A stretch of 64,000 nucleotides of DNA, taken from assembly GCA_017483575.1 (NCBI GenBank), contig JAFUWF010000005.1:114-64113 (forward strand), read 5' to 3'. How positions within the stretch are numbered: the stretch's first letter is position 1; every line of letters starts with the position of its first letter. Of the stretch, positions 1 through 64,000 are shown piece by piece. The notes beneath the pieces were generated by a model, which did no database searches, was not told the origin of the DNA, and worked only from the letters and a program-made list of their open reading frames with translations. The translations under genes were made by a program, and so were the position numbers. This DNA comes from Bacteroidales bacterium. Lineage in GTDB: Bacteria > Bacteroidota > Bacteroidia > Bacteroidales > P3.

Positions 1-28
1 ATATTTTAATTTATAGAACACTCCTTAT

Positions 29-1048
29 ATGGACGGGACGATGATATACTCTGCGGGCGGCGACACGCTGATTTCTGCCCACAAGAGCGCCGATTCCGTC
101 TTTCTGCCGAATACTCTGCGTGTGGTCAACGGATTTGGCGGCAACAGCAATGTCCGCTACGTACACGTCCCCGACGGAGTGACCACCATTGGCACCGAAG
201 CGTTCAACGGCAGCTCGCTGGTGAGCATCGACTTGCCGAGCCATCTGGACTTCATCGACGAATATGCATTCTACTACTGCCAGTCGCTGACCCGCGTCGG
301 CATGCCTGCCACCCTCGACACGATGGGGGAAGGCTGTTTCCACAGCTGCGACCATCTGACATCGATCGACATACCCAGCGGTCTGCGCATCATCCCCGAA
401 GCGGCTTTCTTCATGTGCACCTCCTTGTCGAACATTACTTGGGGCGATGCCGTCGAGGTTATTGACACTTGCGCCTTTGGCGACTGCTCATTCACGGAAC
501 TGACGCTGCCTCAAACGCTGCGAGTCGTCAAGAATACTGCTTTTATCGGCGACTACAACGGAAGACTGAACAAGGTGGTCTTCTCCGCCCCTGTCGACAC
601 CATCGAGATGGATGCCTTCTACAGCCAGTCCCTTTCATCGCTTTGGCTGCATAACAGCCAGCCACCTGTCACCACCGACGACGGCTGTCTGGATGGTGCC
701 GTTGTGGACAGTATCTTCATTCCCTGCGGCAGTCTCAACGCATGGCTGGCTGACGACTATTGGGGGCAATTCGCCGACAAATACCACGAGGACTGCAACG
801 GCATCGACGATGCTGCAACGTTGAAGGTGTACGTATATCCCAACCCTGCATCGGACAGGCTGACGGTCAACGGAGTGGAAGGGAATGGTACGGCCGAACT
901 GGTCAATACCCTTGGACAGCCTGTGCTGAAACGCGAGCTTGTAGGCGGCAGGGGTGATATTGAAGTCGGCACTCTTGCCCGCGGGGCCTATTTCCTGCGC
1001 GTCCACACCAATGATGGCGTTGTGACAAGGAAAGTGATATTGCGGTAG
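29..1048 (+). CDS. BspA-type leucine-rich-repeat surface protein with T9SS C-terminal sorting domain; possibly 5'-truncated
   Basis: Repeated LRR_5-like units (TIGxxAFxxCxxLxSIxIP). The last ~75 aa (YVYPNPASDRLTVNG...GAYFLRVHT...RKVILR) match the T9SS type A CTD pattern. No signal peptide; in-frame stop at 14-16. Confidence 0.7.
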   Translation: MDGTMIYSAGGDTLISAHKSADSVFLPNTLRVVNGFGGNSNVRYVHVPDGVTTIGTEAFNGSSLVSIDLPSHLDFIDEYAFYYCQSLTRVGMPATLDTMGEGCFHSCDHLTSIDIPSGLRIIPEAAFFMCTSLSNITWGDAVEVIDTCAFGDCSFTELTLPQTLRVVKNTAFIGDYNGRLNKVVFSAPVDTIEMDAFYSQSLSSLWLHNSQPPVTTDDGCLDGAVVDSIFIPCGSLNAWLADDYWGQFADKYHEDCNGIDDAATLKVYVYPNPASDRLTVNGVEGNGTAELVNTLGQPVLKRELVGGRGDIEVGTLARGAYFLRVHTNDGVVTRKVILR

Positions 1049-1145
1049 AGACCGAAAGACAATCTCTTTCCAGGCGACACGGCGGCGTCAAAGAAGATAT
1101 CTACGTAAAAAAAACTTCAAAAGGTTTTAATTCGAAAAAAAGTTG

Positions 1146-1153
1146 TATCTTTG
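1146..1153 (+). promoter_or_regulatory. Bacteroidota sigma-A -7 box (TATCTTTG)
   Basis: TAnnTTTG motif ~23 nt upstream of the ATG at 1176. Confidence 0.5.
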
Positions 1154-1175
1154 CATTTTGAAAAATAGATTTGAT

Positions 1176-1433
1176 ATGCCAGAAATAAGCAAATTTTACG
1201 GGATACTGATTTACATGTATATCGATGACCACAACCCACCTCATTTCCATGTGATTTACGAAGGGGATGAGGCTATGATCGACATCAAGGACGGACATAT
1301 TACCGGCTCTCTTCCGCGAAGAGCCCTCCGTCTTGTTTATGAATGGCTTGACCTGCACAAGGAAGAACTTCTTGAGAATTGGGACCAACTGAAAAACAGC
1401 GGTGCAATAAAGAAGATAGAACCTCTTAAATAG
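1176..1433 (+). CDS. DUF4160-family small protein
   Basis: MPEISKFYGILIYMYIDDHNPPHFHVIYEG is the characteristic DUF4160 N-terminus. The ATG at 1176 lies inside track ORF 1143-1433. Local GC is well below the neighbours. Confidence 0.7.
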   Translation: MPEISKFYGILIYMYIDDHNPPHFHVIYEGDEAMIDIKDGHITGSLPRRALRLVYEWLDLHKEELLENWDQLKNSGAIKKIEPLK

Positions 1434-1439
1434 TATGCC

Positions 1440-1691
1440 ATGAACAATGTGTTTTTTTTGAAAGTCATATCTGCCGAGTATGTCCGCGACTATATCCTTA
1501 AACTCACTTTCAATGACGGTGCAGTGAAAACGGTGGACTTTACGCCACTGATGCAGAAGGGAATCTGTCGCAAGCTACAGGACATGGACTATTTCCGCAA
1601 TTTCACGCTCGACCCTTTCACTGTCGACTGGAACAATGAAATCGGTTTTGCACCGGAATCCCTTTATGAGCGCGGCATTGCCGTTGCATGA
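1440..1691 (+). CDS. DUF2442-family small protein
   Basis: 83 aa ORF 6 nt after the DUF4160 gene. The sequence (ISAEYVRDYILKLTFNDGAVKTVDF...) is typical of DUF2442, the usual partner of DUF4160. Confidence 0.65.
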   Translation: MNNVFFLKVISAEYVRDYILKLTFNDGAVKTVDFTPLMQKGICRKLQDMDYFRNFTLDPFTVDWNNEIGFAPESLYERGIAVA

Positions 1692-1728
1692 CAGATGCAG
1701 ACTATAAAGTTTTTAAGGAAACAAAAAT

Positions 1729-2481
1729 ATGGAAAAGAATGCAATTGATGTGATGCTGGAGCATCGTTCGATAAGGAAATTCAAGGCGGAACGCGTGGAG
1801 CGCGAGCTGCTGGAGGAGATAGTGGAGTGCGGGCTGCGGGCCTCGAACACGGGGAATATGCAGCTCTATTCGGTCATTGCCACCGAGGAGGAGCCCCTGC
1901 GCACGGAGCTGTGCGGGCTGCACTTCGGACAGTGCGCCACGGCGCCGCTGTGGCTGACGGTGTGCGTGGACGTGAACCGCTACCACCACTACTGCCGCGT
2001 CAACGGCTGCGACGAGCCCTACGGCAACCTGCTGTGGCTGCTTTCGGGCCTGGTGGATGCCAGTCTCTTCGCGCAGAACCTCTGCGTGGCCGCCGAGGCG
2101 CGAGGCTTGGGCTTCTGCTACCTGGGCACGGTGATGTACAACACCGCCAAGATTGCGGAGCTGCTGAAGTGCCCGAAAGGTGTGGTGCCGGTGATAGCGC
2201 TGGCCATGGGCCACCCCGACGAGGAGGGCCGCAGGAGCGAGCGGCTGGGCTGCGACGCCGTGCTGCACAGCGAGGTCTACCACGACCCCTCGGACGAGGA
2301 CATCGTCCGCACCCACGCCGTGCGCGACAACGACCCCTTCAACCAACAGATGGTGAAGGAGAACGGCACCCGCAACTACTGCGAAATTTTCACCACCAAA
2401 CGCTATCCGCGCGAGGCCAACGAGGCCATCAGCGGGGAGATGAAAAAGTACCTCGAAGAGAATTTTTTTGCCACATTATAA
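1729..2481 (+). CDS. Nitroreductase-family NAD(P)H oxidoreductase
   Basis: N-terminal HRSIRKFK...ASNTGNMQ motif typical of the nitroreductase fold; 250 aa. Confidence 0.8.
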   Translation: MEKNAIDVMLEHRSIRKFKAERVERELLEEIVECGLRASNTGNMQLYSVIATEEEPLRTELCGLHFGQCATAPLWLTVCVDVNRYHHYCRVNGCDEPYGNLLWLLSGLVDASLFAQNLCVAAEARGLGFCYLGTVMYNTAKIAELLKCPKGVVPVIALAMGHPDEEGRRSERLGCDAVLHSEVYHDPSDEDIVRTHAVRDNDPFNQQMVKENGTRNYCEIFTTKRYPREANEAISGEMKKYLEENFFATL

Positions 2482-2489
2482 AAAATGCG

Positions 2490-2497
2490 TATCTTTG
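2490..2497 (+). promoter_or_regulatory. -7 promoter box (TATCTTTG)
   Basis: TAnnTTTG motif 23 nt upstream of the ATG at 2520. Confidence 0.5.
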
Positions 2498-2519
2498 CAT
2501 TTTAAAATGAACGATAACT

Positions 2520-4391
2520 ATGGCAGAAATTACACGCACCTTCGACCTGCTGGACCACCTTGTGGAGCAGTATCCAAAGGACGATATACTGGCCGGAAAA
2601 GTGAACGGCGAGTGGGTGAAATACAGCTCGCACGACTACTATAAATTCGCCCACTACCTGGCCTACGGCCTGTGCGAAATGGGCATCAAGCAGGGCGACC
2701 GTGTGGTGACCATGAGCGGCAACTGCCCGGAGTGGAACTTCATCGACATGGCGCTGGCCATGAGCGGCATCGTGCATGTGCCCATCTATCCGACGCTGAA
2801 CACGGAGAGCTATGTCCACATCCTGCGCCACAGCGAGGCGACGGCGGTGATGGTGAGCACCAAGGTGTTGCTGAACCGCATCCGTCCTGCGCTGGAGCAG
2901 GTGGAGCCACGCCCGCAGGTCTACACCCTGTCGAACATCGAGGGCGAGCACCGCACGCTGGAAATCCTGAAGCTGGGCATTGCCAACCGCGACAAGTGGA
3001 TGGGCGAGATAGAGCGTCGGAAACGCGAAATCAAGCCCGACGACTGGACGTCGATGATCTACACCAGCGGCACGACGGGCCTGCCGAAGGGCGTCATGCT
3101 GAGCCACCGCAACCTGTGCAGCAATTTCCTGGCCCACGCGCAGGTGAGTCCCTGCAACAGCAGTCACCGTGCGCTGAGTTTCCTGCCGCTGAACCACATC
3201 TACGAGCGCTCGATGAACTACCACTGCCAGTACAACGGTCTGAGCATCTACTACGCCGAGAGCCTGGGCACCATACAGCAGAACATGCAGGAAATCCAGG
3301 GCGACTTCTTCTGCGCCGTGCCCCGCGTGCTGGAGATGGTGTACGACAAGCTCTATGCCGCCGGCAAGGACTTCTCGGGCATCAAGAAGAAAATCTACGA
3401 CTGGGCCTTCAGCCACGGTCGCCGCTACGACTACAGCGGACTGCGCAAGTTCTCGCCGCTGTACCAAATCAACCAGAAGATACTGGACCGCCTGGTGTAC
3501 AGCCATTGGCGCGAGAAATTCGGCGGCCACCGCCTGACGGTGGTCACCGGCGGCAGCTCCATCCAGCCCGAGATGGTGCGTCTCTTCGCCGCCGCGGGCA
3601 TCAACATCTACGAAGGCTACGGCATGAGCGAGACGTCGCCCGTCATCGCCGTCAACGACCCCGCGCACCACCTGGTGAAGATTGGCACCGTGGGGCCCGT
3701 GCTGAGCGGCGTGGAGATGAAGTTCGCCGACGACGGCGAGATTCTTACGCGCGGACCGCACATCATGCTGGGCTACTACAAAGACCCCGAATACACGGCC
3801 GAAGTCATCGACAAGGACGGCTGGCTCCACACGGGCGACATCGGCACCCTCGTTGCCGGACGCTACCTGAAAATCACCGACCGCAAGAAGGACATCTTCA
3901 AGCTCTCGGCAGGCAAATATGTGGCGCCGCAGCTGATAGAGAACATGCTGCGCGGCTCGGAATACATCGAGCAGGTGATGATTATCGGAGAGAACGAGAA
4001 GCAGGTGGCCGCCATCATCAGCCCCAACTTCAACACGCTGCACTACTGGGCGTTGAAGTACAAGCTGCACTACCGCGACAACGCCGAGCTCATAGCCCTG
4101 TCCAAGACGCAGGAGAAGTTCCGCAAGGTACTCGACGAGTTCAACAAGGAGCTGGCACCGCACGAGCAGGTGAAGCAGTTCCGCCTGGTGACCGACGACT
4201 GGAACCCCACCAACGGGCTCCTCTCCCCCACCCTGAAGCTGCGCCGCGCTCCGCTGATGGAGAAATACAAGGACCTGGTCAACGACATCTACGGCAAGGA
4301 GAAAGCCTCCACCAACGCTTTCTTCTCGGCCTTCAAGTCCGTGGAGCTGCCCACCATCACCATGCCCTGGCAAAAGAAAAACGAAAAATGA
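2520..4391 (+). CDS. Long-chain-fatty-acid--CoA ligase (AMP-forming acyl-CoA synthetase)
   Basis: AMP-binding signature YTSGTTGLPKGVMLSHRN, later GYGMSETS and TGDIG...ITDRKKDIFK motifs; 623 aa. Confidence 0.85.
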   Translation: MAEITRTFDLLDHLVEQYPKDDILAGKVNGEWVKYSSHDYYKFAHYLAYGLCEMGIKQGDRVVTMSGNCPEWNFIDMALAMSGIVHVPIYPTLNTESYVHILRHSEATAVMVSTKVLLNRIRPALEQVEPRPQVYTLSNIEGEHRTLEILKLGIANRDKWMGEIERRKREIKPDDWTSMIYTSGTTGLPKGVMLSHRNLCSNFLAHAQVSPCNSSHRALSFLPLNHIYERSMNYHCQYNGLSIYYAESLGTIQQNMQEIQGDFFCAVPRVLEMVYDKLYAAGKDFSGIKKKIYDWAFSHGRRYDYSGLRKFSPLYQINQKILDRLVYSHWREKFGGHRLTVVTGGSSIQPEMVRLFAAAGINIYEGYGMSETSPVIAVNDPAHHLVKIGTVGPVLSGVEMKFADDGEILTRGPHIMLGYYKDPEYTAEVIDKDGWLHTGDIGTLVAGRYLKITDRKKDIFKLSAGKYVAPQLIENMLRGSEYIEQVMIIGENEKQVAAIISPNFNTLHYWALKYKLHYRDNAELIALSKTQEKFRKVLDEFNKELAPHEQVKQFRLVTDDWNPTNGLLSPTLKLRRAPLMEKYKDLVNDIYGKEKASTNAFFSAFKSVELPTITMPWQKKNEK

Positions 4392-5182
4392 AAAACAGGA
4401 ACCACCTTTTATTGATAGCCCTACTGGTATCGCTGGTGCTGACCGGGTGCAAGGCCGAGCAGCGCTACCTCTATGTGGAGGATGCGCCGCACAACACACC
4501 CATCCCCATCAGCAACAACTACGACGCCACCATCTACCCCAACGACCTGCTGTACATCTACGTCAGCAGCCAGTCGCCCGAGAGCGTGAAACGCTTCAAC
4601 CAGGAGACCAACACCACACAGACCGTCCGCGACAAGAGCCAACTGAGGGGCTACACGGTGTCGCAGAGCGGCCACATCATATTCCCGATTCTGGGCCGCA
4701 TCGAAGTCGCCGGGCAGACCCGCTCGCAGCTGGAGCGGCGTCTGGAGTCCATGCTCATCGAGGGTGGCTACGTCACCGACCCCGTGGTGACGGTGAACCT
4801 GATGAACTTCCACGTGACCGTGATTGGCGAAGTGCAGCATCCGCGGGTGGTCCTTGCCGACGGCAGCCGTCTGACCATCTTCGAGGCCCTGGCCCAATGC
4901 GGCGACATCACCATCGACGGCCTGAGGACCAACGTCGTCGTGGTGCGCAGCGGTGTGAACACCCAGACCGTGGACACCATCGACCTCACCCGCAAGGAGA
5001 TTTTCTCCTCGCCCTACTACTACCTGCAGCAGAACGACATCATCTTCGTGGAACCCACGGAAAAGAAGAAACGCACCGCCTGGCGCAACGAGGACTGGCC
5101 CAAGTACCTCAACATCGGTGTGCAGTCGCTCCGCGTGGCCTATACCACCATCTACTACATCCAATACGCCAACAAAAAGTAG
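4388..5182 (+). CDS. Polysaccharide export outer-membrane lipoprotein (Wza/BexD-like)
   Basis: The ATG at 4388 overlaps the upstream stop (ATGA). Lipobox LVLTGC. Poly_export-like core (IYPNDLLYIYV...GHIIFPILGRIEVAGQT...TVNLMNFHVTVIGEV). Only the last 265 codons of track ORF 2672-5182 are used. Confidence 0.75.
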   Translation: MKNRNHLLLIALLVSLVLTGCKAEQRYLYVEDAPHNTPIPISNNYDATIYPNDLLYIYVSSQSPESVKRFNQETNTTQTVRDKSQLRGYTVSQSGHIIFPILGRIEVAGQTRSQLERRLESMLIEGGYVTDPVVTVNLMNFHVTVIGEVQHPRVVLADGSRLTIFEALAQCGDITIDGLRTNVVVVRSGVNTQTVDTIDLTRKEIFSSPYYYLQQNDIIFVEPTEKKKRTAWRNEDWPKYLNIGVQSLRVAYTTIYYIQYANKK

Positions 5183-5255
5183 CTCCCGCGGTGCGATATT
5201 GCTTCTTAGTATCAGGCAGATAGAAAATAAATTTGGCCACTTCGTGAAAAAGTCG

Positions 5256-5263
5256 TATCTTTG
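5256..5263 (+). promoter_or_regulatory. -7 box (TATCTTTG) with upstream TTTG, promoter of tRNA-Gln
   Basis: ATTTGGCCAC-N-GTCGTATCTTTGCA cassette ends ~25 nt before the tRNA 5' end. A near-identical cassette occurs at 60270-60305. Confidence 0.55.
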
Positions 5264-5288
5264 CAGCCGATTTTTTGCAGAAAAAGAT

Positions 5289-5359
5289 TGTCCTATGGTG
5301 TAATGGTAGCACATCAGATTTTGGTTCTGCTTGTCTAGGTTCGAATCCTGGTAGGACAA
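5289..5359 (+). tRNA. tRNA-Gln (anticodon UUG)
   Basis: Hand-folded cloverleaf. Acceptor stem 5289-5295/5352-5358 has 7 perfect bp. D stem is 5298-5301/5309-5312 with GG in the loop. Anticodon loop TTTTGGT has TTG at positions 34-36. T arm is CTAGG-TTCGAAT-CCTGG. Confidence 0.85.
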
Positions 5360-5368
5360 CCTCTCGAG

Positions 5369-5398
5369 AGACGCTCCCAACGGAGCGTCTTTTTTTTT
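5369..5398 (+). terminator. Rho-independent terminator after tRNA-Gln
   Basis: AGACGCTCC-CAAC-GGAGCGTCT hairpin followed by a T8 run. Confidence 0.7.
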
Positions 5399-5439
5399 AT
5401 TTTCTCTCAACACAACATCATTTAAAAAAAAGTATCGCT

Positions 5440-6393
5440 ATGAGAACCCAAAGTATCTCCACCCGCGCGGTCATCCCCTCTCCCACCCCATTGTCCGCGG
5501 GTCCCAACCCCTACCTGCGCACCGTCGCCCTGCAGCGGCAGGTCTCGCACCGCGAAAACTCTCAGAACATCTGCCGCACCCTCCTCATCCACCTCTGCAA
5601 CTACGCCGGCCACGAAGTGAGGCTCCGGGAACTCACGGAGTCCTTCATCCGCCGTTTCGCCACCCATCTGCTCCGCGACACGCCGCTGCAACCCAACAGT
5701 GTGCGCACCTACCTGCAGAAGCTCCATGCCATCCTGGAGGAGGCCGTGCGGCAACGCCTGCTGCCCTACAACCCCATGCCCTTCATCGGCACCCTGGTGC
5801 CCCACGATGCCGGTCCCTCGCGTGCCTTCCTCACCACCGCGGAGATCCTCCTGCTGGCCCGCACCCCCTGCCGCCACCCCGCCGTCCGCCGGGCCTTCCT
5901 CTTCGCCTGCTTCACGGGCCTGCGCCTCTCCGACATCGAAACCCAGCGGTGGGAGCACCTGCACACCGTTGCCGGGGTCCCCACCATCGTCAAGCTGCAG
6001 AAGAAAACCCGTACCGAGATCCGCATCCCCCTCAACCGCGAAGCCCAGCGACTGCTGGACGAGGAGCCGCGCCGCGAAGGGGGCCCCGTCTTCTGCCTGC
6101 CCTCGCGCTCCACCATCGCCGCGGACCTCACCCTCTGGTCCGCCGCGGCAGCCCTGGGCAAACACCTCACCTTCCATGTCTCGCGCCACACCTTCGCCAC
6201 CCTCCTGCTCACCGCCGGCGTAGGCATCTACACCGTCAGCCGCCTCTGCGGCCACCGCAACATCCGCACCACCGAGATCTACGCCCACATCATCGACAGC
6301 ACCCTCCAGGACGGCGTGGCGCGCGTCAGCACCCTCTTCGACCAGCGCCGTCCCCCTCATCCCGACACAATATTTCTTCCCCCTTCACAATAA
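5440..6393 (+). CDS. Tyrosine-type site-specific recombinase/integrase (short, 317 aa)
   Basis: C-terminal catalytic region GLRLSD...HVSRHTFATLLL...GHRNIRTTEIYAH carries the R-H-R-Y signature. The ATG at 5440 lies inside track ORF 5275-6393. It sits 80 nt downstream of tRNA-Gln. Confidence 0.85.
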   Translation: MRTQSISTRAVIPSPTPLSAGPNPYLRTVALQRQVSHRENSQNICRTLLIHLCNYAGHEVRLRELTESFIRRFATHLLRDTPLQPNSVRTYLQKLHAILEEAVRQRLLPYNPMPFIGTLVPHDAGPSRAFLTTAEILLLARTPCRHPAVRRAFLFACFTGLRLSDIETQRWEHLHTVAGVPTIVKLQKKTRTEIRIPLNREAQRLLDEEPRREGGPVFCLPSRSTIAADLTLWSAAAALGKHLTFHVSRHTFATLLLTAGVGIYTVSRLCGHRNIRTTEIYAHIIDSTLQDGVARVSTLFDQRRPPHPDTIFLPPSQ

Positions 6394-6420
6394 AACCGCA
6401 ACGCCTGCGTTATAGAGGAC

Positions 6421-7437
6421 ATGAAGAACAACAAAGTCCTAATCGTATACACCGGCGGCACCATAGGTATGGTGCAGGATGAGAACGGTTCGCTCCACCC
6501 CTTCGCCCTCGACCGCATATACGACGCTGTGCCTCAGCTCAAGAGCTGCCAGTACGGCATCGATTCCGTCACCCTCGACAACATCATCGACTCCTCCAAC
6601 ATGACGCCGTCGCTGTGGGTGGACATCGCCAGCATCATCGAACGGGAATACGACCGCTACGACGGTTTCGTCGTCCTCCACGGCACCGACACCATGGCCT
6701 ACACCGCCTCGGCCCTGAGCTTCATGTTCAAGAACCTCGCCAAGCCCATCGTCCTCACCGGCAGCCAGCTGCCCCTGGGCATGCTGCGCAGCGACGGCCG
6801 CGAGAACATCATCTGCGCCCTCGAGATAGCCTCCACGCAGCAATGCACCATCCCCGAGGTCTGCATCTTCTTCGAGAACCACCTCTACCGCGGCAACCGC
6901 AGCACCAAGATGAGCGCCGCCAACTTCGACGCCTTCGAGACCTACAACTACCCCTCCCTGGCCAAAGCCGGCATCAACATCGCCTTCCGCGAGCACCTCT
7001 TCCTCCCCATGCCCACGGAGCCCCTGGTGGTGCGCAAGCAGTTCGACACCCGCGTGGCCATCCTCAAGCTCTTCCCCGGCATAGGCCCCGACGTGGTCAA
7101 CGCCGTCCTCGGCACTCCCAACCTCCAGGGCGTCGTCATCGAGACCTACGGCTCCGGCAACGCCCCCACGGACTCGTGGTTCATCTCCGCCCTCGAGGAG
7201 GCTATCCGGCGCGGCATCATCGTCATGAACGTCACCCAGTGCAAGGCCGGTTCCGTCGTCATGCGCCAGTATGCCGCCAGCTGCGACATGGACCGCATCG
7301 GCGTCATCGGCGGCGGCGACATCACCATCGAGGCCGCCATCACCAAGCTCATGTTCCTCCTCGGCAACTTCCCCCAGAACAAGGACCACGTCCGCCAGCG
7401 CCTCAGCCAGTCGCTCCGCGGCGAAATCAGCGAATAA
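6421..7437 (+). CDS. ansA: L-asparaginase, type I (cytoplasmic)
   Basis: N-terminal VLIVYTGGTIGM active-site motif, HGTDTM, GSQ(L)P; 338 aa. Confidence 0.85.
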   Translation: MKNNKVLIVYTGGTIGMVQDENGSLHPFALDRIYDAVPQLKSCQYGIDSVTLDNIIDSSNMTPSLWVDIASIIEREYDRYDGFVVLHGTDTMAYTASALSFMFKNLAKPIVLTGSQLPLGMLRSDGRENIICALEIASTQQCTIPEVCIFFENHLYRGNRSTKMSAANFDAFETYNYPSLAKAGINIAFREHLFLPMPTEPLVVRKQFDTRVAILKLFPGIGPDVVNAVLGTPNLQGVVIETYGSGNAPTDSWFISALEEAIRRGIIVMNVTQCKAGSVVMRQYAASCDMDRIGVIGGGDITIEAAITKLMFLLGNFPQNKDHVRQRLSQSLRGEISE

Positions 7438-7441
7438 CACC

Positions 7442-8158
7442 ATGCGGCGAATAGGACTTATAGGACTCCTAGGACTTATAGGACTTATTTGCCCTGAAGC
7501 CCATGCCCAGGTGGGCAACCTCGGCAAATTCGACAGCAAGCTGCTGCACTGGGGCATACAGGTGGGCTACACCCACTCCAAGTTCGACCTCGAATACAGC
7601 CACGACGACACCCTGCGCGAGACCCTCCAGGGCACCACCTCCTACTATGCCCCGGGCTTCCACATCGCCGTCATCGGCGACCTGCGCCTGGGCAACTGGT
7701 TCAACCTGCGCCTCCTGCCCGGCGTGACGCTCATCACGCGCGACGTCAACTACTCCTGGGAGCAGAACTACCTGTCCACGCACCACCTTGCCGAACAGAG
7801 CCGCAAGGTGGAATCCGTCTACGGCGACTTCCCCCTCGAAATCAAATTCCGCGCCATGCGCTGGGGCAACTTCCGCCCCTACCTCACCGCCGGCGTCTCC
7901 TACGGCTTCGACTTCGCCTCGCTGCGCAAGAATCGCAACCGCACCGACGAGAGCATCATACGCCTCGAACCCAACGACCTGCGCTACACCATGGGCCTGG
8001 GCTTCGACGTTTTCCTGCGATACGTGAAGTTCGCCATCGACATCAAGATGACCTTCGGACTCCTGGACCTCCGCGTCGAGGACCCCGACGTCTACATCCA
8101 GGCCTTCGAGCACCTGCACTCCCGCACCTTCATGCTCTCCTTCACCTTCGAAGGCTGA
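7442..8158 (+). CDS. Outer-membrane beta-barrel protein (OMP_b-brl_2 / PorT-like family, tentative)
   Basis: Signal peptide MRRIGLIGLLGLIGLICPEAHAQ. Alternating beta-strand pattern (FPLEIKFRAMRWGNFRPYLTAGVSYGFDF, YTMGLGFDVFLRYVKFAIDIKMTFGL). ATG at 7442 inside track ORF 7271-8158. Confidence 0.55.
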   Translation: MRRIGLIGLLGLIGLICPEAHAQVGNLGKFDSKLLHWGIQVGYTHSKFDLEYSHDDTLRETLQGTTSYYAPGFHIAVIGDLRLGNWFNLRLLPGVTLITRDVNYSWEQNYLSTHHLAEQSRKVESVYGDFPLEIKFRAMRWGNFRPYLTAGVSYGFDFASLRKNRNRTDESIIRLEPNDLRYTMGLGFDVFLRYVKFAIDIKMTFGLLDLRVEDPDVYIQAFEHLHSRTFMLSFTFEG

Positions 8159-8372
8159 TCGGCGAATGCTCTTCCGCCGGCAGATTCATCGTCGGCGAAT
8201 TGAGCGTCAGAAGATTAAGCGTCGGCGAATTATGCGAATTAAGCGAATTTTCTATACAATATCTCGTCAAATTCGCTTAATTCGCCGACATATATAATTC
8301 GCTTAATTCGCTTAATTCGCCGACATATATAATTCGCTTAATTCGCTCAATTCGCCGACATATATAATTCGC
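8159..8372. repeat. Composite inverted plus tandem repeat between convergent genes
   Basis: GTCGGCGAATT occurs three times on the left. AATTCGC(TTAATTCGC)nCGACATATAT occurs three times in tandem on the right, as the reverse complement of the left units. The last unit supplies the final codons and stop of the minus-strand gene ending at 8347. Confidence 0.8.
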
Positions 8373-10005
8373 CGCTCAGCTGTTCCACGCAGCGCATGCC
8401 GTCGAGGGCGGAGGAGACGATGCCGCCGGCGTAGCCGGCACCTTCGCCGCAGGGATAGAGACCTTGCAACTGAGGATGTTGAAGGGTTGCTCGGTCGCGG
8501 GGGATACGCACGGGACTCGAGGTGCGGCTCTCCACGGCCAGCAACGAGGCCTCCTCGGTGACGAAGCCGTGCATCTTGCGGTCGAAGTCCTTGAACGCCT
8601 GTATCAGACAGTCCACCACGAAGGGGGGCAGCACCTCATGCAGCGGGGCGCTGACGCAGTGGCCCATATAGTTGCTCTTGTTCAGCCGCGACGAGGGGCG
8701 GCGCTCCAGGAAGTCCACCAGCCGCTGCGACGGGGCATCGATGCACCCGCCCGCGGCCTCGAAGACCCTCTGCTCCACAGCCTGCTGGAAGCGCAGCAGC
8801 GCCAACGGGTCGCACACTCCTCCGTCTGCCCTGCGGGCAGCCACCTCCCCTAACTTAGGGGAGGAACCAAGATAGCCAAGACAGCCTGCATCCTCCACTC
8901 CCACGGTGACGGCGATGCCGCTGTTGGCGAAGGCCGAGTTGCGGGCGGCGTTGCTCATGCCGTTCACCACCTGCTGTCCTCCCGCCGTGGCGGCAGGAAC
9001 GATGACGCCTCCGGGGCACATACAGAAACTGAACACGCCGTGCCCGGCAACCTGCGTGGTCAGGCTATAGGTGGCCGGGGGCAGCAGACGGGAATAGCCA
9101 CGGCCGTGATACTGAATCTCGTTGATCAGCTCCTGCGGGTGTTCCACACGGACCCCCAGGGCGAACGGCTTGGCATCCAGCAGCCAACCGCGGCGGGCAA
9201 AGAGCTCGTAGATGTCGCGTGCTGAGTGGCCCGTGGCAAGAACAACGGCGTCGCCCTCGACATGGAGCGTCTGCGGCCCGCCGGCATCGCTCCGCTCCGC
9301 CACCACCCCGCGGACGCGCCCCTCGCGCACCACAAGGTCCACCACACGCGTATTGAAATGATACTCACCGCCATGCGATAGTATGGTTTCGCGCATACGC
9401 GCGATGATGGCCGGCAGTCGGTCGGTACCGATATGGGCATGCACGTCGACCATGATGTCGGGATCGGCGCCATGCTCCACGAAGAGCCGCAGCACCTCGG
9501 AGACATCGCCGCGCTTGGTAGAGCGTGTGTAGAGCTTGCCGTCGCTGTAGGTCCCCGCGCCACCCTCGCCGAAACACCAGTTGCTGTCGGGGTTCACCAC
9601 CTTGGTGCGCACCATACCGACAATATCGGCCTTGCGCTCCTCCACGGGTTTGCCGCGTTCGACGATGACGGGTTTCATGCCCAACTGCAACGCCCTCAGC
9701 GCCGCGAAGAGCCCCGCGGGCCCAGCACCGACGATGACTACGCGGAATGGAGAATGAAGCATCGGCTGACCAGGAACGGGATTCTTCACTCTTGATTCTT
9801 GATTCTTCATTCCTGATTCTCCATTCACTTCCACGGTGCAGTGGTACACCACATGGCGGCGGCGGCAGTCGATGCTGCGACGCACAATCTGCCAACGCTC
9901 GCCGGCCTGCAGTCCGCGGCCGAGAACCTTCTCTACGGCACGCTTCACGGCGGCTTCCGAGGCATACTCCTCGGGCGTAAGGTCTATTTGTATCTGTTTC
10001 GCCAT
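8347..10005 (-). CDS. NAD(P)/FAD-dependent oxidoreductase (COG2509-like)
   Basis: Dinucleotide-binding VVIVGAGPAGLFAALRA, GEGGAGTYSDGKL, C-terminal GEGAGYAGGIVSSALDG. ATG at 10003-10005 (MAKQIQ...) inside track ORF 8347-10098. Confidence 0.8.
   Translation of the reverse strand: MAKQIQIDLTPEEYASEAAVKRAVEKVLGRGLQAGERWQIVRRSIDCRRRHVVYHCTVEVNGESGMKNQESRVKNPVPGQPMLHSPFRVVIVGAGPAGLFAALRALQLGMKPVIVERGKPVEERKADIVGMVRTKVVNPDSNWCFGEGGAGTYSDGKLYTRSTKRGDVSEVLRLFVEHGADPDIMVDVHAHIGTDRLPAIIARMRETILSHGGEYHFNTRVVDLVVREGRVRGVVAERSDAGGPQTLHVEGDAVVLATGHSARDIYELFARRGWLLDAKPFALGVRVEHPQELINEIQYHGRGYSRLLPPATYSLTTQVAGHGVFSFCMCPGGVIVPAATAGGQQVVNGMSNAARNSAFANSGIAVTVGVEDAGCLGYLGSSPKLGEVAARRADGGVCDPLALLRFQQAVEQRVFEAAGGCIDAPSQRLVDFLERRPSSRLNKSNYMGHCVSAPLHEVLPPFVVDCLIQAFKDFDRKMHGFVTEEASLLAVESRTSSPVRIPRDRATLQHPQLQGLYPCGEGAGYAGGIVSSALDGMRCVEQLSGELYMSAN
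8813..8865. repeat. In-frame two-hairpin palindromic element, copy A
   Basis: The reverse complement reads TCCTCCCCTAAGTTAGGGGAGGTGGCTGCCCGCAGGGCAGACGGAGGAGTGTG, matching 62760-62812. It is translated as SPKLGEVAARRADGGV inside the oxidoreductase. Confidence 0.7.
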
Positions 10006-10237
10006 TGCGACATCTTTTTCGTTTGAAACAAGGAGCAAAGTTACACAAAAAAACCGAAACACAGGCCAACAACCTCCAAAATAACCGCTATAACACATAC
10101 TATCAACTGTTTACACAAAGAACAACCACCCCCACTTCCCAGAAAAAACGCCCCCTCCATTCGCCAATTGGCGAAAGTCATTCACCCAAAATAACGCATT
10201 TTCACCCAACGAAAGAGGCATCTCATTCGTGTCTTAT

Positions 10238-10353
10238 TCGACTGTTCTTATATAGTATACATATAGTATGCATATACTTCTCATATAGTTCTTATATACA
10301 GTATATAAGAAGTATATGAGAAGTATATGTATACTATATGAATACTATATAAC
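10238..10353. repeat. AT-rich long imperfect palindrome (family P), copy P1
   Basis: Two ~53 bp arms (CTTATATAGTATACATATAGTATGCATATACTTCTCATATAGTTCTTATATAC and its near reverse complement) are centred at 10300, with a TCGACTGTTC flank on the left. Confidence 0.8.
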
Positions 10354-10515
10354 AAGGGGCGAAGTTGGGGCGTGTCGGAGTTACATCTGACTGCCGTGTG
10401 AGGTTATTGAGACAGAGCCTCTTCGAGGCTCTTGTTGCTGCATCGATATGTTAAATTTCTTGCGTTTGCCCTGTAGGTGGAGGAAGGTTTTTGGGTAGGT
10501 ATGAAAAAAAATATG

Positions 10516-10523
10516 TATCTTTG
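10516..10523 (+). promoter_or_regulatory. -7 promoter box (TATCTTTG)
   Basis: TAnnTTTG lies only 5 nt before the ATG at 10529. This implies a leaderless or very short leader mRNA, or use of a downstream Met (10580). Confidence 0.4.
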
Positions 10524-10528
10524 CAGTT

Positions 10529-12451
10529 ATGATTAAAAGGGCTGCACGATACAATTATCTGGTCTGCATCTACTTGGCAGGCATGGTGTTTTTCACGTTG
10601 TTCCGATTGGCGGAGACGGGGGTGTATTGTTCGATGTCGGAGGAGGGCGTGGATTTCGGCGGGCTCTACGGCCATGCGCTGTGGAATGGCTTCCGGTTCG
10701 ACACGGCGGTGAGCTGCTATATGCTGGCGTTGCCGCTGCTGATGCTGATTGTGGGCGAGGTGGCCCGTGTCCGGAAGCGGTGGTACTACGGCGTGGTGCA
10801 CTATCTGTTGATGGTGCTGTACACGGTGGGGTTCTTCGCGTGCGCGGCGGATATTCCCTATTTCTGCTACTTTTTCCAGCGGCTGGACGCTGCGTCGCTG
10901 GGGCTGACGGACAGCTTCGGCATGGCGGTGAGCATGATTGTGAGCGAGCCGATGTATGTGGTGTACCTAGGGGTGTTTGTAGTGGTGAGTGTGGGCTGGT
11001 GGCTGTTGGGAAGATTGATTTACAGAAAGATACTATTGAAGTACCTCGAGGAGCGGTTGCCGCTCGGTTGGGGCATAGGCCTGGGGGCGTTGCTGCTGGC
11101 GGTGGGCTTTGTGGGTATGCGCGGGACGCTGTCGTCGAAGAGTCCGCTGCGCGTGGGCACGGCCTACTATTGCAACAATGCGTTCCTGAACCAGATTGGG
11201 CTGAACCCGGTGTTCACCTTCATGAAGAGCATGGAGGATGCGGGGCGTAGCGCCAACCAGCCCCTCTCGTTGCTGGAGGAGAGCGAGGCTGAGGCTGTGC
11301 TGTCCGAATGGCGTGCGCTGCCTGCCGACAGCACGCTGGCCGAGGCGCGGCTGCGGTTGCCGGAAGGGACGAATGTGGTGCTGGTGCTGATGGAATCCAT
11401 GAGCGCCGAGAAGACGGGCCTGAGCCGCACGGGGGAGAGCCTGACGCCGAGCCTGGACAGCCTGATGGAGCGGTCGATGACCTTCACGGAGGCGTGGTCG
11501 GCCGGCATCCACACGCACAACGGCATCTACTCGTCGCTCTACGGGCACCCTGCCCTGCTGTCGCGCCAGATGATCAAGGGGACGCCCATCCCGCGCATGT
11601 ACGGCTTGCCGCACGTGCTGAAGGAGGCCGGATACCGCACCACCTACTTCATGACCCACCAGGAGGACTACGACAATATGCGCGGATTCCTGTACCAGAA
11701 CGCCTTCGACCGTGTGGTGGGGCAGTCCAGCTACCCTTCGAGGGAGGTGGTGGGCACGTGGGGTGTGCCGGACCATGTGATGTTCGACCACATGATAGAG
11801 CACCTGGACAGCACGGCGGACAGCGGTCCGTTCTTTGCCTGTGCGATGACGTGCAGCGACCACGGGCCGTACATTATCCCCGAGGGCATCGACCTGAAGT
11901 GCCGCCATACGGACCGCAAGCAGGCGATAGTGGAATACGCGGACTGGGCGATAGGGCGCTTCATGCAGGAGGCCAGCCGACGGCCGTGGTTCGGGAAGAC
12001 GCTGTTTGTCTTCGTGGCCGACCACGGGGCGCGGATGGATGCGGTGTACGACATGGCGCTGAGCTACAACCATGTGCCGTTGCTGTTCTATGCGCCGGGA
12101 AGAATCGAGGCGCACAGGGTGGAGCGGTTGGCGCAGCAGATCGACATTGCCCCGACGGTGCTGGGCCTGCTGGGCCTGGACGACGGCGGGAGGATGCTGG
12201 GCACGGACCTGCGGACCCACACGAGGCCCTATGCCTACTTCAGCGCCGACGACAAGATAGGCGTGGTGGATGGCGAGATGCTGATGATCTACCGCGTAAA
12301 GCAAAAGAACACAAGCCTATACAGATACAAGGAACTGAGCACCGACGACCTTGCCGGGGAGCTTCCGGAGCGCGCGGCGGCCATGCGGCGCCACGCTTTC
12401 GGGCTGACGCAAAGCAGCCAGCGGATGACGAGCGAGCGGGAAACGAGGTAG
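10529..12451 (+). CDS. LTA synthase-family sulfatase-domain membrane protein (phosphoglycerol/phosphoethanolamine transferase-like)
   Basis: Five N-terminal TM helices followed by an alkaline-phosphatase/sulfatase domain (VVLVLMESMSAE...TPSLDSL...VFVADHG); 640 aa. Confidence 0.75.
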   Translation: MIKRAARYNYLVCIYLAGMVFFTLFRLAETGVYCSMSEEGVDFGGLYGHALWNGFRFDTAVSCYMLALPLLMLIVGEVARVRKRWYYGVVHYLLMVLYTVGFFACAADIPYFCYFFQRLDAASLGLTDSFGMAVSMIVSEPMYVVYLGVFVVVSVGWWLLGRLIYRKILLKYLEERLPLGWGIGLGALLLAVGFVGMRGTLSSKSPLRVGTAYYCNNAFLNQIGLNPVFTFMKSMEDAGRSANQPLSLLEESEAEAVLSEWRALPADSTLAEARLRLPEGTNVVLVLMESMSAEKTGLSRTGESLTPSLDSLMERSMTFTEAWSAGIHTHNGIYSSLYGHPALLSRQMIKGTPIPRMYGLPHVLKEAGYRTTYFMTHQEDYDNMRGFLYQNAFDRVVGQSSYPSREVVGTWGVPDHVMFDHMIEHLDSTADSGPFFACAMTCSDHGPYIIPEGIDLKCRHTDRKQAIVEYADWAIGRFMQEASRRPWFGKTLFVFVADHGARMDAVYDMALSYNHVPLLFYAPGRIEAHRVERLAQQIDIAPTVLGLLGLDDGGRMLGTDLRTHTRPYAYFSADDKIGVVDGEMLMIYRVKQKNTSLYRYKELSTDDLAGELPERAAAMRRHAFGLTQSSQRMTSERETR

Positions 12452-12496
12452 GCGGGAAGCGGTGCGAGGAGAAAGGTAAAAAAAGAAAGGTTTTCT

Positions 12497-14578
12497 ATGG
12501 AATTCAAGTTGAAATCGGATTTTGCGCCCATGGGCGACCAGCCGGAGGCCATCCGCCAGCTGGTGGAAGGCGTGCGCGGAGGCCAGCGGGCGCAGGTGCT
12601 GCAGGGTGTTACGGGCAGCGGAAAGACCTTCACTGTGGCCAATGTCATTGCGCAGCTGCAGCGCCCTACCCTGGTGCTGAGCCACAACAAGACGCTGGCG
12701 GCGCAGCTCTACGGCGAATTCCGCCAGTTTTTCCCCGAGAATGCGGTGGAATACTTCGTGAGCTACTACGACTACTACCAGCCGGAAGCCTACATTGCGG
12801 CCACGAATACCTATATCGAGAAAGACCTGGCCATCAACGACGAGCTGGACAAGTTGCGCCTGCGTGCCAGCTCGGCCCTGCTGAGCGGGCGGAGGGATGT
12901 CATCGTGGTGTCGTCGGTGAGCTGCATCTACGGCATCGGCAACCCGGAAGAATTCAAGAAAGGGACCGTAGAGATACGCGTGGGCGACCGCCTGAAGCGC
13001 GACGACCTGCTGATGCGGCTGCTCGACGCGCAGTATGTGAGGAACGAGATAGAGTTTGTCAACGGCCGTTTCCGCGTGAAGGGCGACACGGTGGATATCT
13101 ACCCCTCGTTTGCAGATTTCTGCTACCGTGTGTCGTTCTGGGACGACGAGGTGGAGAGCCTGGAGAGTTTCGACCCCATCAGCGGACAGCGGATTGACCG
13201 TTTCGAGGACATTGTAATCTATCCCGCCAGCAACTTCCTCACCTCGAAGGACCACATGGCCGAGGCGATTTTGCAGATACAGCGCGACATGTTTGAGCGG
13301 AGAGACTACCTGGAGAGCATAGACAAGCACCTGGAGGCAAAGCGGTTGGAGGAGAGGGTGAACTACGACCTGGAGATGATTCAGGAGCTGGGATACTGTT
13401 CGGGTATCGAGAACTACAGCCGCTACTTCGACGGCCGTGCGCCGGGGAGCCGCCCGTTCTGCCTGATAGACTACTTCCCGGACGACTTCCTGCTGGTGGT
13501 GGACGAGAGCCATGTGACGGTGCCGCAGATAGGCGCCATGTACGGGGGCGACCGATCGAGGAAGACATCGCTGGTGGAATACGGATTCCGTTTGCCGTCG
13601 GCCCTGGATAACCGCCCGTTGACCTACGACGAATTCTACAACCTCACCGGGCAGACCATCTACATCAGCGCCACGCCGGCGGACTACGAGCTGGGCGAGG
13701 CCGAGGGTGTGGTGGTGGAGCAGGTGATACGTCCCACGGGATTGTTGGACCCCGTGGTGGAGGTGCGTCCGGCGGTGAGCCAGGTGGACGACCTGCTGGA
13801 CGAGATAGAGAACACCGTGGACAAGGGGGAGCGTGTGCTGGTGACCACGTTGACCAAGCGCATGGCCGAGGAGTTGACGAGCTACCTGATCAACCTCGGT
13901 ATCAAGAGTAAATACATACATAGCGATGTGGACACCCTGGAGAGGGTGGAGATCATGCGCGACCTGAGAATGGGGGTGTTCGACGTGCTGGTGGGCGTCA
14001 ACCTGCTGCGCGAAGGACTGGACCTGCCGGAGGTGAGTCTGGTGGCCATCCTGGACGCCGACAAGGAGGGATTCCTGCGCAGCGACCGCGCGTTGATACA
14101 GACCATAGGCCGTGCGGCGCGCAATGTGCACAGCAAGGCCATCCTGTACGGAGACACCATTACCGGCTCAATGCAGCGTGCCATAGACCTCACGAACCGC
14201 CATAGGGAGAAACAGATAAAATACAATATGGAACACGGGATCGTGCCGCGCCAGATTGTGAAGAGCACGGATGCCATCCTGGGGACCACGAGCGTTATCG
14301 AACTGGCTGCCGAGGAGGCCGGGCGTGCCACGCCGCAATCGCAGGTGGCCCAGCTGCAGACCCCCATGGCCGCCGAGGAGGAGTCCGAATACGGCACAGC
14401 GAAGAAAGAACCGGAGCCGTCGCCCTACCTGAAAATGACCAAGGAGCAGCTGCGCAAGGAGATACGCGAACGGCAGCGGAAGATGCAGACAGCCGCCAAG
14501 GAGCTGGACTTCATGGCCGCCGCAAAATACCGCGACGAGATAAAAGAGCTGCAAGGGTTGCTGGAGACGGCAAGATAA
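12497..14578 (+). CDS. uvrB: Excinuclease ABC subunit B
   Basis: PMGDQPEAI...GVTGSGKTFT Walker A, DESHVT, helicase motifs, C-terminal UVR domain (MAAAKYRDEIKELQ); 693 aa. Confidence 0.95.
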   Translation: MEFKLKSDFAPMGDQPEAIRQLVEGVRGGQRAQVLQGVTGSGKTFTVANVIAQLQRPTLVLSHNKTLAAQLYGEFRQFFPENAVEYFVSYYDYYQPEAYIAATNTYIEKDLAINDELDKLRLRASSALLSGRRDVIVVSSVSCIYGIGNPEEFKKGTVEIRVGDRLKRDDLLMRLLDAQYVRNEIEFVNGRFRVKGDTVDIYPSFADFCYRVSFWDDEVESLESFDPISGQRIDRFEDIVIYPASNFLTSKDHMAEAILQIQRDMFERRDYLESIDKHLEAKRLEERVNYDLEMIQELGYCSGIENYSRYFDGRAPGSRPFCLIDYFPDDFLLVVDESHVTVPQIGAMYGGDRSRKTSLVEYGFRLPSALDNRPLTYDEFYNLTGQTIYISATPADYELGEAEGVVVEQVIRPTGLLDPVVEVRPAVSQVDDLLDEIENTVDKGERVLVTTLTKRMAEELTSYLINLGIKSKYIHSDVDTLERVEIMRDLRMGVFDVLVGVNLLREGLDLPEVSLVAILDADKEGFLRSDRALIQTIGRAARNVHSKAILYGDTITGSMQRAIDLTNRHREKQIKYNMEHGIVPRQIVKSTDAILGTTSVIELAAEEAGRATPQSQVAQLQTPMAAEEESEYGTAKKEPEPSPYLKMTKEQLRKEIRERQRKMQTAAKELDFMAAAKYRDEIKELQGLLETAR

Positions 14579-14625
14579 AAAAAAGAGAGCCCCGCTGCGG
14601 ATGCAGCGGGGCTCTTCGTTTCGTT
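14577..14625. terminator. Bidirectional intrinsic terminator between uvrB and the convergent OmpA-family gene
   Basis: 12-bp perfect stem GAGCCCCGCTGC-GGAT-GCAGCGGGGCTC, flanked by an A-run upstream and a T-rich tract downstream. Confidence 0.7.
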
Positions 14626-14640
14626 GGCCGAGGGCCGTCA

Positions 14641-16857
14641 TCACTTGATGGTGATGACGGCACGACGGTTCATGTAGCGGTGCTCCTCGGTGTCGTTGGG
14701 GACAACGGGCTCGCGCTCGCCCTTGGAGGCGGTGGTGATGTTGGCGGCGGGGGCGCCACGCTTCACCATGAGGGCCTTGAGGGCTTCGGCGCGCTTCATA
14801 CCGTACTTCATGTTGCCTTCGTCGGAACCGATGCTGTCGGTGTGACCGGTGACAACAACCTTGAGGTTGCGGTCGGCAGCCATAGCCTTGCAGATGGCGT
14901 TGATGGCGCGGTCGGTCTTCTCGTCGAACTTAGGTTCGGTCTTGGCGAAGTCGAAGTTGACGGTGGCGTTGATCTCATCGAGGACTTTCTGGAGTTGAGC
15001 GCGGTCGGCAGGCTTGTTCTCGACAGGCTTGCTGGCGGTGCCACAGGCGCGCTGGGCGGCATCGCGGGCCTTGACGGCGGCGCGGTAGGCGGCAGCGGTG
15101 TTGCCCATGCGGGCAGCCTCGGCGGCCTCGGCGGCATACTGCTTGGCCTCCTTGACGGCGGCCTGAGCCTCGGCGCTGTTGTTCTTGGCGGCGCAGGCTT
15201 CACCGGACTCGGCGAAGGACTTGGCGGCGGCGGCGTAGCTCTCGGGCAGGTTGCCACGGTAGGCCTTGCCGGCGGCATCCTTACCATCGGTCAGAGCGGG
15301 CTTGCTGCCCGTCTCGTTGGCCATGGCGATGGCCTCGTTGGCGAGGTTGTTGGCGAAGTTGGGATCGTTGTAGGCAGCATTGCCACGGTCGGTGCCGCAG
15401 GCAATTTCGGAGTTGATCTTGGCATTGCGGCTGGCGGCCATAGCGCAGTCGAGGCCATCCTTATGGGCGGCTTCGGCATAGAGGGCAGCGTCGTCGGCAG
15501 CCTGGGAGGCGGTGGGCTGGTTCTTCTTGCCAGCGCACTCGCGGGCATCGGCGGCGTAGCTGTCGGCGATGTCGCCATAGGCCTCGTTGAAGAGGTCGTA
15601 GGCCTTGCAGTACTGGCCTTTCTTGTGGGCAGCTTTGGCGTCGGCGGCAGCGGCCTTGGCGTCGGCAACAGCCTCCTTGGCGGCGGCGGAGCCGGACTCG
15701 TTGGCGGCCTGCTCGGCCTCGGCGAGGTCGGCGTCGATGTTGGCCATAGCGGCGGCGAGGTCAGGATTGTTCATGCGACGGGCATTGCAGCGGGCCTCGC
15801 GGGCGGCAGCCTCTTCGGCGGCCTGGGCGGCGGCAGCAGCCTCATCGTCGGGGTTGGTGTAGGTGTTGTTGTTGCCATTGCCGGCATTGTTGTTGCCATT
15901 GCCAGCGTTGTTGTTGCCGGAGTTGTCGTAGGGCACGAGAGCACCCTCGTTGTCGCCGCCCTTGGTGGAGTGGCAGTTCCAACCGACGTTGATACCGATC
16001 TTGAGACCGACGTTGAGACGGTGGAGCTCATCGATCTGGTTGGAGTTGTAGACACCGGTGTAGTCGCTCACCAGGGGACCAGTGGTGGTGGTGGCAGTGG
16101 TGGCATCGGGGGCCACGAGGAGGTTGGTGCTGGAGGTACCGTCGAGGAGGTTGGTGATGCCGTAGCCACCATAGAGGCCGAAGTAGAAGCCCCAGTGGTT
16201 GGAGAGGGCATAGTTGAAACCGAGGTCGGCGATGACGCTGACACCCATCTGCTTGAGGTTTTCATTGTCGCCGGACTCGTCGGCATTGTAGGTATCGAAA
16301 CCATAGGCAGGGAGGTCGCGGTATTCCACGTTGGTGGCGGGGAAGTAACCAGTGACGGTGAAGGAACCGTCGTCGGCCTTGTAGGTGCTGTTGTTCAGCG
16401 GGAAATCGAGCTGAGCGCCGAGGCCAAGGAGGAAGAACCAACGCTCACCCATGGGTGCGCGCCAGTAGAGCTCGATGGGGACGTTGACGGACATCACGGT
16501 CTGGATTTCTTTCCAGCTGTCGAAGCCGACGTGGGGATAGTAGGTGAGGTTGTTGGCGGGGTGGACGAGAGAGAGGGCGTTGTTGGCATTGTCGACCCAG
16601 TCGTAGGTGGCGCCAGAGCGGGAATAGTCGAACTGGACACCGAGACCCATACCGAAGTGTTTGCCGAAGAAATGGATGTACTTGAACTCGCCAAGGAAGC
16701 CGAGTTGGGGATTCCAGGAGCCATCGGCAGGACTAAACATCAGCGTGTTCATACCGCCACCGATATTGAAGCCGATGTAGTTGCTGTGCTGGTTCATCTG
16801 AGCCTGCGACCCAAGGGCGAGGGCGAGGGCTCCAAACAAGATGAATATTCGTTTCAT
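14641..16857 (-). CDS. OmpA-family outer-membrane protein with N-terminal beta-barrel, Asn/Gly repeats and a long Ala-rich linker
   Basis: Signal peptide MKRIFILFGALALALGSQAQ. Barrel-like N-terminal half. NNAGNGNNNAGNGNNN repeat. C-terminal OmpA_C motif (VVVTGHTDSIGSDEGNMKYGMKRAEAL...NRRAVITIK). Confidence 0.8.
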   Translation of the reverse strand: MKRIFILFGALALALGSQAQMNQHSNYIGFNIGGGMNTLMFSPADGSWNPQLGFLGEFKYIHFFGKHFGMGLGVQFDYSRSGATYDWVDNANNALSLVHPANNLTYYPHVGFDSWKEIQTVMSVNVPIELYWRAPMGERWFFLLGLGAQLDFPLNNSTYKADDGSFTVTGYFPATNVEYRDLPAYGFDTYNADESGDNENLKQMGVSVIADLGFNYALSNHWGFYFGLYGGYGITNLLDGTSSTNLLVAPDATTATTTTGPLVSDYTGVYNSNQIDELHRLNVGLKIGINVGWNCHSTKGGDNEGALVPYDNSGNNNAGNGNNNAGNGNNNTYTNPDDEAAAAAQAAEEAAAREARCNARRMNNPDLAAAMANIDADLAEAEQAANESGSAAAKEAVADAKAAAADAKAAHKKGQYCKAYDLFNEAYGDIADSYAADARECAGKKNQPTASQAADDAALYAEAAHKDGLDCAMAASRNAKINSEIACGTDRGNAAYNDPNFANNLANEAIAMANETGSKPALTDGKDAAGKAYRGNLPESYAAAAKSFAESGEACAAKNNSAEAQAAVKEAKQYAAEAAEAARMGNTAAAYRAAVKARDAAQRACGTASKPVENKPADRAQLQKVLDEINATVNFDFAKTEPKFDEKTDRAINAICKAMAADRNLKVVVTGHTDSIGSDEGNMKYGMKRAEALKALMVKRGAPAANITTASKGEREPVVPNDTEEHRYMNRRAVITIK

Positions 16858-16885
16858 ATAACTGTCTTTTTATTTGTTTCTAAAA

Positions 16886-19800
16886 TTAATATTTGATTAC
16901 ACGAGCGACGATACCGTCGACACTGACAGTGTAGCTGCCGGCGCCGAAGCGAGAGAAGTCGACCACGGTGGACTTGCCCTCGAAGGTGGTGTTGACGAGC
17001 GTCACGCCCATCACGTTCATCACGCGGAGGCTGTGGCTGGCGCTGTAGGGGTTCTCGATGGTGATGTTCACCTGGTCGACAGCGGGGTTGGGATAGGCAT
17101 CCACAGTGGCTTCGAGAGAAGCGGCCTCAGGGACGAGGGTCGTCACGTCGTACTGCTCGCAGGTCTGGACGCTGTTGCCATTGATGACCATAGTGACATG
17201 ATAGCTACCGGTGAGACCGCCTTCTTCCTGATAGTAGGGGCCGTCGCCGACATAGGTGCCGTTGTGGTACCACTTGACGGAAGACTGGTCGATGCAGTTG
17301 CAGGTGTCGACAATGGAGATGACATCGCTGAAGATTGGCATGGTGTAGTTGCGGGAGAGGTTGACGAGGAAGCTGACGGGGATGGCAGCGCTCTCGAACT
17401 GAGGATAGGCGCTGTTGCGGAGGGTCAGGGTGGCGTTGTAGTTGCCGTAGAAGGCATCGACGGGGATGACGAGGTCGACGTTGCCGGCGGTGGCGATGTT
17501 GGTCCAAGCCACATCGGTGAAGCCCTGAGCGTGGGCGGCGTCGTCATAGAGGAGCTGATACTGGTCAGGGGTGCCGCTGGTCAGATAGTACTGGATGGCG
17601 GCAGCGTCGCCGGAGCAGTAGCCGCCAGCGCTGACGGCGATGCCGTTGCCAGAGGTGCCCTGGGTGTTGTCGAAGACGAAGGGAGCCACGATGACACCGC
17701 TGGTGGTGATGACCTGGGTGGGGCTGGCGAGCGTATAGTTGGCCATGTCTGCGCCGACGAGGGTCAGCTGGGCGGTGATGGTCTTGTTGTCGCCGACGTT
17801 GGCGTCGTCATAGGTGGCGACGGTGAGGAGACCGAGGTCGTCGTTGCCGAAGACGGGACTGGGGGTGCCCATGTTGTTCACGGTGGCGGTGTTGGTGCCG
17901 TCATAGAGCTTGGCGGTGACAACGGAGATGCCGGTGGCGACCACGGGGGCGGGTACGATGGTCAGGGTGTTGATCAGGGTGCCAGCGATCTGATAGTTGG
18001 TGTCAGCCGGGAGGGCGGTGATGGTGTAGACGCCGACGTTGCGGGCCTCGGGGACCTCATTGCCATTGGCATCGGTGACCACCAGCAGGGCGGGGACGAC
18101 GTTGGCGTTGTCGTCGACATAGGTAGCGGTGATTTCGCTCAGATAGGAGGTGCCGTTGTAGGTGACGGTGGTGTCGACATGCGACCAGGTGAGCGGATAG
18201 GTGTTGCGCTCGTAGATGGCATGGGTGAGGCAGTTGAAGGCGGGCATGGTGACGAGGGCGGGGGTCCAGCCGGTCAGGGTGTAGCCGGGACGGGAGACGG
18301 TGGGATAGGAGACGCTGTCGCCATAGAGGACGGAGACAACGGTATCCACGCCGGCCTCGACGGTGCCGCCGTTCAGCACGTAGGTGAGGTCATAGTGGTT
18401 GCGGACATAGTGGAAGTTGATGATGGTGTCGCGGCTGAAGTTCAAAACGGTATCCGTGGCCTTATCGGTGGTGAAGCCGACATAGGTGTTGGCGACCGTG
18501 ATGAGGTCCTGACCCATGGGGGCGATGCCGAAAGCGGAGTCGATCATGGTCTCGGGATAGGTGCCGTCGAGGGCCTGGCGGTAGTGATAGACCGTGTAGC
18601 GGGCATCGGTCAGGGCGTTGTACTCGTACCATTTGGCATAGAGGACGGTGTCGCAGGTGAGGACATCGTTGAGGAAGTTCCAAGGAGTGGTGAACTCAGG
18701 GTTGATGAAGTAGGCCGAGAAGATGGTGTCGGCGCCAACGTATGTGGGACGCGAGGGAGCCGGGACGATGCGGTTGTCGACAGTGTTGACGATGGCCACG
18801 GAGTCGGCATATCCGGCCTGGCCCTGGCGGGCGTTGTAGTTGACGAAGGTGACGCGATAGCCGGCGCCCACAGTGTAGTGGAAGGGCACGGAGTCGGCAT
18901 CCATATTGGGGACAATGGTATAGCGGGCAGGCAGGTAGGCGCTGACATCCTGGCCGTACTTGCCGCCGAGGACGGTGACGTTGGCACCGGTCAGGGGGTT
19001 CACCACGAGGATGCGGGCGTTGTTGACGATGACGTTGAGGCTGCTGGGGCTCAGGCTGGCGACGGAGTCGAGGCTGTTGATGACCACGGTGCTGGTGGCG
19101 CCGCTGACACCGCCAAGATAGTTAACCATGCCGTTCTGCAGGACGACGGTATCCTCGATGTCGTCGATATAGAGAGAACCCTGAATCATGTTGCCCTGGA
19201 GGTCGATGACGGCACCGTTCTTGATGGTGTCGATGCTACCGCCGATGGTGTTGCGAGCCAGGAAGACAGTGTCGTTGGCAGCCGCGGCGGCGAGACCGAG
19301 GGTGCGGAGGTACTTGCGATAGTTGCCCGAACGGAAATAGGCGTCGGCGCCGATGGTGGCGCTGGTGGCGGCAGCGGTGCTGTCGAGGAGGGTCAGTGTG
19401 CCGGTGGCGTCGCTGCCGAACTGGGCGAAGACGGCGCTGGGGACATTGAGGGAGGAGATGGAAGCGTTGGAGGAGTCGAGCAGGCTCACGGCAGGAGCGT
19501 CGGTGAGGCTGTTGAGATAGCTGCCGGCGATGGTGACGTTGGCACCGTCGTGGGCAACCACAGGCTGGCCATACGACTTGGCGCCGAACTGGCGGAGGGT
19601 GAGGGTGGCGGCGTTGACATCAAAGATGTTGCCGGAACCAGCGGGGGTAACGATGTCGCTGTCGGTGGCATTGCCGAACCAGGAGAGCTCAGTGCCGTTC
19701 ACGCTGACCAGAGCCGAGGAGGGGTCGACGTAGGAACTGACCATGGGGTAGCCCATCTGATAGATGGTCAGGGGCTTGCTGATGGCGACGGGGGCGTTCA

Positions 19801-20389
19801 CACGGATGGTGTCCATAAAGTTGAGAACGGCCGAATCAGGGCTGAGCGTAATGGCGTCGGTGAACGAAGAGTAGGCAGACATCTGGCCGTCGACCACGAG
19901 GGGGCGTGCGGTGCCGAGCATGGTGCCGCTGACGGTCATGGTGCGGTTGAAGGTGCCATCGACAGACTGCGACATCAGCGAGGCCGGGGCGAAGTAGCCC
20001 GTGTCGAGGGTCTGACGGCTGGAGGTGCCGAGGACGTAGCAACGGTTATTGGCGTCGAAGGCCACGATGAAAGCATAGCCATAGGTGGTGCTGTCAACGG
20101 TGGCAGAAGCGGAGTAGTTGCCATTGAGGGAGGTGATGGCCATCACCGTCGAGGCAAGGGCGTTGTCGGCTGCCACGAGGGCGGTGCCACCCCAAGAAGA
20201 CATGAGGTAGGCCGAGTCGGCGATGTAGAGCTGCCCGGGGTTGGCAGCATAGATGGTGGCACTGGTGAGTGCCGCGCGGTCGAGGGTGCGCACGTCGACA
20301 TTGACGTTTACGCTCTGTGCCCTCAGGCCGTTGCCGGGCATCACCGATGCAATCAGTGCCCCCAGCAAGAAGAGTGTAGTTCTTTTCAT
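16886..20389 (-). CDS. Large T9SS-secreted adhesin-like surface protein
   Basis: Signal peptide. Listeria-Bacteroides (InlB B-type) repeats (GYTLTGW...). YDG/MBG-like units (KLYDGTNTATV..., NYTLASPTQVITTSGVI). C-terminal T9SS CTD (VDAYPNPAVDQVNITI...GSYTVSVDGIVARVIKY). 1167 aa. Confidence 0.8.
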   Translation of the reverse strand: MKRTTLFLLGALIASVMPGNGLRAQSVNVNVDVRTLDRAALTSATIYAANPGQLYIADSAYLMSSWGGTALVAADNALASTVMAITSLNGNYSASATVDSTTYGYAFIVAFDANNRCYVLGTSSRQTLDTGYFAPASLMSQSVDGTFNRTMTVSGTMLGTARPLVVDGQMSAYSSFTDAITLSPDSAVLNFMDTIRVNAPVAISKPLTIYQMGYPMVSSYVDPSSALVSVNGTELSWFGNATDSDIVTPAGSGNIFDVNAATLTLRQFGAKSYGQPVVAHDGANVTIAGSYLNSLTDAPAVSLLDSSNASISSLNVPSAVFAQFGSDATGTLTLLDSTAAATSATIGADAYFRSGNYRKYLRTLGLAAAAANDTVFLARNTIGGSIDTIKNGAVIDLQGNMIQGSLYIDDIEDTVVLQNGMVNYLGGVSGATSTVVINSLDSVASLSPSSLNVIVNNARILVVNPLTGANVTVLGGKYGQDVSAYLPARYTIVPNMDADSVPFHYTVGAGYRVTFVNYNARQGQAGYADSVAIVNTVDNRIVPAPSRPTYVGADTIFSAYFINPEFTTPWNFLNDVLTCDTVLYAKWYEYNALTDARYTVYHYRQALDGTYPETMIDSAFGIAPMGQDLITVANTYVGFTTDKATDTVLNFSRDTIINFHYVRNHYDLTYVLNGGTVEAGVDTVVSVLYGDSVSYPTVSRPGYTLTGWTPALVTMPAFNCLTHAIYERNTYPLTWSHVDTTVTYNGTSYLSEITATYVDDNANVVPALLVVTDANGNEVPEARNVGVYTITALPADTNYQIAGTLINTLTIVPAPVVATGISVVTAKLYDGTNTATVNNMGTPSPVFGNDDLGLLTVATYDDANVGDNKTITAQLTLVGADMANYTLASPTQVITTSGVIVAPFVFDNTQGTSGNGIAVSAGGYCSGDAAAIQYYLTSGTPDQYQLLYDDAAHAQGFTDVAWTNIATAGNVDLVIPVDAFYGNYNATLTLRNSAYPQFESAAIPVSFLVNLSRNYTMPIFSDVISIVDTCNCIDQSSVKWYHNGTYVGDGPYYQEEGGLTGSYHVTMVINGNSVQTCEQYDVTTLVPEAASLEATVDAYPNPAVDQVNITIENPYSASHSLRVMNVMGVTLVNTTFEGKSTVVDFSRFGAGSYTVSVDGIVARVIKY

Positions 20390-20524
20390 GTTGCTTAATA
20401 TTTAATTATACATTTATAAAATTACATTTTTCCAACACTATTGGTCTTAAATCCACGCTCCGAAGAGCCGACCATTGCTGTCGACCCTTCGGGGCGTTGG
20501 AACGCTATGCTTGTGAGTGCGACC

Positions 20525-21397
20525 TTATTTGGTCGAAATCACGAGGTAGTCGGTGTATTTCCAGAACTGGGTGGGGTTGAGGATGCGCAGGTAGGCGGTG
20601 ACGCTGCTGTTCTCCTCGTCGGCCACGAGCTCGTAGCTGTTCTCGGGGTGCTGCGAGATGACGGTGGCTTTCTTGCGGTTGACGGTGATGGTGGTCACCT
20701 TGGTGCGGTCGATCTCGGTGAAACGCTCGGTGTTCATGTCGGCCACGGTGCCCTGTTTGCGGCCGATGCCGATGAATCCGCCGCTCTTGGCCACGATGCC
20801 GGCCTCTTTCAGCTCGCTGTAGGAGCCCACCACGAAGTAGGCGCGGTTGGCGTCGGCCAGCTGCTGGGCGATGTACTGGTCCTTCTCCTGGTTGGAGGCG
20901 GTCAGCTCGGTGACGTTCTTGTTGAGGCCCTTGATGACGACCTTGTTGTTCTCAAGTTCGGTGAGCAACTCGGCGATCTGGGCTTCCTGGGCGGCGCTGC
21001 GCTCCTCGAGGCGGGTGATGTAGGCCTGGAGGTCGCTGTTCTTGCGGCCAAGCTCGCTGACGCGGCTGCTGAGCTGGGCAATCTTCTGCTTGTTGGCGGC
21101 CATCATGCTCTCGATGGAGCTCATCTGGTCCGAAATCTCCTTTTTGTGGTCGTAGGAGCCCTCGGTGTTGTTGCGGCGGAGCTCCTGGACATTGGAGTAC
21201 TTAGAGTTGATCATCGACAGATTGTCCTCAATCTCGTTCAGCATAGAGAACAGACCGTCGATCTCGGAATCCTTGGCATCGACAACACCCATGAGGGAGT
21301 CGATGGTCTTCTTGGAAGAGTCGAGTTCTTTCTGATTGCAGCTCACTATAGAAGCGGTGGCAGCAAAAAGGCCAATGGCCAAAAAGATTTTCTTCAT
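20525..21397 (-). CDS. Coiled-coil lipoprotein, function unknown
   Basis: Lipobox ASIVSCNQ. About 170 aa of heptad-like coiled coil, then a globular C-terminal domain (YFVVGSYSELKEAGIV...). Confidence 0.6.
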   Translation of the reverse strand: MKKIFLAIGLFAATASIVSCNQKELDSSKKTIDSLMGVVDAKDSEIDGLFSMLNEIEDNLSMINSKYSNVQELRRNNTEGSYDHKKEISDQMSSIESMMAANKQKIAQLSSRVSELGRKNSDLQAYITRLEERSAAQEAQIAELLTELENNKVVIKGLNKNVTELTASNQEKDQYIAQQLADANRAYFVVGSYSELKEAGIVAKSGGFIGIGRKQGTVADMNTERFTEIDRTKVTTITVNRKKATVISQHPENSYELVADEENSSVTAYLRILNPTQFWKYTDYLVISTK

Positions 21398-21756
21398 TGT
21401 TGTTGTTATTTTTTTAATTTGTTTTTTCTAATTTCATATTCCGTTTTCACGAAACCTTTTCCACCTAATCATGGTGTCTCTATAACGGCACCATTCGGAT
21501 AATATTGTACAGAAAATCAAAAATATTTGTTAAAAAATATTAAAAATTCTCAAAAAACAGCAAAATTTCCAGCCATACTAAAATACTGATAACCAACAAC
21601 AAAACACAATCATACTCTTCCATCCACTTACCACCCTCCTACCCTCCTCCTACCACCCTCCCCTCCGGAAAAAGATGGTACGGTCGGAGTACGAAAAACA
21701 ATAAAACCGGAGACACCACGGGTGCGCCTCCGGTTTGTTTGGGGTATAACGGGGGG

Positions 21757-22974
21757 TTAGCGACGGACGACAATCTTCGCCACGCTGTCGGCCACGCGAA
21801 GCATGTAGACGCCGTTGGCCAGGTTGCGGAGGTCGATGCGGGTCTCGGTTCCGTTGACGACGAAGGAGGCGATGATGCTGCCGCGCATGTCAAAGAGGAC
21901 GGCCTTGCCGCTGACGCCGCTGACGGTCAGCATGTCAGAAGCAGGGTTGGGATAGACGCTGACAACGGCGGTCTGGACACCTTCGATGCCAGTCACCTGG
22001 GGCACGCTGACGGGGTTGATGGCCATGGGGTAGACATAGATGTAGTACCACATATCATAGTCGGCATAGTAGGAGCTGTCGACAACCACACCGGCGGCAG
22101 GTTCGGCCCATTTCTCGAAGGAGCCGTTGGTGAGAGTCTGAGCCATGCCGGCATCGGACACGCCGTTGTTCTTGCTCTCCCAGTAGCTGAAGGCCTGCTT
22201 GCGGAGGGTGTCGCCAGGGGCGACGACGAAGAGGATGTCGTCGAGGAAGCCGCCGCTGAGGGTGAAGCTGAAGCGGGGGTCGGCGGCGGCGATGTCGGTC
22301 ATCATGTCGCTGACGGTCTTGGTGCTGTCGTACTTGTAGCCCCAAGCCAGGGCGGTGTCGGCCCAGTTGACGGCCATGATTGCCTGGTTGCTGCCATTGC
22401 CCACCCAGTAGAGGATGTCGCTGGCGGCGATGGTGGCCTCTTCAGGCTGCGGCTCGACAACGGGAGCGGGAGCCATGATCATGGTGTCGGCGGGATAGGA
22501 CTCATAAGTTTCTTCGTCCATGGGCATCCAGTCGACAAAATCGCCATTGACCAAAATGTCGGAGGAAGCACCCATCGACTGATTGCTCGTACCGTCGGCG
22601 GCTTTCCAGTTGTACCACCACCAGCCGGCAGTGCCAACAAGATTGAGGCCCAGGTCGGCATTGGCATAGGACAGGTTGTTGACGATGGTGTAGGTGGTGG
22701 TGCCATGCTCAATGGTTAGGTTGGCATCGTAGGCGGCGATGGTGTCCATCAAGTCAGCGATGGAGACATTGGAGCCATTCCACTGCACACCCCAGGCAAT
22801 GCCGATATTACCTGCCGTGGCGTCGTTCCAGGTGACAGCGATGACAGCGCGGTTGCTGCCCGTGCCAGTCCAGAACTGGATGTCGCTTTGCGGAACAACG
22901 GGGTTCTCATACTGAGCCATAGCGCCCACAGAGAGCATCAGGCCCATTGCAATAGTAAGTACTTTTTTCATCAT
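21757..22974 (-). CDS. T9SS-secreted protein with two copies of an unassigned Trp-rich module; cobalamin-riboswitch controlled
   Basis: Start MMKKVLTIAMGLMLSVGAMAQ (22972-22974) inside track ORF 21757-23070. Modules begin SDIQFWTGTGSNRAVIAVTW and SDILYWVGNGSNQAIMAVNW. CTD is VSVYPNPASDMLTVSG...GVYMLRVADSVAKIVVRR. The riboswitch lies immediately upstream. Confidence 0.8.
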   Translation of the reverse strand: MMKKVLTIAMGLMLSVGAMAQYENPVVPQSDIQFWTGTGSNRAVIAVTWNDATAGNIGIAWGVQWNGSNVSIADLMDTIAAYDANLTIEHGTTTYTIVNNLSYANADLGLNLVGTAGWWWYNWKAADGTSNQSMGASSDILVNGDFVDWMPMDEETYESYPADTMIMAPAPVVEPQPEEATIAASDILYWVGNGSNQAIMAVNWADTALAWGYKYDSTKTVSDMMTDIAAADPRFSFTLSGGFLDDILFVVAPGDTLRKQAFSYWESKNNGVSDAGMAQTLTNGSFEKWAEPAAGVVVDSSYYADYDMWYYIYVYPMAINPVSVPQVTGIEGVQTAVVSVYPNPASDMLTVSGVSGKAVLFDMRGSIIASFVVNGTETRIDLRNLANGVYMLRVADSVAKIVVRR

Positions 22975-23089
22975 AATGATACTGTTTTTAAGGTTTATAC
23001 ATTCTTTCATTCCAGTATCGGGAAGCGCCTGCGGGGGAGAAATCCATAACGAAGACCAACGACACACCATGGGTGTCTGTCACCGGATG

Positions 23090-23290
23090 CCTTTTCCTCG
23101 AAAGCGATGCCGACTTATGCGTTTTGGCAGGTCTTCTGGCTTGCTCCTCTCGACCCTGTCTTCCCATGCTCCTATGGCGGCGCACAGTGACTAACAGATT
23201 GGGTCTCAAACTCTCGAGCTTACAGCAGCGGGACTGCGCAGGACTCTCACCTGCTTCCCTTTTCGTACCCCGAAGGGTAACCAAAACGGG
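23090..23290 (-). promoter_or_regulatory. Cobalamin (B12) riboswitch, copy 1
   Basis: The minus strand reads ...GGTTACCCTTCGGGGTACGAAAAGGGAAGCAGGTGAGAGTCCTGCGCAGTCCCGCTGCTGTAAGC...CACTG...GGGAAGACAGGG...GCAAGCCAGAAGACCTGCC. This covers the conserved core and the B12 box. Confidence 0.85.
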
Positions 23291-23292
23291 TG

Positions 23293-23300
23293 CAAAAATA
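23293..23300 (-). promoter_or_regulatory. -7 promoter box (TATTTTTG on minus strand) driving riboswitch copy 1
   Basis: TTTTGTATTTTTGCAC immediately 5' of the riboswitch, identical in the paralogous copy at 30494-30501. Confidence 0.55.
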
Positions 23301-23320
23301 CAAAATAAAAACAATATGAC

Positions 23321-23352
23321 AAAAAAAAGAAGCCCCGAAGGACTTCTTTTTT
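23321..23352. terminator. Intrinsic terminator after the giant T9SS gene
   Basis: A-run, GAAGCCCC-GAA-GGACTTC hairpin, then T-run, lying between the stop at 23375 and the next promoter. Confidence 0.6.
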
Positions 23353-23374
23353 GTGTGTGAAGGAAGTGTCTCGA

Positions 23375-26300
23375 CTAGCGTTTCTTGACAATCTTGTGCA
23401 CAGTGCCTTCGGCACGGAGCATGTAGACGCCCTCGGCGAAGGACGCGAGGTCGATGACGTTGTTTCCTTCGAGCAGACGGTAGCTGCCCACCATGCGTCC
23501 GGAGAGGTCGAAGAGCTGTGCCTCGACGCTGCGGGAGACAGCGACGTTGACACGGTCGGTGGCGGGGTTGGGCCATACGGCCTCGATGGCGAGGTCGATG
23601 TCCTCGATACCGATAGGCTGCGGGGCGACGTACTCGTTCAGCACGGCTACGCCTGTGAGGTCGAAGCCGCCGCTACCCCAGACGGTGTCGCTGGTGGGCC
23701 AGGGGTCGTTGACGATGTGGCCGAAAGCGTCGTAGGTGGCGTACTCGGGGTCGATGGTGCCGACGACGTCGACAATGCGCACATAGACGATGCTGTCGAC
23801 GTTGATGCCGGTGCTGTCGCGCAGTTCCTCAAGGTCGAAGGGGGTGCCATATCCCACGCGGAACTTGCCGGCGAGGTTGTTGATGAAGGTGGGGTCGACA
23901 ACGGAAACCACCTGCGTCTCGGTCTGGGTGAGGCTGGTGGCGGGGAAGCGGACGAAGCGCTCTCCGTCGGAGCTCACCTCGACGAAGGCCAGTTCGAGGA
24001 AGAGGTCGTTGAAGGAGTTCTCGAAGACCGCGAAGTCGGGGCCTTCACCGTTGCGGATAGGAGTGGCAAAGGTGAGGGTGGCGGTGCCGCCGTCGCCAAG
24101 GCTGACGGCCACGGTGGTCGAGGTGCCGGCAGGGCCGATGGCCATGGAGTCGGCGCCGTAGTGCACGACGGGGCCTTCGGGGTCGGTGATGTCCACGGGG
24201 CCGCGGACGACGGTGCAACCCGTAGCCCAGGCCACGATGGCGCTGCTGTCGGCAGCAATGGCGTTGCAACCCTCGGTGCCCACAGCGCCGCAGAAGGGGC
24301 CGTGCTCGGGCACAGGAGGTTCGACGGGGCTGGTGCCGGTGGTGTCGGGCACGGTGACGGGATGGATGGTCATGGGGTAGACGCTGGTGTAGATCCAGTA
24401 GGTGACACCATCGTACTCATAGCTGGAGCTGTCCACCACGATGCCTGCGGCCGGGTCGCTCCACTTCTCGAAGTCGCCGTTGCTGAGGGCCTGGGCCATG
24501 CCGGCGTCCGACAGGCCGTTGTTCTTGCTTTCCCAGTAGTTGCCGGCGGTGATACGCAGGGTGTCGGTCATGCCGGCGGCGGTATCGATATAGAGAATGT
24601 CGGCGAGGAATCCGGTGCCGGTGTAGCTGAAGCGCGGGTCGGCGGCGGCGATGGCATCCATCATGTCGGTGACGGTGGCGATGCCGTTGTAGCGGTAGCC
24701 CCACGCCAGGGCGGTGTCGGCCCAGTTGACGGCCATCACGGCCTCGTTCGAGCCCTCGCCCACCCAGTAGAGGATGTCGCTGGCGGCGATGGTGGCCTCG
24801 ACGGGCGTCTCGGTGGTGTCGACGGGAGTGGTAGTGGTGTCAGGCACAGAGACGGGTGTGGGAGCCTTGGTCCAGGCTTCCTGCATGTAGTAGCCATACT
24901 GGAAGTCCCAACCGATGGCGGAGTTCATGTCGCCGTATTTGAAGACATCGCCGTTGTGGAGCGTCGAGGAGGCACCTGCACCGGCACTGACTCCGTTGAG
25001 GTTGGTCCACCAGAAGTTGTAACCCACAGTGGGGTCGACAGGCGAGAGGCCGAGGGTGTCGCCATTGTCGAGTATGAAGTGGATGTCGCCACTCATAGAA
25101 GGCGAGCCATCAGTCCAGAAGCGCGGGTCGGCGGCGGCGATGTCGTTGACCATGGTCTGTGCCGTGGTGCTGCCGTTGAAAAGATAGCCCCAGGCGAAGG
25201 CCGTGTCAGGCTGGGCATAGTTGACGATGAAGACAGCACTGTCGGCACCGGTGCCCACCCAGTAGAGGATGTCGCTGAAGGCGATGGTGGCATCGATGGG
25301 GTCGGCAGGAGGTCCAGGAGTGACCGAAGGCGGCGTCACGGGCACCACGGTGCCGTAGACGAAGTAGCAGTCGGTGGAGATTTCGATCAGCGAGCCGGGA
25401 TTGATCCACTCGTCCTCGAACTCGGAGGCATCGAGCATCATGCCGTCGAGCTTCAGACAGTTGTAGTAGTTCACGCCGGCGGTGACGGTATAGAGCGAAT
25501 CGTCATCGTCGACAAAGCGCACCATATCCATCTCGAAAATGGAGCCCATGTAGCGGCTGTAGTGATAGTAGAAGCGGGGGTCGTAGGTATCCAGGCTGTC
25601 CAGCACATCGGAGACGAAGACACCCTCGTCGTCGTCGAAGGCCAGACCCCAGGCATAGGTGGTGGGGGTGTCGTCCTCGTCGACCCAGTTGATGATGACG
25701 ATGGCGCTGTCGGGACCATGGCCTGCCCAGAAGAGGATGTCGCTGTTGGTGATGGTGCCGGGCTCAATGGTGTCGATGGGGGCAGGGGTGGTGGTATCGA
25801 TGGCAACAAGGAGGTTGTCGATGCCGCAGTAGCGATAGCCGGGACCCGTGGTGCTGGCGGTAGTGCTTGTAACCTCCCACTTGAAGGTGAGACGGGCATC
25901 GGCGGGCATGCCGGCATACTGGCTGAAACGGACGGTGTCGTGATGAAGCACACGGTTGTCGGCGGCCATGGTGTCGAGGCCAACGAAGGTGGCGGTGTCG
26001 CTCGTTATGTAGCCTACTACCAGACGGGCGCCATTGCTGCTGGTGCGGCGGTCGAAAGTGAGGACGGTCTGCGAAAGGGCCTGCTCGAACGTGGGCAGAA
26101 TGGCATAGCGGCTGGTACCGGTGGCGTTCATGTCGGCAATGTGGTCGGCGTTGTCGCCAGTGTAGATCTGGCTGCCGATGAGGGCCAGGAAAGCGTCGTT
26201 GGCGGCGATGGCGCCAAAGCTGTTGGTGCTGGTCGAGTAGCCGATGCCACCGAAATAGGTGGAGGTCTCAGAGTTGGGGGTATAGGCATACTGTGTCGTA

Positions 26301-29300
26301 CCGTTGCCGACAGCCGTCCAGCATTCGGGCATCATGGCGCCTGCCATGTGGGGACGAATCGACTGGTTGCTGACGTAGCCGGAGAAGTCCTCCTGGTAAG
26401 GCAAAACCTGTGCTGTGGCACAAGGATTGACCGGGGGCTGAGGAGTGGTGGTGTCGGCCGTAGCGGCGTGGACGCTGAGGTTGTCGATGCGGAAGTCGTT
26501 GTCGCTACCGCTGACAGTGCTCTCGCCGTAGAAGGCCAAACGCACCGTCTGTCCGGTGAAGGCAGAGAGCGAGATGCTGGCCTGGGAAACCGTGTTGGAA
26601 ACTGTGGCGAGGGCATAGTCGTCGCGAGCAGTGTCGCTACCCCACAGCGCCACAGGGGTCCAGCTGGTGCCGTTGTCGGTAGTGGCCAGGACGGCAAAGC
26701 GGTCGTCGGCACCGGGAACAGCCTCCGGGGCATCGGCATTGTTGTAGTCGGTCAGCATATAGTCGAACGTCAACTCGGCATTCTCGGTGAGGGAGATTTC
26801 GGGTGTGACAATCCAGTATTTGCACGACGTGCCGTAGATGTTGACCTTGATATGGGGCGACGACTCGAAAGCCGTGGTCGAAAGCGACCAACCACTGCTC
26901 GCGGAGGTCAACGTAGCACTTTGGGTGGAATCAACATAGAGGCCAGAGTACCTGTTCCAGCAGGAAGAGAGCTGCGAAATATTGGTCATATTGTCGAAGT
27001 TCATCTCCCAAGGCAGCGGCATCGGGGCGCACGACGTGGTAAAGCTTGCGCTGCGGGCATTGGTGGGGTTGCTCCAGCAGATGCTGCGGACATCGACGGT
27101 GTAGGTGGTGCTGGGAATGAGACCCGTGAGGGCATAGGTAGTGGCACCCGTGATGGTGATGCTATCGGCATTGACACCATCGCTCCAGCGGACCAGATAC
27201 GAGCCGGCCTCGCTGGGGTCGGTCCACACGAGGGTGGCGCCATAGGCGCTGACGCTGTCAGCCGTGAGGGTAGCCGGACGGTTGCAGCTGCTGATGGTGT
27301 CGACCGTCAGATTGTCAATATAGCTGGTAATAGCGGTGGTGCCAGTGCTGGTCTGCATGATGGCGATGCGGCGGCCCGTGCCGGCATAGCCGCTAAGTTC
27401 CACTTCGAACTCGTTCCAGCCGACGACCGTGGGGGTAAGGGTTGCCAGGCGGGTGAAAGTGGTGGTGTCGGACACGTTGTCGCTGACACCGACGGCTATC
27501 TTCACCTTATTAATATTATATGTTGTCCCTCCGTATTTGTACATAAAACTCACCTTCAGCGTGTTAACACCATCCTCGAATTCGGGCAGGTAGGCTACGC
27601 TGTACTCCTTGATGTCGCTGGTGGTGCCTTTCGAGTACATCTTGAGCGACTTGAAGCCCTCGTAAGCGTTGCCCGAACCCGTGGCGCAGTAGGGGTAGTT
27701 GTTGGTCACCAGGCTGTTGGACGAATTCATATACAGGCGGTTCCAGCAGCGGTTCATGCCCTGCGACTGGGTGGCGGTCCAATCCTCAAAGCCCTCTTCG
27801 AAAGGAAGCTGCGCAACAGGAGCGCAGAGCGTGGACACAGACATTGTTTGCGGCAAAGTAAGGGCACCGTCGCTGCAGACGGAAACCACCCGCAGCTCAT
27901 AGTCGGTCGAAGCCATAATACCGTCAACAACCACGACGGTATCGTAAAAGTCGGCGCTGTCGCTGACACCACCTGCAGTAAGATAGTAACGGTAATGGTT
28001 CACCAACGTGGGGTCGGCAACATGCAGCGTGAATCCGTCAGTAGTGATATTGTCAACACTGATGCTTTGGGCGCGCACGCAGGCGGGCATCTCGTGTACA
28101 TCAATCTCGTCAACATACCACGATTTGGCCGAGCCGCCGGAGGGCAGATAGCGCAGCGCAATGCGGGAACCCGCAGGGGCATCGACAAAGAGACTGGTAC
28201 AGAAGTCAAAACCATTGGTAAACTGCGAACTGGCGTAGCCAACCACGCTGACAAACGAACTGCTGTCAGTTGCATCGGTGACATAGCCCACCTGCAGCGT
28301 GCCGCCATAATTGCCATTCTCCGATGGACGAGCCACAAAACTTATCTCAAGGTTGCTGATTTCCTGGTCAAATTCAGGCAACACCACGATGTCGCGCGAA
28401 TCGCTGTAGTTGCCATAGATACGCATCGTGTAGCCCTCGTCGCCGTAGGCGTAGGTGACGCTCTGCGAACGGGGGAAAACCTCCAGGCGGTCCAACGAAC
28501 GGGCTTTCAGGAAACCCCAACAAGGAAGTGTGCTGTCAGCCACCGCATATCCAAACCCATTGCTCACATCCTCAAACTGGTTGAAGTTCTCGTGATAGGG
28601 GGTGGCGATGATGCCACAGGCTGTGCGGAAAACCGCCTCGGTAACGCCAGTGGTGGTGTCGGCACAGAGCGTGCGAACGCTTACCACATAGCGCATATTG
28701 GGCTGCAAGTCACTGATAGTATAACTGTTGCTGTAAACCTCCACACTGTCGCCAGCGGCGTACACCATGTAGTGGTTTGTCCCGTTGGGGTCAACAATTG
28801 TGATGTCGGCCGACGACGAGGTGACATTCGAGACCAACACCTGCGAAGGTCGCACGCACGAAGGCAACTCGCTTACCGTCACATTGTCCAGATAGGCGGG
28901 TCCGTTGTCATTCGACCGCAGCGCCAGTCTGCCTTCCGTAAAACCGGCAAAGGATACATCGAAGTGTGTCCACCCATTGCCGTCAGGCAGACAGGTGGCG
29001 ATAGGAGTGAACGTGCTGTCGACCGCAACATCGGACATAACACCCACCTTAAAACCATGACGGTAGGTAGACAGAACATCGAAACTCAGCTGCAGAGCCT
29101 CGGGGCTGTCTTCAAAGGGGGGCAGCACAAGAATGGTGGGGCTCGTCACACGGCTACTGACATAGAGACACTTGCCTCCGGAAACGTTGACCGACGTGGA
29201 GTTGTTGACATAAGGGTCGGACGCGCTGTAGGCGTTCTTCAAGTCCCAGCAGAACACCTGGCTGGCAAAGGATACCGAGGAGCTGGAATAGGACATACCG

Positions 29301-30133
29301 TTGTACGACTGGAAGTCTTCGCTCCAGGGCAGGTCCGCGTGGGCAATCGTCACGCAGGGGGTACGGAAGGAAGTGTTGAGTTCGTAGGTCTGTGTGCCGT
29401 CGGAGCAGTTGCTCACGAGAGTCACCTTGTAGGCCGTGTTGGCCGTCAGGCCAGAGAAAGTGTAAGTATGGGTTGTAATAATAGCGCTGTCCACCAGCGT
29501 GGTGCCGGCAAACAGGCGCAGCGTGTAGTTGTTCACATTGGCGGTGTCGTTCACCGTAACGTCAACAGAGGTCGTAGTGATGTTGGCCACGCTGACGCTC
29601 TGCGCCCTTGCGCACGAGGCACCGGCATTGGGGTTGGTGGCAGCGGTGGCGGTGGTGAGGGAGAACATGCACGAGGAGCTGATCTCCATCACGTCGCCGT
29701 CGGCCATGGCCTGCGAGCCGTAGGCACTGGCATAGCTGCCATTGATTGTGTAGCACCAGTAGCTGGCCGACGAACCCGAGACAAGCGAGCCGTCGTTGTA
29801 GTAGAATCCCGTCATGAAGCCGGAACTGATGCCGGTATAGGTCGTGCGCTCGTCGTAGGTGGCAATGGTGTCGAGCATGTTGGCGGCCGTAGCCGAGCCG
29901 TTCCAGTGTACGCCCCAGGCCAGGGCGAAGTTGCCGTTGGGATTGTCGTCCCATCCGATGATGACCACGGCCGAGTTGCTACCCGTGCCCACCCAGTACT
30001 GCACGTCGGAGGCCGAAAAGGTCACCGACTTGCGCTGCGGCGGCAGTTCGTGGCCGTCGTTGTTGCTCAACTGGGCTGTGGCGCCAAACGCCAGCGTCAG
30101 CCCGAGAGCAAGTGTCAATAGTTTTTTTACCAT
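23375..30133 (-). CDS. Giant (2252 aa) T9SS-secreted multidomain surface protein; cobalamin-riboswitch controlled
   Basis: Signal peptide MVKKLLTLALGLTLAFGATAQ. One N-terminal and three C-proximal copies of the Trp-rich module. About six FN3-like plus jelly-roll (choice-of-anchor-like) units. A GPDFAVFEN...LELAFVEVSSDG domain. T9SS CTD (VWPNPATDRVNV...GVYMLRAEGTVHKIVKKR). Confidence 0.85.
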   Translation of the reverse strand: MVKKLLTLALGLTLAFGATAQLSNNDGHELPPQRKSVTFSASDVQYWVGTGSNSAVVIIGWDDNPNGNFALAWGVHWNGSATAANMLDTIATYDERTTYTGISSGFMTGFYYNDGSLVSGSSASYWCYTINGSYASAYGSQAMADGDVMEISSSCMFSLTTATAATNPNAGASCARAQSVSVANITTTSVDVTVNDTANVNNYTLRLFAGTTLVDSAIITTHTYTFSGLTANTAYKVTLVSNCSDGTQTYELNTSFRTPCVTIAHADLPWSEDFQSYNGMSYSSSSVSFASQVFCWDLKNAYSASDPYVNNSTSVNVSGGKCLYVSSRVTSPTILVLPPFEDSPEALQLSFDVLSTYRHGFKVGVMSDVAVDSTFTPIATCLPDGNGWTHFDVSFAGFTEGRLALRSNDNGPAYLDNVTVSELPSCVRPSQVLVSNVTSSSADITIVDPNGTNHYMVYAAGDSVEVYSNSYTISDLQPNMRYVVSVRTLCADTTTGVTEAVFRTACGIIATPYHENFNQFEDVSNGFGYAVADSTLPCWGFLKARSLDRLEVFPRSQSVTYAYGDEGYTMRIYGNYSDSRDIVVLPEFDQEISNLEISFVARPSENGNYGGTLQVGYVTDATDSSSFVSVVGYASSQFTNGFDFCTSLFVDAPAGSRIALRYLPSGGSAKSWYVDEIDVHEMPACVRAQSISVDNITTDGFTLHVADPTLVNHYRYYLTAGGVSDSADFYDTVVVVDGIMASTDYELRVVSVCSDGALTLPQTMSVSTLCAPVAQLPFEEGFEDWTATQSQGMNRCWNRLYMNSSNSLVTNNYPYCATGSGNAYEGFKSLKMYSKGTTSDIKEYSVAYLPEFEDGVNTLKVSFMYKYGGTTYNINKVKIAVGVSDNVSDTTTFTRLATLTPTVVGWNEFEVELSGYAGTGRRIAIMQTSTGTTAITSYIDNLTVDTISSCNRPATLTADSVSAYGATLVWTDPSEAGSYLVRWSDGVNADSITITGATTYALTGLIPSTTYTVDVRSICWSNPTNARSASFTTSCAPMPLPWEMNFDNMTNISQLSSCWNRYSGLYVDSTQSATLTSASSGWSLSTTAFESSPHIKVNIYGTSCKYWIVTPEISLTENAELTFDYMLTDYNNADAPEAVPGADDRFAVLATTDNGTSWTPVALWGSDTARDDYALATVSNTVSQASISLSAFTGQTVRLAFYGESTVSGSDNDFRIDNLSVHAATADTTTPQPPVNPCATAQVLPYQEDFSGYVSNQSIRPHMAGAMMPECWTAVGNGTTQYAYTPNSETSTYFGGIGYSTSTNSFGAIAANDAFLALIGSQIYTGDNADHIADMNATGTSRYAILPTFEQALSQTVLTFDRRTSSNGARLVVGYITSDTATFVGLDTMAADNRVLHHDTVRFSQYAGMPADARLTFKWEVTSTTASTTGPGYRYCGIDNLLVAIDTTTPAPIDTIEPGTITNSDILFWAGHGPDSAIVIINWVDEDDTPTTYAWGLAFDDDEGVFVSDVLDSLDTYDPRFYYHYSRYMGSIFEMDMVRFVDDDDSLYTVTAGVNYYNCLKLDGMMLDASEFEDEWINPGSLIEISTDCYFVYGTVVPVTPPSVTPGPPADPIDATIAFSDILYWVGTGADSAVFIVNYAQPDTAFAWGYLFNGSTTAQTMVNDIAAADPRFWTDGSPSMSGDIHFILDNGDTLGLSPVDPTVGYNFWWTNLNGVSAGAGASSTLHNGDVFKYGDMNSAIGWDFQYGYYMQEAWTKAPTPVSVPDTTTTPVDTTETPVEATIAASDILYWVGEGSNEAVMAVNWADTALAWGYRYNGIATVTDMMDAIAAADPRFSYTGTGFLADILYIDTAAGMTDTLRITAGNYWESKNNGLSDAGMAQALSNGDFEKWSDPAAGIVVDSSSYEYDGVTYWIYTSVYPMTIHPVTVPDTTGTSPVEPPVPEHGPFCGAVGTEGCNAIAADSSAIVAWATGCTVVRGPVDITDPEGPVVHYGADSMAIGPAGTSTTVAVSLGDGGTATLTFATPIRNGEGPDFAVFENSFNDLFLELAFVEVSSDGERFVRFPATSLTQTETQVVSVVDPTFINNLAGKFRVGYGTPFDLEELRDSTGINVDSIVYVRIVDVVGTIDPEYATYDAFGHIVNDPWPTSDTVWGSGGFDLTGVAVLNEYVAPQPIGIEDIDLAIEAVWPNPATDRVNVAVSRSVEAQLFDLSGRMVGSYRLLEGNNVIDLASFAEGVYMLRAEGTVHKIVKKR

Positions 30134-30289
30134 GTTTTAAATACTGTTTTAAAAAGTTAAACAATTAATCGTCTCTCTTCCACAACATCCGGTAAAAAAG
30201 AACTTTCGCAAAACGGGAAAACAGACAATCGCGCACAGAAGACAATCTGCCCTGCCATGGGCAAACAGAGACTCTGCTGACGGTAGGCC

Positions 30290-30495
30290 TTTCCTCGAAA
30301 GCGTCCCGGATATTTTTATCGTTTTGGCAGGTCTTCTGGCTTGCTCCTCTCGGCCCTGTCTTCCCATGCGGCTATGGCGTCACACAGTGACATAACAGAT
30401 TGGACCTCAAACTCTCGAGCTTACAGCAGCGGGACTGCGCCGGACTCTCACCGGCTTCCCTTTTCACACCCTTGCGGGTGACCAAAACGGCTGCA
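30290..30495 (-). promoter_or_regulatory. Cobalamin (B12) riboswitch, copy 2
   Basis: The minus strand reads GGTCACCCGCAAGGGTGTGAAAAGGGAAGCCGGTGAGAGTCCGGCGCAGTCCCGCTGCTGTAAGC...CACTGTGTGACGCCATAGCCGCATGGGAAGACAGGG...GCAAGCCAGAAGACCTGCC. It is a paralogue of copy 1. Confidence 0.85.
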
Positions 30496-30501
30496 AAAAT
30501 A
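30494..30501 (-). promoter_or_regulatory. -7 promoter box (TATTTTTG on minus strand) driving riboswitch copy 2
   Basis: TTTTGTATTTTTGCAG immediately 5' of the riboswitch. Confidence 0.55.
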
Positions 30502-30673
30502 CAAAATAAAACTCATTCCGCCAAAAAAAACTTCTCCTCCCCCACCCCATCCACCATCCGAACCAACCATCAACGGAACGCCAACGGACCATCATCGGAT
30601 CAAAAACGCTCCATCAACGCACCGCCAACCAATCCTCCACAAACCCCTGTCAACCAACCATCAACATCGCCAC

Positions 30674-30792
30674 TTCTCATATCGTATTCATATAGTATTC
30701 ATATACTTCTCATATAGTATTCATATACTGTATATAAGAAGTATATGAGAAGTATATGAATACTATATGTATACTATATAAGAACAGTCGAA
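30674..30792. repeat. AT-rich long imperfect palindrome (family P), copy P2, inverted relative to P1
   Basis: Arms match P1 and are centred at 30729. The asymmetric flank GAACAGTCGA is on the right, the reverse complement of the P1 left flank. Confidence 0.8.
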
Positions 30793-30881
30793 CAAAACAC
30801 CTGTTTGGTGGCAGTTTTTGGGGGGTGAAATTTCTGATGGTGGGCATATAATATTTTCGCGCGTTGTACGTTATTGGGGGT

Positions 30882-32954
30882 ATGAATGTACTACTGCAAG
30901 ACTGGGAGTACCCTCCCTTCGACAAGATAAAGACCGAAGACTACGAGCCCGCGGTGATGGAAGCCATCAGCGAGGCAGAGCATAATATTGAAATGATTGC
31001 CACCAACAGCGAGGCGCCGACGTTCGAGAACACGGTGGAGGCGCTGGAGACGGCGTCGCGACGGCTGGACCGCATCAGTGCGGTGATGATGAACCTCAAC
31101 GAATGCTGCACCAACGACGAGCTGCAGGCCGTGGTGATGCGGCTGGAACCGCTGATGACTCGCTTCAGCATGAAGGTGATGACGGACGAGAGGTTGTACC
31201 GGAGAGTGTTGGAAGTGGAGCGTGGAGGGATGAGGGATGAAAAAGGAGAAAGGAAAAAAGAGGAGGTGGAGCGGCGGACGTTGATGGAGAACACGCTGAA
31301 GGGTTTCCGCCGTCACGGTGTGGCCCTGCCGGAGGAGGAGCGCGAGGAGTTCAAGCGTAATGCCGAGGAGCTGAGCGAGTTGCAGGTCCGTTTTGGCCAG
31401 AACGCCCTGGGGGACTTGAACGACTGGACGTTGCATCTGTGCGACGAAGCCGACCTGGAGGGGTTGCCTCAGGCGGTGCGCGACGCGGCACGCGAGGAGG
31501 CCCAGACCCGGGGCCTCGAAGGATGGGTGTTCACGCTGTCGGCACCGTCGTATGTTCCCTTCATGACCTACAGCGCCCGGCGCGACCTGCGCGAACGGAT
31601 GTACCGGGCCTACGGTAGCGTTGGCGGCAGGGGAAACGAGAGGGACAACAACGGGGTGATCCGCCGCATTGTGGAGCTGCGTGCCGAGCAGGCACGGTTG
31701 CTGGGCTATGACACCTACTGCGACTATGTGCTCGAGGACCGTATGGTGCAGAGTCTGCCGAACCTGCAGCGATTCATGCAGGAACTGAAGGCGGCGGTGC
31801 TCCCGGCGGCGCTACGCGAGAGGGAAGAGGTGAGAGGTGAGAGTTATGAGTTAAGAGTTAAGAGTTATGAGTTAAGAGGGAAGAGGGAAGAGGGAAGAGG
31901 TGAGGAGTTGATGCCGTGGGACTTCAGTTTCTACAGCGAACAGCTCAAGCAGCAGCGCTACGACCTCGACAGCGAGGCCCTGCGGCCCTACTTCCCGCTG
32001 GAGGCGGTGCGCGAGGGCATCTTCGGACTCTACGGGAAGCTCTACGGCCTGCACTTCGAACCCGCGCCGGACATCCCCGTCTACCACGAGGACGTACGCG
32101 TGTACCGCGTCAGCCGGCTCGGCGTAGGCGACGGCACCGCCGCTGCCATGGGCATCCTCTACCTCGACATGCACCCACGGCCCTCCAAGCGCAGCGGCGC
32201 CTGGATGACGGAGTTCCGCGGGCAGTACGGGAAGGTAAGACCGCAGATACAGGTGGTGTGCAACTTCTCGAAGCCCACAGCCGACACACCGGCCCTGTTG
32301 CGTTTCTCCGAGGTGGAGACCTTCATGCACGAGATGGGACACGCCATGCACGGGATGCTGAGCGAAGTGGAGTACGAAAGCCTGAGCGGCACCAACGTGA
32401 AGAGGGACTTCGTGGAGATGCCGTCGCAGGTGATGGAGAACTGGTGCTACGAGCCGGAGTTCCTGGCCACCTTTGCGCGCCACTATCAGACGGGCGAGGC
32501 GTTGCCGACGGAATACGTGGAGAAGATACGTGCGGCACAGAACCACATGGCCGGATGGCTCTGTCTGCGCCAGCTGAACCTGGGCATGACCGACATAGCG
32601 TTCCACACGATGGGAGTGGAAAACGGAGAGTGGAAAGCGGAGGAGGTGGAGGCGAAGGCCATGGAGAACCTGCTGCCGAGGGTGGCGGGTTGCTGTACGG
32701 CCACCAACTTCAGCCACATCTTCGGTGGTGGCTATGCCAGCGGATACTACGGATACAAGTGGGCCGAGGTGCTGGATGCCGACATCTTCAGCCGTTTCAA
32801 GCACGACGGTATCTTCAATGCCGAGACGGCGGAGGCCTTCCGCCGCGAAGTGCTCAGCCGCGGGGGCACAGAGCATCCCGCCGTGCTGTTTAGGAATTTC
32901 ATGGGCCGTGACCCCGACAACAAGGCCCTGCTTAAAAGAATGAACCTGATCTAG
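30882..32954 (+). CDS. dcp: M3-family peptidyl-dipeptidase (Dcp-like zinc metallopeptidase)
   Basis: HEMGHAMH zinc motif. N-terminus MNVLLQDWEYPPFDKIKTEDYEPA is typical for Dcp. ATG at 30882 preferred over the TTG at 30864. Contains two low-complexity in-frame inserts. Confidence 0.85.
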   Translation: MNVLLQDWEYPPFDKIKTEDYEPAVMEAISEAEHNIEMIATNSEAPTFENTVEALETASRRLDRISAVMMNLNECCTNDELQAVVMRLEPLMTRFSMKVMTDERLYRRVLEVERGGMRDEKGERKKEEVERRTLMENTLKGFRRHGVALPEEEREEFKRNAEELSELQVRFGQNALGDLNDWTLHLCDEADLEGLPQAVRDAAREEAQTRGLEGWVFTLSAPSYVPFMTYSARRDLRERMYRAYGSVGGRGNERDNNGVIRRIVELRAEQARLLGYDTYCDYVLEDRMVQSLPNLQRFMQELKAAVLPAALREREEVRGESYELRVKSYELRGKREEGRGEELMPWDFSFYSEQLKQQRYDLDSEALRPYFPLEAVREGIFGLYGKLYGLHFEPAPDIPVYHEDVRVYRVSRLGVGDGTAAAMGILYLDMHPRPSKRSGAWMTEFRGQYGKVRPQIQVVCNFSKPTADTPALLRFSEVETFMHEMGHAMHGMLSEVEYESLSGTNVKRDFVEMPSQVMENWCYEPEFLATFARHYQTGEALPTEYVEKIRAAQNHMAGWLCLRQLNLGMTDIAFHTMGVENGEWKAEEVEAKAMENLLPRVAGCCTATNFSHIFGGGYASGYYGYKWAEVLDADIFSRFKHDGIFNAETAEAFRREVLSRGGTEHPAVLFRNFMGRDPDNKALLKRMNLI

Positions 32955-32999
32955 ACGCTCCAGAACGCCTGGAGCCTTTGGACAAAAACAATTGGAAAT

Positions 33000-35261
33000 A
33001 TGAATGAACAACTAGCAAAACAGATACTGAAAATCTTTGTCAACAATCCCTTCGACGCTTTCAACCACAAGCAGATCAGCTCGCGCATAGGAGCGGGCAG
33101 CAAGGGGGAGCGTCAGGAGGTGATACGTACCATCCAGGAGCTGGCTGAGAGCAAGCAGCTGGTGGAGGACGACCACAAGGGGAAGTACAAGATCAACCCG
33201 AAGAATATCAACGACGACCTGGTGCCGAAGAGCTACGTGGAGGGCACCATCGACATGAAACAGGGAGGCAAAGCCTACGTGATCCCCAACGAAGAGGGGC
33301 GCGAGGACATACAGATAGCCCCGAACAACACGCACCATGCGCTGCACGGCGACACGGTGAAGGTGCTGATGTTCCCGCAAAGGAAGATGCACAAGCCGGA
33401 AGGACAGGTGGTGGAGATAGTGAAGAGGGCGAAGAAACGCTTCGTGGGCGTCATCCAGAAGCAGGAGCGGTTTGCCTTCATGGTGAGCGACAGCCGTACG
33501 ATGCCGGTGGACATCTTCATCCATATAGACGACCTTGGCGGCGCGGAGAACGGCGAGAAGGTGGTGGTGGAGATGACGGACTGGCCGGAGAGGATGAACA
33601 ATCCGGTGGGTAAGGTGATCAAACGCCTGGGAAAACCGGGCGACAACAACGTGGAGATGCAGAGCATCCTGGCGGAATACGACTTTCCGTTGGAGTTTCC
33701 GAAGGAGGCCGAGGAGGAGGCAAAGAAGATACGGAAGCCCACGAAGAAGGAGATGGCCTCGCGTCGCGACTTCCGGGATGTGCTGACGTTCACCATCGAC
33801 CCTGCCGACGCCAAGGATTTCGACGACGCCCTCTCCTACCGCGAACTGGAGAACGGCCACGTGGAGGTGGGGGTGCACATTGCGGATGTGTCGCACTATG
33901 TGAAGCCTGGCAGCGCGATAGACCGCGAGGCGTACGACCGCGGCACGAGTGTCTACCTGGTGGACCGTACCATTCCCATGCTGCCGGAGAAGTTGTGCAA
34001 CGACGTGTGCTCGCTGCGACAGGACGAGGAGAAGCTGTGTTTCAGCGTGGTGATGGAGATGGATGGCAAAGGGAAAGTATTGAACAGCTGGATGGGCAAG
34101 ACGGTCATCAAGAGTAACCGCCGCATGGCCTACGAGGAGGCACAGGAGATGATTGAGAGTGGAGAATCGGCTGACGCGGTGGCGGTGGCGGTGCTGAAGC
34201 TGCACGGGCTGGCGACAAGGCTGCGGGAAGCCCGTTTCAAGACGGGTGCCATCAACTTCGAGAGCCAGGAGGTGAAGTTCCAGCTGGACGAGAACGCGAA
34301 GCCCATAGGCGTGTACATCAAGGAGAGCAAGGAGGCGAACTGGCTGATCGAAGAGTTTATGCTGCTGGCCAACAAGACGGTGGCGGAGCGCATAGGGAAG
34401 GTAGACAAGACGAAGGGAAAAGGAGAAGGGGCGAAGACGTTCGTCTACCGCGTGCACGACGAGCCGAATCCGGAGAAACTGAACACGTTCGTGGAGTTTG
34501 TGGCGAAGCTGGGGTTCAGCATGAAGACCACGAGCCGCAAGGCCTTGGCCGAGAGCTACAACCGGCTGTTCGAGAACATTGCCGGACGTGGCGAGGAGAA
34601 CATGATAGACACGATAGCCATCCGGACGATGAGCAAGGCGTACTACAGCACGGAGAACATAGGCCACTACGGCCTGGCGTTCCCGTTCTACACGCACTTC
34701 ACGTCGCCCATCCGCCGCTACCCGGACCTGATGGTGCACAGGTTGCTGGAGCGATACCTCGAGGGTGGCGCCAGCGCCAACAAGGAGGAGTACGAGGAAT
34801 ACTGCAAGCACTGCTCGATCATGGAGAAGAAGGCTGCCGATGCCGAGCGCACCAGCGTCAAATACAAGCAGGCGGAATTCCTGGCCGACAAGCTGGGGCA
34901 AGTGTTCCCGGCACTCATCAGCGGCGTGAGCAAATGGGGTATCTACGCTGAAATCGAGGGGAACAAGTGCGAGGGCATGATACCCATCGGGAGCCTGAAG
35001 GACGACTACTACATGCTGGACGAGGACAACTACCAGGTGATCGGGCGCCGGCACGGCCGCACGTACAAGCTGGGCTACCCAGTCAATATCCGCGTGAAGC
35101 GTGTCGACATGCTGAAGAAGCAGATAGACTTCGAGCTGGTGGAGGAGGAAGAGAATGCCGGCCGCAAACCCGGGAAACCCGGAAAACCTGGAAAATCCGG
35201 AAAGCCCGGAAAGCCCGAGAAACCCGGAAAATCCGGAAAATCCGGGAAGAAAAAGAAATAA
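33000..35261 (+). CDS. rnr: Ribonuclease R
   Basis: RNB catalytic domain (FTIDPADAKDFDDALS), cold-shock-like N-terminus, S1 domain, Lys-rich tail; 753 aa. Confidence 0.9.
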   Translation: MNEQLAKQILKIFVNNPFDAFNHKQISSRIGAGSKGERQEVIRTIQELAESKQLVEDDHKGKYKINPKNINDDLVPKSYVEGTIDMKQGGKAYVIPNEEGREDIQIAPNNTHHALHGDTVKVLMFPQRKMHKPEGQVVEIVKRAKKRFVGVIQKQERFAFMVSDSRTMPVDIFIHIDDLGGAENGEKVVVEMTDWPERMNNPVGKVIKRLGKPGDNNVEMQSILAEYDFPLEFPKEAEEEAKKIRKPTKKEMASRRDFRDVLTFTIDPADAKDFDDALSYRELENGHVEVGVHIADVSHYVKPGSAIDREAYDRGTSVYLVDRTIPMLPEKLCNDVCSLRQDEEKLCFSVVMEMDGKGKVLNSWMGKTVIKSNRRMAYEEAQEMIESGESADAVAVAVLKLHGLATRLREARFKTGAINFESQEVKFQLDENAKPIGVYIKESKEANWLIEEFMLLANKTVAERIGKVDKTKGKGEGAKTFVYRVHDEPNPEKLNTFVEFVAKLGFSMKTTSRKALAESYNRLFENIAGRGEENMIDTIAIRTMSKAYYSTENIGHYGLAFPFYTHFTSPIRRYPDLMVHRLLERYLEGGASANKEEYEEYCKHCSIMEKKAADAERTSVKYKQAEFLADKLGQVFPALISGVSKWGIYAEIEGNKCEGMIPIGSLKDDYYMLDEDNYQVIGRRHGRTYKLGYPVNIRVKRVDMLKKQIDFELVEEEENAGRKPGKPGKPGKSGKPGKPEKPGKSGKSGKKKK

Positions 35262-35287
35262 TTTTTGGTCAGGTACAGGATTTTTCG

Positions 35288-35295
35288 TATTTTTG
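35288..35295 (+). promoter_or_regulatory. -7 promoter box (TATTTTTG)
   Basis: TAnnTTTG 27 nt upstream of the holA ATG. Confidence 0.45.
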
Positions 35296-35321
35296 GCATT
35301 TTAAAATACAGGCGAGAAAAC

Positions 35322-36329
35322 ATGGCAGTGACTGAGAAACAACTGATTGACGAATTAAAAGCGGGCAAATTCAAGCCCGTATACCTCCTCACGGGTGAGG
35401 AGAACTACTATATTGACGTGGTGTCGGACTACTTCGAGAACCAGGTCATAGACCCTGCCATGCGCGATTTCGACCTCTCGGTGGTCTATGGCCGCGATAC
35501 CTCAATGGCCAATGTGGTCAGCGACGCCAAACGGTACCCCATGATGTCGCCCGTGCACCTGGTTCTTGTCAAAGAAGCGCAGGACATCGAGACCCGCCAG
35601 TGGGAGCAGTTGTCCGCCTACCTGGAGCATCCGTCGGAGAAGGGGGTGATTGTCTTCTGCTACCGGCATAAGAAGCTGGACAAGCGCACCGCAGCCTACA
35701 AGGCCATCGCCGCCAAGGGGGTGGTCTACGAGACCCCGAAGGTGTGGGACAACCAGGTGCCTTCGTGGATCAAGAACGAAGTAGGCAGCAACGGATTCAG
35801 CATCAGCGATAAGGCGGCCTACCTCATCACCGAGAGCATCGGCAACGACCTGGGGAAGATAGTCAACGAGCTGCGCAAGCTCTATCCCCTGCTGCAACCC
35901 GGCAGCGCCATTACGGAGGAGCTGGTGGAGAAACAGATAGGTATCAGCAAGGACTACAACGTCTTCGAGCTGCAGAAGGCCATCGGACGACGCGATCCGA
36001 TGATGTGCAACCGCATCATCAACTATTTCGCCGCCAACCCCAAGAAGAACCCCATCCAGTTGGTGCTGCCCATCCTCTACGGTTATTTCCTCAAGGTGAT
36101 GTTCTACCACCAGCTGGAGAACAAGAGCGATGCCGCGAAGGTGCTGGGATGCGCCCCGAGTTTTGTGCAGGACTACGCAGTGGCTGCGAGCAACTACAAG
36201 CTGGGCAAGCTGGCCACCTGCATTGGATACCTCTACGAGACGGACCTCCGCAGCAAAGGTGTCCGCAACAGTGGCAACGTCACCGACGGCGAACTGTTGA
36301 AAGAACTAATCTTCAAAGTGATACACTAA
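35322..36329 (+). CDS. holA: DNA polymerase III subunit delta
   Basis: N-terminus KPVYLLTGEENYYID...FDLSVVYG is typical of HolA. 335 aa from the ATG at 35322 inside track ORF 35265-36329. Confidence 0.75.
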   Translation: MAVTEKQLIDELKAGKFKPVYLLTGEENYYIDVVSDYFENQVIDPAMRDFDLSVVYGRDTSMANVVSDAKRYPMMSPVHLVLVKEAQDIETRQWEQLSAYLEHPSEKGVIVFCYRHKKLDKRTAAYKAIAAKGVVYETPKVWDNQVPSWIKNEVGSNGFSISDKAAYLITESIGNDLGKIVNELRKLYPLLQPGSAITEELVEKQIGISKDYNVFELQKAIGRRDPMMCNRIINYFAANPKKNPIQLVLPILYGYFLKVMFYHQLENKSDAAKVLGCAPSFVQDYAVAASNYKLGKLATCIGYLYETDLRSKGVRNSGNVTDGELLKELIFKVIH

Positions 36330-36360
36330 CCTTTTCAAAGACAAGAAACAAGAAAGACAA

Positions 36361-38790
36361 ATGATGATGACGAATACCCTTCACATATTCAAACATAATG
36401 ACAAACAACATCGGAACGGACACCAACTGTGGCGAAGAGCCACCGTGCTTCTGTTTCTGTTTTTCTTGCCATTCTTGTCGTCCAACATCCACGCCCAGTG
36501 CACCGTGAAAGGTGTGCTGTTCGACGAGAACAACGGCGAGGCCATCCCGTTTGCCAATGTGGTTCTCTTCGAACGCGACCCCTCGGGAGTTGAGAAACAG
36601 ACACCTCACGGTTGCGCCACCGACATCAACGGATTCTTCCTCATCAACAAGGTGAAGGAAGGCACCTACACCCTCAAAGTCAGATACGTGGGCTACGAGG
36701 AATACTCCGAGGAGATCACCCTCCAGAAGAACCGCTCCGTCACCAAGACCATCCACCTCAAGCCTGCCGCCCAGATGCTTAAGGCCGTGGAGATCACCGA
36801 CAGCAAGAAGGAAGAGCGCCAGATGCAGACACAGGTCAGCGTGCAGAAGATCACCTCGTCGCAAATCCAACAGATGCCCTCCATTGGCGGCACAGCCGAC
36901 TTGGCACAGTACATGCAGGTGCTGCCCGGTGTCAGCTCCACCGGTGACCAAGGCGGCCAACTCTACATCCGCGGAGGCTCGATGATCCAGAACCTCTGCC
37001 TGCTGGACGGCATGGTGGTGTACAACCCCTTCCACTCCATCGGACTCTACTCCATCTTCGAGACCGACGTCATCCTTAACGCCAACATCTACACTGGCGG
37101 TTTCGGTGCCGAATACGGTGGCCGCATGTCCTCAGTCATGGATATCTCCACCCGCGACGGCAACAAACGCCACCACTCCGGCAAGCTCGGCATCAACACC
37201 TTCGGTGCCAGTCTCATACTGGAAGGGCCTCTGAAACGCGAAAGTGCCACCTCGAAGACCACCATCTCCTACCTCGTCACCGCCAAGAACTCCTACCTCT
37301 CCAAGACTTCGGACATCCTGTATTCCTACGTCGACGGCAGTCTGCCCTTCGACTTCCTCGACCTCTACGGCAAACTCTCCTTCAACTCCGGTTCCGGCAG
37401 CAAGATCAACTTCTTCGGATTCCGTTTCGACGACAAGGTCACCCAGTACCAAGCCATTGCCGACTACCATTGGCAGAACTACGGAGCGGGAACCAACTTC
37501 ATGCTCGTCACCGGCGCCTCCGCCATCCTCGACGGCTCCGTCGCCTACTCCAAGTACAACATCACCCTCGACGACGGCTCCGCCTATCCCAAATACAGCG
37601 AGATCGGTGGTTTCAACGCCAACATGCAGTTCACCAACTTCTTCGGGGCCAACAAGCTGAAATACGGCCTCTCCATCGAGGGCTACACCACCGACTACCA
37701 GTTTGTCAACTCCTACGGCAAACACATCTCCCAGCACGAACCCTCCACCAACCTCTCCATCTTCGCTACCTACAACCTCCACCTCGGCCGCTGGATTATC
37801 GACCCTGGCGTGCGCCTGATGTACTACGCCACCCTCTCCAGCCCCAACATCGAGCCCCGCATCGCCGCCAAATACAACATCTCCCCCGACCTCCGCCTCA
37901 AGCTCGCCGGCGGCTTCTACAGCCAGATCTTCCTCGATGCCCGCTCCGACAACGACATCGTCAACCTCTTCAACGGCTTCCTCACCGGCTCCGCCGACCT
38001 CAACCTCCCCTCCTCTTTCCGCGGCGACGACATCACCTCCTGCGTCCAGAAGGCCAAGCACGCCGTCATCGGCATCGAGTACGACATCACCGACCACATC
38101 ACACTCAATGCCGAGTTCTACTACAAAGGATTCGACCAGATCCTCAACGCCAACCGCAACAAAATCTACGACGACGGCAACACCTCCGACTACGCCAGTC
38201 CCTCCAGCCCCTACTACAAGCCCGAGTATCTCCGCAAAGACTACATCATCGAGCAAGGCATCGCCACAGGCCTCGACTTCAGCGCCCGCGTCGACCTCGA
38301 ACGGCTCTACCTCTGGGCCACCTACTCCCTCGGCTTCGTCCAGCGCACCGACGAACTCCAGACCTACAACCCCCACTACGACCGTCGCCACACCGTCAAC
38401 CTCCTCTCCACCTACGCCCTCGGCGAACAACGCGAGTGGGAACTCTCCGCCCGCTGGACCTTCGGCTCCGGCTTCCCGTTCACCCAGACGCAAGGTGTCT
38501 TCGAGCAGCTCCTCTTCCCCGGCGCCCTCGTCTCCGACTACACCCGCGAGAACGGCGAATACGCCATGCACTATGCCGACCTCTACCAGGGCCGACTCCC
38601 CTCCTACCACCGCCTCGACCTCGGCGTCAAACGCAAATTCTCCCTTGGCGCACGCTCCGTCCTCGAACTCTCCCTCTCCGCCACCAACGTCTACTCCCGC
38701 CAGAACATCTTCTATTTCAACCGCGCCACCTTTGAGCGTGTCAACCAACTACCTATCCTCGTATGCTTTGGAGCCACCCTGACCTTCTGA
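36361..38790 (+). CDS. TonB-dependent receptor with CarboxypepD_reg-like N-terminal domain
   Basis: VKGVLFDENNGEAIPFANVVLF (CarboxypepD_reg). Plug region (VQKITSSQIQQMPSIGGTADLAQYMQVLPGV...LYIRGG). Long beta-barrel ending in ...GATLTF. Confidence 0.8.
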   Translation: MMMTNTLHIFKHNDKQHRNGHQLWRRATVLLFLFFLPFLSSNIHAQCTVKGVLFDENNGEAIPFANVVLFERDPSGVEKQTPHGCATDINGFFLINKVKEGTYTLKVRYVGYEEYSEEITLQKNRSVTKTIHLKPAAQMLKAVEITDSKKEERQMQTQVSVQKITSSQIQQMPSIGGTADLAQYMQVLPGVSSTGDQGGQLYIRGGSMIQNLCLLDGMVVYNPFHSIGLYSIFETDVILNANIYTGGFGAEYGGRMSSVMDISTRDGNKRHHSGKLGINTFGASLILEGPLKRESATSKTTISYLVTAKNSYLSKTSDILYSYVDGSLPFDFLDLYGKLSFNSGSGSKINFFGFRFDDKVTQYQAIADYHWQNYGAGTNFMLVTGASAILDGSVAYSKYNITLDDGSAYPKYSEIGGFNANMQFTNFFGANKLKYGLSIEGYTTDYQFVNSYGKHISQHEPSTNLSIFATYNLHLGRWIIDPGVRLMYYATLSSPNIEPRIAAKYNISPDLRLKLAGGFYSQIFLDARSDNDIVNLFNGFLTGSADLNLPSSFRGDDITSCVQKAKHAVIGIEYDITDHITLNAEFYYKGFDQILNANRNKIYDDGNTSDYASPSSPYYKPEYLRKDYIIEQGIATGLDFSARVDLERLYLWATYSLGFVQRTDELQTYNPHYDRRHTVNLLSTYALGEQREWELSARWTFGSGFPFTQTQGVFEQLLFPGALVSDYTRENGEYAMHYADLYQGRLPSYHRLDLGVKRKFSLGARSVLELSLSATNVYSRQNIFYFNRATFERVNQLPILVCFGATLTF

Positions 38791-39410
38791 CGTCCTACCT
38801 GCATCTGCTGGCCAAAGGCCTGGGAGCCACGGTGCTGATAGCCCTGCTGTCGATCATCGGCGGCACACTGCTCGGCGCCGGCATCTATGCCATGACCCAA
38901 AGCCGACACACATGGGTGAAGAAGACCGCACAATGCTACCGCTTCATTGTCCGCGGCGCCCCCCTGACGGTGCTCATCCTGCTCTTCTACTATGTTGTCC
39001 TTCAGGGCACGGCAGGCATCCTGGCCGCCGTGCTGGCCTTCTCGATCAACTTCTCCAACTTCGCCTGCTCGGTCATCCAGTCGTCGTTCGGCACCGTAAG
39101 CCGCGGGCAGCTCGACGCCGCCACGGCCCTCGGATTCACCCGCCGCCAGACGCTGCGCTACATCATTGCACCGCAGGCCCTCGTCAACGCCCTGCCGGCC
39201 TACAAGTTCCAGGCCGTCACCCTGCTCAAGGGCACCTCCATCGTGGGCTACGTAGCCATCCTCGACCTCACGCAGGCCACCGAAGCCATACGCCAAGGCA
39301 CCGGCCAGTCGTTCCTGCCGCTGCTGCTCATCACCGTCATCTACATGATTATCGCCTGGTTGCTCTGCAATTTGCTCGACTACCTGGTCAAACATACCCA
39401 GAAGATATGA
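38763..39410 (+). CDS. Amino-acid ABC transporter permease (His/Glu/Gln/Arg/opine family)
   Basis: EAA-type loop (ATALGFTRRQTLRYIIAPQAL) and five TM segments. Overlaps the TBDR end by 28 nt. Confidence 0.8.
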   Translation: MLWSHPDLLTSYLHLLAKGLGATVLIALLSIIGGTLLGAGIYAMTQSRHTWVKKTAQCYRFIVRGAPLTVLILLFYYVVLQGTAGILAAVLAFSINFSNFACSVIQSSFGTVSRGQLDAATALGFTRRQTLRYIIAPQALVNALPAYKFQAVTLLKGTSIVGYVAILDLTQATEAIRQGTGQSFLPLLLITVIYMIIAWLLCNLLDYLVKHTQKI

Positions 39411-40492
39411 TCACCGTCTCGCACCTCACCAAGACCTTCACGCACGCCGACGGCACAGCCTTCCATGCGCTCGACGACATCTCGTTCCACATCGATGCCG
39501 GCGAGGTGGTGAGCATCATCGGACCCTCGGGGGGTGGCAAGAGCACCCTGCTGCGCGTCCTCAGCCTGCTCGAACGCCCCAACGGTGGCAGCATCCTCGT
39601 CCAGGGCGAGGACATCCTCGCCCCCTCCTACCCCCAGCAACGGCTGCGCAGGCAGATGGGCTTCGTCTTCCAGCAGTTCAACCTCTTCCCCCACCTCACC
39701 GTCCTCGGCAACATCACGCTGCCGCTGACCAAGGTGCTCGGCCTCTCCGGCAGCGAGGCCCGCGAGCGCGCCCTCGAGACCCTGAACCACGTAGCCCTGG
39801 CCGAGAAGGCCGACGAGCACCCCAACAACCTCTCGGGCGGACAGCAGCAACGCGCCGCCATAGCCCGCACCCTGGCCATGGGCTCGCGCATACTCCTTCT
39901 GGACGAGCCCACCTCGGCCCTCGACCCCACCATGGTCGGCGAGGTGCAGGGCGTGCTGCGCCTGCTGGCCAAAGACGGACTGACCATGCTCATCGTCACC
40001 CACCGCATGCGACTGGCCCGCGACATCGCCTCGCGCACCTTCTTCCTCCATCAGGGGCACCTCCTCGAGGACGACACCCCCAGCAACATCTTCAAGCATC
40101 CCAAGCATACTGAGACACAAACCTTTGTGCAACAGATACACTCCCTCCGGTTCGACATTGCCACGCGCCGCTTCGACTTCTACGACATGATGTCGCAGAT
40201 ACGCCAGTTCTGCCTGCGCTATGCCCTTCCGGAGAAGATGGACCCCATCACCCACATCGTCGAGGAGATGCTGCTCCTGCTGGGCAACTACCACAGCCCC
40301 GTACACATAGAGGTCAACCACAGCGAGTTGAGCGGAGCCTCCTCCGTGGTGATTCTGCACCAGGGCGAAACCCTCTCGCCCCTCGAACGCACCGATGCCG
40401 ACGAGCTGGCCGTCATGATCATACGCGGCATGAGTTCGCACATCGAAACCGACCTCACCCCCAACGGTGTCCGCCTCACCTTCGACATCTAA
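39407..40492 (+). CDS. Amino-acid ABC transporter ATP-binding protein with ~115 aa C-terminal extension
   Basis: ATGA overlap with the permease stop. Walker A GPSGGGKST, signature LSGGQQQR, Walker B LLLDEPTSALD. An additional unassigned C-terminal domain after about residue 245. Confidence 0.85.
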   Translation: MITVSHLTKTFTHADGTAFHALDDISFHIDAGEVVSIIGPSGGGKSTLLRVLSLLERPNGGSILVQGEDILAPSYPQQRLRRQMGFVFQQFNLFPHLTVLGNITLPLTKVLGLSGSEARERALETLNHVALAEKADEHPNNLSGGQQQRAAIARTLAMGSRILLLDEPTSALDPTMVGEVQGVLRLLAKDGLTMLIVTHRMRLARDIASRTFFLHQGHLLEDDTPSNIFKHPKHTETQTFVQQIHSLRFDIATRRFDFYDMMSQIRQFCLRYALPEKMDPITHIVEEMLLLLGNYHSPVHIEVNHSELSGASSVVILHQGETLSPLERTDADELAVMIIRGMSSHIETDLTPNGVRLTFDI

Positions 40493-40755
40493 GAAGTGTA
40501 ACCCCTCACTCCACACACCCCTCCCCCATCGAGCAGGAACCGGACTGCCATTTTGTCAGTCCCCAAAACCCGTTTTCTCCCACTCATCACCCACTTTGGT
40601 GGGAGTTGGTAGGGAGATGATAGGAAGTTGGTAGGGTGTTAATCGGTAAATGGCACCTATGGGACTGCCATTTTGTCAGTACAGGATACTGTGGCAAAAA
40701 GGGTGGCAAAATGTTTTTTTTCGACTTTTGTGGTTGTGGTTCTGGAAAAAAAACG

Positions 40756-40763
40756 TATCTTTG
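40756..40763 (+). promoter_or_regulatory. -7 promoter box (TATCTTTG) of the partner-switch/alarmone operon
   Basis: TAnnTTTG 43 nt upstream of the ATG at 40806. Confidence 0.5.
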
Positions 40764-40805
40764 CATTTTACAATAGATACCATATTATTTAATATTACAT
40801 TGTCA

Positions 40806-42593
40806 ATGAGCAACAAACTGACACAAGGATGGGACAAACTCCAGGCTCGCAGCAGCCTGATGCTTCTCATTGTTGCCGCGGTCATTATAGAGGTGATGGC
40901 TGTTGTGCAGTATGTCTTCGCCCGCGATGGCATCCGCAACGAGGTCGAACAACGTGCACGTACCGAAATCAAACTGAAGAACTTGGAGATACAGAACGTC
41001 ATCTCCGATGTCGAGGTGGCCATCAACAACATGCAATGGCTCATCGACTGGGCAGCTTCCAATCCGGATTCCATCTACAGTACCCTGCAACTCATCATCC
41101 ATAACAACCCCATCATCACGGGCTGCGCCATGGCGTTCGAGCCCAATTACTTCCCCTCAAAGGGCGAATGGTACGAGCCCTTTGCCGGACGTTCCAACGG
41201 GTTGACGGGCGACATTGTGCACCGCCAGATTGGCTCCGCAGAGCACGACTACCACAAAGCCACATGGTACCGCGAAGGACTCCACTCCACAGAAGGCCAA
41301 TGGACGGAGCCATACCCTGACGATGCCGGCTCGAAGATGATGGTAAGTTCCTACACCCTGCCCATCCACGACCGTAACGGCAAGGTTATCGGGGTGTTCT
41401 GCAGCGATGTGTCGCTGGAATGGCTGGCCGAACTCTTCGGCAGCCAGGCCGGAGCCTACACCTTCCTCACCTCGCGCACGGGTCGCTTGCTGGCATGCCC
41501 CGACAAGAGCATGGTGATGACAACCACCATCCAGGAGGTGGCCAAGCAGTTCAAAGACACCATGATAGACGTTGTCAATGCCAACATGCTGGCAGGCGAT
41601 TCCGGCGATGCCAGCGTCAAAGACAACGACGGACAGAAGAACTACATGTACTATGCCCCCGTCGAGGGCAAGACCGGCTGGAAAATGGCCATCATCTTCC
41701 CGGACAAGGAGATATACGCCGGCCTTCACAGCGTGGGCAAACGGCTGACCATCTTCATGATTCTCGGGTTGTTGCTGATGGCCTACATCATGTGGCGCAC
41801 CTTCCGTGGCCACAAACGCCTCGCCACCGTCAACGCCGAGAAAGAGCGCATAGGCAGCGAGTTGCGTATTGCCAGCGGCATCCAGATGGGCATGCTGCCC
41901 AAGACTTTCCCGCCCTACCCCGACCTCGACGAGCTGGCGATGTTCGGCTCCCTGGTACCTGCCAAGGAAGTGGGCGGCGACCTCTACGACTTCTACGTGC
42001 GCGACCGCAAGCTCTTCTTCTGCGTGGGCGACGTCAGCGGCAAGGGCGTTCCCGCCTCGTTGGTGATGGCGGTGACGCGCAGCCTCTTCCGCACCGTCTC
42101 AGCCCACACCGAGAGCCCCGAGCAGGTGATGACGCAGATGAACAACGCCATGTCCGAAATGAACGAGAGTTCGATGTTCGTCACGCTCTTTATCGGTGTG
42201 CTCGACCTCCACAGCGGGGCTTTGGCCTACAGCAATGCCGGCCACTGCCCGCCCGTGGTCATCACGGGCGGCAGCGTCATCCCCATCGAGATGGACGCCA
42301 ACATCCCCGTAGGCCTGATGCCCGACTGGCAATACAGCCTGCAGAGCACACACATCGATTCTGGAAGTACCATCTTCATCTATACCGACGGCCTCACGGA
42401 AGCCGAGAACGCAGAGCACCAACAGTACGGAGAAGAGCGCATGAACAGCACCCTGGCCGAAGTCGGCAACAAGTCGCCGCGCGAAGTCGTCGCCGCCATG
42501 ACCGACTCGGTCCACGCCTTCGTGGCCGGGGCCGAACAGAGCGACGACCTCACCATGCTTGCCATCCAGTTCATTAAAAACATAGACGTCTGA
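40806..42593 (+). CDS. Membrane sensor PP2C phosphatase (Cache-like extracytoplasmic domain plus SpoIIE/RsbU domain)
   Basis: Two TM helices flank a ~280 aa Cache-like region. C-terminal SpoIIE motifs (GGDLYDFY...CVGDVSGKGVPASLVMA...YTDGLTEA...DDLTMLAI). ATG at 40806 inside track ORF 40650-42593. Confidence 0.8.
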   Translation: MSNKLTQGWDKLQARSSLMLLIVAAVIIEVMAVVQYVFARDGIRNEVEQRARTEIKLKNLEIQNVISDVEVAINNMQWLIDWAASNPDSIYSTLQLIIHNNPIITGCAMAFEPNYFPSKGEWYEPFAGRSNGLTGDIVHRQIGSAEHDYHKATWYREGLHSTEGQWTEPYPDDAGSKMMVSSYTLPIHDRNGKVIGVFCSDVSLEWLAELFGSQAGAYTFLTSRTGRLLACPDKSMVMTTTIQEVAKQFKDTMIDVVNANMLAGDSGDASVKDNDGQKNYMYYAPVEGKTGWKMAIIFPDKEIYAGLHSVGKRLTIFMILGLLLMAYIMWRTFRGHKRLATVNAEKERIGSELRIASGIQMGMLPKTFPPYPDLDELAMFGSLVPAKEVGGDLYDFYVRDRKLFFCVGDVSGKGVPASLVMAVTRSLFRTVSAHTESPEQVMTQMNNAMSEMNESSMFVTLFIGVLDLHSGALAYSNAGHCPPVVITGGSVIPIEMDANIPVGLMPDWQYSLQSTHIDSGSTIFIYTDGLTEAENAEHQQYGEERMNSTLAEVGNKSPREVVAAMTDSVHAFVAGAEQSDDLTMLAIQFIKNIDV

Positions 42594-42596
42594 CCT

Positions 42597-43019
42597 ATGA
42601 AACGCCATCTGACCCTTCACAACGACATTCAAGAAGTGCCCCTGCTGGCTTCTTTCATCGACGAAGTGGCCGAAGCATGCGGCATCGACATGGCGCTCAC
42701 CATGAGTCTCAACCTCGCCATGGAAGAGGCCGTGGTCAACGTGATGAACTACGCCTACCCCAAAGATACCGTGGGCAATGTTGACATTGACGCGGAGTTT
42801 GCCGACGGCCGGTTGACTTTCGTCCTCAGCGACAGCGGTACCCCCTTCGACCCCACACAGGCTGGCACGCCGGACCTGACCCTCGAAGCCGAGGATCGCC
42901 CCATCGGAGGCCTGGGAATCTTCCTCGTCCGCCAGATTATGGACCACGTGGACTACCAGTACAGCGACGGGAAGAACATCCTCACCCTCAGCAAGAACAT
43001 TCAAACAATCAATCAATAA
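42597..43019 (+). CDS. RsbW/SpoIIAB-like anti-sigma-type serine kinase (HATPase_c_2)
   Basis: 140 aa. N box EEAVVNVMNYAY, G1 SDSGTPFDP, G2 GGLGIFLVRQIMD. Starts 3 nt after the phosphatase stop. Confidence 0.75.
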   Translation: MKRHLTLHNDIQEVPLLASFIDEVAEACGIDMALTMSLNLAMEEAVVNVMNYAYPKDTVGNVDIDAEFADGRLTFVLSDSGTPFDPTQAGTPDLTLEAEDRPIGGLGIFLVRQIMDHVDYQYSDGKNILTLSKNIQTINQ

Positions 43020-43041
43020 CGCAACAAAACAATCCCGAAAT

Positions 43042-43344
43042 ATGAATACCACCATCAAAGAACAGAACGGCGAACTCGTTGCCTTCTTCGAGGGCCGTCT
43101 CGACACCGCAGCAGCCCCTCAGGCCGAAAAGGACATCCAGCCCCTGCTCGCCAGCAACGGCAAGAACATCGTGCTCGACTGCAACGCGCTGGAATACATC
43201 TCCTCCAGCGGTCTGCGCCTCTTCCTCACGGTGCTCAAGAGCGCCAAGGCCAAAGGCGGACATGTCTTCATCACCGGCATGAACAACGACATCCGCAACG
43301 TCTTCTCCATGACGGGCTTCACCAACCTCTTCGAATTCCGCTAG
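43042..43344 (+). CDS. STAS-domain anti-anti-sigma-type protein (RsbV/SpoIIAA-like)
   Basis: 100 aa. The phosphorylatable-serine context (LEYISSSGLRLFL) is typical of STAS antagonists. Confidence 0.8.
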   Translation: MNTTIKEQNGELVAFFEGRLDTAAAPQAEKDIQPLLASNGKNIVLDCNALEYISSSGLRLFLTVLKSAKAKGGHVFITGMNNDIRNVFSMTGFTNLFEFR

Positions 43345-43345
43345 T

Positions 43346-44446
43346 ATGGACGCCCACAGCGAATCATTGCTCGAACAGTTCCGGCAACGGAAGCCTCTGC
43401 TCGTCGAGTTGGAGGCCATAGTGCTCCAACGTCTGCAAGAAGCCCTCAACCAGCAGCACATACAGGTGACGGCCATCGACCACCGTGTCAAAGAAGAACG
43501 GTCGCTGGCAGGCAAACTGGAACGCAAGGGTTCGAAATACAAGTCGATAGACGATATCACCGACCTCCTCGGCATTCGTGTCATCACGTTCTATACCGAT
43601 GATGTGGACAAGGTGGCAGCGTTGGTGGCTCAGATGTTCGACATCGACTGGAGCAACTCCGTGGACAAGCGCAAGCTGCACGAGCTGGACAGCTTCGGCT
43701 ACAACTCGCTGCACTACATATGCCGCCTGCCCGAGGGAGCGCCGGCAGAGCTATGCCGTATACCCTTCGAGATACAGATGCGTACAGCGTTGCAGCACGT
43801 GTGGTCCACCCTCAACCACGACACCGGGTACAAAAGCGACGTGCAGATTCCACGCGAGTACGTGAGGCAGTTCGGCCGCCTGGCGGGCATGCTGGAGCTG
43901 GTGGACAACGAGTTCAGCCGCCTGCGCACCTCGCTGGCCGACTACCGCCGCCGCATGCAGAGCCTCGTGGCTTCGGGGCAGCTGGAGGAGGTGCCGCTGA
44001 ACGCCGACACCTGGGACAACTACCTCCTGACGCACCCCTTCGACCGGCTGAACAACCGCATCGCCGCCGTCAACCAGGCCGAGGTGTTCCCGGCGCCGCT
44101 GCAGCCCTTCCTGCCCATTCTCATCTCCTTCGGCATGCAGACGCTGGGCGACGTGCAGCAGATGGTCGACAGCCAGTCGGACAACGCCTACCTCCTCGCC
44201 CTCTCGCGTGTCGGCCTCACCGACATCGACATCATCACCGAAAGCGTGGGACTGATGAACCTCTGCATCGTACATGCACTGCAGAACGGTGGCGGCACCC
44301 CCGCCGTCTGCCGCATATTGGACACCGTCAGCGGCGGAGCCCAGCCTGAGCTTCAGCGAACGGCCTGCGACCGAAGTGGAGCAAACGGTGCCCTCGCCGA
44401 GTCCATCGTCCGTCACGCCTCGTCACTCCCATTCATGCAGAGATGA
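43346..44446 (+). CDS. RelA/SpoT synthetase-domain protein (single-domain alarmone synthetase-like, 366 aa)
   Basis: Synthetase motifs are all present: HRVKEERSLAGKLERKG, DLLGIRVI, GYNSLHY, FEIQMRTALQHVW, HDTGYK. The ATG lies 1 nt after the STAS stop. Confidence 0.75.
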   Translation: MDAHSESLLEQFRQRKPLLVELEAIVLQRLQEALNQQHIQVTAIDHRVKEERSLAGKLERKGSKYKSIDDITDLLGIRVITFYTDDVDKVAALVAQMFDIDWSNSVDKRKLHELDSFGYNSLHYICRLPEGAPAELCRIPFEIQMRTALQHVWSTLNHDTGYKSDVQIPREYVRQFGRLAGMLELVDNEFSRLRTSLADYRRRMQSLVASGQLEEVPLNADTWDNYLLTHPFDRLNNRIAAVNQAEVFPAPLQPFLPILISFGMQTLGDVQQMVDSQSDNAYLLALSRVGLTDIDIITESVGLMNLCIVHALQNGGGTPAVCRILDTVSGGAQPELQRTACDRSGANGALAESIVRHASSLPFMQR

Positions 44447-45012
44447 ACACATCGCTACTCGACCGCGCCATCGTCTTCGCCGTCCGCGCCCACGCCGGCA
44501 CACCCCGCAAGGGGAAGAATTTCCCGTATATCGTCCACCCGCTGGAAGCCATGGCCATCGTGGCCACCATGACCGACGACCAAGAGCTGCTGGCGGCGGC
44601 GGCGCTGCACGACACCATCGAGGACACGGGGACCACCCGAGAGGAGCTGCAGCGGGAATTCGGCCCGCGCGTGGCCGACCTGGTGCAGGCCGAAAGCGAC
44701 ATCGAGGTGGACGGCCTGGGCCATGCTGCCAGTTGGCGCGAGCGCAAGCAGGTGGCACTCGACAGGCTGGCCAAGGCGCCACGCGAGGTGCAGATAGTGG
44801 CCCTCGGCGACAAACTTTCCAACATGCGAGCCATCGCCCGCGACTATGCCCGTCAGGGCGACGCCCTCTGGCAGATATTCAACGTCAAGGACCCCGCCCA
44901 GCATGCCTGGCGCTACCGCGCGCTGGCCGACACCCTCTCCCCCCTGGCAGACACCGAGGCCTACCAGGAGTTCAAGGCGCTTGTCGAGCAGGTCTTTACA
45001 GTTAAGAGTTAG
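44443..45012 (+). CDS. HD-domain protein of the SpoT/small-alarmone-hydrolase type
   Basis: HPLEAMAIV...AAALHDTIEDTG (H..HD..ED) motif; 189 aa. ATGA overlap with the synthetase gene. Confidence 0.7.
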   Translation: MNTSLLDRAIVFAVRAHAGTPRKGKNFPYIVHPLEAMAIVATMTDDQELLAAAALHDTIEDTGTTREELQREFGPRVADLVQAESDIEVDGLGHAASWRERKQVALDRLAKAPREVQIVALGDKLSNMRAIARDYARQGDALWQIFNVKDPAQHAWRYRALADTLSPLADTEAYQEFKALVEQVFTVKS

Positions 45013-45029
45013 AGTTTTTCAATTTTTAC

Positions 45030-45779
45030 TTACAGGATGTTGTAACATACCCCCACTGTGCCGTAGAGTGGGTAGAGGGGCTGTTCGACGGTGGAGAAAC
45101 TGGAGGGGAAGATTCCTGTGAGGCCAATGCCTAGGTCGAGGGATAAAGCCAATCGCGGCAGCGCCTGCCAGTCGACACCGAGCGTGATGCCCATTTGGAG
45201 TGAGCGCATCTCGTCGCTGAAGTCGTAGGTAGCCCAGGTGTCGGGAGTGTCGCCAATGGTAATCTTGGGGCCTGTGGGACCGCCTTGCCGCAGGTAGCCA
45301 TCACTGGCAGTGCCACTAAAGTCTTTCGTCAGCAGGAGCGACAGGTAGGGACCCGCCTTGAGGTGCCATTTGGGGGATGCTTGCCATAGGGCGTAGATGG
45401 GCACAGAGAGCATTGTGAGGCCCACCTGCTGACTGACGTGGCCGGTGAACACACCCTCGATGGCATCGGTGCCTTTGCGGAGTTCCATGTGATAGCTTTG
45501 GGCGCTGATGTCGGCGTCCATGGCCTTGCGTTCGTAGCGTAGGCCGACGGCCACGGCCCACCGCCCCTCCAGCCCGTAGGTGGCGTCGAGGCCGACGGCG
45601 AACGAGGGTGTGAGACGGAAGGCGTCGATGCCGCTCACGCCGTCGGGCACGCCTATCGGGGAGGTGGCGCCGACGCTGTAGCCGGCACGGGCGTGCAGAC
45701 GTATGCCTTCGCCGGCGAAGGCCTCTTGCGTAAGCATGCCGGCAAGCAAAATCAGAAAGGCCAGTCTATTTTTATTCAT
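45030..45779 (-). CDS. Porin-family outer-membrane beta-barrel protein
   Basis: Signal peptide, alternating hydrophobic beta-strand pattern, 249 aa. Overlaps the upstream gene by 8 nt. Confidence 0.6.
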   Translation of the reverse strand: MNKNRLAFLILLAGMLTQEAFAGEGIRLHARAGYSVGATSPIGVPDGVSGIDAFRLTPSFAVGLDATYGLEGRWAVAVGLRYERKAMDADISAQSYHMELRKGTDAIEGVFTGHVSQQVGLTMLSVPIYALWQASPKWHLKAGPYLSLLLTKDFSGTASDGYLRQGGPTGPKITIGDTPDTWATYDFSDEMRSLQMGITLGVDWQALPRLALSLDLGIGLTGIFPSSFSTVEQPLYPLYGTVGVCYNIL

Positions 45780-46950
45780 TGGTGTAGGTGACGGTTACTT
45801 CATCAATATACAGTGTGCTGCCTATGGCACCCTCGAAGGTGTCGCCGTTTTTGCTCGACGAAAAGACGATGGTCATACTGTAGCCGAGCGATGCGAGGAG
45901 CTCGGCATCGGCACTTCCGCCCTCGAATGATACCTCGAAGCGTGTCCACTCGTCGGTGGGGGGCAATGAGGCCACGACGGCTTTCTTGACGACGTAGGGG
46001 CTTGTGAGCACATCGTCGCCGTAGAGGACGACGGGCTCGCCTGCCTCGTTCTGGTTGCGGAAGAAGACGGCGTAGACGCTAGCCTCGTCGGTGCGGCCTG
46101 CAAGGGTTTCGCCGCTGGCGTTGGTGAAGGTTTCGCCGGGCTGGTATTTGTAGTAGCCGCTCAGCGAGACGGGTTCCTGTGTCGTCGGGGTGCCGAAGAC
46201 GGTGCTCTTCAGCGGGTCGACGACCACCTGTTCGAGGTCGAAAGTTCCGATGAAGAGGTTGCCTGCGGCAATGGGCTTGCCCATCATTGCACCCAGTGCG
46301 CCTGCGTCTTGGGTACTGAGGCACACGCCCTTGCCTTGGTAGCCATCGGCCACCGAGCGGGTCGGGAAGTCGGCCGGCATCCATTCGGTATGTACCAGCG
46401 AGACACCCAGGTTGCCCGAGGCCCAGATATAGTTACGCTCGCCGCCGGCGGTCTGCTCGTAGAACACATGGTAGACGTTGCCCATGATACCGTCGTCGGT
46501 GCTGTCCACACCCTCGAAACTGTAGGTATAGGTGGGAGTGGCGACGGTGTCGTGTTGGCGGAACAGCACGGTGTACTGCCGATGGTTGGACTTGTCCTCC
46601 GATGTGACGGTGTAGGTGACAGGCCCTGCGGTGAAGTCCTGCAGCGATCCGCTGGCGGGGCTCACGATGGCACCGTCGGTGAGGGTGAAATAGACGGGCA
46701 ACGCCGCAGGCAATTCGCTCATCGAACGCACGGTGAATACCACCTCGGTGGTGGTCGACGAGATGTTCTCCACGCGCATGTCGGCCGTGCGGTAGAAGTA
46801 CTGCTCATACTCCTCGCCTTCGACCCAGGCGCTAAGCATGTCGCATTCGGTGTTCAGCTTTTCCTCTTTGGAGCACGAGCCCAACAGGAGACAGAGAGCG
46901 GAAACGACGATGGCGCATCCGCGATTGATGGTGATGATGTTGTTGTTCAT
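45772..46950 (-). CDS. Surface lipoprotein, possibly PCMD-domain family (tentative)
   Basis: Lipobox LLLGSCSKEE; 392 aa. N-terminal Ig-like region (GSLQDFTAGPVTYTVTSEDKSNHRQYTVLF). The family assignment is from memory only. Confidence 0.45.
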   Translation of the reverse strand: MNNNIITINRGCAIVVSALCLLLGSCSKEEKLNTECDMLSAWVEGEEYEQYFYRTADMRVENISSTTTEVVFTVRSMSELPAALPVYFTLTDGAIVSPASGSLQDFTAGPVTYTVTSEDKSNHRQYTVLFRQHDTVATPTYTYSFEGVDSTDDGIMGNVYHVFYEQTAGGERNYIWASGNLGVSLVHTEWMPADFPTRSVADGYQGKGVCLSTQDAGALGAMMGKPIAAGNLFIGTFDLEQVVVDPLKSTVFGTPTTQEPVSLSGYYKYQPGETFTNASGETLAGRTDEASVYAVFFRNQNEAGEPVVLYGDDVLTSPYVVKKAVVASLPPTDEWTRFEVSFEGGSADAELLASLGYSMTIVFSSSKNGDTFEGAIGSTLYIDEVTVTYTNE

Positions 46951-47032
46951 TGTGTTATTGAGTTATTGAGTTATTGTTTGATTAAGATATTTCGGGATGC
47001 TGGACGGAGAGGGGGCAGCCGCCCGCGGAAAG

Positions 47033-47881
47033 TCAGTAGGCATAAACCAGTCCGTATTTTTCGTGGAGCCGACGCAGGGTTCCGTCGGCTTTCATCTGCG
47101 CGATGACACTGTTGACGAGGGCGAGGAGGTCGTCCTGCCCCTTGCGCATCAGCACACCGATTTCGCCGTGGGTAAAGGGCCGTGAGAGCAGCGGGGCGGC
47201 AAGGCGCGGGTCGTTCTGCACATACCACGGCGCTTCGGTGATTTCGGTAATCATCACGTCGGCGTTGCCCTCGGCCACCTGGTTGGGAATTTCCTCGTTC
47301 TGCTGGTAGACGATGACGGTGGCGTGCGGAAGGCTGTCGCGGGCGAACTGCTCGTTGAGGCCGCCGGGGTTCACCATGACGCGCACCTCGGGGCGGTCGA
47401 TGTCGGCCAGCGTGCGGAAGCGCGACGTGTCCTCCGTGCGGCAGAGGATGGTCTTGCCGTTGGCCAGGTAGCCGTCGCTCATCAGCATGACTTCCCGGCG
47501 GGCATTGGTGATGGTGATGCCGCCGATGGCGAGGTCGAACATCTGCGGCTCGGCCAGCACGTCGGCCGTCAGGGTGGGCCACGAAGTGGGCACGAACTCG
47601 ACGCTCACGCCTATCCGCTCGGCTATCTGTTCGGCCATCTCGATGCCGAAGCCCCAGTAGCTGCCGTCGGCCTCGCGATAGGACAGCGGGCGGTAGTCGC
47701 CGGTGGTGCCGGCCAGGAGCATGCCGCGGTCGGCGATGCGCTGCACGGTGGGCTGGCTTGCGCGCGGATGCTCGTCGGTCGCCGAACAGGCGGTGAATAC
47801 CACCGAGCACACCAAGCCCACCCAGAGGGCCAGCATGCGGGGGCGGAAGAGGGATATCTGTCTCATATTGTACATATCCAT
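47033..47881 (-). CDS. Amino-acid ABC transporter substrate-binding lipoprotein (SBP_bac_3)
   Basis: Lipobox VVFTACS. Conserved GTTGDYRPLSY...GFGIEMAEQIA...DLAIGGITIT pattern. It is an orphan relative to the permease/ATPase pair at 38.8-40.5 kb. Confidence 0.8.
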   Translation of the reverse strand: MDMYNMRQISLFRPRMLALWVGLVCSVVFTACSATDEHPRASQPTVQRIADRGMLLAGTTGDYRPLSYREADGSYWGFGIEMAEQIAERIGVSVEFVPTSWPTLTADVLAEPQMFDLAIGGITITNARREVMLMSDGYLANGKTILCRTEDTSRFRTLADIDRPEVRVMVNPGGLNEQFARDSLPHATVIVYQQNEEIPNQVAEGNADVMITEITEAPWYVQNDPRLAAPLLSRPFTHGEIGVLMRKGQDDLLALVNSVIAQMKADGTLRRLHEKYGLVYAY

Positions 47882-47886
47882 GATTA

Positions 47887-47918
47887 ACGAATTAACGAAT
47901 TAACGAATTAACGAATTC
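47887..47918. repeat. Octamer tandem repeat (ACGAATTA)x4
   Basis: GATTAACGAATTAACGAATTAACGAATTAACGAATTC lies between two minus-strand genes. The last unit abuts the stop codon at 47917. Confidence 0.8.
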
Positions 47919-48975
47919 AGAAAGTGAAGTCGACTTTCTGCACGCCCTCGCCGTAGATGGTCTTGAAGTCGTCGCGCATCGAGACGACTTGGTAGCCGGC
48001 CTGGCGCCACTGCTCGCCCAGCTGCAGGGCCTTCTGGCGGTCGGCGTGGTCGCGCTGGTCGTCGTCGGCTATCAGCATGAAGGCCATCGAGCGGTGCGGG
48101 CTCGACAGGCAGTAGTTGTGCATGGCCGCGTCGCCGCCGCTGTTGCCGAACGAGAGGACGGGCACCTTGCCTATCTCCTGGCTAATCTGGAGGACCTTGT
48201 TGGTCTTCAGGTTCTTGATGATGAGCTCGTCGGTGCGGACGATGTCCTCCTCGGCGCCCATGGTGTAGTTGACGCCGGCCTCGGTGCCCTGGCTGGAGGA
48301 CTGGAGCCTCACGTCCATCCCGATTACGCGGTTGGGCTCGATGCCGAGGTCTTCGACGAGGGCTCGGCAGATGAAGCGGTCGGAGCCGGAGACGACATAG
48401 TAGGTGAAGCCGTTGGCCTCCAGGTAGTCGAACACCTGCAGCATGGGCTTGTAGAAGCTCTGTCCGTAGGTCATCCCTGTGAATCCGTTGGCCGGGCGGG
48501 CCGCGTAGGCCTTGACGTATGCGTCGAACTCGGCCAGCGTCATGCCAGCGTAGGCCTTGGCAGCGGCCTGGGCATGCTTCATGTCGAAGTGCGCCGGCAG
48601 CGGCGTGCCGTTCCGCACGAAGTCACGGATTTCCTGCGCCGCCTCGCGGACGTCGTCGGGGGCGATGTTACGGTACTGGGGGTCGTCCAGCGCACGGTAC
48701 TCCAACAGGTTGTACTCGAAATAGGTGGGGTAGAGCTCGCCGATGAAGGTGCCGTCCATGTCGAAGGTGGCGATGCGGTCCTCCGGACGGATGTAGTTGG
48801 CGGAGGCGGGGTTGGTCACGTCCGCCACATACTCCTGCAGCGACATCAGTGCCTCACACTGGTTCCACAGCGTGAAATAGTCCTTCGCCGCCGGCGCCAC
48901 ATGCTCCTTCGAGCAGCTGCTCATGATAACGACTGTCGCCACCGCGAAGGCCAGGAATCGTACAAATTGTTTCAT
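47917..48975 (-). CDS. HAD-superfamily hydrolase lipoprotein
   Basis: Lipobox IMSSCSKE. Motif I FDMDGTF. Later SGSDRF and GNSGGDAAM motifs. 352 aa. Confidence 0.65.
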   Translation of the reverse strand: MKQFVRFLAFAVATVVIMSSCSKEHVAPAAKDYFTLWNQCEALMSLQEYVADVTNPASANYIRPEDRIATFDMDGTFIGELYPTYFEYNLLEYRALDDPQYRNIAPDDVREAAQEIRDFVRNGTPLPAHFDMKHAQAAAKAYAGMTLAEFDAYVKAYAARPANGFTGMTYGQSFYKPMLQVFDYLEANGFTYYVVSGSDRFICRALVEDLGIEPNRVIGMDVRLQSSSQGTEAGVNYTMGAEEDIVRTDELIIKNLKTNKVLQISQEIGKVPVLSFGNSGGDAAMHNYCLSSPHRSMAFMLIADDDQRDHADRQKALQLGEQWRQAGYQVVSMRDDFKTIYGEGVQKVDFTF

Positions 48976-49017
48976 CGTCTATGTTGCTTTATGCTATGTA
49001 TATTGTGTAAATCTCGA

Positions 49018-49185
49018 TTACTCAACTCCGCATTGGCGTCGCGTATCTTCTGCAGCATGCGGGGCGTTCCAGGCGGCGCAGACGGTGATGAGCAGCGTCA
49101 CCTGCAGGCCGTCCAGAATCATCCTGTACCGCCCCTCGGCGATCAGGTTGTTGTTGAAACTTTCTATAATATTACCTAAAAGCAT
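49018..49185 (-). pseudogene. 55-codon remnant resembling the N-terminus of an amino-acid ABC permease
   Basis: The minus-strand ORF MLLGNIIESFNNNLIAEGRYRMILDGLQVTLLITVCAAWNA... has a permease-like start (LxGLxVTLLI). It then runs into a 44-nt repeat shared with 52416-52458 and stops. It is too short for the ORF track. Confidence 0.3.
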
Positions 49186-49205
49186 TGTGTGATTGTGTTA
49201 TTGCG

Positions 49206-49589
49206 TTACTTGGTATTGCCTTGTTTCCTTATCTCCTCTTCCCGGTGCTGGACGGAGAGCGGCTGGCCCTCCTGCGAGAGGTAGAACATGTAGAGGACGG
49301 CGGGCACGGGGCCGCGGTTCTCGCCGTGGTGGATGGTGCCGACCATCTCGACAATGGGCTCGCCCTCATGGAGGGTCGTCTCGCGGCCGTCGTGGCAGAC
49401 GATGGTCAGCTCGCCCTGCACCAGGACGCCGTGGTTCATCACCGGATGGTGGTGCCAGCCGAGCCTCTGCCCGGCGGGAATCTCGTACCTGACGGCCACC
49501 AGCTCGGGTCGCCCCTGCGGGTAGTCGGGCAGCGCCGCGCCGTCCCAGCTCCGGCTGGTGTGCAGCAGTTCGGTGGTTGTTACGTTCAT
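49206..49589 (-). CDS. Cupin-domain protein
   Basis: GWHHHPVMNHGVLVQGEL...GTIHHGEN are the cupin motifs. 127 aa from the ATG at 49587-49589, with an ATGA overlap with the upstream gene. Confidence 0.75.
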   Translation of the reverse strand: MNVTTTELLHTSRSWDGAALPDYPQGRPELVAVRYEIPAGQRLGWHHHPVMNHGVLVQGELTIVCHDGRETTLHEGEPIVEMVGTIHHGENRGPVPAVLYMFYLSQEGQPLSVQHREEEIRKQGNTK

Positions 49590-51472
49590 CTGACTACGAC
49601 GATTTTCCGGGCCGGACGGGAGCCGATTTTGACCATATAGACGCCGGCCCGCAGCCCGCAGCCCGCAGCAGGCAGCAGGCGACCGGTGATGTCGAAGAGC
49701 TGGACGGGTTCGCCGTCGGCGCCGGTGATGACGAGGCGGCCGTCGCGGACGGCGATGCCGACGACCGAGTCGTCGGCCACACTGCCGATGCCCACGCCGT
49801 CGGGGGCGAAGTGGGCGACGAGGGTGGTGTCCGAGGTGAGGGTGAGTGTGCGGGGGTTGCTGGTGTCGCCGTCGCTCCAATGGTCGAAGCGGTAGCCGCT
49901 GGCGGCGGTGGCCTGGACCACGGCATCCTGCCCGCAGTCGGGCTCGGTGAGCACCTCGACCGTGCCCATGGCCTCGTCGTCCGAGAGGACATCGAGGGTG
50001 TACATCATCTCTTCGCTGAAGTTCTCAAAGCGGGTCCAGCCTGCGGCGTAGGACTCCTGGCTGCCGCAGGGGATGTGGATGGTGGCGGTGCGCGGCACGC
50101 CGTTGAAAGCCGTCAGCCCCAGCCCCGGCGCTGTGGCGGGCTTGGCATAGATGTCCGTCAGGCTTGTGCAGCCTATGAAGGCCGAGGTTTTAATCGAGTC
50201 CACCCCGGCAGGGAGGTTGATGCTGGTCAGCGACTCGCAGAAGGAGAAGACCCATCCCTCGATGGTGGTGACGCCCTCGGGGATGGTGACGCCGTCGAGG
50301 CTGGAGCAGTAGTTGAAAGCGGAGTTGCCAATCGTGGTGACGCCCTCGGGGATGTTGATGGCGGTCAGATTCCAGCAGAAGAAGAAGGCTTCGTCGCCGA
50401 TGGAGGTGAGGCCCTCGGGGAGGGTGACGCTGACCAGTTCGTCGTGCTCTGCGAAGGCACCCTGGCCGATGGCCGTGACCGTCGGGGGAACGGTGACCAC
50501 GCTGTCGCTGCCGAGGTAGAGGTTGAGGGTGGTGAAGGTCGAGTCGGCATAGACGAAGTCGCCGTCCGCCACGCCGTTCATGCTGTAGGCTCCCCAGTAT
50601 AGGTCGTCGTCCTCGTAGGTGGCGCTGCCGTGGTAGATAATTCGTCCGATAGAGAAGAAGGCGTAGTGGCCGATGGTGTCAACGCCGTCCGGCACGGTGA
50701 AGGGACTCAGGCTCTCGCAGCCCATGAAGGCCTGCTCGCCGATGGCCGTCACCGTGCTGGAGAAGCCCACACTGGTGAGCCCAAAGCAGAAGCGGAACGC
50801 CATCGCGCCGACCGTGGTCATGCCCTCGGGGAAGGTGACGGCGGCAAGACTGTCGTTGTTGTCGAAAGCCCTGGGGCCGATGACCGTGACCGTCGGGGGG
50901 ACGCTGACCGCCGAGTCGCTGCCGAGGTAGCAGGTGAGCGTCGTCAGCGTCGAGTCGGCGAAGACGAAGTCGCCCACCGTGACGCCGTTCATGCTGTGCG
51001 CCCCCCAGTAGATGCGGTTGGTCCATGTGGCGCTGCCGTGGTACTCGATGTGGCGGATGCCGTCGAAGGCATAATCCCCAATCACGGTTATCCAGTCGGG
51101 CACGGTGAGGCTCATAATCCCCCTGCAGGAGGAGAAGGCGTTGGCGCCAATCGTGGTCACCCCCTGCGGGAAGGTGACGCCCGTCAGGCCGTAGCACGAC
51201 GAGAAGGCGTGGTCGCCGATGGCGGTGACGGGGCGGTTCACGCCGCCGTGCAGCACGCTGTCGGGAATGACCAGCACCCCTGTGGGCTGTGTCTCGGAGC
51301 CCCAGCCCGAGCTGCCGGGGCGGACGATGGTCACGCCGCCCGTGCTGTCCACGTAGTCGTAGTAGATTGTCTGCCCCGACGGCGCCGTCACACTCCCGTC
51401 GTAGGCCATTGCGTTTCCGCTGGCGGCCATCATCATTGCCGCCGCTGCCATAAGTCGTAATGCTTTCTTCAT
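49586..51472 (-). CDS. BspA-type leucine-rich-repeat protein with T9SS C-terminal sorting domain
   Basis: Signal peptide MKKALRLMAAAAMMMAASGNAMA (start 51470-51472 inside track ORF). Many LRR_5 units (VTxIGxxAFxxCxxLTSIxxPxGV). C-terminal CTD-like ...GVYMVKIGSRPARKIVVVR. Confidence 0.8.
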   Translation of the reverse strand: MKKALRLMAAAAMMMAASGNAMAYDGSVTAPSGQTIYYDYVDSTGGVTIVRPGSSGWGSETQPTGVLVIPDSVLHGGVNRPVTAIGDHAFSSCYGLTGVTFPQGVTTIGANAFSSCRGIMSLTVPDWITVIGDYAFDGIRHIEYHGSATWTNRIYWGAHSMNGVTVGDFVFADSTLTTLTCYLGSDSAVSVPPTVTVIGPRAFDNNDSLAAVTFPEGMTTVGAMAFRFCFGLTSVGFSSTVTAIGEQAFMGCESLSPFTVPDGVDTIGHYAFFSIGRIIYHGSATYEDDDLYWGAYSMNGVADGDFVYADSTFTTLNLYLGSDSVVTVPPTVTAIGQGAFAEHDELVSVTLPEGLTSIGDEAFFFCWNLTAINIPEGVTTIGNSAFNYCSSLDGVTIPEGVTTIEGWVFSFCESLTSINLPAGVDSIKTSAFIGCTSLTDIYAKPATAPGLGLTAFNGVPRTATIHIPCGSQESYAAGWTRFENFSEEMMYTLDVLSDDEAMGTVEVLTEPDCGQDAVVQATAASGYRFDHWSDGDTSNPRTLTLTSDTTLVAHFAPDGVGIGSVADDSVVGIAVRDGRLVITGADGEPVQLFDITGRLLPAAGCGLRAGVYMVKIGSRPARKIVVVR

Positions 51473-51534
51473 TGTTGTGTTGCTATATATTATATTGTAT
51501 ATATACATTATTATACCTCTCTCCAATTTGCCCG

Positions 51535-51705
51535 ACAACGCCCCGAAGGGGCAGCGAGCTACTAGCCCAGGGCATCACCCTGGGTATCGGTATATTGTGG
51601 CATTTCTCGCCCCGAAGGGGCAAAAGCCCTAATAGGAAACAATGCTTTTGCCCTTTCAGGGCGTATGATACCTGCCTTCCACACCCAGGGCGTTGCCCTG
51701 GGCTA
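51535..51705. repeat. Cluster of GC-rich REP-like hairpins (3' side of the transposase gene)
   Basis: GCCCC-GAA-GGGGC occurs twice, together with CCCAGGG-CATCA-CCCTGGG, GCCCT-TTC-AGGGC and CCCAGGGC-GTT-GCCCTGGG. Confidence 0.65.
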
Positions 51706-51741
51706 TGCGCTTTCCGGCCTTTCCGGCCGATTATCGGGTAC

Positions 51742-52197
51742 CTAATCAGAGAATACATACCGCTCGTCATAATCCACATTGTATGATTTCAAAAATGCAA
51801 GATACTCGTCGCGGAAACTCTGCTTCTTGTGATGCTCCCGCTGGTTCCCAACATATTCTATGGTTTTGTCGACCACCGACTGACTGACCGAAAACACGGC
51901 ATATCCACCTTGCCAGGCGAACTTCTCGTATCGGGCATCTATGGTCTTTATCCATCGGCTACTGTTGCGCTTTACCTCCTCCACAAGATGTGCCACATTC
52001 TCGTTCCTCGACAGCATGCACAAGATATGGACATGGTCGCCGATGCCGCCGACACGGATAACCTGGCAGCCGGTGGTGTTGACCAGTTGACCGATATAGC
52101 TATGCAGACGGTCTAAATGTTCGTCGGCTATCTGCGGACTAGTGGTCTTCACGTGGAAGATGATATGCAAGTATATTTTACAAAGCGATTGTGCCAT
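51742..52197 (-). mobile_element. IS200/Y1-type HUH transposase, REP-associated tyrosine transposase (RAYT)-like
   Basis: HUH motif GDHVHIL. Catalytic Tyr context FAWQGGYAVFSVS. 151 aa from the ATG at 52195-52197. Lower GC than the surroundings and flanked on both sides by REP-like hairpins. Confidence 0.8.
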
Positions 52198-52204
52198 ATT
52201 TGTG

Positions 52205-52385
52205 TTGCTTTTGCCCCAAGGCGTTGCCATTTAGGTTCCCATGGAGTTGCCATTGGGCTGATTGCTTTTGCCCCTTCGGGGCGTTGGTTGTTTTGTCGTT
52301 TCGTTACCCAGGGCGTTGCCCTGGGCTGTTGGCGTGTTGTCCCAGGGCGGTGCCCTGGGCTAGGTGCTTTTTGTCCTTTCAGGCC
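52205..52385. repeat. Cluster of GC-rich REP-like hairpins (5' side of the transposase gene)
   Basis: GCCCC-TTC-GGGGC, CCCAGGGC-GTT-GCCCTGGG (identical to the copy at about 51683) and CCCAGGGC-GGT-GCCCTGGG. Confidence 0.65.
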
Positions 52386-52391
52386 GCCTCA

Positions 52392-53459
52392 TCACCCATT
52401 CCCGTGCTGCCGGTTGGCGGCGCGTATCTTCTGCAGCATGCGGGCGTTCCAGGCGGCGGGGCCGGGTTTTTGGTAGCGGCAGTGGCCGGCGGGCGTGGGG
52501 GTGAAGAGGGTCCCGCCCTGCGGCGTGAGGGTGACGGTGCCGCGCTCGGAGAGGGTGAACGCCGTGTCGCCCTCCACGGCATGGATGACCACCATCGGGT
52601 CCCACATCATCTGCCCCGTGTTGCAGTTGCAGGTGAGGTACACTTGTTTGACGGGGTGGATGTCGGTCCACGCCACGTCGGCGATGACGCTGTCGGGCTC
52701 GTATTCGATTTCCTGCCCCACCTCCATGGGCGAGAAGACCATGTCCACCTCCGGCGGCCAGAGGTCGAAGAAGTCCGGCGCGAAGCTGATGCCCTGGGCG
52801 AAGTTGAAGTCGGGCTCCACCGAGGTGCCGAAGACGCCGCCCATCAGGTAGATGCACTTCACCTTGCGGCGCACCAGCTCGGCGCCGTCGAGGGGCGAAA
52901 GCTCGTCGCCCTCGGACTGCAGCAGCTGCGCCAGGGCGGTGACAAAGCCGGTGGAGACGATGCTCACCGAGTGGTCGGGTTGCGCGGCCAGCAGCCTGCG
53001 GTAGAGCCGCCAGCCGTCGGGCAGCGCGGAGTAGTCGCTCACCGAGCGCTCAAACATCAGCTGCCCTTCGGAAGTAGTATATGTCGGCAGGGCCTTGTAG
53101 TCTATCCACACCGGTGGGTTCGCGATGCCGCCCCGTTCCAATCCAATCGGCAGGTCGCCGCCTTTTTCAGGCGTTGCTCCCATTCGGTCGCGACACCTGA
53201 AAAAGGTGTTCATCACGTCGGCGCAGGCGGCGCAGTCTTCGCCCATGCGGTCGACGACGACGCCCAGCAGGCGGCAGCGCCCTTCGCGCTCGTAGTGGTA
53301 GAGCATCTCCATGGCGAAGAGGTCGTCGGTCGAGCTGCCGATGTCGGTATCGAGGATAATCAGCGGCACGTCGGCTTGCTGCCGTGCGCCCTCGCCCTTG
53401 CCGCACGCCCCCAGCAGCACCGCCGCCGCCAGGGCCAGGAATCGTACTGTGTGTTTCAT
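52392..53459 (-). CDS. Nucleoside hydrolase (inosine/uridine-preferring family) lipoprotein
   Basis: Lipobox LLGACGKG; N-terminal aspartate cluster IILDTDIGSSTDDLFAM; 355 aa. Confidence 0.85.
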   Translation of the reverse strand: MKHTVRFLALAAAVLLGACGKGEGARQQADVPLIILDTDIGSSTDDLFAMEMLYHYEREGRCRLLGVVVDRMGEDCAACADVMNTFFRCRDRMGATPEKGGDLPIGLERGGIANPPVWIDYKALPTYTTSEGQLMFERSVSDYSALPDGWRLYRRLLAAQPDHSVSIVSTGFVTALAQLLQSEGDELSPLDGAELVRRKVKCIYLMGGVFGTSVEPDFNFAQGISFAPDFFDLWPPEVDMVFSPMEVGQEIEYEPDSVIADVAWTDIHPVKQVYLTCNCNTGQMMWDPMVVIHAVEGDTAFTLSERGTVTLTPQGGTLFTPTPAGHCRYQKPGPAAWNARMLQKIRAANRQHGNG

Positions 53460-53566
53460 CGTCTGTGTGCTATATATTATATTGTATATATATACATTAT
53501 TATACTCCTCTCGCCAGGCTCCGGAATCTTACCCGGGTATCTCGGGTATTCTTACCAGGGTGATTT

Positions 53567-53645
53567 TAGTATACTATCCCGGGTATTCTTAGTATACTAT
53601 CTTGGGTGCTCTTAGTATACTATCTCTACCCTTCTTAGTATACTT
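53567..53645. promoter_or_regulatory. Array of four TAGTATACTA palindromes at exact 23-bp spacing (candidate operator array)
   Basis: Perfect 10-bp palindromes at 53567, 53590 and 53613. A 9/10 copy at 53636. They lie upstream of the nucleoside hydrolase gene. Confidence 0.55.
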
Positions 53646-53668
53646 TCCCTTGACGGCACGGTATACCC

Positions 53669-54442
53669 TCACTCCACCGGGAAGGTGAAGTAGGTGTCCG
53701 GGAAGGGCTCGTCGGCGAGGGTGAAGTGCCACCACTCCGTGTCCAAGGGCCTGAAACCGTGGGCCGTCATGGCGCGGCGCAGCAGCATGCGGCCCTCGAA
53801 CTGCTCGGCGGTGATGCTGCGACCGGCGGGGCTCTTGCTGTTGTCGCCCGTGTAGGTGCCCGTCGCCGGGTCGCCGCAGAAGTCGGGGTGGCTCTCGGGG
53901 CCGAACCAGTCGAAGGTGCCACCCATGTCCACCTCCTTCTCCGTCCGCATGTCGAAGAGCGTCAGGTCCACCGTCGAGCCGCGCGTATGGCCGCTCCTGG
54001 CCATGATGTACTCCTGGTCGAAGAGCACGCTCTTGTCCAGGTCGGGGTAGAAATAACACTTCATGGCGGTGTCGGCCAGGTCGGCGGCCCAGCGCACGAA
54101 GTGGTCCACACCGCGCTGCGGACGGTAGGCGTCGTAAACCTTCAGGCGGTAGCCCATGGCCACCAGGTCGTCGCTGACCCTCCTCAGGCTGTCCGCCGCC
54201 TGCCGCGTGAGCAGGGCCTTCGGCTCCCGGTAGCCGTCGATGCGCGTGCCGACGAAGTTGTAGGTGCCGAAGTAGCGAATCTCCAATATCGCGTCCGGTA
54301 CCACGTCGGTGAGCGTGACGAACTGGCTCGCGTCCTCCTCGGGCGCAATCTTTTTGTCGCTCGCCGTGCCGCAGCCGGCGAAAGCCACCATGGCTGCGGC
54401 CATAAGCATCATAGCCGTCAGGTGCGAAATGGTCCGTTTCAT
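53669..54442 (-). CDS. D-alanyl-D-alanine dipeptidase (M15D, VanX/DdpX-like) lipoprotein
   Basis: Lipobox AFAGCG. Motifs YDAYRPQ, SGHTRGSTVDLTL and EWWHF. 257 aa from the ATG at 54440-54442, with an ATGA overlap with the upstream gene. Confidence 0.8.
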   Translation of the reverse strand: MKRTISHLTAMMLMAAAMVAFAGCGTASDKKIAPEEDASQFVTLTDVVPDAILEIRYFGTYNFVGTRIDGYREPKALLTRQAADSLRRVSDDLVAMGYRLKVYDAYRPQRGVDHFVRWAADLADTAMKCYFYPDLDKSVLFDQEYIMARSGHTRGSTVDLTLFDMRTEKEVDMGGTFDWFGPESHPDFCGDPATGTYTGDNSKSPAGRSITAEQFEGRMLLRRAMTAHGFRPLDTEWWHFTLADEPFPDTYFTFPVE

Positions 54443-55059
54443 AGCTTGCGACGTATTTGTTCGGCCAGGAAGTCGGCCACGCGCTCGGGCTCGAGGCCGG
54501 TGACGTTGAGGCAGGCGAAGTAGTTGCGGGCGTCGTGGCGCGAGGTGCCGGCCACGTTCTTCACAAAGGTGTCGCGGGCGCCATCCACCTCGTCGACCAC
54601 CCGCGTGGCCTCGTCGGCGCTGAGGTTCTGCTTCCTCGCGATGCGGGCTATGCGGGCGTCGCGGTCGGCGACGAGGAGCAGGTGGATGGCGCCGGGGGTG
54701 TCGCGGAAGACGTGGAATCCGGCGCGGCCCACGACGATGCAGCTCTCCTGACTGGCCAGGTCGCGCAGCAGGCGCTCCTCGGCGTAGTAGACGCTCATCG
54801 GCGTGGCGTCGGCGATGGCTCCGGGCGTGTAGCCCGCGGCGCCGAACTGCTGGTAGAAGTGGCAGAAGTCGCTCCACCAGTTGCTCTTCTGCGCCTTGAC
54901 GCGGTCCAGTTCATCGAGGGTGAGACCGAACTGGCGCGCCACGCCCTCGAGCAGGGTGCGTCCGTAGACCTTCAGGCCCAGTTTCTCGCCCAGCAGGTGG
55001 GCAATCTCGCCCCCGCCGGACCCGCATTCGCGGTTGATGGTGATGATGGTGTTCTCCAT
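54439..55059 (-). CDS. Cytidylate-kinase-like family (AAA) protein
   Basis: N-terminal ITINRECGSGGGEIAHLLGEKLG P-loop-like motif typical of Cytidylate_kin2; 206 aa. Confidence 0.7.
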   Translation of the reverse strand: MENTIITINRECGSGGGEIAHLLGEKLGLKVYGRTLLEGVARQFGLTLDELDRVKAQKSNWWSDFCHFYQQFGAAGYTPGAIADATPMSVYYAEERLLRDLASQESCIVVGRAGFHVFRDTPGAIHLLLVADRDARIARIARKQNLSADEATRVVDEVDGARDTFVKNVAGTSRHDARNYFACLNVTGLEPERVADFLAEQIRRKL

Positions 55060-55071
55060 TGTGTTGTTGTT

Positions 55072-55650
55072 TTATCTCTTATGTAGTTTCTTGTCCAGTT
55101 TCAGTCCGTTGCGCAACTGTTTCAGGTTCCACTTCGACAGGTGGGTCTCGCCCATACGCCCCACGCAGGGGTAACGCAACTGCAGGCGGCGGCCGCCGAA
55201 GAGGGGCTTCTTCTTCACCGTGCAGGCTATGGTGACCGTCCCGCCCAGCTTGACGCTCGGTGGGCAGGCGCGCCCACGGAACTCGACGGTGGTCTCCACG
55301 TCGCGGTCGTAGAGCGCCAACAGGCTGTCCAGCATCAACAGGGCCTCGTCAGCGGTGGCGCCCAGCCAGAGGCATGCCTCGTCGTAGCTGCCTATCGTGA
55401 TGTCGGGGAGGAAGGTGCCGGAGATTTCCAGGAAGGTCTCGGCCGTGCCCAGACTCATGTAGTAGCCGAAGGTGCTGTCGGCGTCCATGTAGGTGAAGAT
55501 GCCGAACGACTTCGTGTTCACGTCGTTCCCGTCCTCCAGCTCCACAATCTCCATCCTGATGTCCACAGGGTGGTTCTTGTGCCCCTGTGCCTGTACGGTG
55601 CCGCAAAGCATGAGGATGGCGGCAAGCATCCATAGTCTCGTTTGTTTCAT
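55072..55650 (-). CDS. Secreted hypothetical protein
   Basis: Signal peptide MKQTRLWMLAAILMLCGTVQAQ. No recognisable motif. Codon usage is consistent with the neighbours. Confidence 0.5.
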   Translation of the reverse strand: MKQTRLWMLAAILMLCGTVQAQGHKNHPVDIRMEIVELEDGNDVNTKSFGIFTYMDADSTFGYYMSLGTAETFLEISGTFLPDITIGSYDEACLWLGATADEALLMLDSLLALYDRDVETTVEFRGRACPPSVKLGGTVTIACTVKKKPLFGGRRLQLRYPCVGRMGETHLSKWNLKQLRNGLKLDKKLHKR

Positions 55651-55675
55651 ATCTTGGAATTGCTGTAATCCATAA

Positions 55676-56353
55676 CTATCTGATTCTCGTCCAGTCGATG
55701 GGCTGCTGGCCTTGTAGCTGCAACAGTTGGTTGCATTGGCTGAAGTGGCGGCAGCCGAAGAAGCCCCTGTAGGCCGAGAGCGGCGACGGGTGCGGGGCCG
55801 TCAGCACATGGTGTTTCGTCTGGTCAATCATCGCCTTCTTGGCAATGGCATAGCTGCCCCAAAGGAGGAAGACAATGCCCGTGCGCCGTTCAGACAACGT
55901 CCGGATGGCGGCGTCTGTGAAGGTCTCCCACCCGTGGCGCTGGTGGCTGCCGGCCTGGTGGGCACGCACGGTGAGGGTGGCGTTGAGCAGCAGCACCCCC
56001 TGTTCGGCCCAGCCACTGAGGTCACCGCTGGTCTTGGGAATATCAACGCCGAGGTCGGTGTTGATTTCCTGTATGATGTTCACCAGCGACGGTGGCACCT
56101 GCACACCGTCGGGGACCGAGAAGCAGAGACCCATGGCCTGTCCGGGCTCGTGGTAGGGGTCCTGCCCGAGGATGACCACCTTCACCTTGCCGAAAGGCGT
56201 ATGGTCGAAGGCAGCGAAGATATCGCCTCCCTTGGGATAGCAGGTGTACTGGCTCCGCTCCGCCACAAGGAATTCCTTCAGCTGCGCGAAATAGGGCGCC
56301 TCGAACTGTGGCCGTAGCACCTCGTACCAACTGGGGTCTATCTTTACGTTCAT
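55676..56353 (-). CDS. ung: Uracil-DNA glycosylase
   Basis: VVILGQDPYHEPGQAMGLCFSV and HPSPLSA motifs; 225 aa. Confidence 0.9.
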   Translation of the reverse strand: MNVKIDPSWYEVLRPQFEAPYFAQLKEFLVAERSQYTCYPKGGDIFAAFDHTPFGKVKVVILGQDPYHEPGQAMGLCFSVPDGVQVPPSLVNIIQEINTDLGVDIPKTSGDLSGWAEQGVLLLNATLTVRAHQAGSHQRHGWETFTDAAIRTLSERRTGIVFLLWGSYAIAKKAMIDQTKHHVLTAPHPSPLSAYRGFFGCRHFSQCNQLLQLQGQQPIDWTRIR

Positions 56354-57045
56354 GCCAAAAAGGAGTTGTATTTGCGCTCTTTGCCGATGCTGCTGGCGAT
56401 GCCGTGGCCGGGGAGGACCGTGTAGTCGTCGGGGAGCGTCATGATGCGCGTCTTGATTTTCTCGATGAGCAGAGGATAGCTGCCACCCGGCAGGTCCGTG
56501 CGGCCGATGCTGAAATGGAACAGCGCATCGCCGGTGATGACGGCGGGTGTAGGGGAGCTGGCAGCCCTATAAGGGCTGACTGAGGAGTGTGTCGTAACCA
56601 CGAAGCACATGCTCCCCGGGCAATGCCCCGGCACATATCGACACTCAACATATAAATCTCCGAGCTCAATAACGTCCCCGTCATTGAGCTCCACCACATC
56701 GAGGTCGCTCATGTCGTCCACGGCGAAGCCCATGATGCTGCCGTAGGCCTCGGCCTGTCGCAGCAACTTGCGGCCGTCCTTATGCATAGTGACCGGCAAC
56801 CCGAAGTGCTCGCAGCATTGCCGCAAGCCAGCGATGTGGTCCACATGGGCGTGCGTCAGCAGGATGTGCCTCACCGTCAGACCCTCGGCCTCGATATACT
56901 GCAGCAACTGCGAGTCCTCAAACGAGGCCTCGCAGGCGGGATCCACGATGGCGCACTGCCGTTTCTCCCCCTCCGTGGGGACACGGTCGTCGGAGACCAC
57001 GTAGCAGTTCACCTCGTAGTGGTTGAATGTAAACTGTTTAATCAT
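56350..57045 (-). CDS. MBL-fold metallo-hydrolase
   Basis: HAHVDHIAG (HxHxDH) motif; 231 aa. Carries a ~16 aa insert encoded by the palindromic element variant. Confidence 0.8.
56548..56592. repeat. Variant or partial copy (D) of the in-frame palindromic element, opposite translation orientation
   Basis: AGGGGAGCTGGCAGCCCTATAAGGGCTGACTGAGGAGTGTGT shares the AGGGGAGnTGGC...hairpin...ACnGAGGAGTGTGT frame with copy B. Translated as [14 protein letters not shown] in the MBL hydrolase. Confidence 0.45.
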
Positions 57046-58762
57046 TCAGCCAAGCATCAAATTGTTCTCTCTTGAGGGCGGGGATGTCGAGTTTCATCTT
57101 CTTGCGGAGACCGCCGAGGTCGTTGAAGAGTTTGTTGGGGTTGGCGGCTTTCAATTGCTCGTAGCTCTTCACGCCGGCCTTGGCCAGCACGGGAATCCAA
57201 GCCTCGTCGACACCGTGGGCCGTGAGGTCGGCGCCCTCGCTCTCGCTACTCTTCTCCTGCACCTCGGGCTTCATCTGGGGGAACAGCAGGACGTCCTGGA
57301 TGCTCTGTGCGCCGGTCATCATCATCACCAGGCGGTCGATGCCGATGCCCATACCGGAGGTCGGCGGCATGCCGTACTCCAGCGCGCGCACGAAGTCCAT
57401 GTCGATGAACATGGCCTCGTCGTCGCCTTTCTCGCTGAGGCGCAGCTGCTCCTGGAAGCGGCCGAGCTGGTCGATGGGGTCGTTCAGCTCGCTGTAGGCG
57501 TTAGCCAGCTCTTTGCCGCAGACGAAGAGCTCGAAGCGCTCGGTGAGCTCGGAGTTGTCGCGGTGGCGCTTGCAGAGGGGCGACATCTCGATGGGGTAGT
57601 CTGTGACGAAGGTGGGCTGTATGAGCTTGCCCTCGCACTTCTCGCCGAAGATGGCGTCGATGAGCTTGCCCTTGCCCATGGTGGCGTCCACCTCGACGCC
57701 CAGTTGGGCGCAAGCCTGGCGCAGCTGCTGCTCGTCCATGCCTGTGATGTCGATGCCGGTTTCCTCTTTGATCAGCTCAATCATGGGAGCTTTGCGGAAG
57801 GGTGCCTTGAAGTCAATCTCATGTCCCCATACGTTGACTTTGGTCGTGCCGTGCAATGCCTTGGCGATACGCTCAAGCATAGTTTCAACGAAGCACATCA
57901 TCCAGTTGTAGTCCTTGTAGGGCACATAGATCTCCATGCAGGTGAACTCGGGGTTGTGGGTACGGTCCATGCCCTCGTTGCGGAAGTTGCGGCTGAACTC
58001 GTACACGCCCGGGAAGCCACCCACGATGAGGCGTTTCAGGTACAGCTCGTTGGCGATGCGAAGATACAAATCAATATCCAGCGCATTGTGGTGCGTCACG
58101 AAGGGACGCGCGGCGGCGCCGCCGGGGATGCTCTGCAGCACGGGTGTGTCCACCTCCAGGTAGCCCTGCTCGTTGAAGTACTGGCGCATCTCGTTGACAA
58201 TCTTGGCCCTCTGCACGAAGGTCTCTCTCACCTGCGGGTTGACGATGAGGTCCACATAGCGCTGGCGGTAACGCAGCTCGGGGTCGCTGAAGGCGTCGTA
58301 GACCACGCCGTCCTTCTCCTTGACGATGGGCAGCGGGCGGAGGCTCTTGCTGAGCACCGTGAGGCTCTTCACGTGGATGCTGGTCTCGCCCATCCGGGTG
58401 ACGAAGACGTAGCCGGTGACGCCGATGATGTCGCCGATGTCCAGCAGGCGCTTGAAGACGGTGTTGTAGAGGGTCTTGTCCTCGCCGGGGCATATCTCGT
58501 CGCGCTTGATATAGAGCTGTATGCGGCCGTAGCTGTCCTGCAGTTCCACAAACGAGGCGGCGCCCATGATGCGGCGGCTCATGATGCGGCCCGCGATGCT
58601 GATGTCCTGATAGAGAGTGTTGTCCTGCGGGAAACGCTCCAGGATTTCGTTGCTTTTGACGTTCACCTCATAGAGGGCTGCGGGATAGGGGTTGATGCCC
58701 AGGTTCTTCAACTCTGCCAGCGAATTGCGGCGTATCTGTTCTTGCTCAGTAAGTTCTGCCAT
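57038..58762 (-). CDS. lysS: Lysine--tRNA ligase (class II)
   Basis: The N-terminal anticodon-binding OB fold and class II motifs ([25 protein letters not shown]) are present. 574 aa, with the C-terminal extension common in Bacteroidota. Confidence 0.95.
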
Positions 58763-58800
58763 AATATTTTAAATGTATTTTTTTATTTACAAAGAAAATG

Positions 58801-58808
58801 CAAAGATA
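58801..58808 (-). promoter_or_regulatory. -7 promoter box (TATCTTTG on minus strand) of lysS
   Basis: The plus strand reads CAAAGATA 39 nt upstream of the lysS start. Confidence 0.5.
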
Positions 58809-58843
58809 CGAAATAAAATTGAATTAACGCCTAATTCGCCGTT

Positions 58844-59407
58844 TTATTTATTTACGCGCCGCACGGAGTGCAGCCTGTGCGTATATTTCTCCCCGTCGAA
58901 GATACCCTGCCGGTCGAGGGTGTCAATCCGCACATAGCCTGACGAGTGGATGATGCGACCGTCGCCCATGCAGATACCCACATGGACAATCTTCCCAGCA
59001 TCGTTCTGGAAGAAGGCCAAGTCGTCGCACATCGGGTCGCAGGCGCAGACCTCCACGCCGCAGGTGGCCTGCTGGCTAGCGTCGCGCGGCAACCAGATGT
59101 CCATGGCCTTGAAACACACCTGCGTCAGCCCCGAACAGTCAATGCCGCCCTTCGAGCGTCCGCCCCACAGGTAGGGCGTCCCCAAGAAGCAACGTTCCGC
59201 CAACTCGGCAGCCGTCGCGAACGGCACATACTGCTTGTTGTCCACCCAGCCTTCATAGCCGTCGTAGTCGCAGCGCACGCGTGACCATTTCTCCTGACGC
59301 TCAACCACCTCCACGGTATCCCCGCAGAGCAGCTGGTTCACCATCTCGGCCCGGTCGCTCGCATCAGCCCGCATCGGCACCGCCGAAAGAAAAACGTATC
59401 CTTTCAT
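58844..59407 (-). CDS. NlpC/P60 (C40) peptidase with N-terminal SH3-like domain
   Basis: Catalytic Cys context GGIDCSGLTQVCF, and the His region IVHVGICMGDGRIIHSSG; 187 aa. Confidence 0.8.
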   Translation of the reverse strand: MKGYVFLSAVPMRADASDRAEMVNQLLCGDTVEVVERQEKWSRVRCDYDGYEGWVDNKQYVPFATAAELAERCFLGTPYLWGGRSKGGIDCSGLTQVCFKAMDIWLPRDASQQATCGVEVCACDPMCDDLAFFQNDAGKIVHVGICMGDGRIIHSSGYVRIDTLDRQGIFDGEKYTHRLHSVRRVNK

Positions 59408-59431
59408 AAATCACCTCTTTTTTAACATTTG

Positions 59432-59476
59432 TCCTTTCACTCCTTTTCACTCCCTTTCACTCCCTTTCACTCCTCC
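59432..59476. repeat. Decamer tandem repeat (TTTCACTCCC)x4
   Basis: CCTTTCACTCCTTTTCACTCCCTTTCACTCCCTTTCACTCCTCCCC between two minus-strand genes. Confidence 0.75.
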
Positions 59477-59484
59477 CCAAAAAA

Positions 59485-60189
59485 TCACAACTGCCCCCTC
59501 TCTATCGAGAGCACAATCCGCTCTATCAGTTCGTCCTTCTTGTCGTGTTTCGGGTCGTACTTCGTCTTCAGATTGTATCCGAACAACCGCGCCAGCGTCT
59601 GATAGAGACCCGCACGGAAGGAACCCCTCAGGTCGCCCACCAGCGCGTAGGCCGTCCGGCTCGTCTCGCGGTCTATCAACTTGATGAGCACCAGACCCTG
59701 CGAGAAGGTGTACTTCGACAGCTCGCCCTTGTAGTCGTCCTTCAGCTGCTGCTCGGCTTTCTTGATGGCGGCCTTGCGCTGCTTCTTGGGCAGATTGGCG
59801 ATCTCCACCTCCAGCGCATCGAGCCTCCTCTTCGCCTCGCGGGCATAGGGCAGCATCAGCCGCACATTGCGGATCAACTTGGCGTTGTTCTTGATCTCCT
59901 TGGCCGTCAGCAGCATACCCGAAGCATATACGTTCACCTCCCTCAGGTAGTAGAGCGGAACGGTGTCGCCGTCGAGCAACGTGGCAAAGACGATGTGCTC
60001 CGACGCCGCCTTCTTGATCTCTCTCTTGGAAAAAGTCCTCGCAGGGGTCAGCTTGGTGAGCCTGGCAGGCCTGCTGGCGGTATTCGTGTCCAAACGGACG
60101 GCACGCAGTTCCAACGGACGCACCTGCGCACTGGCGCCCATGGCACCAAGCAACGCCAGAAACAATATGACAATTCGACGTATTTTCAT
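59485..60189 (-). CDS. DUF4294-like secreted protein
   Basis: Signal peptide plus the conserved LPYAREAKRRLD...FSQGLVLIKLIDRETSRTAYALV region, recalled as DUF4294; 234 aa. Confidence 0.55.
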   Translation of the reverse strand: MKIRRIVILFLALLGAMGASAQVRPLELRAVRLDTNTASRPARLTKLTPARTFSKREIKKAASEHIVFATLLDGDTVPLYYLREVNVYASGMLLTAKEIKNNAKLIRNVRLMLPYAREAKRRLDALEVEIANLPKKQRKAAIKKAEQQLKDDYKGELSKYTFSQGLVLIKLIDRETSRTAYALVGDLRGSFRAGLYQTLARLFGYNLKTKYDPKHDKKDELIERIVLSIERGQL

Positions 60190-60295
60190 CTTTCTATTCC
60201 TCGTTTCCTTATGCCCTAATAACTCAAAATTTCTCTTTTTATTATCCCGCGCCCCTCAATTGACAAAAAAATTTGGCCACATGGGAAAAAGGTCG

Positions 60296-60303
60296 TATTT
60301 TTG
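60296..60303 (+). promoter_or_regulatory. -7 promoter box (TATTTTTG) with upstream TTTG
   Basis: ATTTGGCCACATGGGAAAAAGGTCGTATTTTTGCA cassette 50 nt before the ATG at 60354. Confidence 0.5.
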
Positions 60304-60353
60304 CAACGTATTAATCAAAAGAACGCACAATTAAACCGTTAAGAATTAACATC

Positions 60354-61130
<777 letters not shown>

Positions 61131-61278
61131 TTATGTTATTCAACGACAACAAAAACAACAAAAACAACCTTTGCTTGCGCATCCCGCAAAACGCATGTTG
61201 CGTTTTGCCCGTTGTCTCCGTTGTCTGAGTTGTCGTTTAAAAAAAATAATGTTGTCGTAAAAAAGAAAAAAACCAGAT

Positions 61279-62466
61279 ATGAAATCAAACGTCCTGACAA
61301 TCATAAAGAAAGAGTTCGCCCGCTTCTTCGGCGACCGACAGCTGCTGTTCACCACGGTCATCATGCCCGGCCTGCTCATCTACCTCATCTACAGTTTCAT
61401 GGGCACCGGCATCGAGAGCATGGTCACCGAAGGGGCCGAGGAAATGGTGACCGTCCGTGTGGAGAACCTCCCCACCACCATCGCACCCCTTCTCGGCGAG
61501 CTCGACCCCAACACCGTCGTCGTCGAACAGCCGTTCGTCGAACAGGACATCTACCTTCTGGAAGACAAGGACATCGACAACGTCCTTGTGCGCTTCCCTA
61601 TCGGCTTTGACTCGCTACTCGCCACCTACGACCCTTCCGAGGGCCTCCCCGCCCCCAACATCGAAATCTACTACAACTCCACCAACAACGCCTCCTCGCG
61701 GGTTTTCAACGAGCTCACCGAAGCCCTCACGGCTTTCGAGGACGGCATCAGCAACCGCTTCGATATCAACCGTTCCGATTGTCCGACGTTTTCCTATGAC
61801 CAGGCCTCCGACGAGAGCATCGGCGCCATGGTCTGGAGCAAGATCCTCCCCATGCTCATCATGATGATGCTCTTCTCCGGCGTCATGGCCATAGCCCCCA
61901 GCGCCATCGCCGGCGAGAAGGAACGCGGCACCATAGCCACCCTCCTCGTCACACCCATGCGCCGCAACGAACTCGCCATGGGCAAGATCGTCTCCCTCTC
62001 CTGCATAGCCCTGCTCAGCGGCATCTCCAGCTTCATCGGCATAGCCCTCTCGCTGCCCAACATGGTGCCCGACGCCGGCACCCTCTCCTTCCACTACACC
62101 GCCTCCGACTACCTCGTCCTCCTGCTTGTCATCTTCGCCTCCGTGCTCATCATGGCCTCCGCCGTCAGCCTCCTCTCCGCCCTGGCCAAGGACGTCAAGA
62201 ACGCCGGCACCATGATCACCCCCTTCATGCTCATCGTCATGCTGGCAGGCCTCCTGCCCATGTTCCAGAACGGCGCCTCGGACAACCTCGCCGTCTACCT
62301 CATCCCCTTCTACAACTCCATGGAGGTGATGGTGGCCGTCTTCCTGCACGAGATGCAGTGGGGCCCCGTACTCATCACCCTCGGAGCCAACGTCGTCTAC
62401 ACCGGCGTCGCCGTCTGGGGCCTCACACGCATGTTCAACAGCGAAAAGGTGATGTTCTCCAGGTAA
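61279..62466 (+). CDS. ABC-2 family transporter permease (NatB-like)
   Basis: An N-terminal TM helix, a large extracytoplasmic loop, then five TM helices; 395 aa. Confidence 0.75.
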   Translation: MKSNVLTIIKKEFARFFGDRQLLFTTVIMPGLLIYLIYSFMGTGIESMVTEGAEEMVTVRVENLPTTIAPLLGELDPNTVVVEQPFVEQDIYLLEDKDIDNVLVRFPIGFDSLLATYDPSEGLPAPNIEIYYNSTNNASSRVFNELTEALTAFEDGISNRFDINRSDCPTFSYDQASDESIGAMVWSKILPMLIMMMLFSGVMAIAPSAIAGEKERGTIATLLVTPMRRNELAMGKIVSLSCIALLSGISSFIGIALSLPNMVPDAGTLSFHYTASDYLVLLLVIFASVLIMASAVSLLSALAKDVKNAGTMITPFMLIVMLAGLLPMFQNGASDNLAVYLIPFYNSMEVMVAVFLHEMQWGPVLITLGANVVYTGVAVWGLTRMFNSEKVMFSR

Positions 62467-62501
62467 AGGGTTATAGGTTATTGGTTATTGATTATTGAAC
62501 A

Positions 62502-63968
62502 ATGAAAAAAGGCTTATTCGTCCTCGCTTTTCAATTTTCAATTCTCAACTGCCAATTTGCCTATGCCCAATGGTGGACCGCCTGGAGCCCCAAGACCGGC
62601 CTCGCCCTCTGCCTACACCAGGCCGACACCCTCTTCGAGCTCTACAGCCCCCTCCAGTCCCCCACTCCCATCCCCGTCAGCAAGTGGTCTTTACAGAACG
62701 ACACCCTCCGCTTCGAATGCTCCTCCATCGGCCTGAAGCTCACCCTGATACATTCTCTCTCCTCCCCTAAGTTAGGGGAGGTGGCCGCACGCAGTGCGGA
62801 CGGAGGAGTGTGTAGCGAATGGCACGGCACCTGGCGCCAAGGCCTCCTCCGCGAAGCCATCTCCTTCCTCCCCGCCGACACCCTCTACCAGCTCCGCCGC
62901 CCGCAGACCCCGCAGCCGCCTTACCCCTACACCGAAGAGACCCTCGCCGCCGACTACATCGACTCCCACGGCGACACCATCCACCTCGAAGGTACCCTCA
63001 CCGTGCCGCGCGACTCGGTCGCGCGGAGACACCCCGCCCTCCTCCTCGTCTCCGGCTCCGGCCAGCAGAACCGCGACGAGGAGCTCTTCCAGCACCGCCC
63101 CTTCCTCGTCCTGGCCGACTTCCTGGCCCGCCACGGCATCGCCACCCTCCGCTACGACGACCGCGGCGTCGGCGCTTCCCGCGGCCCCCTCGACTCCGCC
63201 ACCACCCTCACCTTCGCCGAGGACGCCGAAGCACTCTTCAACGTGCTGAAGCGTCATCCAGCCGTCAACCCCGCACGCATCGGCATCGGCGGCCACAGCG
63301 AGGGCGCCGCCATAGCACCCATCATCGCGACAAGAAACAAAGAGGTGAAATACGTCGTCATGCTCGCCGGACAAGGCTGTACGGGACTCGACATCATGGT
63401 GCAGCAGAACGAAGCCCTCTTCCGCTCCCGCGGCGTCAGCCCACGCCTCTGCGCCCTCCGCGCCGCCTGCATGCGCGACCTGTTGTCCCGCCGGGATGGA
63501 CCGCCGGCGTCCAGCCGGCAAGAAACCACCGTGGGGGACCTGCAAACCGTCATCCTCCGCCACACCGACGGCCTCACGAAAGAGGAAATCGACAGCATAG
63601 ACCTCCGCAAAGGCATGGCCTACAGCCTCAAACAGCAACTCGACCTCCCCTGGATGCAGGCCTTCCTCGCCCTCGACCCCGCCAGCTATCTCCCCAACGT
63701 ACAGTGCCCCGTGCTCGCCCTCTGCGGCGACCGCGACTGCCAAGTGCCCGCCCAGCCCAACCTCCAGCGCATCAAGCAACTGTGCCCCAAGGCCGAAACC
63801 CACGAACTCCCCGGCCTCAACCACCTCTTCCAGCATTGCTCCACGGGCTCCCCGGACGAATACATACAAATCGAAGAGACCTTCGCCCCCGAAGCCATGC
63901 GCCTCATCCTGGGCTTCCTCCTCGCCCACGAACTCCTCCCCGCCGGCGCCCCCACAGCTACCCGATAG
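62502..63968 (+). CDS. Alpha/beta-hydrolase-fold secreted protein
   Basis: Signal peptide. Nucleophile elbow GIGGHSEGA. C-terminal ...GLNHLFQ region. 488 aa. Carries palindromic element copy B in frame. Confidence 0.75.
   Translation: MKKGLFVLAFQFSILNCQFAYAQWWTAWSPKTGLALCLHQADTLFELYSPLQSPTPIPVSKWSLQNDTLRFECSSIGLKLTLIHSLSSPKLGEVAARSADGGVCSEWHGTWRQGLLREAISFLPADTLYQLRRPQTPQPPYPYTEETLAADYIDSHGDTIHLEGTLTVPRDSVARRHPALLLVSGSGQQNRDEELFQHRPFLVLADFLARHGIATLRYDDRGVGASRGPLDSATTLTFAEDAEALFNVLKRHPAVNPARIGIGGHSEGAAIAPIIATRNKEVKYVVMLAGQGCTGLDIMVQQNEALFRSRGVSPRLCALRAACMRDLLSRRDGPPASSRQETTVGDLQTVILRHTDGLTKEEIDSIDLRKGMAYSLKQQLDLPWMQAFLALDPASYLPNVQCPVLALCGDRDCQVPAQPNLQRIKQLCPKAETHELPGLNHLFQHCSTGSPDEYIQIEETFAPEAMRLILGFLLAHELLPAGAPTATR
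62760..62812. repeat. In-frame two-hairpin palindromic element, copy B
   Basis: TCCTCCCCTAAGTTAGGGGAGGTGGCCGCACGCAGTGCGGACGGAGGAGTGTG. Hairpin 1 is CCTCCCCTAA/TTAGGGGAGG and hairpin 2 is CCGCA-CGCAG-TGCGG. Translated as SPKLGEVAARSADGGV. Confidence 0.7.
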
Positions 63969-63982
63969 CCCCCAAATACGTC

Positions 63983-64000
63983 CGTATTCATATAGTATAC
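63983..64000. repeat. Start of a third family-P AT-rich palindrome (cut by the window end)
   Basis: CGTATTCATATAGTATAC matches the left arm of P2 (30683-30700). Confidence 0.4.

Follow-up and report, generated by a model that had tools for sequence, protein, structure and literature searches.

A small two-hairpin repeat family of gut Bacteroidales with copies read in frame inside unrelated enzymes

Why should two unrelated enzymes encoded far apart on one contig share the same stretch of peptide? The question is raised by the window, a 64,000-nt stretch of Bacteroidales DNA that was analysed as a whole and is the part of the source genome itself (64 kb) that was inspected. A FAD-dependent protein (PF21688, homologue of PDB 3nlc; 8347..10098, minus strand) and a secreted alpha/beta hydrolase (62502..63968, plus strand) both contain the peptide SPKLGEVAAR[RS]ADGGVC, as an initial sequence-only reading of the window had noted. 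It is read in frame from both host ORFs and can be extended by one residue to SSPKLGEVAAR[R/S]ADGGVC.

The peptide is encoded by the same DNA element in both genes, at 8813-8865 on the minus strand (copy A) and at 62760-62812 on the plus strand (copy B). The two 53-nt copies are reverse-complementary and identical at 49 of 53 positions (92%), and CCTCCCCTAAGTTAGGGGAGG, which forms hairpin 1, is present in both against an expectation of 0.00 from shuffled sequences. The covariance model R1 places the full-length copies at 8811..8868 (minus strand, 56.2 bits, E=2.7e-20) and 62757..62814 (plus strand, 61.4 bits, E=2e-22). As judged from sequence and folding, hairpin 1 of copy A (8844..8864, minus strand) consists of 10-nt arms around one central base, CCTCCCCTAA-G-TTAGGGGAGG; hairpin 2 (8826..8840, minus strand) is CTGCCC-GCA-GGGCAG, and the conserved 3' tail is GGAGGAGTGTG (8813..8823, minus strand). 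The corresponding parts of copy B, all on the plus strand, are hairpin 1 at 62761..62781, hairpin 2 at 62785..62799 (CCGCAC-GCA-GTGCGG) and the same conserved tail at 62802..62812. Hairpin 2 had been described as 5 bp with a 5-nt loop, for which a 6-bp stem with a 3-nt GCA loop is the better description. Folded as single-stranded DNA, the window copies form both hairpins whichever strand is taken (z-scores of -3.4 to -4.2). A tandem repeat of 2 x 9 nt precedes copy A.

Copies A and B differ at four nucleotides, which make up two base pairs of hairpin 2 (T:A to C:G in one, C:G to A:T in the other); pairing is thereby kept in the way the sequence-only reading had described. By our own arithmetic, with about 16 pairs per element, the chance that four random differences make two complementary pairs is about 5e-5. 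Codon comparison shows three of the four substitutions to be synonymous and at third-codon positions, and from copies A and B alone it therefore cannot be told whether the peptide or the structure is conserved.

The third, partial or variant copy that had been suspected at 56548-56592 is a real relative, although truncated (56550..56591, plus strand, by gapped pattern and fold). It has in common with copies A and B TAGGGGAG-N-TGG, then AC-N-GAGGAGTGTG; this gapped pattern occurs at exactly three sites, the two full-length copies and 56550-56591, as compared with 0.00 expected by chance. The truncated copy retains the 3' arm of hairpin 1 and the tail, with a hairpin 2 (CAGCCCT-ATA-AGGGCTG, 56562-56578) of unrelated sequence in the same position. 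The 5' arm of hairpin 1 is missing, and the covariance model scores the tail alone (E=0.15). The copy lies inside the gene of an MBL-fold hydrolase (glyoxalase II-like; 56350..57045, minus strand) and is translated from the opposite strand. Its peptide THSSVS...SSP represents the stop-free frame of the reverse orientation, which is also found in other copies, e.g. in stretch L003. At this site the MBL protein has 13-15 residues more than three solved homologues in the PDB.

In the FAD protein the insert reads CLGYLG-SSPKLGEVAARRADGGVC and occupies the loop preceding the helix DPLALLRFQ; in the structural model it scores low in pLDDT (55-66) and is framed by a strand and a helix that are both conserved. 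In the alpha/beta hydrolase the insert is located in the N-terminal region (residues ~87-104), before the catalytic domain. Alignment of orthologues, a check proposed at the outset, revealed that most orthologues of both proteins do not have the segment, which thus is not an ancestral part of the fold, and PDB homologues free of it exist as well. Together with the additional residues of the MBL protein and with copies in other unrelated families (Eco57I methylase, Dus, DegT, OMP decarboxylase, RadA-like and ABC proteins), this bears out the earlier claim of in-frame insertion into unrelated enzymes. Genic inserts add ~13-24 residues, and Pfam domains span the inserts in host proteins. A profile of the peptide matches more unrelated proteins, e.g. 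a TrmH-like methyltransferase and a DUF559-like protein. Similar peptides also occur in unrelated metagenomic proteins.

The closest insert-free orthologue of the FAD protein is only 81% identical, and neither a transposition event nor an empty site in a close relative (>90% identity) was found. Within the 90%-identity clusters of the host proteins no full-length member is short enough to be insert-free, and members of 552 residues predominate. Filled alleles at one site in several orthologues differ in their hairpin 2 sequences; this may be due to old vertical inheritance, to gene conversion or to insertions that recurred.

That the element belongs to a repeat family, as had been suggested, is supported by copies in other genomes beyond the 64-kb window. 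A scan with the exact hairpin 1 pattern, using one genome per species, delivered at least 118 stretches from at least 46 assemblies, mostly of ruminant-gut Bacteroidales among the matches listed; the listed stretches and the window hold at least 138 exact hairpin 1 copies. In 695 kb from 100 of the listed stretches the covariance model yielded 355 matches, with opposite-strand and partial hits to one and the same site counted in. Among them are copies with a diverged hairpin 1 and compensated stems, e.g. CCTCCTCTAAGTTAGAGGAGG in stretch L017. At least 9-12 copies per MAG are present among the matches listed. Identical copies are found at different loci within genomes, and the tail variant is genome-specific (10/12, 10/11, 11/11 and 8/9 copies). 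Copies occur in either orientation, singly or as inverted pairs. Some MAGs have many such pairs at a distance of 70-100 nt, either head-to-head (L035, L050, L069, L017) or tail-to-tail (L016, L070); the window copies, like many in Rikenellaceae, stand alone. A related copy of the same architecture was detected in the cultured Firmicute Vescimonas fastidiosa. Phage sequences gave no match, and the plasmid collection matched only with the 861-kb replicon of Vescimonas (the related copy) and weakly with Deinococcus. The exact element sequence was not encountered in the literature searched.

About 90% of the copies are intergenic and 14 of 138 (~10%) lie inside long ORFs, among the matches listed. 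Copies in ORFs always use the sole stop-free frame of their orientation (SSPKLGEV... or THSS...SPNLGE), and the peptide is shared because only one such frame exists per orientation. A 54-nt subfamily specialised for ORFs was considered, as long hairpin 2 variants (20 or 22 nt) at the genome loci are almost all in ORFs, and was rejected after a metagenome scan of the window subfamily gave 27 copies with only ~5 in long ORFs. Another view would make the shared peptide a protein motif, either inherited from an ancestor or arisen by convergence, with the DNA identity as a secondary matter. The predominance of synonymous differences between copies A and B would suit such a motif. It is missing from most orthologues, however, and its DNA is mostly intergenic; the peptide changes wherever hairpin 2 changes, and the opposite orientation produces a different one. 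The intergenic copies and insert-free orthologues refute this explanation, to which we assign practically no probability.

Across the family the element consists of a 5' (A)CT, hairpin 1 (CCTCCCC-TAAGTTA-GGGGAGG), T or G, hairpin 2 and GGAGGAGTNTGT. The core measures 46-54 nt and the conserved single-stranded tail 11-12 nt. Hairpin 2 has a G+C stem of 4-7 bp, mostly with a C-GNA-G triloop on one strand, and the consensus is ...GGGGAGG-T-stem-loop-stem-GGAGG, with TGCCC-GAA-GGGC-GGAGG as a common type. Hairpin 2 is 90% paired, with double changes in 5 of 5 pairs; its covariation is 0.244 versus 0.058 in shuffles and at most 0.033 with the partners slid. It diversifies within genomes yet remains paired. 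The sequence-only reading had held the structure, not the peptide, to be conserved: drawn from copies A and B this did not stand, but family-wide hairpin 2 is free in sequence and peptide while staying paired, and at this level the comparison of sequences supports conservation of structure rather than peptide.

Hairpin 1 has one and the same sequence in assemblies that carry the labels Rikenellaceae, Prevotellaceae, Muribaculaceae, Bacteroidaceae and Porphyromonadaceae. Such a near-perfect 21-bp palindrome, conserved in sequence across bacterial families, might be a double-stranded binding site for a dimeric nucleoid-associated or regulatory protein, much as BIMEs bind IHF and gyrase. Besides the identity across five family labels, the retention of the central TAAGTTA even where the hairpin 1 stem changes would speak for a binding site. 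The search pattern demanded an exact hairpin 1, though, and the apparent invariance is thus partly an artefact of retrieval. Diverged copies retain pairing through double changes, hairpin 2 is without any sequence conservation, and spread into ORFs would be left unexplained, all of which makes a binding site quite unlikely.

Pairing could instead be required in the transcript, if the element were a structured RNA for stabilisation, processing or translational switching, in which the CCUCC of hairpin 1 competes with two GGAGG motifs. This would account for the strong covariation of hairpin 2 and for the conserved single-stranded tail GGAGGAG, which resembles a Shine-Dalgarno sequence. End nucleotides able to pair with the tail covary as well (column 4 versus column 51: UA 36, UG 22, CG 18). 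G.U-type pairs are preferred over A.C on one strand: mismatches on the written strand are G.T in 22 and A.C in 3 cases. The strand asymmetry of the family is partly inherited from a few subfamilies; 14 of 18 T.G cases fall on one position. On the other side, orientation is unrelated to the direction of the flanking genes (14, 17, 11 and 18 copies over the four arrangements, from crude gene calls), and coding regions hold copies in both orientations. Rfam gave no gathering-score match at the element in the window and nine loci, and nothing credible at E<=10. Triloops make up 92 of 119 hairpin 2 loops, of which 64 are GNA and one is TNC, and the closing pair is C-G in 112 of 119; GNA triloops with C-G closure are a hallmark of DNA rather than RNA hairpins. 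Bacteroidales, moreover, make scant use of Shine-Dalgarno pairing. A function in RNA is accordingly regarded as unlikely, if somewhat less so than a protein-binding site.

Insertion by transposition would be unnecessary if the copies arose by local template switching, replication slippage or gene conversion at hairpin- and repeat-rich DNA, with the host loops as hot spots for filler sequence. In orthologues of both hosts the same loop holds unrelated repeat-derived peptides (TDHYPLS..., LNLEPET..., CSPSPTTPTS...), a tandem repeat adjoins copy A, and intra-strand template switching perfects quasi-palindromes. Short-period tandem arrays were found within 60 nt of 37% of the copies versus 8% of random positions; as this control was not confined to intergenic DNA, no association with tandem repeats is claimed. 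Near-identical 50-nt copies at many unlinked loci in many genera are beyond the reach of local processes, and a purely local origin is considered very improbable. Presence/absence alleles were sought among the fetched loci by all-against-all BLAST, and the three gap events obtained included no clean single-element insertion; one of them (L033 versus L050 and L113) is a paralogous unit without both hairpin 1 copies and the spacer.

The element probably belongs to a family of dispersed, non-coding hairpin repeats found in gut Bacteroidales, and it behaves like REPs, REPINs and small MITEs. Copies would multiply inside genomes through a copy-in mechanism recognising the folded single strand. The active strand may well be the written one, which bears the GNA triloops and tolerates G.T but not A.C; GNA triloops reportedly form extraordinarily stable DNA mini-hairpins (work attributed to Hirao and Yoshizawa). 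The most likely candidate agent would be a trans-acting HUH/Y1 enzyme of the IS200/RAYT type or a similar hairpin-binding enzyme. Selection would purge genic insertions other than in-frame ones in permissive loops, which would explain the shared peptide.

The window encodes a Y1_Tnp homologue (51742-52230), which was rejected as the cognate enzyme. Its gene and homologues are flanked by other hairpins, CGCCCC-GAA-GGGGC-AAAAGC and CCCAGGGC-GTT-GCCCTGGG; a resemblance of these to hairpin 2 is the one link to the element that was found. No R1 match lies near the gene or near homologues in two other lineages (12 loci, one Y1 lineage), and the flanking hairpins do not occur in the 836 kb of loci that bear the element. 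The genes that element pairs enclose in L063 and L070 proved to be ordinary ones and not transposases. A wider reading would make the element one branch of an undescribed superfamily in gut Bacteroidota and Bacillota, with the architecture 'CCTCCCC-loop-GGGGAGG + T + GNA-loop mini-hairpin + GGAGG'. This superfamily would spread horizontally by a single-stranded DNA route, driven by a conserved single-locus Y1 enzyme with flanking hairpins of the hairpin 2 type, and would steadily supply new surface loops to hundreds of gut-microbiome enzymes. Shared architecture, horizontal spread, Y1 drive and loop source taken as a whole appear doubtful.

As a dispersed hairpin repeat, the element indicates that 'selfish DNA inside genes', classically a matter of Rickettsia, is common too in abundant gut and rumen Bacteroidales, and that one 50-nt repeat lies behind the unexpected extra loops of many unrelated enzymes. 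In annotation and structure modelling, SSPKLGEV... and ...SPNLGE serve as a simple flag for a repeat-derived insertion outside the fold. Since many copies sit at contig ends, the element breaks MAG assemblies. With one frozen hairpin and one that mutates freely yet stays paired, it offers a natural model for the recognition and copying of hairpin repeats, and the family a natural case for studying the birth of new protein loops.

Among known systems, MITEs and IS200/IS605-derived elements (PATEs) are likewise small, non-coding and multi-copy, and the element has short inverted ends, ACTCCTCC ... GGAGGAGT. These 8-nt ends are complementary; 5 of the 8 bases belong also to the hairpin 1 stem, and conservation extends 3' beyond the terminal repeat (NTGT). 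The element is smaller than the 70-300 bp typical of MITEs. Inspection of the flanks of 138 copies and of filled and empty FAD alleles, with exact ends being uncertain, revealed no consistent direct repeat as target-site duplication, and no insertion sequence was found that shares the element's ends and could be its parent. Two hairpins and strand asymmetry would fit the single-strand 'peel and paste' transposition of IS200/IS605, although the left- and right-end hairpins of those elements resemble each other and the two hairpins described here do not.

REPs, BIMEs and REPINs resemble the element as short G+C-rich hairpins of high copy number that are mainly extragenic, with stems that vary yet stay paired and a minority of copies in ORFs encoding extra residues; they often form inverted dimers, a pairing that the element shows in some MAGs (PMC3733652, PMC3116915). 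CGTC REPs without a known transposase have been found in Bacteroidetes (Di Nocera et al. 2013, PMC3733652; Bertels and Rainey 2011, PMC3116915). The element differs from the REP superfamilies in having neither a general unpaired GTAG or CGTC tag at the palindrome end nor the CCA-type tail of CGTC REPs (PMC3733652): CGTC is present only on the reverse strand of subfamilies with a hairpin 2 ending in GAC, such as the window copies, and absent from the TGCCC-GAA-GGGC-GGAGG type. It differs further in its two unlike hairpins, one nearly invariant and one hypervariable, with a conserved single-stranded tail, and, from REP/RAYT systems (REPtrons), in that no RAYT gene with copies of the element on its flanks was found (one Y1 lineage, 12 loci).

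The analogy with Rickettsia palindromic elements (RPEs) drawn by the sequence-only reading applies to behaviour, not to size or to sequence, where no relationship is expected. RPEs measure ~100-150 bp and occur in Alphaproteobacteria with an obligate intracellular life, where they first came to attention mostly within genes (Ogata et al. 2000 via PMC10969869). By that description they are set apart from an element of 46-54 nt that is ~90% intergenic and hosted by free-living gut Bacteroidales. Common to both are a palindromic repeat in frame within many unrelated, apparently functional genes and an added peptide segment apparently tolerated by the fold (PMC10969869). As repeats inside genes are already known, the element is a new family of a known kind, alongside REPs, MITEs and RPEs.

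Copies A (8813-8865, minus strand) and B (62760-62812, plus strand) are both full-length, with 53 nt each and 49/53 positions identical. Hairpin 1, CCTCCCCTAAGTTAGGGGAGG (21 nt), has a chance expectation of 0.00 in shuffles, and hairpin 2 reads CTGCCC-GCA-GGGCAG in copy A and CCGCAC-GCA-GTGCGG in copy B. All four differences between the copies lie at two paired positions of hairpin 2; by our own arithmetic, the chance that four random differences make two complementary pairs is about 5e-5. The sequence-only reading, which had described two full copies with compensatory changes in hairpin 2, is confirmed with small corrections. Both strands of the element fold into two hairpins (z-scores -3.4 to -4.2). 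The third copy of that reading (56550-56591) is real but incomplete. A gapped pattern has exactly three matches in the window (A, B and this variant), where chance would give none. Of hairpin 1 only the 3' arm is kept, the 5' arm being absent; the linker and the tail are common to it and the full copies, and the hairpin 2 position is taken by a hairpin whose sequence is unrelated. A weak covariance-model match at 40512-40547 on the minus strand (15.7 bits, E about 7e-4 by rough calibration) has the tail GGAGGGGTGTGTG without hairpin 1, and could be either a chance match or the remnant of a decayed copy.

One genome per species was scanned for the exact hairpin 1, with either central base accepted. 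At least 118 stretches from 46 assemblies contain it, and together with the window they gave 138 copies. The assemblies are mostly MAGs from ruminant and other guts, assigned to Tidjanibacter, Alistipes, other Rikenellaceae, Prevotellaceae, Muribaculaceae, Bacteroidaceae and Porphyromonadaceae. Going by assembly labels, at least five Bacteroidales families share the identical 21-nt hairpin 1, exact identity having been required by the search. The consensus order is (A)CT, hairpin 1, T or G, hairpin 2, GGAGGAGTGTG and T, with GGAGGGGTCTG, GGAGAGGTCTG and GGAGGAGTCTG as further tail variants. No Rfam family matches the element, and the literature search did not return its exact sequence.

The MAG assembly JAMPEL, which bears the Firmicute label Roseburia sp., has seven or more copies whose hairpin 1 matches the Bacteroidales one exactly (stretches L017, L039, L087, L092, L093 and L108); its label or binning may be wrong, or the element may cross phyla. 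The same architecture is present in the cultured Firmicute Vescimonas fastidiosa (pMM35_01, 62116-62170; L119 1498-1552) as CCTCCCC-TGCGTAA-GGGGAGG-T-GGCGC-GAA-GCGCC-GGAAGGGT, with a different hairpin 1 loop, at only two places of the 861-kb replicon. Variants resembling the Vescimonas copy are present on two metagenomic contigs, L123 and L137.

When 77 distinct copies are aligned, pairing in hairpin 2 stands at 90% and double changes occur in five of five pairs, with a covariation score of 0.244 versus 0.058 in shuffles and at most 0.033 for slid partners. Hairpin 1 is uninformative here because the search fixed it, and compensated variants of it occur among copies found by the covariance model. 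Covariation also links the tail to the nucleotides directly preceding hairpin 1; therefore the element ends read ACTCCTCC ... GGAGGAGT. Conservation of structure, as first proposed, is supported at the level of the family, and so is the interpretation as a family analogous to Rickettsia palindromic elements (RPEs).

The host of copy A, a 583-codon ORF, encodes an FAD-dependent protein (PF21688; PDB 3nlc matched at 7e-101) that has about 20 extra residues at this point when aligned to 3nlc. That the peptide is ancestral in the orthologues is contradicted by the 120 best FAD relatives, all but three of which lack anything element-like at the insert point (for example VGPEDVGAEG-PLGLLEFQ); in the remaining three, which are 79% identical, this site is occupied by the same element, with hairpin 2 differing by a compensated pair. 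In an AlphaFold model the insert, at pLDDT 55-66, sits between a conserved strand and helix, which fits a loop without proving exposure at the surface. A secreted alpha/beta hydrolase holds copy B in its N-terminal part, where most orthologues read TLIKN--NDWTGTWRQG and a few have other element variants. Relative to three solved homologues, the MBL hydrolase is 13-15 residues longer at the variant copy. Orthologues of the first two hosts (P0049-P0119, P0133-P0159) carry other repeat-derived inserts at sites matching window 8813-8883 and 62742-62813 (TDHYPLSTDHSPL..., LNLEPETLNLEPGT..., CSPSPTTPTSCSPSQ...). Both host loops are hot spots for repeats of several kinds, or permissive sinks for them.

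Every other genic host checked is a real gene, and the families are unrelated: Eco57I-type methylase, Dus, DegT aminotransferase, BD-FAE hydrolase, RadA-like protein, OMP decarboxylase, ABC exporter and ABC-F protein. The Pfam alignment runs across the insert in several hosts, which, with the insert-free orthologues, upholds in-frame insertion into unrelated enzymes. Only 14 of the 138 copies are flanked on each side by 60 or more stop-free codons. The element has exactly one stop-free frame per orientation, and for this reason genic copies read SSPKLGEV... or, in the other orientation, THSS...SPNLGE, and unrelated enzymes share a peptide. A peptide profile had 33 matches at E<=0.001 among 1.84 billion representative proteins, including more unrelated proteins and many short ORFs, the latter probably translated intergenic copies.

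Element orientation shows no relation to flanking-gene direction (14, 17, 11 and 18 in the four arrangements, from crude gene calls). Some MAGs contain inverted pairs, with copies 70-100 nt apart, within longer repeated units. In a Bacteroides MAG (L035 1116-1303, L050 442-629, L069, L090, L113, L033 4041-4096) head-to-head pairs lie within a unit of more than 300 nt, after which the tail motif is repeated in tandem (GAGGAGTCTGTGAATACA...); many contigs terminate at this unit, and in one paralogue the spacer and both copies of hairpin 1 are missing. An abiF RNA motif (RF03085, 58.5 bits; L016 5239-5275, minus strand) is flanked by two tail-to-tail pairs. Tandem repeats with a short period of 7-11 nt fill intergenic window positions 8221-8372, 10227-10374, 30656-30803 and 35157-35258, and likewise L048 4430-4920 and L150 1650-1880 and 2560-2900; the blocks 10229-10367 and 30662-30800 are 90% complementary to one another. 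Entire intergenic regions of related genomes are tandem arrays with the hairpin element interleaved. Two cobalamin riboswitches on the minus strand (23109-23300 and 30309-30501; 108 and 112 bits) have similar repeated gene blocks downstream of them.

Nearly all copies of one genome share a tail variant that differs from those of other genomes, and hairpin 2 varies inside genomes, a sequence pattern expected of within-genome amplification. Among copies that are not phylogenetically independent, hairpin 2 has triloops in 92/119 (GNA 64 versus TNC 1, strand-specific), a C-G closing pair in 112/119, and 22 G.T versus 3 A.C mismatches. Mini-hairpins of DNA with C-GNA-G triloops are unusually stable, which points to recognition of a folded single DNA strand. 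We infer a mechanism of spread in which the folded DNA strand would be recognised as in IS200/IS605 and RAYT systems.

The window encodes a Y1_Tnp homologue (51742-52230, minus strand, 162 codons; PF01797, E=1.5e-20), which scores below the NCBIfam cut-offs for IS200 and RAYT alike. Inverted hairpins CGCCCC-GAA-GGGGC-AAAAGC and CCCAGGGC-GTT-GCCCTGGG flank it on both sides (51540-51730, 52260-52360). Homologues in two other lineages are single fixed loci with the same flank hairpins, one inside a suf operon and one between an integrase and hpf. The element is absent near the gene at all these loci, and the flank hairpins are not dispersed, with no other occurrence in 836 kb of related loci. From its sequence the locus looks like a domesticated, single-copy Y1 unit.

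In behaviour the element is like REPs/REPINs, small MITEs and RPEs. Genic REPs adding 20-30 residues are catalogued in several phyla, CGTC-type REPs without transposase are known in Bacteroidetes (PMC3733652), and RPEs are the classic case of in-frame insertion (PMC10969869). The element has no GTAG/CGTC REP tag, does not correspond to a REPtron, shows no target-site duplication, and differs in size from RPEs and MITEs. Because it fails these specific membership tests, and repeats inside genes are already known, we rate it as a new family of a known kind. Beyond the ordinary are the identical hairpin 1 (required by the search) across at least five families by label and the same architecture, as isolated copies, in a cultured Firmicute.

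Follow-up and report, generated by a model that had tools for sequence, protein, structure and literature searches.

Two cobalamin-riboswitch units of a Bacteroidales genome encode predicted T9SS cargo proteins with transcobalamin-like modules and a candidate role in corrinoid capture

Two genes, each lying behind a cobalamin riboswitch, are found on the complementary strand of the window, by which we mean the whole 64,000-nucleotide stretch of contig JAFUWF010000005.1, from an uncultured rumen Bacteroidales genome, that was analysed (Table 1). The protein of 2252 aa is built in the order signal peptide, module b1, four fn3 and choice-of-anchor-J units, modules b2 to b4, a domain that we call X, and a T9SS C-terminal domain (CTD); the protein of 405 aa has two modules and a CTD after its signal peptide. 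The module is ~140 aa long and occurs in tandem, with four copies in the large protein and two in the small one, and up to 7 per protein in relatives. The b3-b4 pair shares 47% identity with both modules of the 405-aa protein. In the stalk of the large protein, fn3 was matched at 6.1e-17 and NF038128 at 102.7 bits over 4 stretches. The start codon of the 405-aa protein is backed by a database protein of the same sequence and by an alignment of 51 homologues. It may be noted that an earlier interpretation of the same DNA, made from the letters and their open reading frames (hereafter the sequence-only reading), mentioned neither the fold of the module nor the conserved partner domain X.

Table 1. 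Coordinates of the features of the two riboswitch units, numbered from the first letter of the window.
Feature	Position	Strand	Details
Promoter, unit 1	30494-30525	-	-33 TTTG at 30522-30525; -7 box TATTTTTG at 30494-30501
Cobalamin riboswitch aptamer 1	30309-30501	-	RF00174, 111.7 bits, E 3.7e-27
Leader/putative expression platform 1	30134-30308	-	conserved GCUUUCGAGGAAAGGC hairpin, then hairpin 30245-30266, then UGUCUUCUG
Gene 1, 2252 aa	23375-30133	-	identical to NCBI MBR1549181.1
Module b1, transcobalamin-like repeat	29645-30019	-	weak DUF4430 match, E 0.023
Variable stalk, fn3 and four choice-of-anchor J domains	25784-29626	-	profile matches
Modules b2-b4	24356-25765	-	b2 25340-25765; b3 24851-25297; b4 24356-24802
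Domain X (aa 1941-2174 of gene 1)	23612-24313	-	conserved partner domain
T9SS type-A CTD, gene 1	23381-23578	-	PF18962 39.9 bits; TIGR04183 33.4 bits
Intrinsic terminator, unit 1	23321-23352	-	7-bp GC-rich stem, TTCG loop, A:U extension, then T8
-7 box TATTTTTG, unit 2	23293-23300	-	read from sequence
Cobalamin riboswitch aptamer 2	23109-23300	-	RF00174, 108.2 bits, E 3.8e-26
Leader/putative expression platform 2	22975-23108	-	hairpin 23061-23077, then GGUCUUC
Gene 2, 405 aa	21757-22974	-	MBR1549180.1
Parts of gene 2, after signal peptide		-	s1 22465-22899; s2 22003-22437 (aa 180-324); T9SS CTD 21778-21957
Intrinsic terminator, unit 2 (closes 405-aa gene)	21704-21736	-	13-bp stem, then T-rich tail

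The sequence-only reading had proposed two paralogous cobalamin riboswitches. When the whole window is scanned with Rfam, exactly 2 matches to RF00174 bear this out; both are on the complementary strand, and each spans the model from position 1 to 189 of 189 and exceeds the gathering score of 31.5 bits. The B12 box AGCCAGAAGACCTGCC and the core elements quoted in that reading were found in both aptamers, which are 87% identical (168 of 193 positions), whereas the leaders that follow them share only ~45% identity. Where the two aptamers differ in the P2 and P4 helices, the differences are compensatory, and over 33 riboswitches of the family compensatory changes were seen at 10 of the 26 predicted pairs. 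The consensus of the -7 element in Bacteroidota is TAnnTTTG. The box TATTTTTG agrees with it and abuts each aptamer, with TTTG 19-20 nt upstream in both cases, as expected from the claim that each riboswitch has a promoter of its own; the same consensus occurs at the equivalent position in all 81 related riboswitches scanned. For the second promoter the -33 TTTG lies at 23320-23323 and is overlapped by the T-run of the unit 1 terminator. That terminator had also been predicted to separate the two units, and RNAfold gives it an MFE of -18.8 kcal/mol, with -22.1 kcal/mol for the terminator of unit 2. A generic terminator scan overlooked the hairpin between the units, and it was RNAfold that confirmed it. 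The distance from the end of the aptamer to the start codon, on the same strand, is 175 nt in unit 1 and 134 nt in unit 2.

Each leader contains a segment complementary to the B12 box (UGUCUUCUG in leader 1, GGUCUUC in leader 2). The 8-nt match in leader 1 was equalled in 3 of 300 shuffles, and the match in leader 2 in 13 of 300. On extending the comparison to 28 leaders, the complementarity was significant in only 8, both leaders of the window among them, and a universal terminator model based on pairing with the B12 box was therefore dropped. The terminator-like hairpins, together with this complementarity, suggest that the two leaders may act by transcription termination. Both downstream genes would be repressed by B12 in a ligand-dependent manner, and the window would hold two independent B12-repressed units, each with a Bacteroidota-type promoter, a class-I cobalamin riboswitch and one gene.

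As the sequence-only reading had it, the first gene of each unit codes for neither a transporter nor a B12-independent isozyme, and both products are signal-peptide proteins that end in a T9SS CTD. The CTDs (42.0 bits for PF18962 and 34.0 bits for TIGR04183 in the 405-aa protein; see Table 1 for the other) exceed the curated cut-offs of 27 bits for PF18962 (Por_Secre_tail) and 23 bits for TIGR04183. PF18962 is also found on nearly all of the homologues listed and on most of the distant relatives tested, and in a Foldseek search the CTD part of the full-length AlphaFold model resembles the CTDs of RgpB, PorZ and RemZ. At the N-terminus the Sec signals read from the sequence are MVKKLLTLALGLTLAFGATA and MMKKVLTIAMGLMLSVGAMA, both ending in A-x-A directly before Q, with A20 and Q21 almost invariant among 52 homologues; neither protein has a lipobox Cys at its N-terminus. 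There are no por or spr genes in the window, and a third CTD protein at 16886-20389 implies that the T9SS is in use. We infer from these features that the T9SS exports both proteins, which then stay at the surface or are shed. The arrangement of a Sec signal before Gln and a C-terminal Por_Secre_tail is shared with T9SS type-A cargo such as RgpB and the haem-binding HBP35 of P. gingivalis. Type-A cargo known so far consists of proteases, adhesins, glycosidases and a haem binder, and in the literature searched we found no T9SS cargo that binds corrinoids or is controlled by a B12 riboswitch.

The fold of the module was approached through AlphaFold, and the model of a single module, made from an alignment of window and database sequences, has a pLDDT of 96.5 and a pTM of 0.89. 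Residues W11, G13, G15, W32, G33, D53 and R55 of the module are invariant. The best 11 matches to it in the PDB (Foldseek) are all transcobalamin, intrinsic factor, haptocorrin or the DUF4430 protein 3u7z, with probabilities of 0.96-1.00 and TM(query) of 0.42-0.54 but E-values of only 0.03-0.12; the matches that follow are generic beta-grasp proteins and toxins with a probability of at most 0.66. The full-length model of the 405-aa protein returns the same transcobalamin-type matches. In the model, helix 42-52 is followed by a beta-hairpin (56-61 / 64-73), and such a hairpin, placed after the helix, is what defines the transcobalamin-like clade (Burroughs et al. 2007, PMC1796856). DUF4430 (PF14478) was the most frequent Pfam match, at E<1 in 9 of 50 diverse modules with a best value of 9e-6, and a precomputed PF14478 annotation is present on some homologues; the modules of the window stay below the gathering score of this family (best 15.6 bits against 23.8, E 0.023). 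In phmmer/hmmsearch searches of the PDB sequences, no B12 binder was found for the 405-aa protein, for one module on its own or for a profile of 50 modules, so that sequence alone falls short of transcobalamin. The matches that these searches did return were only to T9SS CTDs or were spurious low-complexity ones (BLIP-II, Pizza6) and were rejected. The module is, going by its modelled fold, a divergent transcobalamin-like domain (Pfam DUF4430) in the SLBB superfamily of beta-grasp proteins, and its homology to transcobalamin is remote.

A survey of related genomes covered 78 loci of rumen and gut Bacteroidales, which together with the window contain 88 module ORFs. In about 69 of these the riboswitch ends 25-240 nt ahead of the first ATG. 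For about a dozen others it lies 1-3 kb upstream; btuG or btuB-btuG intervenes in ten of these cases, and two are downstream or split module ORFs. The last 6 run off the start of the contig. All module ORFs with upstream DNA therefore have a riboswitch, and the linkage seen in the window is conserved over the 78 loci with no counter-example. Rfam confirmed 19 of the riboswitches, from 16 loci, at 93-114 bits. The order riboswitch, BtuG-like lipoprotein, module gene was found in 12 of the 78 loci; in one of them (L031) the BtuG-like protein matches BtuG of B. thetaiotaomicron (chain 8blw_B) at 7.8e-86, and another locus (L024) has the riboswitch followed by BtuB (8blw_A, 1.6e-113), BtuG and the module gene. 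Within the window itself (covered from ~12 to 59.4 kb), Pfam searches, which took in 20 ORFs on the 3′ side (33000-59407), gave no btuB, btuG or other B12 genes, and a SusC-like TonB receptor at 36361-38790 is without a riboswitch.

The sequence-only reading had offered, as speculation, two roles for the proteins: corrinoid scavenging in surface-anchored or released form, which it favoured, and adhesion under B12 limitation. The first is supported by three independent computational lines, namely the riboswitch linkage, the operon context and the fold. We consider it probable that these are B12-repressed, T9SS-exported corrinoid-capture proteins with the transcobalamin-like modules as their functional core; that the modules bind cobalamin is predicted from their fold together with the linkage to riboswitches and the btuBG context. 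At low intracellular corrinoid the riboswitches would permit transcription read-through, and the T9SS would export proteins that are attached to the surface or shed. The multiple modules of each protein would then bind the corrinoids of rumen fluid, and the ligand would be handed on to BtuG-BtuB, the importer in the outer membrane.

Among 79 sequences (the window and the 78 loci), 64 have domain X either within the module gene or in a gene immediately 3′ of it, and homologues of X number >8000. Three alternative surface anchors occur: a CTD on the fused form, a CTD on the stand-alone form, and a lipoprotein form. Searches of Pfam, NCBIfam and the PDB (phmmer and profile) gave no significant relative of X, the weak matches to LIC_13355, Cupin_3 and DHQ_synthase being judged noise, and X is unrelated to the module (hhalign probability 0.08%). 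Judged by comparison of sequences, the modules, X and the CTD are the conserved core across relatives, and X may help in the retention or hand-off of the ligand. A stronger role for it may be considered, whereby X is the true corrinoid binder or a docking unit for BtuB/BtuG and the modules act as a spacer, as a scaffold for multimerisation, or in binding some other ligand, for example a B12 carrier protein, cobinamide or a lower-ligand base. Conservation is far higher in X (mean pairwise identity of 68%) than in the modules (45%), and X always adjoins them where it is present and in its stand-alone form is a surface lipoprotein or T9SS protein comparable to BtuH/J/K of Bacteroides. Yet the 405-aa protein has a riboswitch of its own with neither X nor an X gene 3′ of it, and ~15 loci have module genes without a detected X, a few of these being cut at the contig end. 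Moreover, X has no detectable likeness to any known B12 binder whereas the modules resemble a B12-binding fold. We regard this assignment as unlikely, and binding by X would in any case not exclude binding by the modules, as both domains could bind.

The second role, that of B12-regulated adhesins or surface-structure proteins that do not bind corrinoids, would make B12 status a niche or physiological signal for deploying an attachment or colonisation factor. SLBB domains elsewhere take polysaccharide or DNA as ligands. The fn3 and the four choice-of-anchor-J domains of the large protein are typical of adhesin-like surface proteins, the adjoining genes code for other surface proteins (a Cbp1-family adhesin lipoprotein, a YDG / Listeria-Bacteroides-repeat T9SS protein and OmpA), polysaccharide binding is possible for SLBB domains (PMC1796856), and the likeness of the modules to transcobalamin is, as noted above, a distant one. 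However, the fn3/anchor-J region is variable, and in many relatives missing or far shorter, so that it falls outside the core of modules, X and CTD, and the riboswitch linkage is invariant. The placement in btuB-btuG operons is the pattern of accessory proteins for B12 capture, and among proteins of this fold it is specifically the B12 binders that come closest in structure. The adhesin role is weakened by these observations and we hold it to be quite improbable. That the modules only sequester corrinoids, to deprive competitors or as an extracellular store and with no direct feeding of the cell's own importer, would agree with the high valency (up to 7 modules), the releasable nature of T9SS cargo, the absence of btuB/btuG from the stand-alone units of the window and the proposal of BtuJ1 as an extracellular reservoir (bioRxiv 10.1101/2025.07.01.662609), but it is very unlikely given that co-operonic btuG or btuB-btuG in 12 loci favours coupling to uptake and that induction when the cell itself is short of B12 agrees equally well with acquisition, and it is a variant of the capture reading rather than a contradiction of it.

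Corrinoid capture by the modules, the reading that we prefer, can be set against known systems. In transcobalamin the beta-domain acts jointly with an alpha-domain. The modules of the window share with the beta-domain of animal transcobalamin, intrinsic factor and haptocorrin, and with DUF4430, the closest structures, the best Pfam family and the hairpin after the helix. In contrast, they are marginal in sequence and under the Pfam threshold, have no alpha-domain partner, and add an N-terminal YWVGxGSN hairpin and in some copies also C-terminal strands. Extracellular bacterial members of the transcobalamin-like group have been predicted to be B12 scavengers (Burroughs et al. 2007, PMC1796856); these are mostly from Firmicutes and archaea and lie beside CbiO/CbiQ (ECF-type) transporters, whereas the family described here belongs to Bacteroidota and has a context of riboswitch, T9SS and BtuBG. 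The surface-exposed BtuG, BtuH, BtuJ and BtuK of Bacteroides lie behind cobalamin riboswitches, often in btuB operons, and are thought to capture corrinoids and pass them to BtuB (PMC6143338, PMC8941943, PMC12751083, PMC13616437). The likeness to our proteins lies in the riboswitch control, common to the window genes and all relatives with upstream DNA, and, for 12 of the 78 related loci but not for the window, in a place directly 3′ of btuG or btuB-btuG. The difference is that every one of BtuG/H/J/K is a lipoprotein, with a fold of the propeller, jelly-roll or another type, whereas the window proteins have an SPI signal and a T9SS CTD with no lipobox, and a transcobalamin-like beta-grasp in tandem, multivalent form. 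No matches of the window proteins to BtuG, the DUF5074 propeller, the DUF4465 (BtuJ) jelly-roll, BtuH or BtuK were found in Pfam, NCBIfam, the PDB or Foldseek. The two reviews consulted do not mention the T9SS, transcobalamin or DUF4430, and no description of the family was found in the literature searched on the T9SS with cobalamin riboswitches, on DUF4430, on transcobalamin-like proteins and on SLBB with cobalamin.

It is in the rumen that B12 is made and contested before it reaches ruminants and, via them, a large part of the human diet. To our knowledge, work on B12 capture in Bacteroidota is based almost wholly on human-gut Bacteroides and its relay of lipoproteins (BtuG/H/J/K). The loci of the window point to an undescribed route of B12 capture in gut bacteria, to which the family would add export by the T9SS, the fold of animal transcobalamin and intrinsic factor, multivalency, and the partner domain X with its large set of homologues. 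On the more general proposal, that T9SS-bearing Bacteroidales of rumen and gut possess a corrinoid-acquisition arm in which riboswitch-controlled, T9SS-exported, multivalent transcobalamin-like arrays form a capture scaffold, on the surface or shed, and together with X deliver corrinoids to BtuG-BtuB, our belief and our doubt are evenly balanced. If true, these proteins would be the first class of T9SS cargo for vitamin capture and would show the transcobalamin fold in use among Gram-negative bacteria independently of the alpha-domain. The family is also a candidate for corrinoid capture by abundant uncultured rumen Bacteroidales, would give domain X its first functional context, and may serve as a data point on a bacterial origin of the transcobalamin beta-domain.

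The Rfam scan over the whole 64-kb window (RF00174 gathering score 31.5) gave three matches in all, one tRNA and two cobalamin riboswitches. The sole tRNA of the window is a tRNA-Gln (anticodon TTG) at 5289-5361 on the plus strand. The two aptamers are 87% identical as compared to about 45% for their leaders, and the differences between the aptamers in P2 and P4 are compensatory. Bacteroidota promoters have the -7 consensus TAnnTTTG, which the TATTTTTG at the start of each aptamer fits. The order of promoter motif, aptamer, leader, single gene and terminator is present twice, and the terminator of the first unit sits between the units, immediately past the stop codon of the upstream gene. Both proteins carry an N-terminal Sec signal ending A-x-A|Q and a C-terminal Por_Secre_tail/TIGR04183 T9SS type-A sorting domain (CTD) with scores exceeding the curated cut-offs. 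Thus the two riboswitches, the promoter for each, the intrinsic terminator between the units, and the signal peptide and CTD on both proteins, all claimed by the sequence-only reading, were recovered, and its description is correct in all checkable details. Proteins with a T9SS type-A CTD are secreted, lose the CTD, and are attached to the surface or released; a T9SS-type C-terminal domain is found on nearly all close relatives listed and on most of the distant relatives tested. Public annotation describes the two proteins merely as "choice-of-anchor J domain-containing" and "T9SS type A sorting domain-containing". For gene 2 a 437-aa ORF was passed over in favour of the 405-aa form, which is the one deposited at NCBI and can be aligned over its full length with 51 homologues.

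Features of the window and of related loci (positions in nt of the respective sequence)
Feature	Position	Strand	Remarks
Cobalamin riboswitch 1 (RF00174)	30309-30501	minus	full model, 111.7 bits, E 3.7e-27
Cobalamin riboswitch 2 (RF00174)	23109-23300	minus	full model, 108.2 bits, E 3.8e-26
-7 box 1, TATTTTTG	30494-30501	minus	TTTG 19-20 nt further upstream
-7 box 2, TATTTTTG	23293-23300	minus	TTTG 19-20 nt further upstream
Gene 1	23375-30133	minus	2252 aa
Gene 2	ATG at 22974	minus	405 aa; identical to NCBI MBR1549180.1
Terminator, unit 1	23321-23352	minus	GAAGUCC-UUCG-GGGCUUC hairpin, A:U-extended, then U8; -18.8 kcal/mol
Terminator, unit 2	21704-21736	minus	closes downstream unit
Domain X	23612-24313	minus	about 230 aa between last module and CTD of the large protein
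Domain X, related locus L003	9280-10269		
Domain X, related locus L024	9587-10627		
Domain X, related locus L079	8001-8810		
Cbp1-family collagen-binding adhesin-like lipoprotein	20525-21397	minus	
T9SS-CTD protein	16886-20389	minus	1167 aa; YDG and Listeria-Bacteroides repeat domains
OmpA-family protein	14641-16857	minus	738 aa; long Ala-rich middle region

The leaders carry a conserved GCUUUCGAGGAAA(A)GGC hairpin followed by a second hairpin with a 3′ flank (GUCUUCUG or GGUCUUC) that complements the B12 box over 8 and 7 nt, respectively. Of 300 shuffles, 3 and 13 equalled these matches, and the complementarity is significant in only 8 of 28 family leaders, on account of which ligand-dependent termination or sequestration is proposed with moderate confidence only. 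Riboswitches of RF00174 act as OFF switches in nearly all cases.

Self-comparison of the window proteins revealed a module of about 140 aa with the signature SDILYWVGxGSN..V..V.W....AWGY, a helix ending DPRF, a hairpin, and YW...NG......L.nGDF.kW. The large protein has one copy at the N-terminus and three near the C-terminus and the small protein has two, none of which reaches the Pfam threshold. The only Pfam hint is DUF4430 (PF14478, E 0.023), the transcobalamin-like C-terminal domain; of 50 diverse modules taken from related loci 9 match it (best E 9e-6), which makes it by far the commonest Pfam match there, and some database homologues have a precomputed PF14478 match. AlphaFold2 modelled the modules of the 405-aa protein confidently (block pLDDT mostly 85-96) and a single module with a 42-sequence alignment at pLDDT 96.5 and pTM 0.89. 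The top Foldseek PDB matches of the single module are transcobalamin (7qbg, 7qbf, 7qbe, 4zrp, 2bb6, 2v3n), intrinsic factor (3kq4, 2pmv), haptocorrin (4kki) and a Ruminococcus gnavus DUF4430 protein (3u7z), with probability 0.96-1.00 and TM(query) 0.42-0.54, while generic beta-grasp proteins and toxin domains rank below (probability <=0.66). The full-length 405-aa model retrieved the same B12 binders, its tail matching T9SS CTD structures. Since the Foldseek E-values against B12 binders are weak (0.03-0.12) and sequence searches against PDB found no B12 binder, the predicted homology to transcobalamin is a remote one, with good support from how consistent the matches are. In the model a beta-hairpin follows the helix; such a hairpin is the insert of the transcobalamin-like clade, for whose extracellular bacterial members B12 scavenging has been predicted (Burroughs et al. 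2007, PMC1796856).

Scanning the GTDB representative genomes with a degenerate pattern yielded 78 related loci, all from MAGs of uncultured rumen or gut Bacteroidales; all carriers of the module family are uncultured MAGs. Using a nucleotide HMM from Rfam-confirmed riboswitches together with a module HMM, we found 88 module ORFs with 260 module copies in these loci plus the window. The riboswitch ends 25-240 nt before the first ATG in about 69 of them and lies 1-3 kb upstream in about a dozen, ten of these distant cases being explained by intervening gene(s) and two being downstream or split module ORFs; six ORFs run off the start of their contig. Wherever the DNA ahead of a module gene is intact, a riboswitch is present. 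Rfam confirmed 19 survey riboswitches from 16 loci (93-114 bits, low-scoring subtype included), compensatory changes occur in 10 of 26 predicted pairs across 33 family riboswitches, and TAnnTTTG lies immediately upstream of 81 of 81. The module profile matched 1317 clusters at E<=1e-3 among 1.84 billion representative proteins. In 12 loci a DUF5074 lipoprotein gene lies behind the riboswitch and directly before the module gene; the one in L031 matches 8blw_B (7.8e-86), the BtuG chain of the B. thetaiotaomicron BtuB1-BtuG1 complex. Locus L024 ("bacterium P3") has the order riboswitch, BtuB (8blw_A, 1.6e-113), BtuG and module protein. Among window ORFs from about 12 kb to 59.4 kb, neither btuB nor btuG was found. 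It is very likely that the window proteins belong to the B12 regulon.

The same genomes have a second RF00174 subtype, in which the 5′ insertion (AAGUGGUGAAGG) is longer and the P6 region shorter (L031 4740-4927, L052 4926-5112, L056 1042-1227 and similar); this subtype precedes the BtuG-like gene wherever one is present and also stands directly before module genes (L032, L056, L052 7467-7653). A SAM-II (long-loop) riboswitch (RF01726, 59.2 bits) lies at 11073-11132 (+) of L015, with the module gene about 1.5 kb upstream of it.

Domain X has the motif GPFCG...SLGDGG.ATLTF...GPDFAVFENSF...ELAFVEVSSDGERFVRFPA... and more than 8000 database homologues; no relatives were found in Pfam, NCBIfam or PDB sequences, and kinship with the module was ruled out (hhalign probability 0.08%). 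In 64 of 79 sequences it either follows the modules within one protein or has an ORF of its own immediately behind the module gene, always on that gene's strand, and its conservation exceeds that of the modules (mean pairwise identity 68% vs 45%). The stand-alone form is either a protein of about 328 aa with an SPI signal and T9SS CTD or a lipoprotein of about 262-269 aa in which an acidic stretch comes after the Cys lipobox. These three anchoring solutions for one domain (fused with CTD, stand-alone with CTD, lipoprotein) argue for a cell-surface role.

In the syntenic locus L079 the M3 peptidase gene is followed by a riboswitch and the genes for a 545-aa module protein, an X lipoprotein and a Cbp1-like lipoprotein, with UvrB further on, so that the arrangement in the window is an expansion at a chromosomal site that is conserved. 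The intergenic region separating the divergent M3 peptidase gene from the riboswitch 1 promoter holds a 125-nt palindrome (30667-30791; 62-nt arms, 84% complementary, 1 nt apart) composed of AT-rich, 11-nt periodic repeats, adjoined by three CCATCAACG..CGCCAAC repeats at 22-nt spacing (30567-30629); the palindrome is missing from L079. Directly downstream of both units is a run of surface-protein genes without a riboswitch (14641-21397, minus). Elsewhere in the window, an ORF for a RelA/SpoT synthetase domain (43346-44446, +) and a separate one for an HD_4 hydrolase domain (44443-45012, +) share 4 nt and look like a split small alarmone synthetase/hydrolase pair, and a BspA-type leucine-rich-repeat surface protein (LRR_5 1.8e-69, InlB B-repeat) is encoded at 49586-51508 (-).

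Extracellular B12 binders under riboswitch control are well documented for human-gut Bacteroides, namely BtuG (propeller), BtuH, BtuJ (DUF4465 jelly roll) and BtuK (PKD + propeller), each a lipoprotein (PMC6143338, PMC8941943, PMC12751083, PMC13616437, bioRxiv 10.1101/2025.07.01.662609). The window proteins are alike in predicted working but are members of none of these families, having neither lipobox nor those folds and a T9SS CTD instead. They also differ from the transcobalamin-like SLBB proteins that Burroughs et al. (2007, PMC1796856) predicted to scavenge B12 in bacteria, which are those of Firmicutes and archaea beside ECF-type transporters, and from animal B12 binders, in which an alpha-domain, absent here, completes the B12 pocket. 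In the literature searched, no T9SS cargo controlled by a cobalamin riboswitch is described, nor are DUF4430-like domains in the Btu system of Bacteroidota. Although SLBB domains can bind other ligands, which counts against it, the corrinoid-scavenger role favoured by the sequence-only reading is supported as a predicted function, and the window proteins are probably corrinoid-capture proteins. At low corrinoid the module genes would be expressed and their products exported by T9SS, whereupon the tandem transcobalamin-like modules would capture corrinoids outside the cell and hand the ligand to BtuG-BtuB, possibly via domain X.

Follow-up and report, generated by a model that had tools for sequence, protein, structure and literature searches.

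Two genes in the window (the whole analyzed stretch of 64,000 nucleotides) are each preceded by a cobalamin riboswitch and encode proteins sharing a tryptophan-rich module. The locus raises the questions of to which family this module belongs, how its copies are related, and whether it is the ligand-binding unit of the two proteins.

Two riboswitch-controlled genes and six modules

The locus contains the following features:

21704 to 21736, minus strand: intrinsic terminator-like hairpin (13-bp stem, 7 GC pairs) with T tail TATTGTTTTT, about 20 nt past the small-gene stop
21757 to 22974, minus strand: small T9SS cargo protein, 405 aa from MMKK, with signal peptide, two modules, and T9SS sorting domain (open reading frame and translation)
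21760 to 21957, minus strand: T9SS type A sorting domain of the small protein, aa 340-399 (PF18962, 42 bits; TIGR04183, 34 bits)
22000 to 22446, minus strand: module S_M2, small protein aa 177-325 (regular expression, BLASTP)
22462 to 22902, minus strand: module S_M1, small protein aa 25-171 (regular expression, BLASTP)
23109 to 23300, minus strand: cobalamin riboswitch aptamer of the small gene (Rfam RF00174, 108.2 bits, full model)
23375 to 30133, minus strand: giant T9SS cargo protein, 2252 aa (open reading frame and translation)
23378 to 23578, minus strand: T9SS type A C-terminal sorting domain of the giant protein, aa 2186-2251 (PF18962, 39.9 bits; TIGR04183, 33.4 bits)
23579 to 24331, minus strand: domain X, giant protein aa 1935-2185, a second highly conserved domain, possibly BtuH-like (homologue search, model)
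24344 to 24805, minus strand: module G_C3, giant protein aa 1777-1930 (regular expression, HMM, BLASTP), the copy used for the AlphaFold2 model
24839 to 25300, minus strand: module G_C2, giant protein aa 1612-1765 (regular expression, HMM, BLASTP)
25328 to 25762, minus strand: module G_C1, giant protein aa 1458-1602 (regular expression, HMM, BLASTP), the most divergent of the six copies
25769 to 29626, minus strand: middle region of the giant protein, aa about 170-1455, with fn3 and choice-of-anchor J/MAM-like repeats (Pfam, NCBIfam)
29633 to 30028, minus strand: module G_N1, giant protein aa 36-167 (regular expression and HMM matches)
30309 to 30501, minus strand: cobalamin riboswitch aptamer of the giant gene (Rfam RF00174, 111.7 bits, full model 1-189)

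Rfam placed one RF00174 aptamer directly upstream of each gene. The two riboswitches were approximately 90% identical and had a TAttTTTG box in common at the 5' edge. The hairpin with its T tail suggests that the small gene is a single-gene transcription unit. No btuB, btuG, or btuF adjoined the two genes within the window. The 405-aa protein was 100% identical to P0001 ('MAG: T9SS type A sorting domain-containing protein [Bacteroidales bacterium]'). The giant protein consists, in order, of a signal peptide, one module, four fn3 plus choice-of-anchor J units, three modules, domain X, and the T9SS sorting domain. Its middle region, with fn3 (Pfam, 3 stretches, 62 bits) and choice_anch_J (NCBIfam NF038128, 4 stretches, 102.7 bits), is likely a stalk or a set of additional binding units.

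The modules are 130-155 aa in length, with two copies in the small protein and four in the giant protein, as a preliminary description had proposed; its coordinates agreed with the re-derived ones to within about 30 nt. The regular expression SD[IV].[FY]W.G.G gave exactly six matches (small aa 30 and 185; giant aa 42, 1464, 1620, and 1785), and all 15 module pairs were significant in BLASTP (E 1.7e-67 to 0.002 at a database size of 1e6; 24-73% identity), with E-values of 1e-10 to 1e-17 for G_N1 against the other modules. Tryptophan accounted for 2.8-6.1% of the modules versus 1.5% of the giant-protein middle. The motifs previously assigned to the module held to different extents. AWG[VYL]x[FWY] was present in six of six copies and the long starting motif in five; the last position of the latter is Y rather than W in G_C2. 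N-G-[DS]-[FV] was found in four copies and D-x-[IL]-A-x-x-D-x-R-[FT], as written, in two.

Relationship of S_M2 to G_C3

S_M2 and G_C3, the last modules of each protein, had been described as approximately 70% identical, and we measured 73% identity in protein and 80% in DNA. Both start with the same sequence:

22400 to 22440, no strand assigned: 41-nt stretch identical to 24759 to 24799 (exact match), encoding EATIAASDILYWVG, the start of S_M2 and G_C3

The reported 41-nt identity was exact, and the run reached 42 nt when the pair was taken as a codon alignment. It had been interpreted as a sign of recent duplication or gene conversion. Several observations are consistent with recent duplication or continuing gene conversion between the two genes: the run has a probability of P = 0.0015 if codons are drawn independently, identical residues shared their codon in 81% of cases versus 59-76% in other module pairs, the riboswitches are also similar, and neighboring modules are 98-100% identical in other genomes, so that homogenization occurs among module relatives. 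However, the DNA of S_M2 and G_C3 diverges by 20%, and the run spans an almost invariant peptide. At 81% codon sharing, 13 consecutive identical codons have a probability of 0.81^13, or about 0.07; given this sharing and the invariant peptide, the run is not exceptional. Moreover, inter-genome module pairs at 70-80% amino acid identity matched exactly over 35 nt at the 95th percentile and over 65 nt at most.

Every window module had a closer relative in the genome of another species (78-92% amino acid identity) than its best window paralogue (73%). The nearest relatives of S_M2 (81-83%) were in L010 and L014 and that of G_N1 (85%) in L053, while the counterparts of G_C1 and G_C2 in L047 showed 92 and 91% identity, respectively. 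S_M2 and G_C3 were each nearer to their counterparts in other species (78-83%) than to each other. This nearest-neighbor comparison points to modules grouping by position or orthology across genomes, not by genome. Since cross-species relatives are nearer than paralogues, the split between S_M2 and G_C3 is, judging from the sequences, old. We consider recent duplication or conversion to be unlikely.

Family placement and predicted fold

Pfam and NCBIfam gave no match on the module in the two window proteins, and a module sequence profile found nothing in the PDB. The earlier statement that the module could not be assigned to a named family by eye held to this extent, but DUF4430 (PF14478; cut-off, 23.8 bits) was reached, although only via intermediate sequences. 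The window modules were below the Pfam threshold, with no PF14478 match reported. With an HMM built from the six window modules alone, P0140, P0138, P0121, P0110, and P0105 scored 74-107 bits per module; these proteins in turn scored 37-62 bits on PF14478, spanning up to model positions 3-68 of 72. PF14478 was matched individually by 10 of 39 diverse modules; no other family recurred. The whole P0138 subfamily is already annotated with PF14478 and PF18962 in public Pfam annotation. These P0138-type T9SS proteins form one family with the window modules by the window-only HMM (91-97 bits per module) and are alike in their T9SS tail, riboswitch, and domain X or BtuG neighbors. They differ in being nearer to the Pfam model (YWMYNVNG...NGDF.KWGD) and in coming from other, lower-GC lineages; they are metagenomic and labeled 'hypothetical'.

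The AlphaFold2 model of G_C3 had a pLDDT of 96.8 and a pTM of 0.89. Its top Foldseek matches in the PDB were transcobalamin (7qbg, 7qbe, 7qbf, 2bb6, 8ixt, and 2v3n) and haptocorrin (4kki), with probabilities of 0.75-0.98, modest TM-scores (TMq 0.39-0.51), and weak E-values against transcobalamin (0.06-0.4). Other beta-grasp proteins followed, and BtuG, BtuK, BtuJ, and BtuH were not among the matches of the module. The comparison with transcobalamin and intrinsic-factor folds suggested in the preliminary description was, therefore, positive. Animal transcobalamin, intrinsic factor, and haptocorrin contact B12 through a C-terminal domain that has the transcobalamin-like SLBB beta-grasp fold. In transcobalamin, this beta domain binds B12 jointly with an alpha-toroid domain. 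The latter is absent from the module proteins, which makes the affinity, and even the identity, of the ligand uncertain.

The modeled module runs through two strands, a helix, and then a beta-hairpin. This predicted order agrees with an insert that is diagnostic of the transcobalamin-like SLBB clade and that provides, in transcobalamin itself, the principal contacts with B12 (PMC1796856). The most conserved polar residues of the module family, D53 (0.94) and R55 (0.85), are located exactly at the start of the insert. Homology via intermediates and fold similarity indicate that the module is a divergent branch of DUF4430, a transcobalamin-like SLBB beta-grasp domain. It is distantly related to the part of human transcobalamin that binds B12. 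The beta domain shared by transcobalamin, intrinsic factor, and haptocorrin (Burroughs et al. 2007, PMC1796856), named DUF4430 in Pfam and 'transcobalamin-like C-terminal domain' in InterPro, is its top structural match, is related to it in sequence via intermediates passing PF14478, and is likewise extracellular and linked to vitamin B12. The module differs in having no alpha-toroid partner, in forming tandem arrays of up to 7 copies, in carrying distinctive W-x-G-x-G and A-W-G motifs within strands 1-2, and, for some subtypes, in a C-terminal Tyr/Trp-rich hairpin; the window copies fall under the Pfam threshold, and their B12 binding is presumptive.

Relatives and function of the modules

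The module family comprised about 1280 cluster representatives, and single proteins carried as many as seven copies. Nearly all relatives had PF18962/TIGR04183 tails, indicating T9SS cargo, and many were module-only proteins. It had been proposed to test whether homologues lie behind B12 riboswitches, and this was observed. A cobalamin riboswitch was located upstream in 67 of 77 close loci (all 72 matches on the gene's strand; Rfam confirmed 14 of 14 checked), while three of the close loci had none within 6 kb. The same arrangement, on the same strand, was found in 10 of 10 distant members (P0110, P0121, P0055, P0138, P0188, P0215, P0140, P0153, P0225, and P0388). No carbohydrate-binding or other unrelated domain fitted the module, and riboswitch association was general; neither result pointed away from corrinoids. 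Family members were often encoded in operons together with BtuB and BtuG homologues and domain X. The operon order in relatives is riboswitch, BtuB homologue (E 6e-120 against 8blw_A), BtuG homologue (E 3e-50 against 8blw_B), and six-module protein. BtuB/BtuG/BtuF-type neighbors were also present at L081, L086, L087, and L088.

Domain X had more than 8000 homologues, most of them T9SS proteins or lipoproteins in which it stands alone. In 60 of the 77 close loci, as well as in distant operons, it was fused with a module gene or lay next to one. Its model (pLDDT 81.6) gave 8blw_B and 7biz as the best query-normalized matches. Domain X possibly resembles the B12-binding domain of BtuH in its predicted fold (TMq 0.44-0.45); the sequence link is fragile and not robust.

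BtuH and BtuK carry PKD domains, a precedent for spacer or stalk units. The modules may similarly be mainly structural, as beta-grasp spacers or stalk units that hold the real B12 binder, a BtuH-like domain X, at a distance from the cell surface; riboswitch control would then relate to domain X. The number of modules varies freely (1 to 7 per protein), tandem copies are at times 98-100% identical, which is typical of spacer arrays, and domain X, with the BtuH domain among its closest folds, accompanies the modules at most loci and is more conserved (65-84% identity among homologues) than they are. However, the small protein has only two modules and a sorting domain, yet possesses its own riboswitch and terminator, and module-only proteins are common. 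The fold family of the module is also one that binds ligands, and the conserved D-x-R, N-G, and G-D positions of the module are predicted within ligand-site elements (PMC1796856), whereas the link between domain X and BtuH is the modest structural and fragile sequence match described above. We regard a mainly structural role as unlikely. Somewhat less likely still, the modules bind a target other than a free corrinoid and serve as an adhesin or a piracy receptor that is made only when B12 is short; the target could be a cobamide precursor or lower ligand, a surface polymer of B12-producing neighbors, or a protein with which the host or another organism carries B12. SLBB domains bind diverse soluble ligands, and Burroughs et al. 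and their reviewers cautioned that the transcobalamin-like clade may bind ligands other than B12 (PMC1796856). The missing alpha-domain partner, the adhesin-type fn3, choice-of-anchor J, and MAM-like domains of the giant protein, and the InlB-type B-repeats found between modules in P0140 are in line with such a role. However, the module matches no carbohydrate-binding or adhesin family, and BtuB/BtuG operon coupling is tight throughout the family, as for direct cobamide binders in Bacteroides (PMC13616437).

The modules, riboswitches, T9SS signals, DUF4430 homology, and btuB/btuG linkage make corrinoid capture at the cell surface the best reading. We consider it probable that the divergent DUF4430 modules of the two proteins act as surface corrinoid traps feeding BtuG-BtuB. 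The earlier proposal that the module is the obvious candidate for the ligand-binding unit is, thus, supported by its transcobalamin-like fold, DUF4430 relatives, and riboswitch-linked homologues. Low intracellular cobamide would release expression from both riboswitches, signal peptides would take both proteins across the inner membrane, and the type IX secretion system would export and anchor them at the surface by their C-terminal sorting domains. The module arrays may then serve as multivalent traps, extended in the giant protein on the fn3/choice-of-anchor J stalk and capped by the putatively BtuH-like domain X, and may pass the ligand to a BtuG-BtuB outer-membrane importer, presumably encoded elsewhere in this genome but located within one operon with module genes in relatives. 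We infer corrinoid binding by the module, the identity of the corrinoid, surface anchoring, and the hand-off to BtuG/BtuB.

Secreted or cell-wall-anchored transcobalamin-like SLBB proteins of bacteria and archaea have been predicted to scavenge B12 or its precursors, and are similar to the window proteins in their signal peptides, surface anchoring, and co-encoded paralogues (PMC1796856). However, they come chiefly from Firmicutes and archaea, have sortase anchors, and are neighbored by CbiO/CbiQ-type transporters, whereas the window proteins are from Bacteroidota, are T9SS cargo, and are controlled by cobalamin riboswitches; their family is linked to BtuB/BtuG TonB-dependent uptake and domain X. 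Bacteroides employ several riboswitch-controlled B12 binders on the surface (PMC12751083, PMC13616437). BtuG, BtuH, BtuJ1/2, and BtuK1 of Bacteroides thetaiotaomicron (PMC6143338, PMC8941943, PMC12751083, PMC13398666, PMC13616437) are comparable in riboswitch control, surface exposure, btuB/btuG co-encoding (in module relatives), and the presumed cobamide relay to BtuB-BtuG; BtuH may additionally be similar in fold to domain X. In contrast, their folds differ from that of the module: BtuG and BtuK form beta-propellers, BtuJ adopts a DUF4465 jelly roll, and BtuH has a globular domain of a distinct kind. These binders are lipoproteins with one site each, while the window proteins are T9SS cargo with multivalent arrays. 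The two proteins most likely represent a device, not described before, with which an uncultured Bacteroidales bacterium of the ruminant gut captures B12 at its cell surface.

Two riboswitch-preceded genes and their six module copies

The Trp-rich modules are encoded by two genes on the minus strand, each with a cobalamin riboswitch aptamer directly upstream. The features of this region are listed below.

Features of the two module genes (positions in the window)
23375-30133, minus strand: giant gene, ORF of 2252 aa (translation)
21757-22974, minus strand: small gene, ORF of 405 aa from MMKK (translation)
30309-30501, minus strand: full-length cobalamin riboswitch aptamer directly upstream of the giant gene (Rfam RF00174, 111.7 bits)
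23109-23300, minus strand: full-length cobalamin riboswitch aptamer directly upstream of the small gene (Rfam RF00174, 108.2 bits)
21704-21736, minus strand: strong intrinsic-terminator-like hairpin of 13 bp, GC-rich, with a T tail, ~20 nt after the stop of the small gene
23579-24331, minus strand: domain X (giant protein aa 1935-2185), flanked by the last module and the sorting domain; no Pfam assignment

The two riboswitches were ~90% identical to each other, and Rfam found no further riboswitches elsewhere in the 64-kb window. The hairpin with a T tail suggests that the small gene forms a transcription unit of its own. No comparable terminator was found between the stop of the giant gene (23375) and the second riboswitch (23300); therefore, transcriptional read-through into the small gene is possible. 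Homologous short hairpins with CCCATGG are located 40–60 nt downstream of each aptamer (23061-23077 and 30245-30266, both on the minus strand). These hairpins lack a clear T tail and possibly belong to the expression platform. Two repeat structures (30567-30791) are present in the divergent intergenic region that separates the riboswitch of the giant gene from the M3 peptidase gene: three copies of CCATCAACGGAACGCCAAC at 22-nt spacing (30567-30629) and a 125-nt near-palindrome of 11-nt AT-rich tandem units, the 62-nt arms of which (30667-30728 and 30730-30791) are 84% complementary. The window neighbours are unrelated to B12 (M3 peptidase, RNase R, a coiled-coil protein, a T9SS YDG/Flg_new protein, OmpA, and UvrB), and neither btuB/btuG nor btuFCD was among the neighbours of the two genes in the window.

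The small and giant proteins both have the two features of T9SS type A cargo, namely, a C-terminal sorting domain (PF18962, 42/39.9 bits; TIGR04183, 34/33.4 bits) and a typical N-terminal signal peptide, the latter judged by eye from the translations. A lipoprotein Cys was absent from their N-termini (MMKKVLTIAMGLMLSVGAMAQ and MVKKLLTLALGLTLAFGATAQ). Both proteins are predicted to be anchored via the T9SS sorting domain instead of by lipidation of an N-terminal Cys.

The motif SD[IV]x[FY]WxGxG occurred exactly six times in the window, at the places where the preliminary description had located six module copies. These modules are 132–154 aa in length and alignable along their entire length, and all 15 pairs were significant in BLASTP (24–73% identity). 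Trp makes up 2.8–6.1% of the module residues, compared with 1.5% for the middle part of the giant protein. The longer consensus proposed previously held in part: its first two motifs were present in 5–6 of the 6 copies, while the later two, as written, were recovered in only 2–4 of 6.

The last modules of the two proteins had identities of 73% at the protein level and 80% at the DNA level, and the 41-nt stretch common to them was exactly identical, as described. This stretch had been read as a sign of recent duplication or gene conversion. Under independent codon choice, an exact run of at least 41 nt had P = 0.0015 in a codon-resampling simulation. However, independent codon choice is the wrong null model for paralogues, since 81% of the residues identical between the two modules also have the same codon, the peptide encoded by the run is almost invariant, and inter-genome module pairs of similar identity had exact runs of 35 nt (95th percentile) and up to 65 nt (maximum). 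The run was not exceptional. Furthermore, each window module had a closer counterpart in another species (78–92%) than in its own genome (73%), which indicates that the duplication is old and that recent conversion need not be invoked. On the basis of longest-exact-match statistics, codon resampling, and nearest-neighbour identities, we reject recent gene conversion in this genome as unsupported. Other genomes show very recent tandem duplication or homogenisation. Neighbouring modules of a single protein were 100% identical over 441 nt at locus L026 (modules at ORF aa 827 and 982), and ~98% identical in DNA at loci L001 and L066, with exact stretches of 388 and 380 nt, respectively.

Predicted fold of the module and its relationship to DUF4430

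AlphaFold2 on an alignment of 39 module sequences gave a model of the last module of the giant protein (C3, aa 1777-1930) with a pLDDT of 96.8 and a pTM of 0.89. Its elements (E17-24, E29-36, H42-52, E56-59, E66-69, E89-92, E108-113, and E119-128) run from two strands through a helix to a beta-hairpin, a comparison made on the order of elements. In a Foldseek search of 350,542 PDB chains, transcobalamin and haptocorrin occupied ranks 1–3, 6–10, and 15 with probabilities of 0.75–0.98, although the E-values were weak (0.06–0.44; TMq 0.39–0.51 over ~110 columns). Further beta-grasp proteins, among them MoaD and SUMO, followed. The comparison with transcobalamin and intrinsic-factor folds suggested in the preliminary description, thus, placed transcobalamin and haptocorrin first.

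A hairpin after the helix is the defining trait of the transcobalamin-like clade of the soluble-ligand-binding beta-grasp (SLBB) superfamily (Burroughs et al., PMC1796856). In transcobalamin, this post-helix hairpin makes prominent contacts with B12, and strands 3 and 4 are the other ligand-site elements named in the same paper (PMC1796856). The signature over 732 distinct modules (C3 numbering) consists of W11, G13, and G15; A31, W32, and G33; D53-x-R55; N93 and G94; and G107 and D108. The D-x-R pair is at the start of the hairpin, and the N-G and G-D pairs are in strands 3 and 4. We infer that these conserved pairs would lie at the ligand site, based on the order of secondary structure elements and not on superposition.

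The window modules did not match any entry in Pfam, NCBIfam, or PDB by sequence. The window proteins had no PF14478 match at E <= 0.1, the modelled module had none at E <= 1, and PDB sequence profiles built from 6 and from 39 modules returned nothing meaningful. DUF4430 (PF14478, cut-off of 23.8 bits) was reached through intermediate sequences: the relatives retrieved with the small protein included three-module proteins that passed this family at 62 bits. An HMM built from only the six window modules scored 74–107 bits per module on the related proteins P0140, P0138, P0121, P0110, and P0105, which scored 37–62 bits on PF14478 and covered up to model positions 3–68 of 72. With a library size of 1.8 billion, this HMM reached independent E-values of 1e-15 to 1e-25 on DUF4430-positive proteins. 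In P0140, PF14478 positions 3–68 of 72 were matched within one module (57.6 bits). Moreover, 10 of the 39 diverse modules individually matched PF14478, no other family recurred, and public annotation already assigns PF14478 and PF18962 to the P0138-type subfamily as a whole. These P0138-type proteins are from lower-GC Bacteroidota. Based on the HMM scores, the coverage in P0140, the individual matches, and the P0138 annotation, we consider the predicted homology chain from the window module through its family to DUF4430 to be solid. These alignments indicate that the link to DUF4430 extends beyond a short motif.

The preliminary description had set its proposal of a ligand-binding unit against a well-characterised domain unrelated to corrinoids, such as a carbohydrate-binding module. 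No such family was found for the module in Pfam or NCBIfam, and no carbohydrate-binding module was present among its structural matches.

Distribution of the family, riboswitch context, and domain X

With sequences clustered at 50% identity, an exhaustive profile search recovered 1280 cluster representatives at E <= 1e-3 and 615 at the stricter cut-off of E <= 1e-10. Proteins of this family have one to seven modules, almost all terminate in a T9SS-type tail, and they are annotated only as "hypothetical" or "T9SS sorting domain protein". A pattern scan of 185,579 species genomes for the type of module found at the end of both window proteins yielded 206 relatives, and all 77 loci kept belong to uncultured ruminant-gut Bacteroidales, "bacterium P3" among them. 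Since the scan used an alignment of this module type, these loci are biased to close ruminant-gut relatives, and 10 distant representatives were added singly.

Upstream same-strand sequences homologous to the window riboswitches were present at 67 of the 77 loci, and all 72 matches were on the strand of the gene. Rfam confirmed all of the riboswitch-bearing loci checked (14/14). At three of the 77 loci, Rfam indicated that a riboswitch was truly absent within 6 kb; several others without a match were cut by contig ends. In each of the ten distant members, RF00174 immediately precedes either the gene or the operon to which it belongs. The association with B12 riboswitches, for which the preliminary description had proposed a test, therefore, recurs among homologues elsewhere. 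For five of the ten distant members, the operon also encodes a TonB-dependent receptor, a DUF5074 protein, or both. The operon at locus L079 encodes homologues of BtuB1 (8blw_A, E 6e-120) and BtuG (8blw_B, E 3e-50), and L081 additionally encodes a BtuF-type periplasmic binding protein. Overall, a btuB/btuG-type (or btuFCD) context was seen in the relatives at L079, L081, L086, L087, and L088. The module proteins P0188 (L083, one of the ten distant members) and P0388 (L089) have a cobalamin riboswitch and no T9SS tail, which shows that the riboswitch association reaches beyond T9SS cargo.

Several other observations were made at these loci. The C-termini of the tail-less proteins at L083 and L089 are of the type ...FYKVKVSDTAK, and the module gene of L089 is followed by two unannotated genes (575 and 293 aa). 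T9SS proteins with Listeria-Bacteroides/InlB-type B-repeats (Flg_new and Flg_new_2) recur beside module genes (window 16886-20389, minus strand; L078 2447-5680, minus strand), and such repeats are interspersed between the modules of P0140. At L080 (3209-7263, plus strand), the riboswitch is directly followed by the coding sequence of a protein with a signal peptide, choice-of-anchor-like regions, and modules, which a masked stretch interrupts; the public minus-strand gene call (795 aa, no Pfam) appears to be wrong. A SAM-II riboswitch (59.2 bits) was found in a related MAG ~1.7 kb downstream of a module match (L025 8131-8190, plus strand).

Domain X, the second conserved domain of the giant protein, has more than 8000 homologues, most of which stand alone, either as ~328-aa proteins with a T9SS tail or as ~260-aa lipoproteins. 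At 60 of the 77 close loci, and also at the distant loci L079, L081/82, L084, L086, and L087, it was either part of a module protein or encoded immediately downstream of a module gene. The model of domain X (pLDDT 81.6) has a jelly-roll-like fold. Its best query-normalised TM values (0.44–0.45, E 6e-4 to 2e-3) were to 8blw_B, a BtuG1-BtuH fusion, and 7biz, BtuH2, both of which are B12-binding proteins. Generic CBM32 and F5/8-C domains gave a TM of 0.23–0.37; these matches were seen for domain X only and not for the module. A domain X sequence profile gave a marginal match to 8blw_B (E 0.016), which vanished when the sorting domain was omitted, and sequence-level proof of BtuH-likeness was dropped. 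The likeness is therefore recorded at the fold level only, as a resemblance of the predicted model to BtuH.

Proposed role in cobamide capture

Corrinoid capture at the cell surface is the best-supported reading of these results. Its computed basis comprises riboswitches, export signals, homology, and context, from which we infer binding, the identity of the ligand, and hand-off. Support for binding of cobalamin or another corrinoid by the module comes from context, through the riboswitches upstream of the genes in the window and in relatives. B12 scarcity would open the riboswitches, and the proteins would be exported through T9SS and anchored on the surface. Corrinoids would then be bound by the transcobalamin-like modules and relayed to BtuG-BtuB. 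A stalk of fn3 and choice-of-anchor J domains may display the modules of the giant protein, with domain X as a cap. On its own, the beta-domain fragment of intrinsic factor binds cobalamin with an affinity far below that of the intact protein. Binding by a single module would therefore be possible, and arrays would make up for low affinity through avidity.

The modules might instead serve as spacers for domain X. We consider this unlikely; the small protein consists of modules only, with its own riboswitch and terminator, which argues against a pure spacer. A different ligand or a carrier protein as the binding partner of the modules is also unlikely, slightly more so than the spacer role.

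Surface corrinoid capture may be extended to a more specific proposal, to which we give an even chance. The module proteins would represent a fifth, unstudied class of Bacteroidota surface cobamide binders, delivered by T9SS instead of as lipoproteins, in multivalent arrays with up to seven predicted sites per chain; each site would be a homologue of the beta-domain with which human transcobalamin and intrinsic factor bind B12. No alpha-toroid partner would be required, and neighbouring modules may sandwich the ligand. The modules with a fused or adjacent BtuH-like domain X would act as a "B12 flypaper" feeding BtuG-BtuB. If this is true, the device would be widespread in uncultured ruminant-gut Bacteroidales, in a habitat in which cobamide competition among microbes also affects the B12 supply of the host.

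According to a 2026 review, the accessory binders of B. thetaiotaomicron are the beta-propellers BtuG and BtuK, BtuH, and BtuJ (DUF4465), all of which are lipoproteins (PMC13616437). The module proteins have cobalamin riboswitch control in common with these binders. However, they have a T9SS sorting domain and no N-terminal Cys, and none of the folds of BtuG/H/J/K (beta-propeller, DUF4465 jelly roll, and BtuH globular) was among the top 50 structural matches of the module. The module itself was ruled out as a BtuH, BtuJ, or BtuK, as these were absent from its structural matches and their folds described in the literature differ (PMC13616437). In a term search, transcobalamin, T9SS, and beta-grasp were absent from the text of this review (PMC13616437). 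Secreted bacterial transcobalamin-like domains were predicted to scavenge B12 in 2007, mainly for proteins of Firmicutes and archaea that have sortase anchors and CbiO/CbiQ neighbours (PMC1796856). In the literature on DUF4430/PF14478, T9SS with cobalamin riboswitches, and transcobalamin-like proteins, we found no study of this module family, and the 2007 paper was the only relevant work. The ligand-binding fold, the general idea of scavenging, and the regulatory logic are already known. The divergent subfamily, multivalent tandem architecture, T9SS delivery, and coupling to a BtuH-like partner domain set this family apart. We regard the B12-scavenging prediction as strong and cheaply testable and not as a categorical surprise.

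Cobamide scavenging decides the success of gut Bacteroidota, and the known toolkit (BtuG, H, J, and K) is from one cultured species and consists of lipoproteins. The present family adds another fold, another export route (T9SS), and a multivalent architecture to this toolkit. It is abundant, with ~1280 clusters at 50% identity, as is its partner domain X with its thousands of homologues. For transcobalamin-like domains of bacteria, these results supply the first functional context anchored in riboswitches, and the 2007 prediction is now directly testable on small (~150 aa), confidently modelled domains. The modules could also serve as compact B12-capture reagents. Ruminants obtain their own B12 from rumen microbes, and high-capacity surface binders could influence the availability of cobamides.
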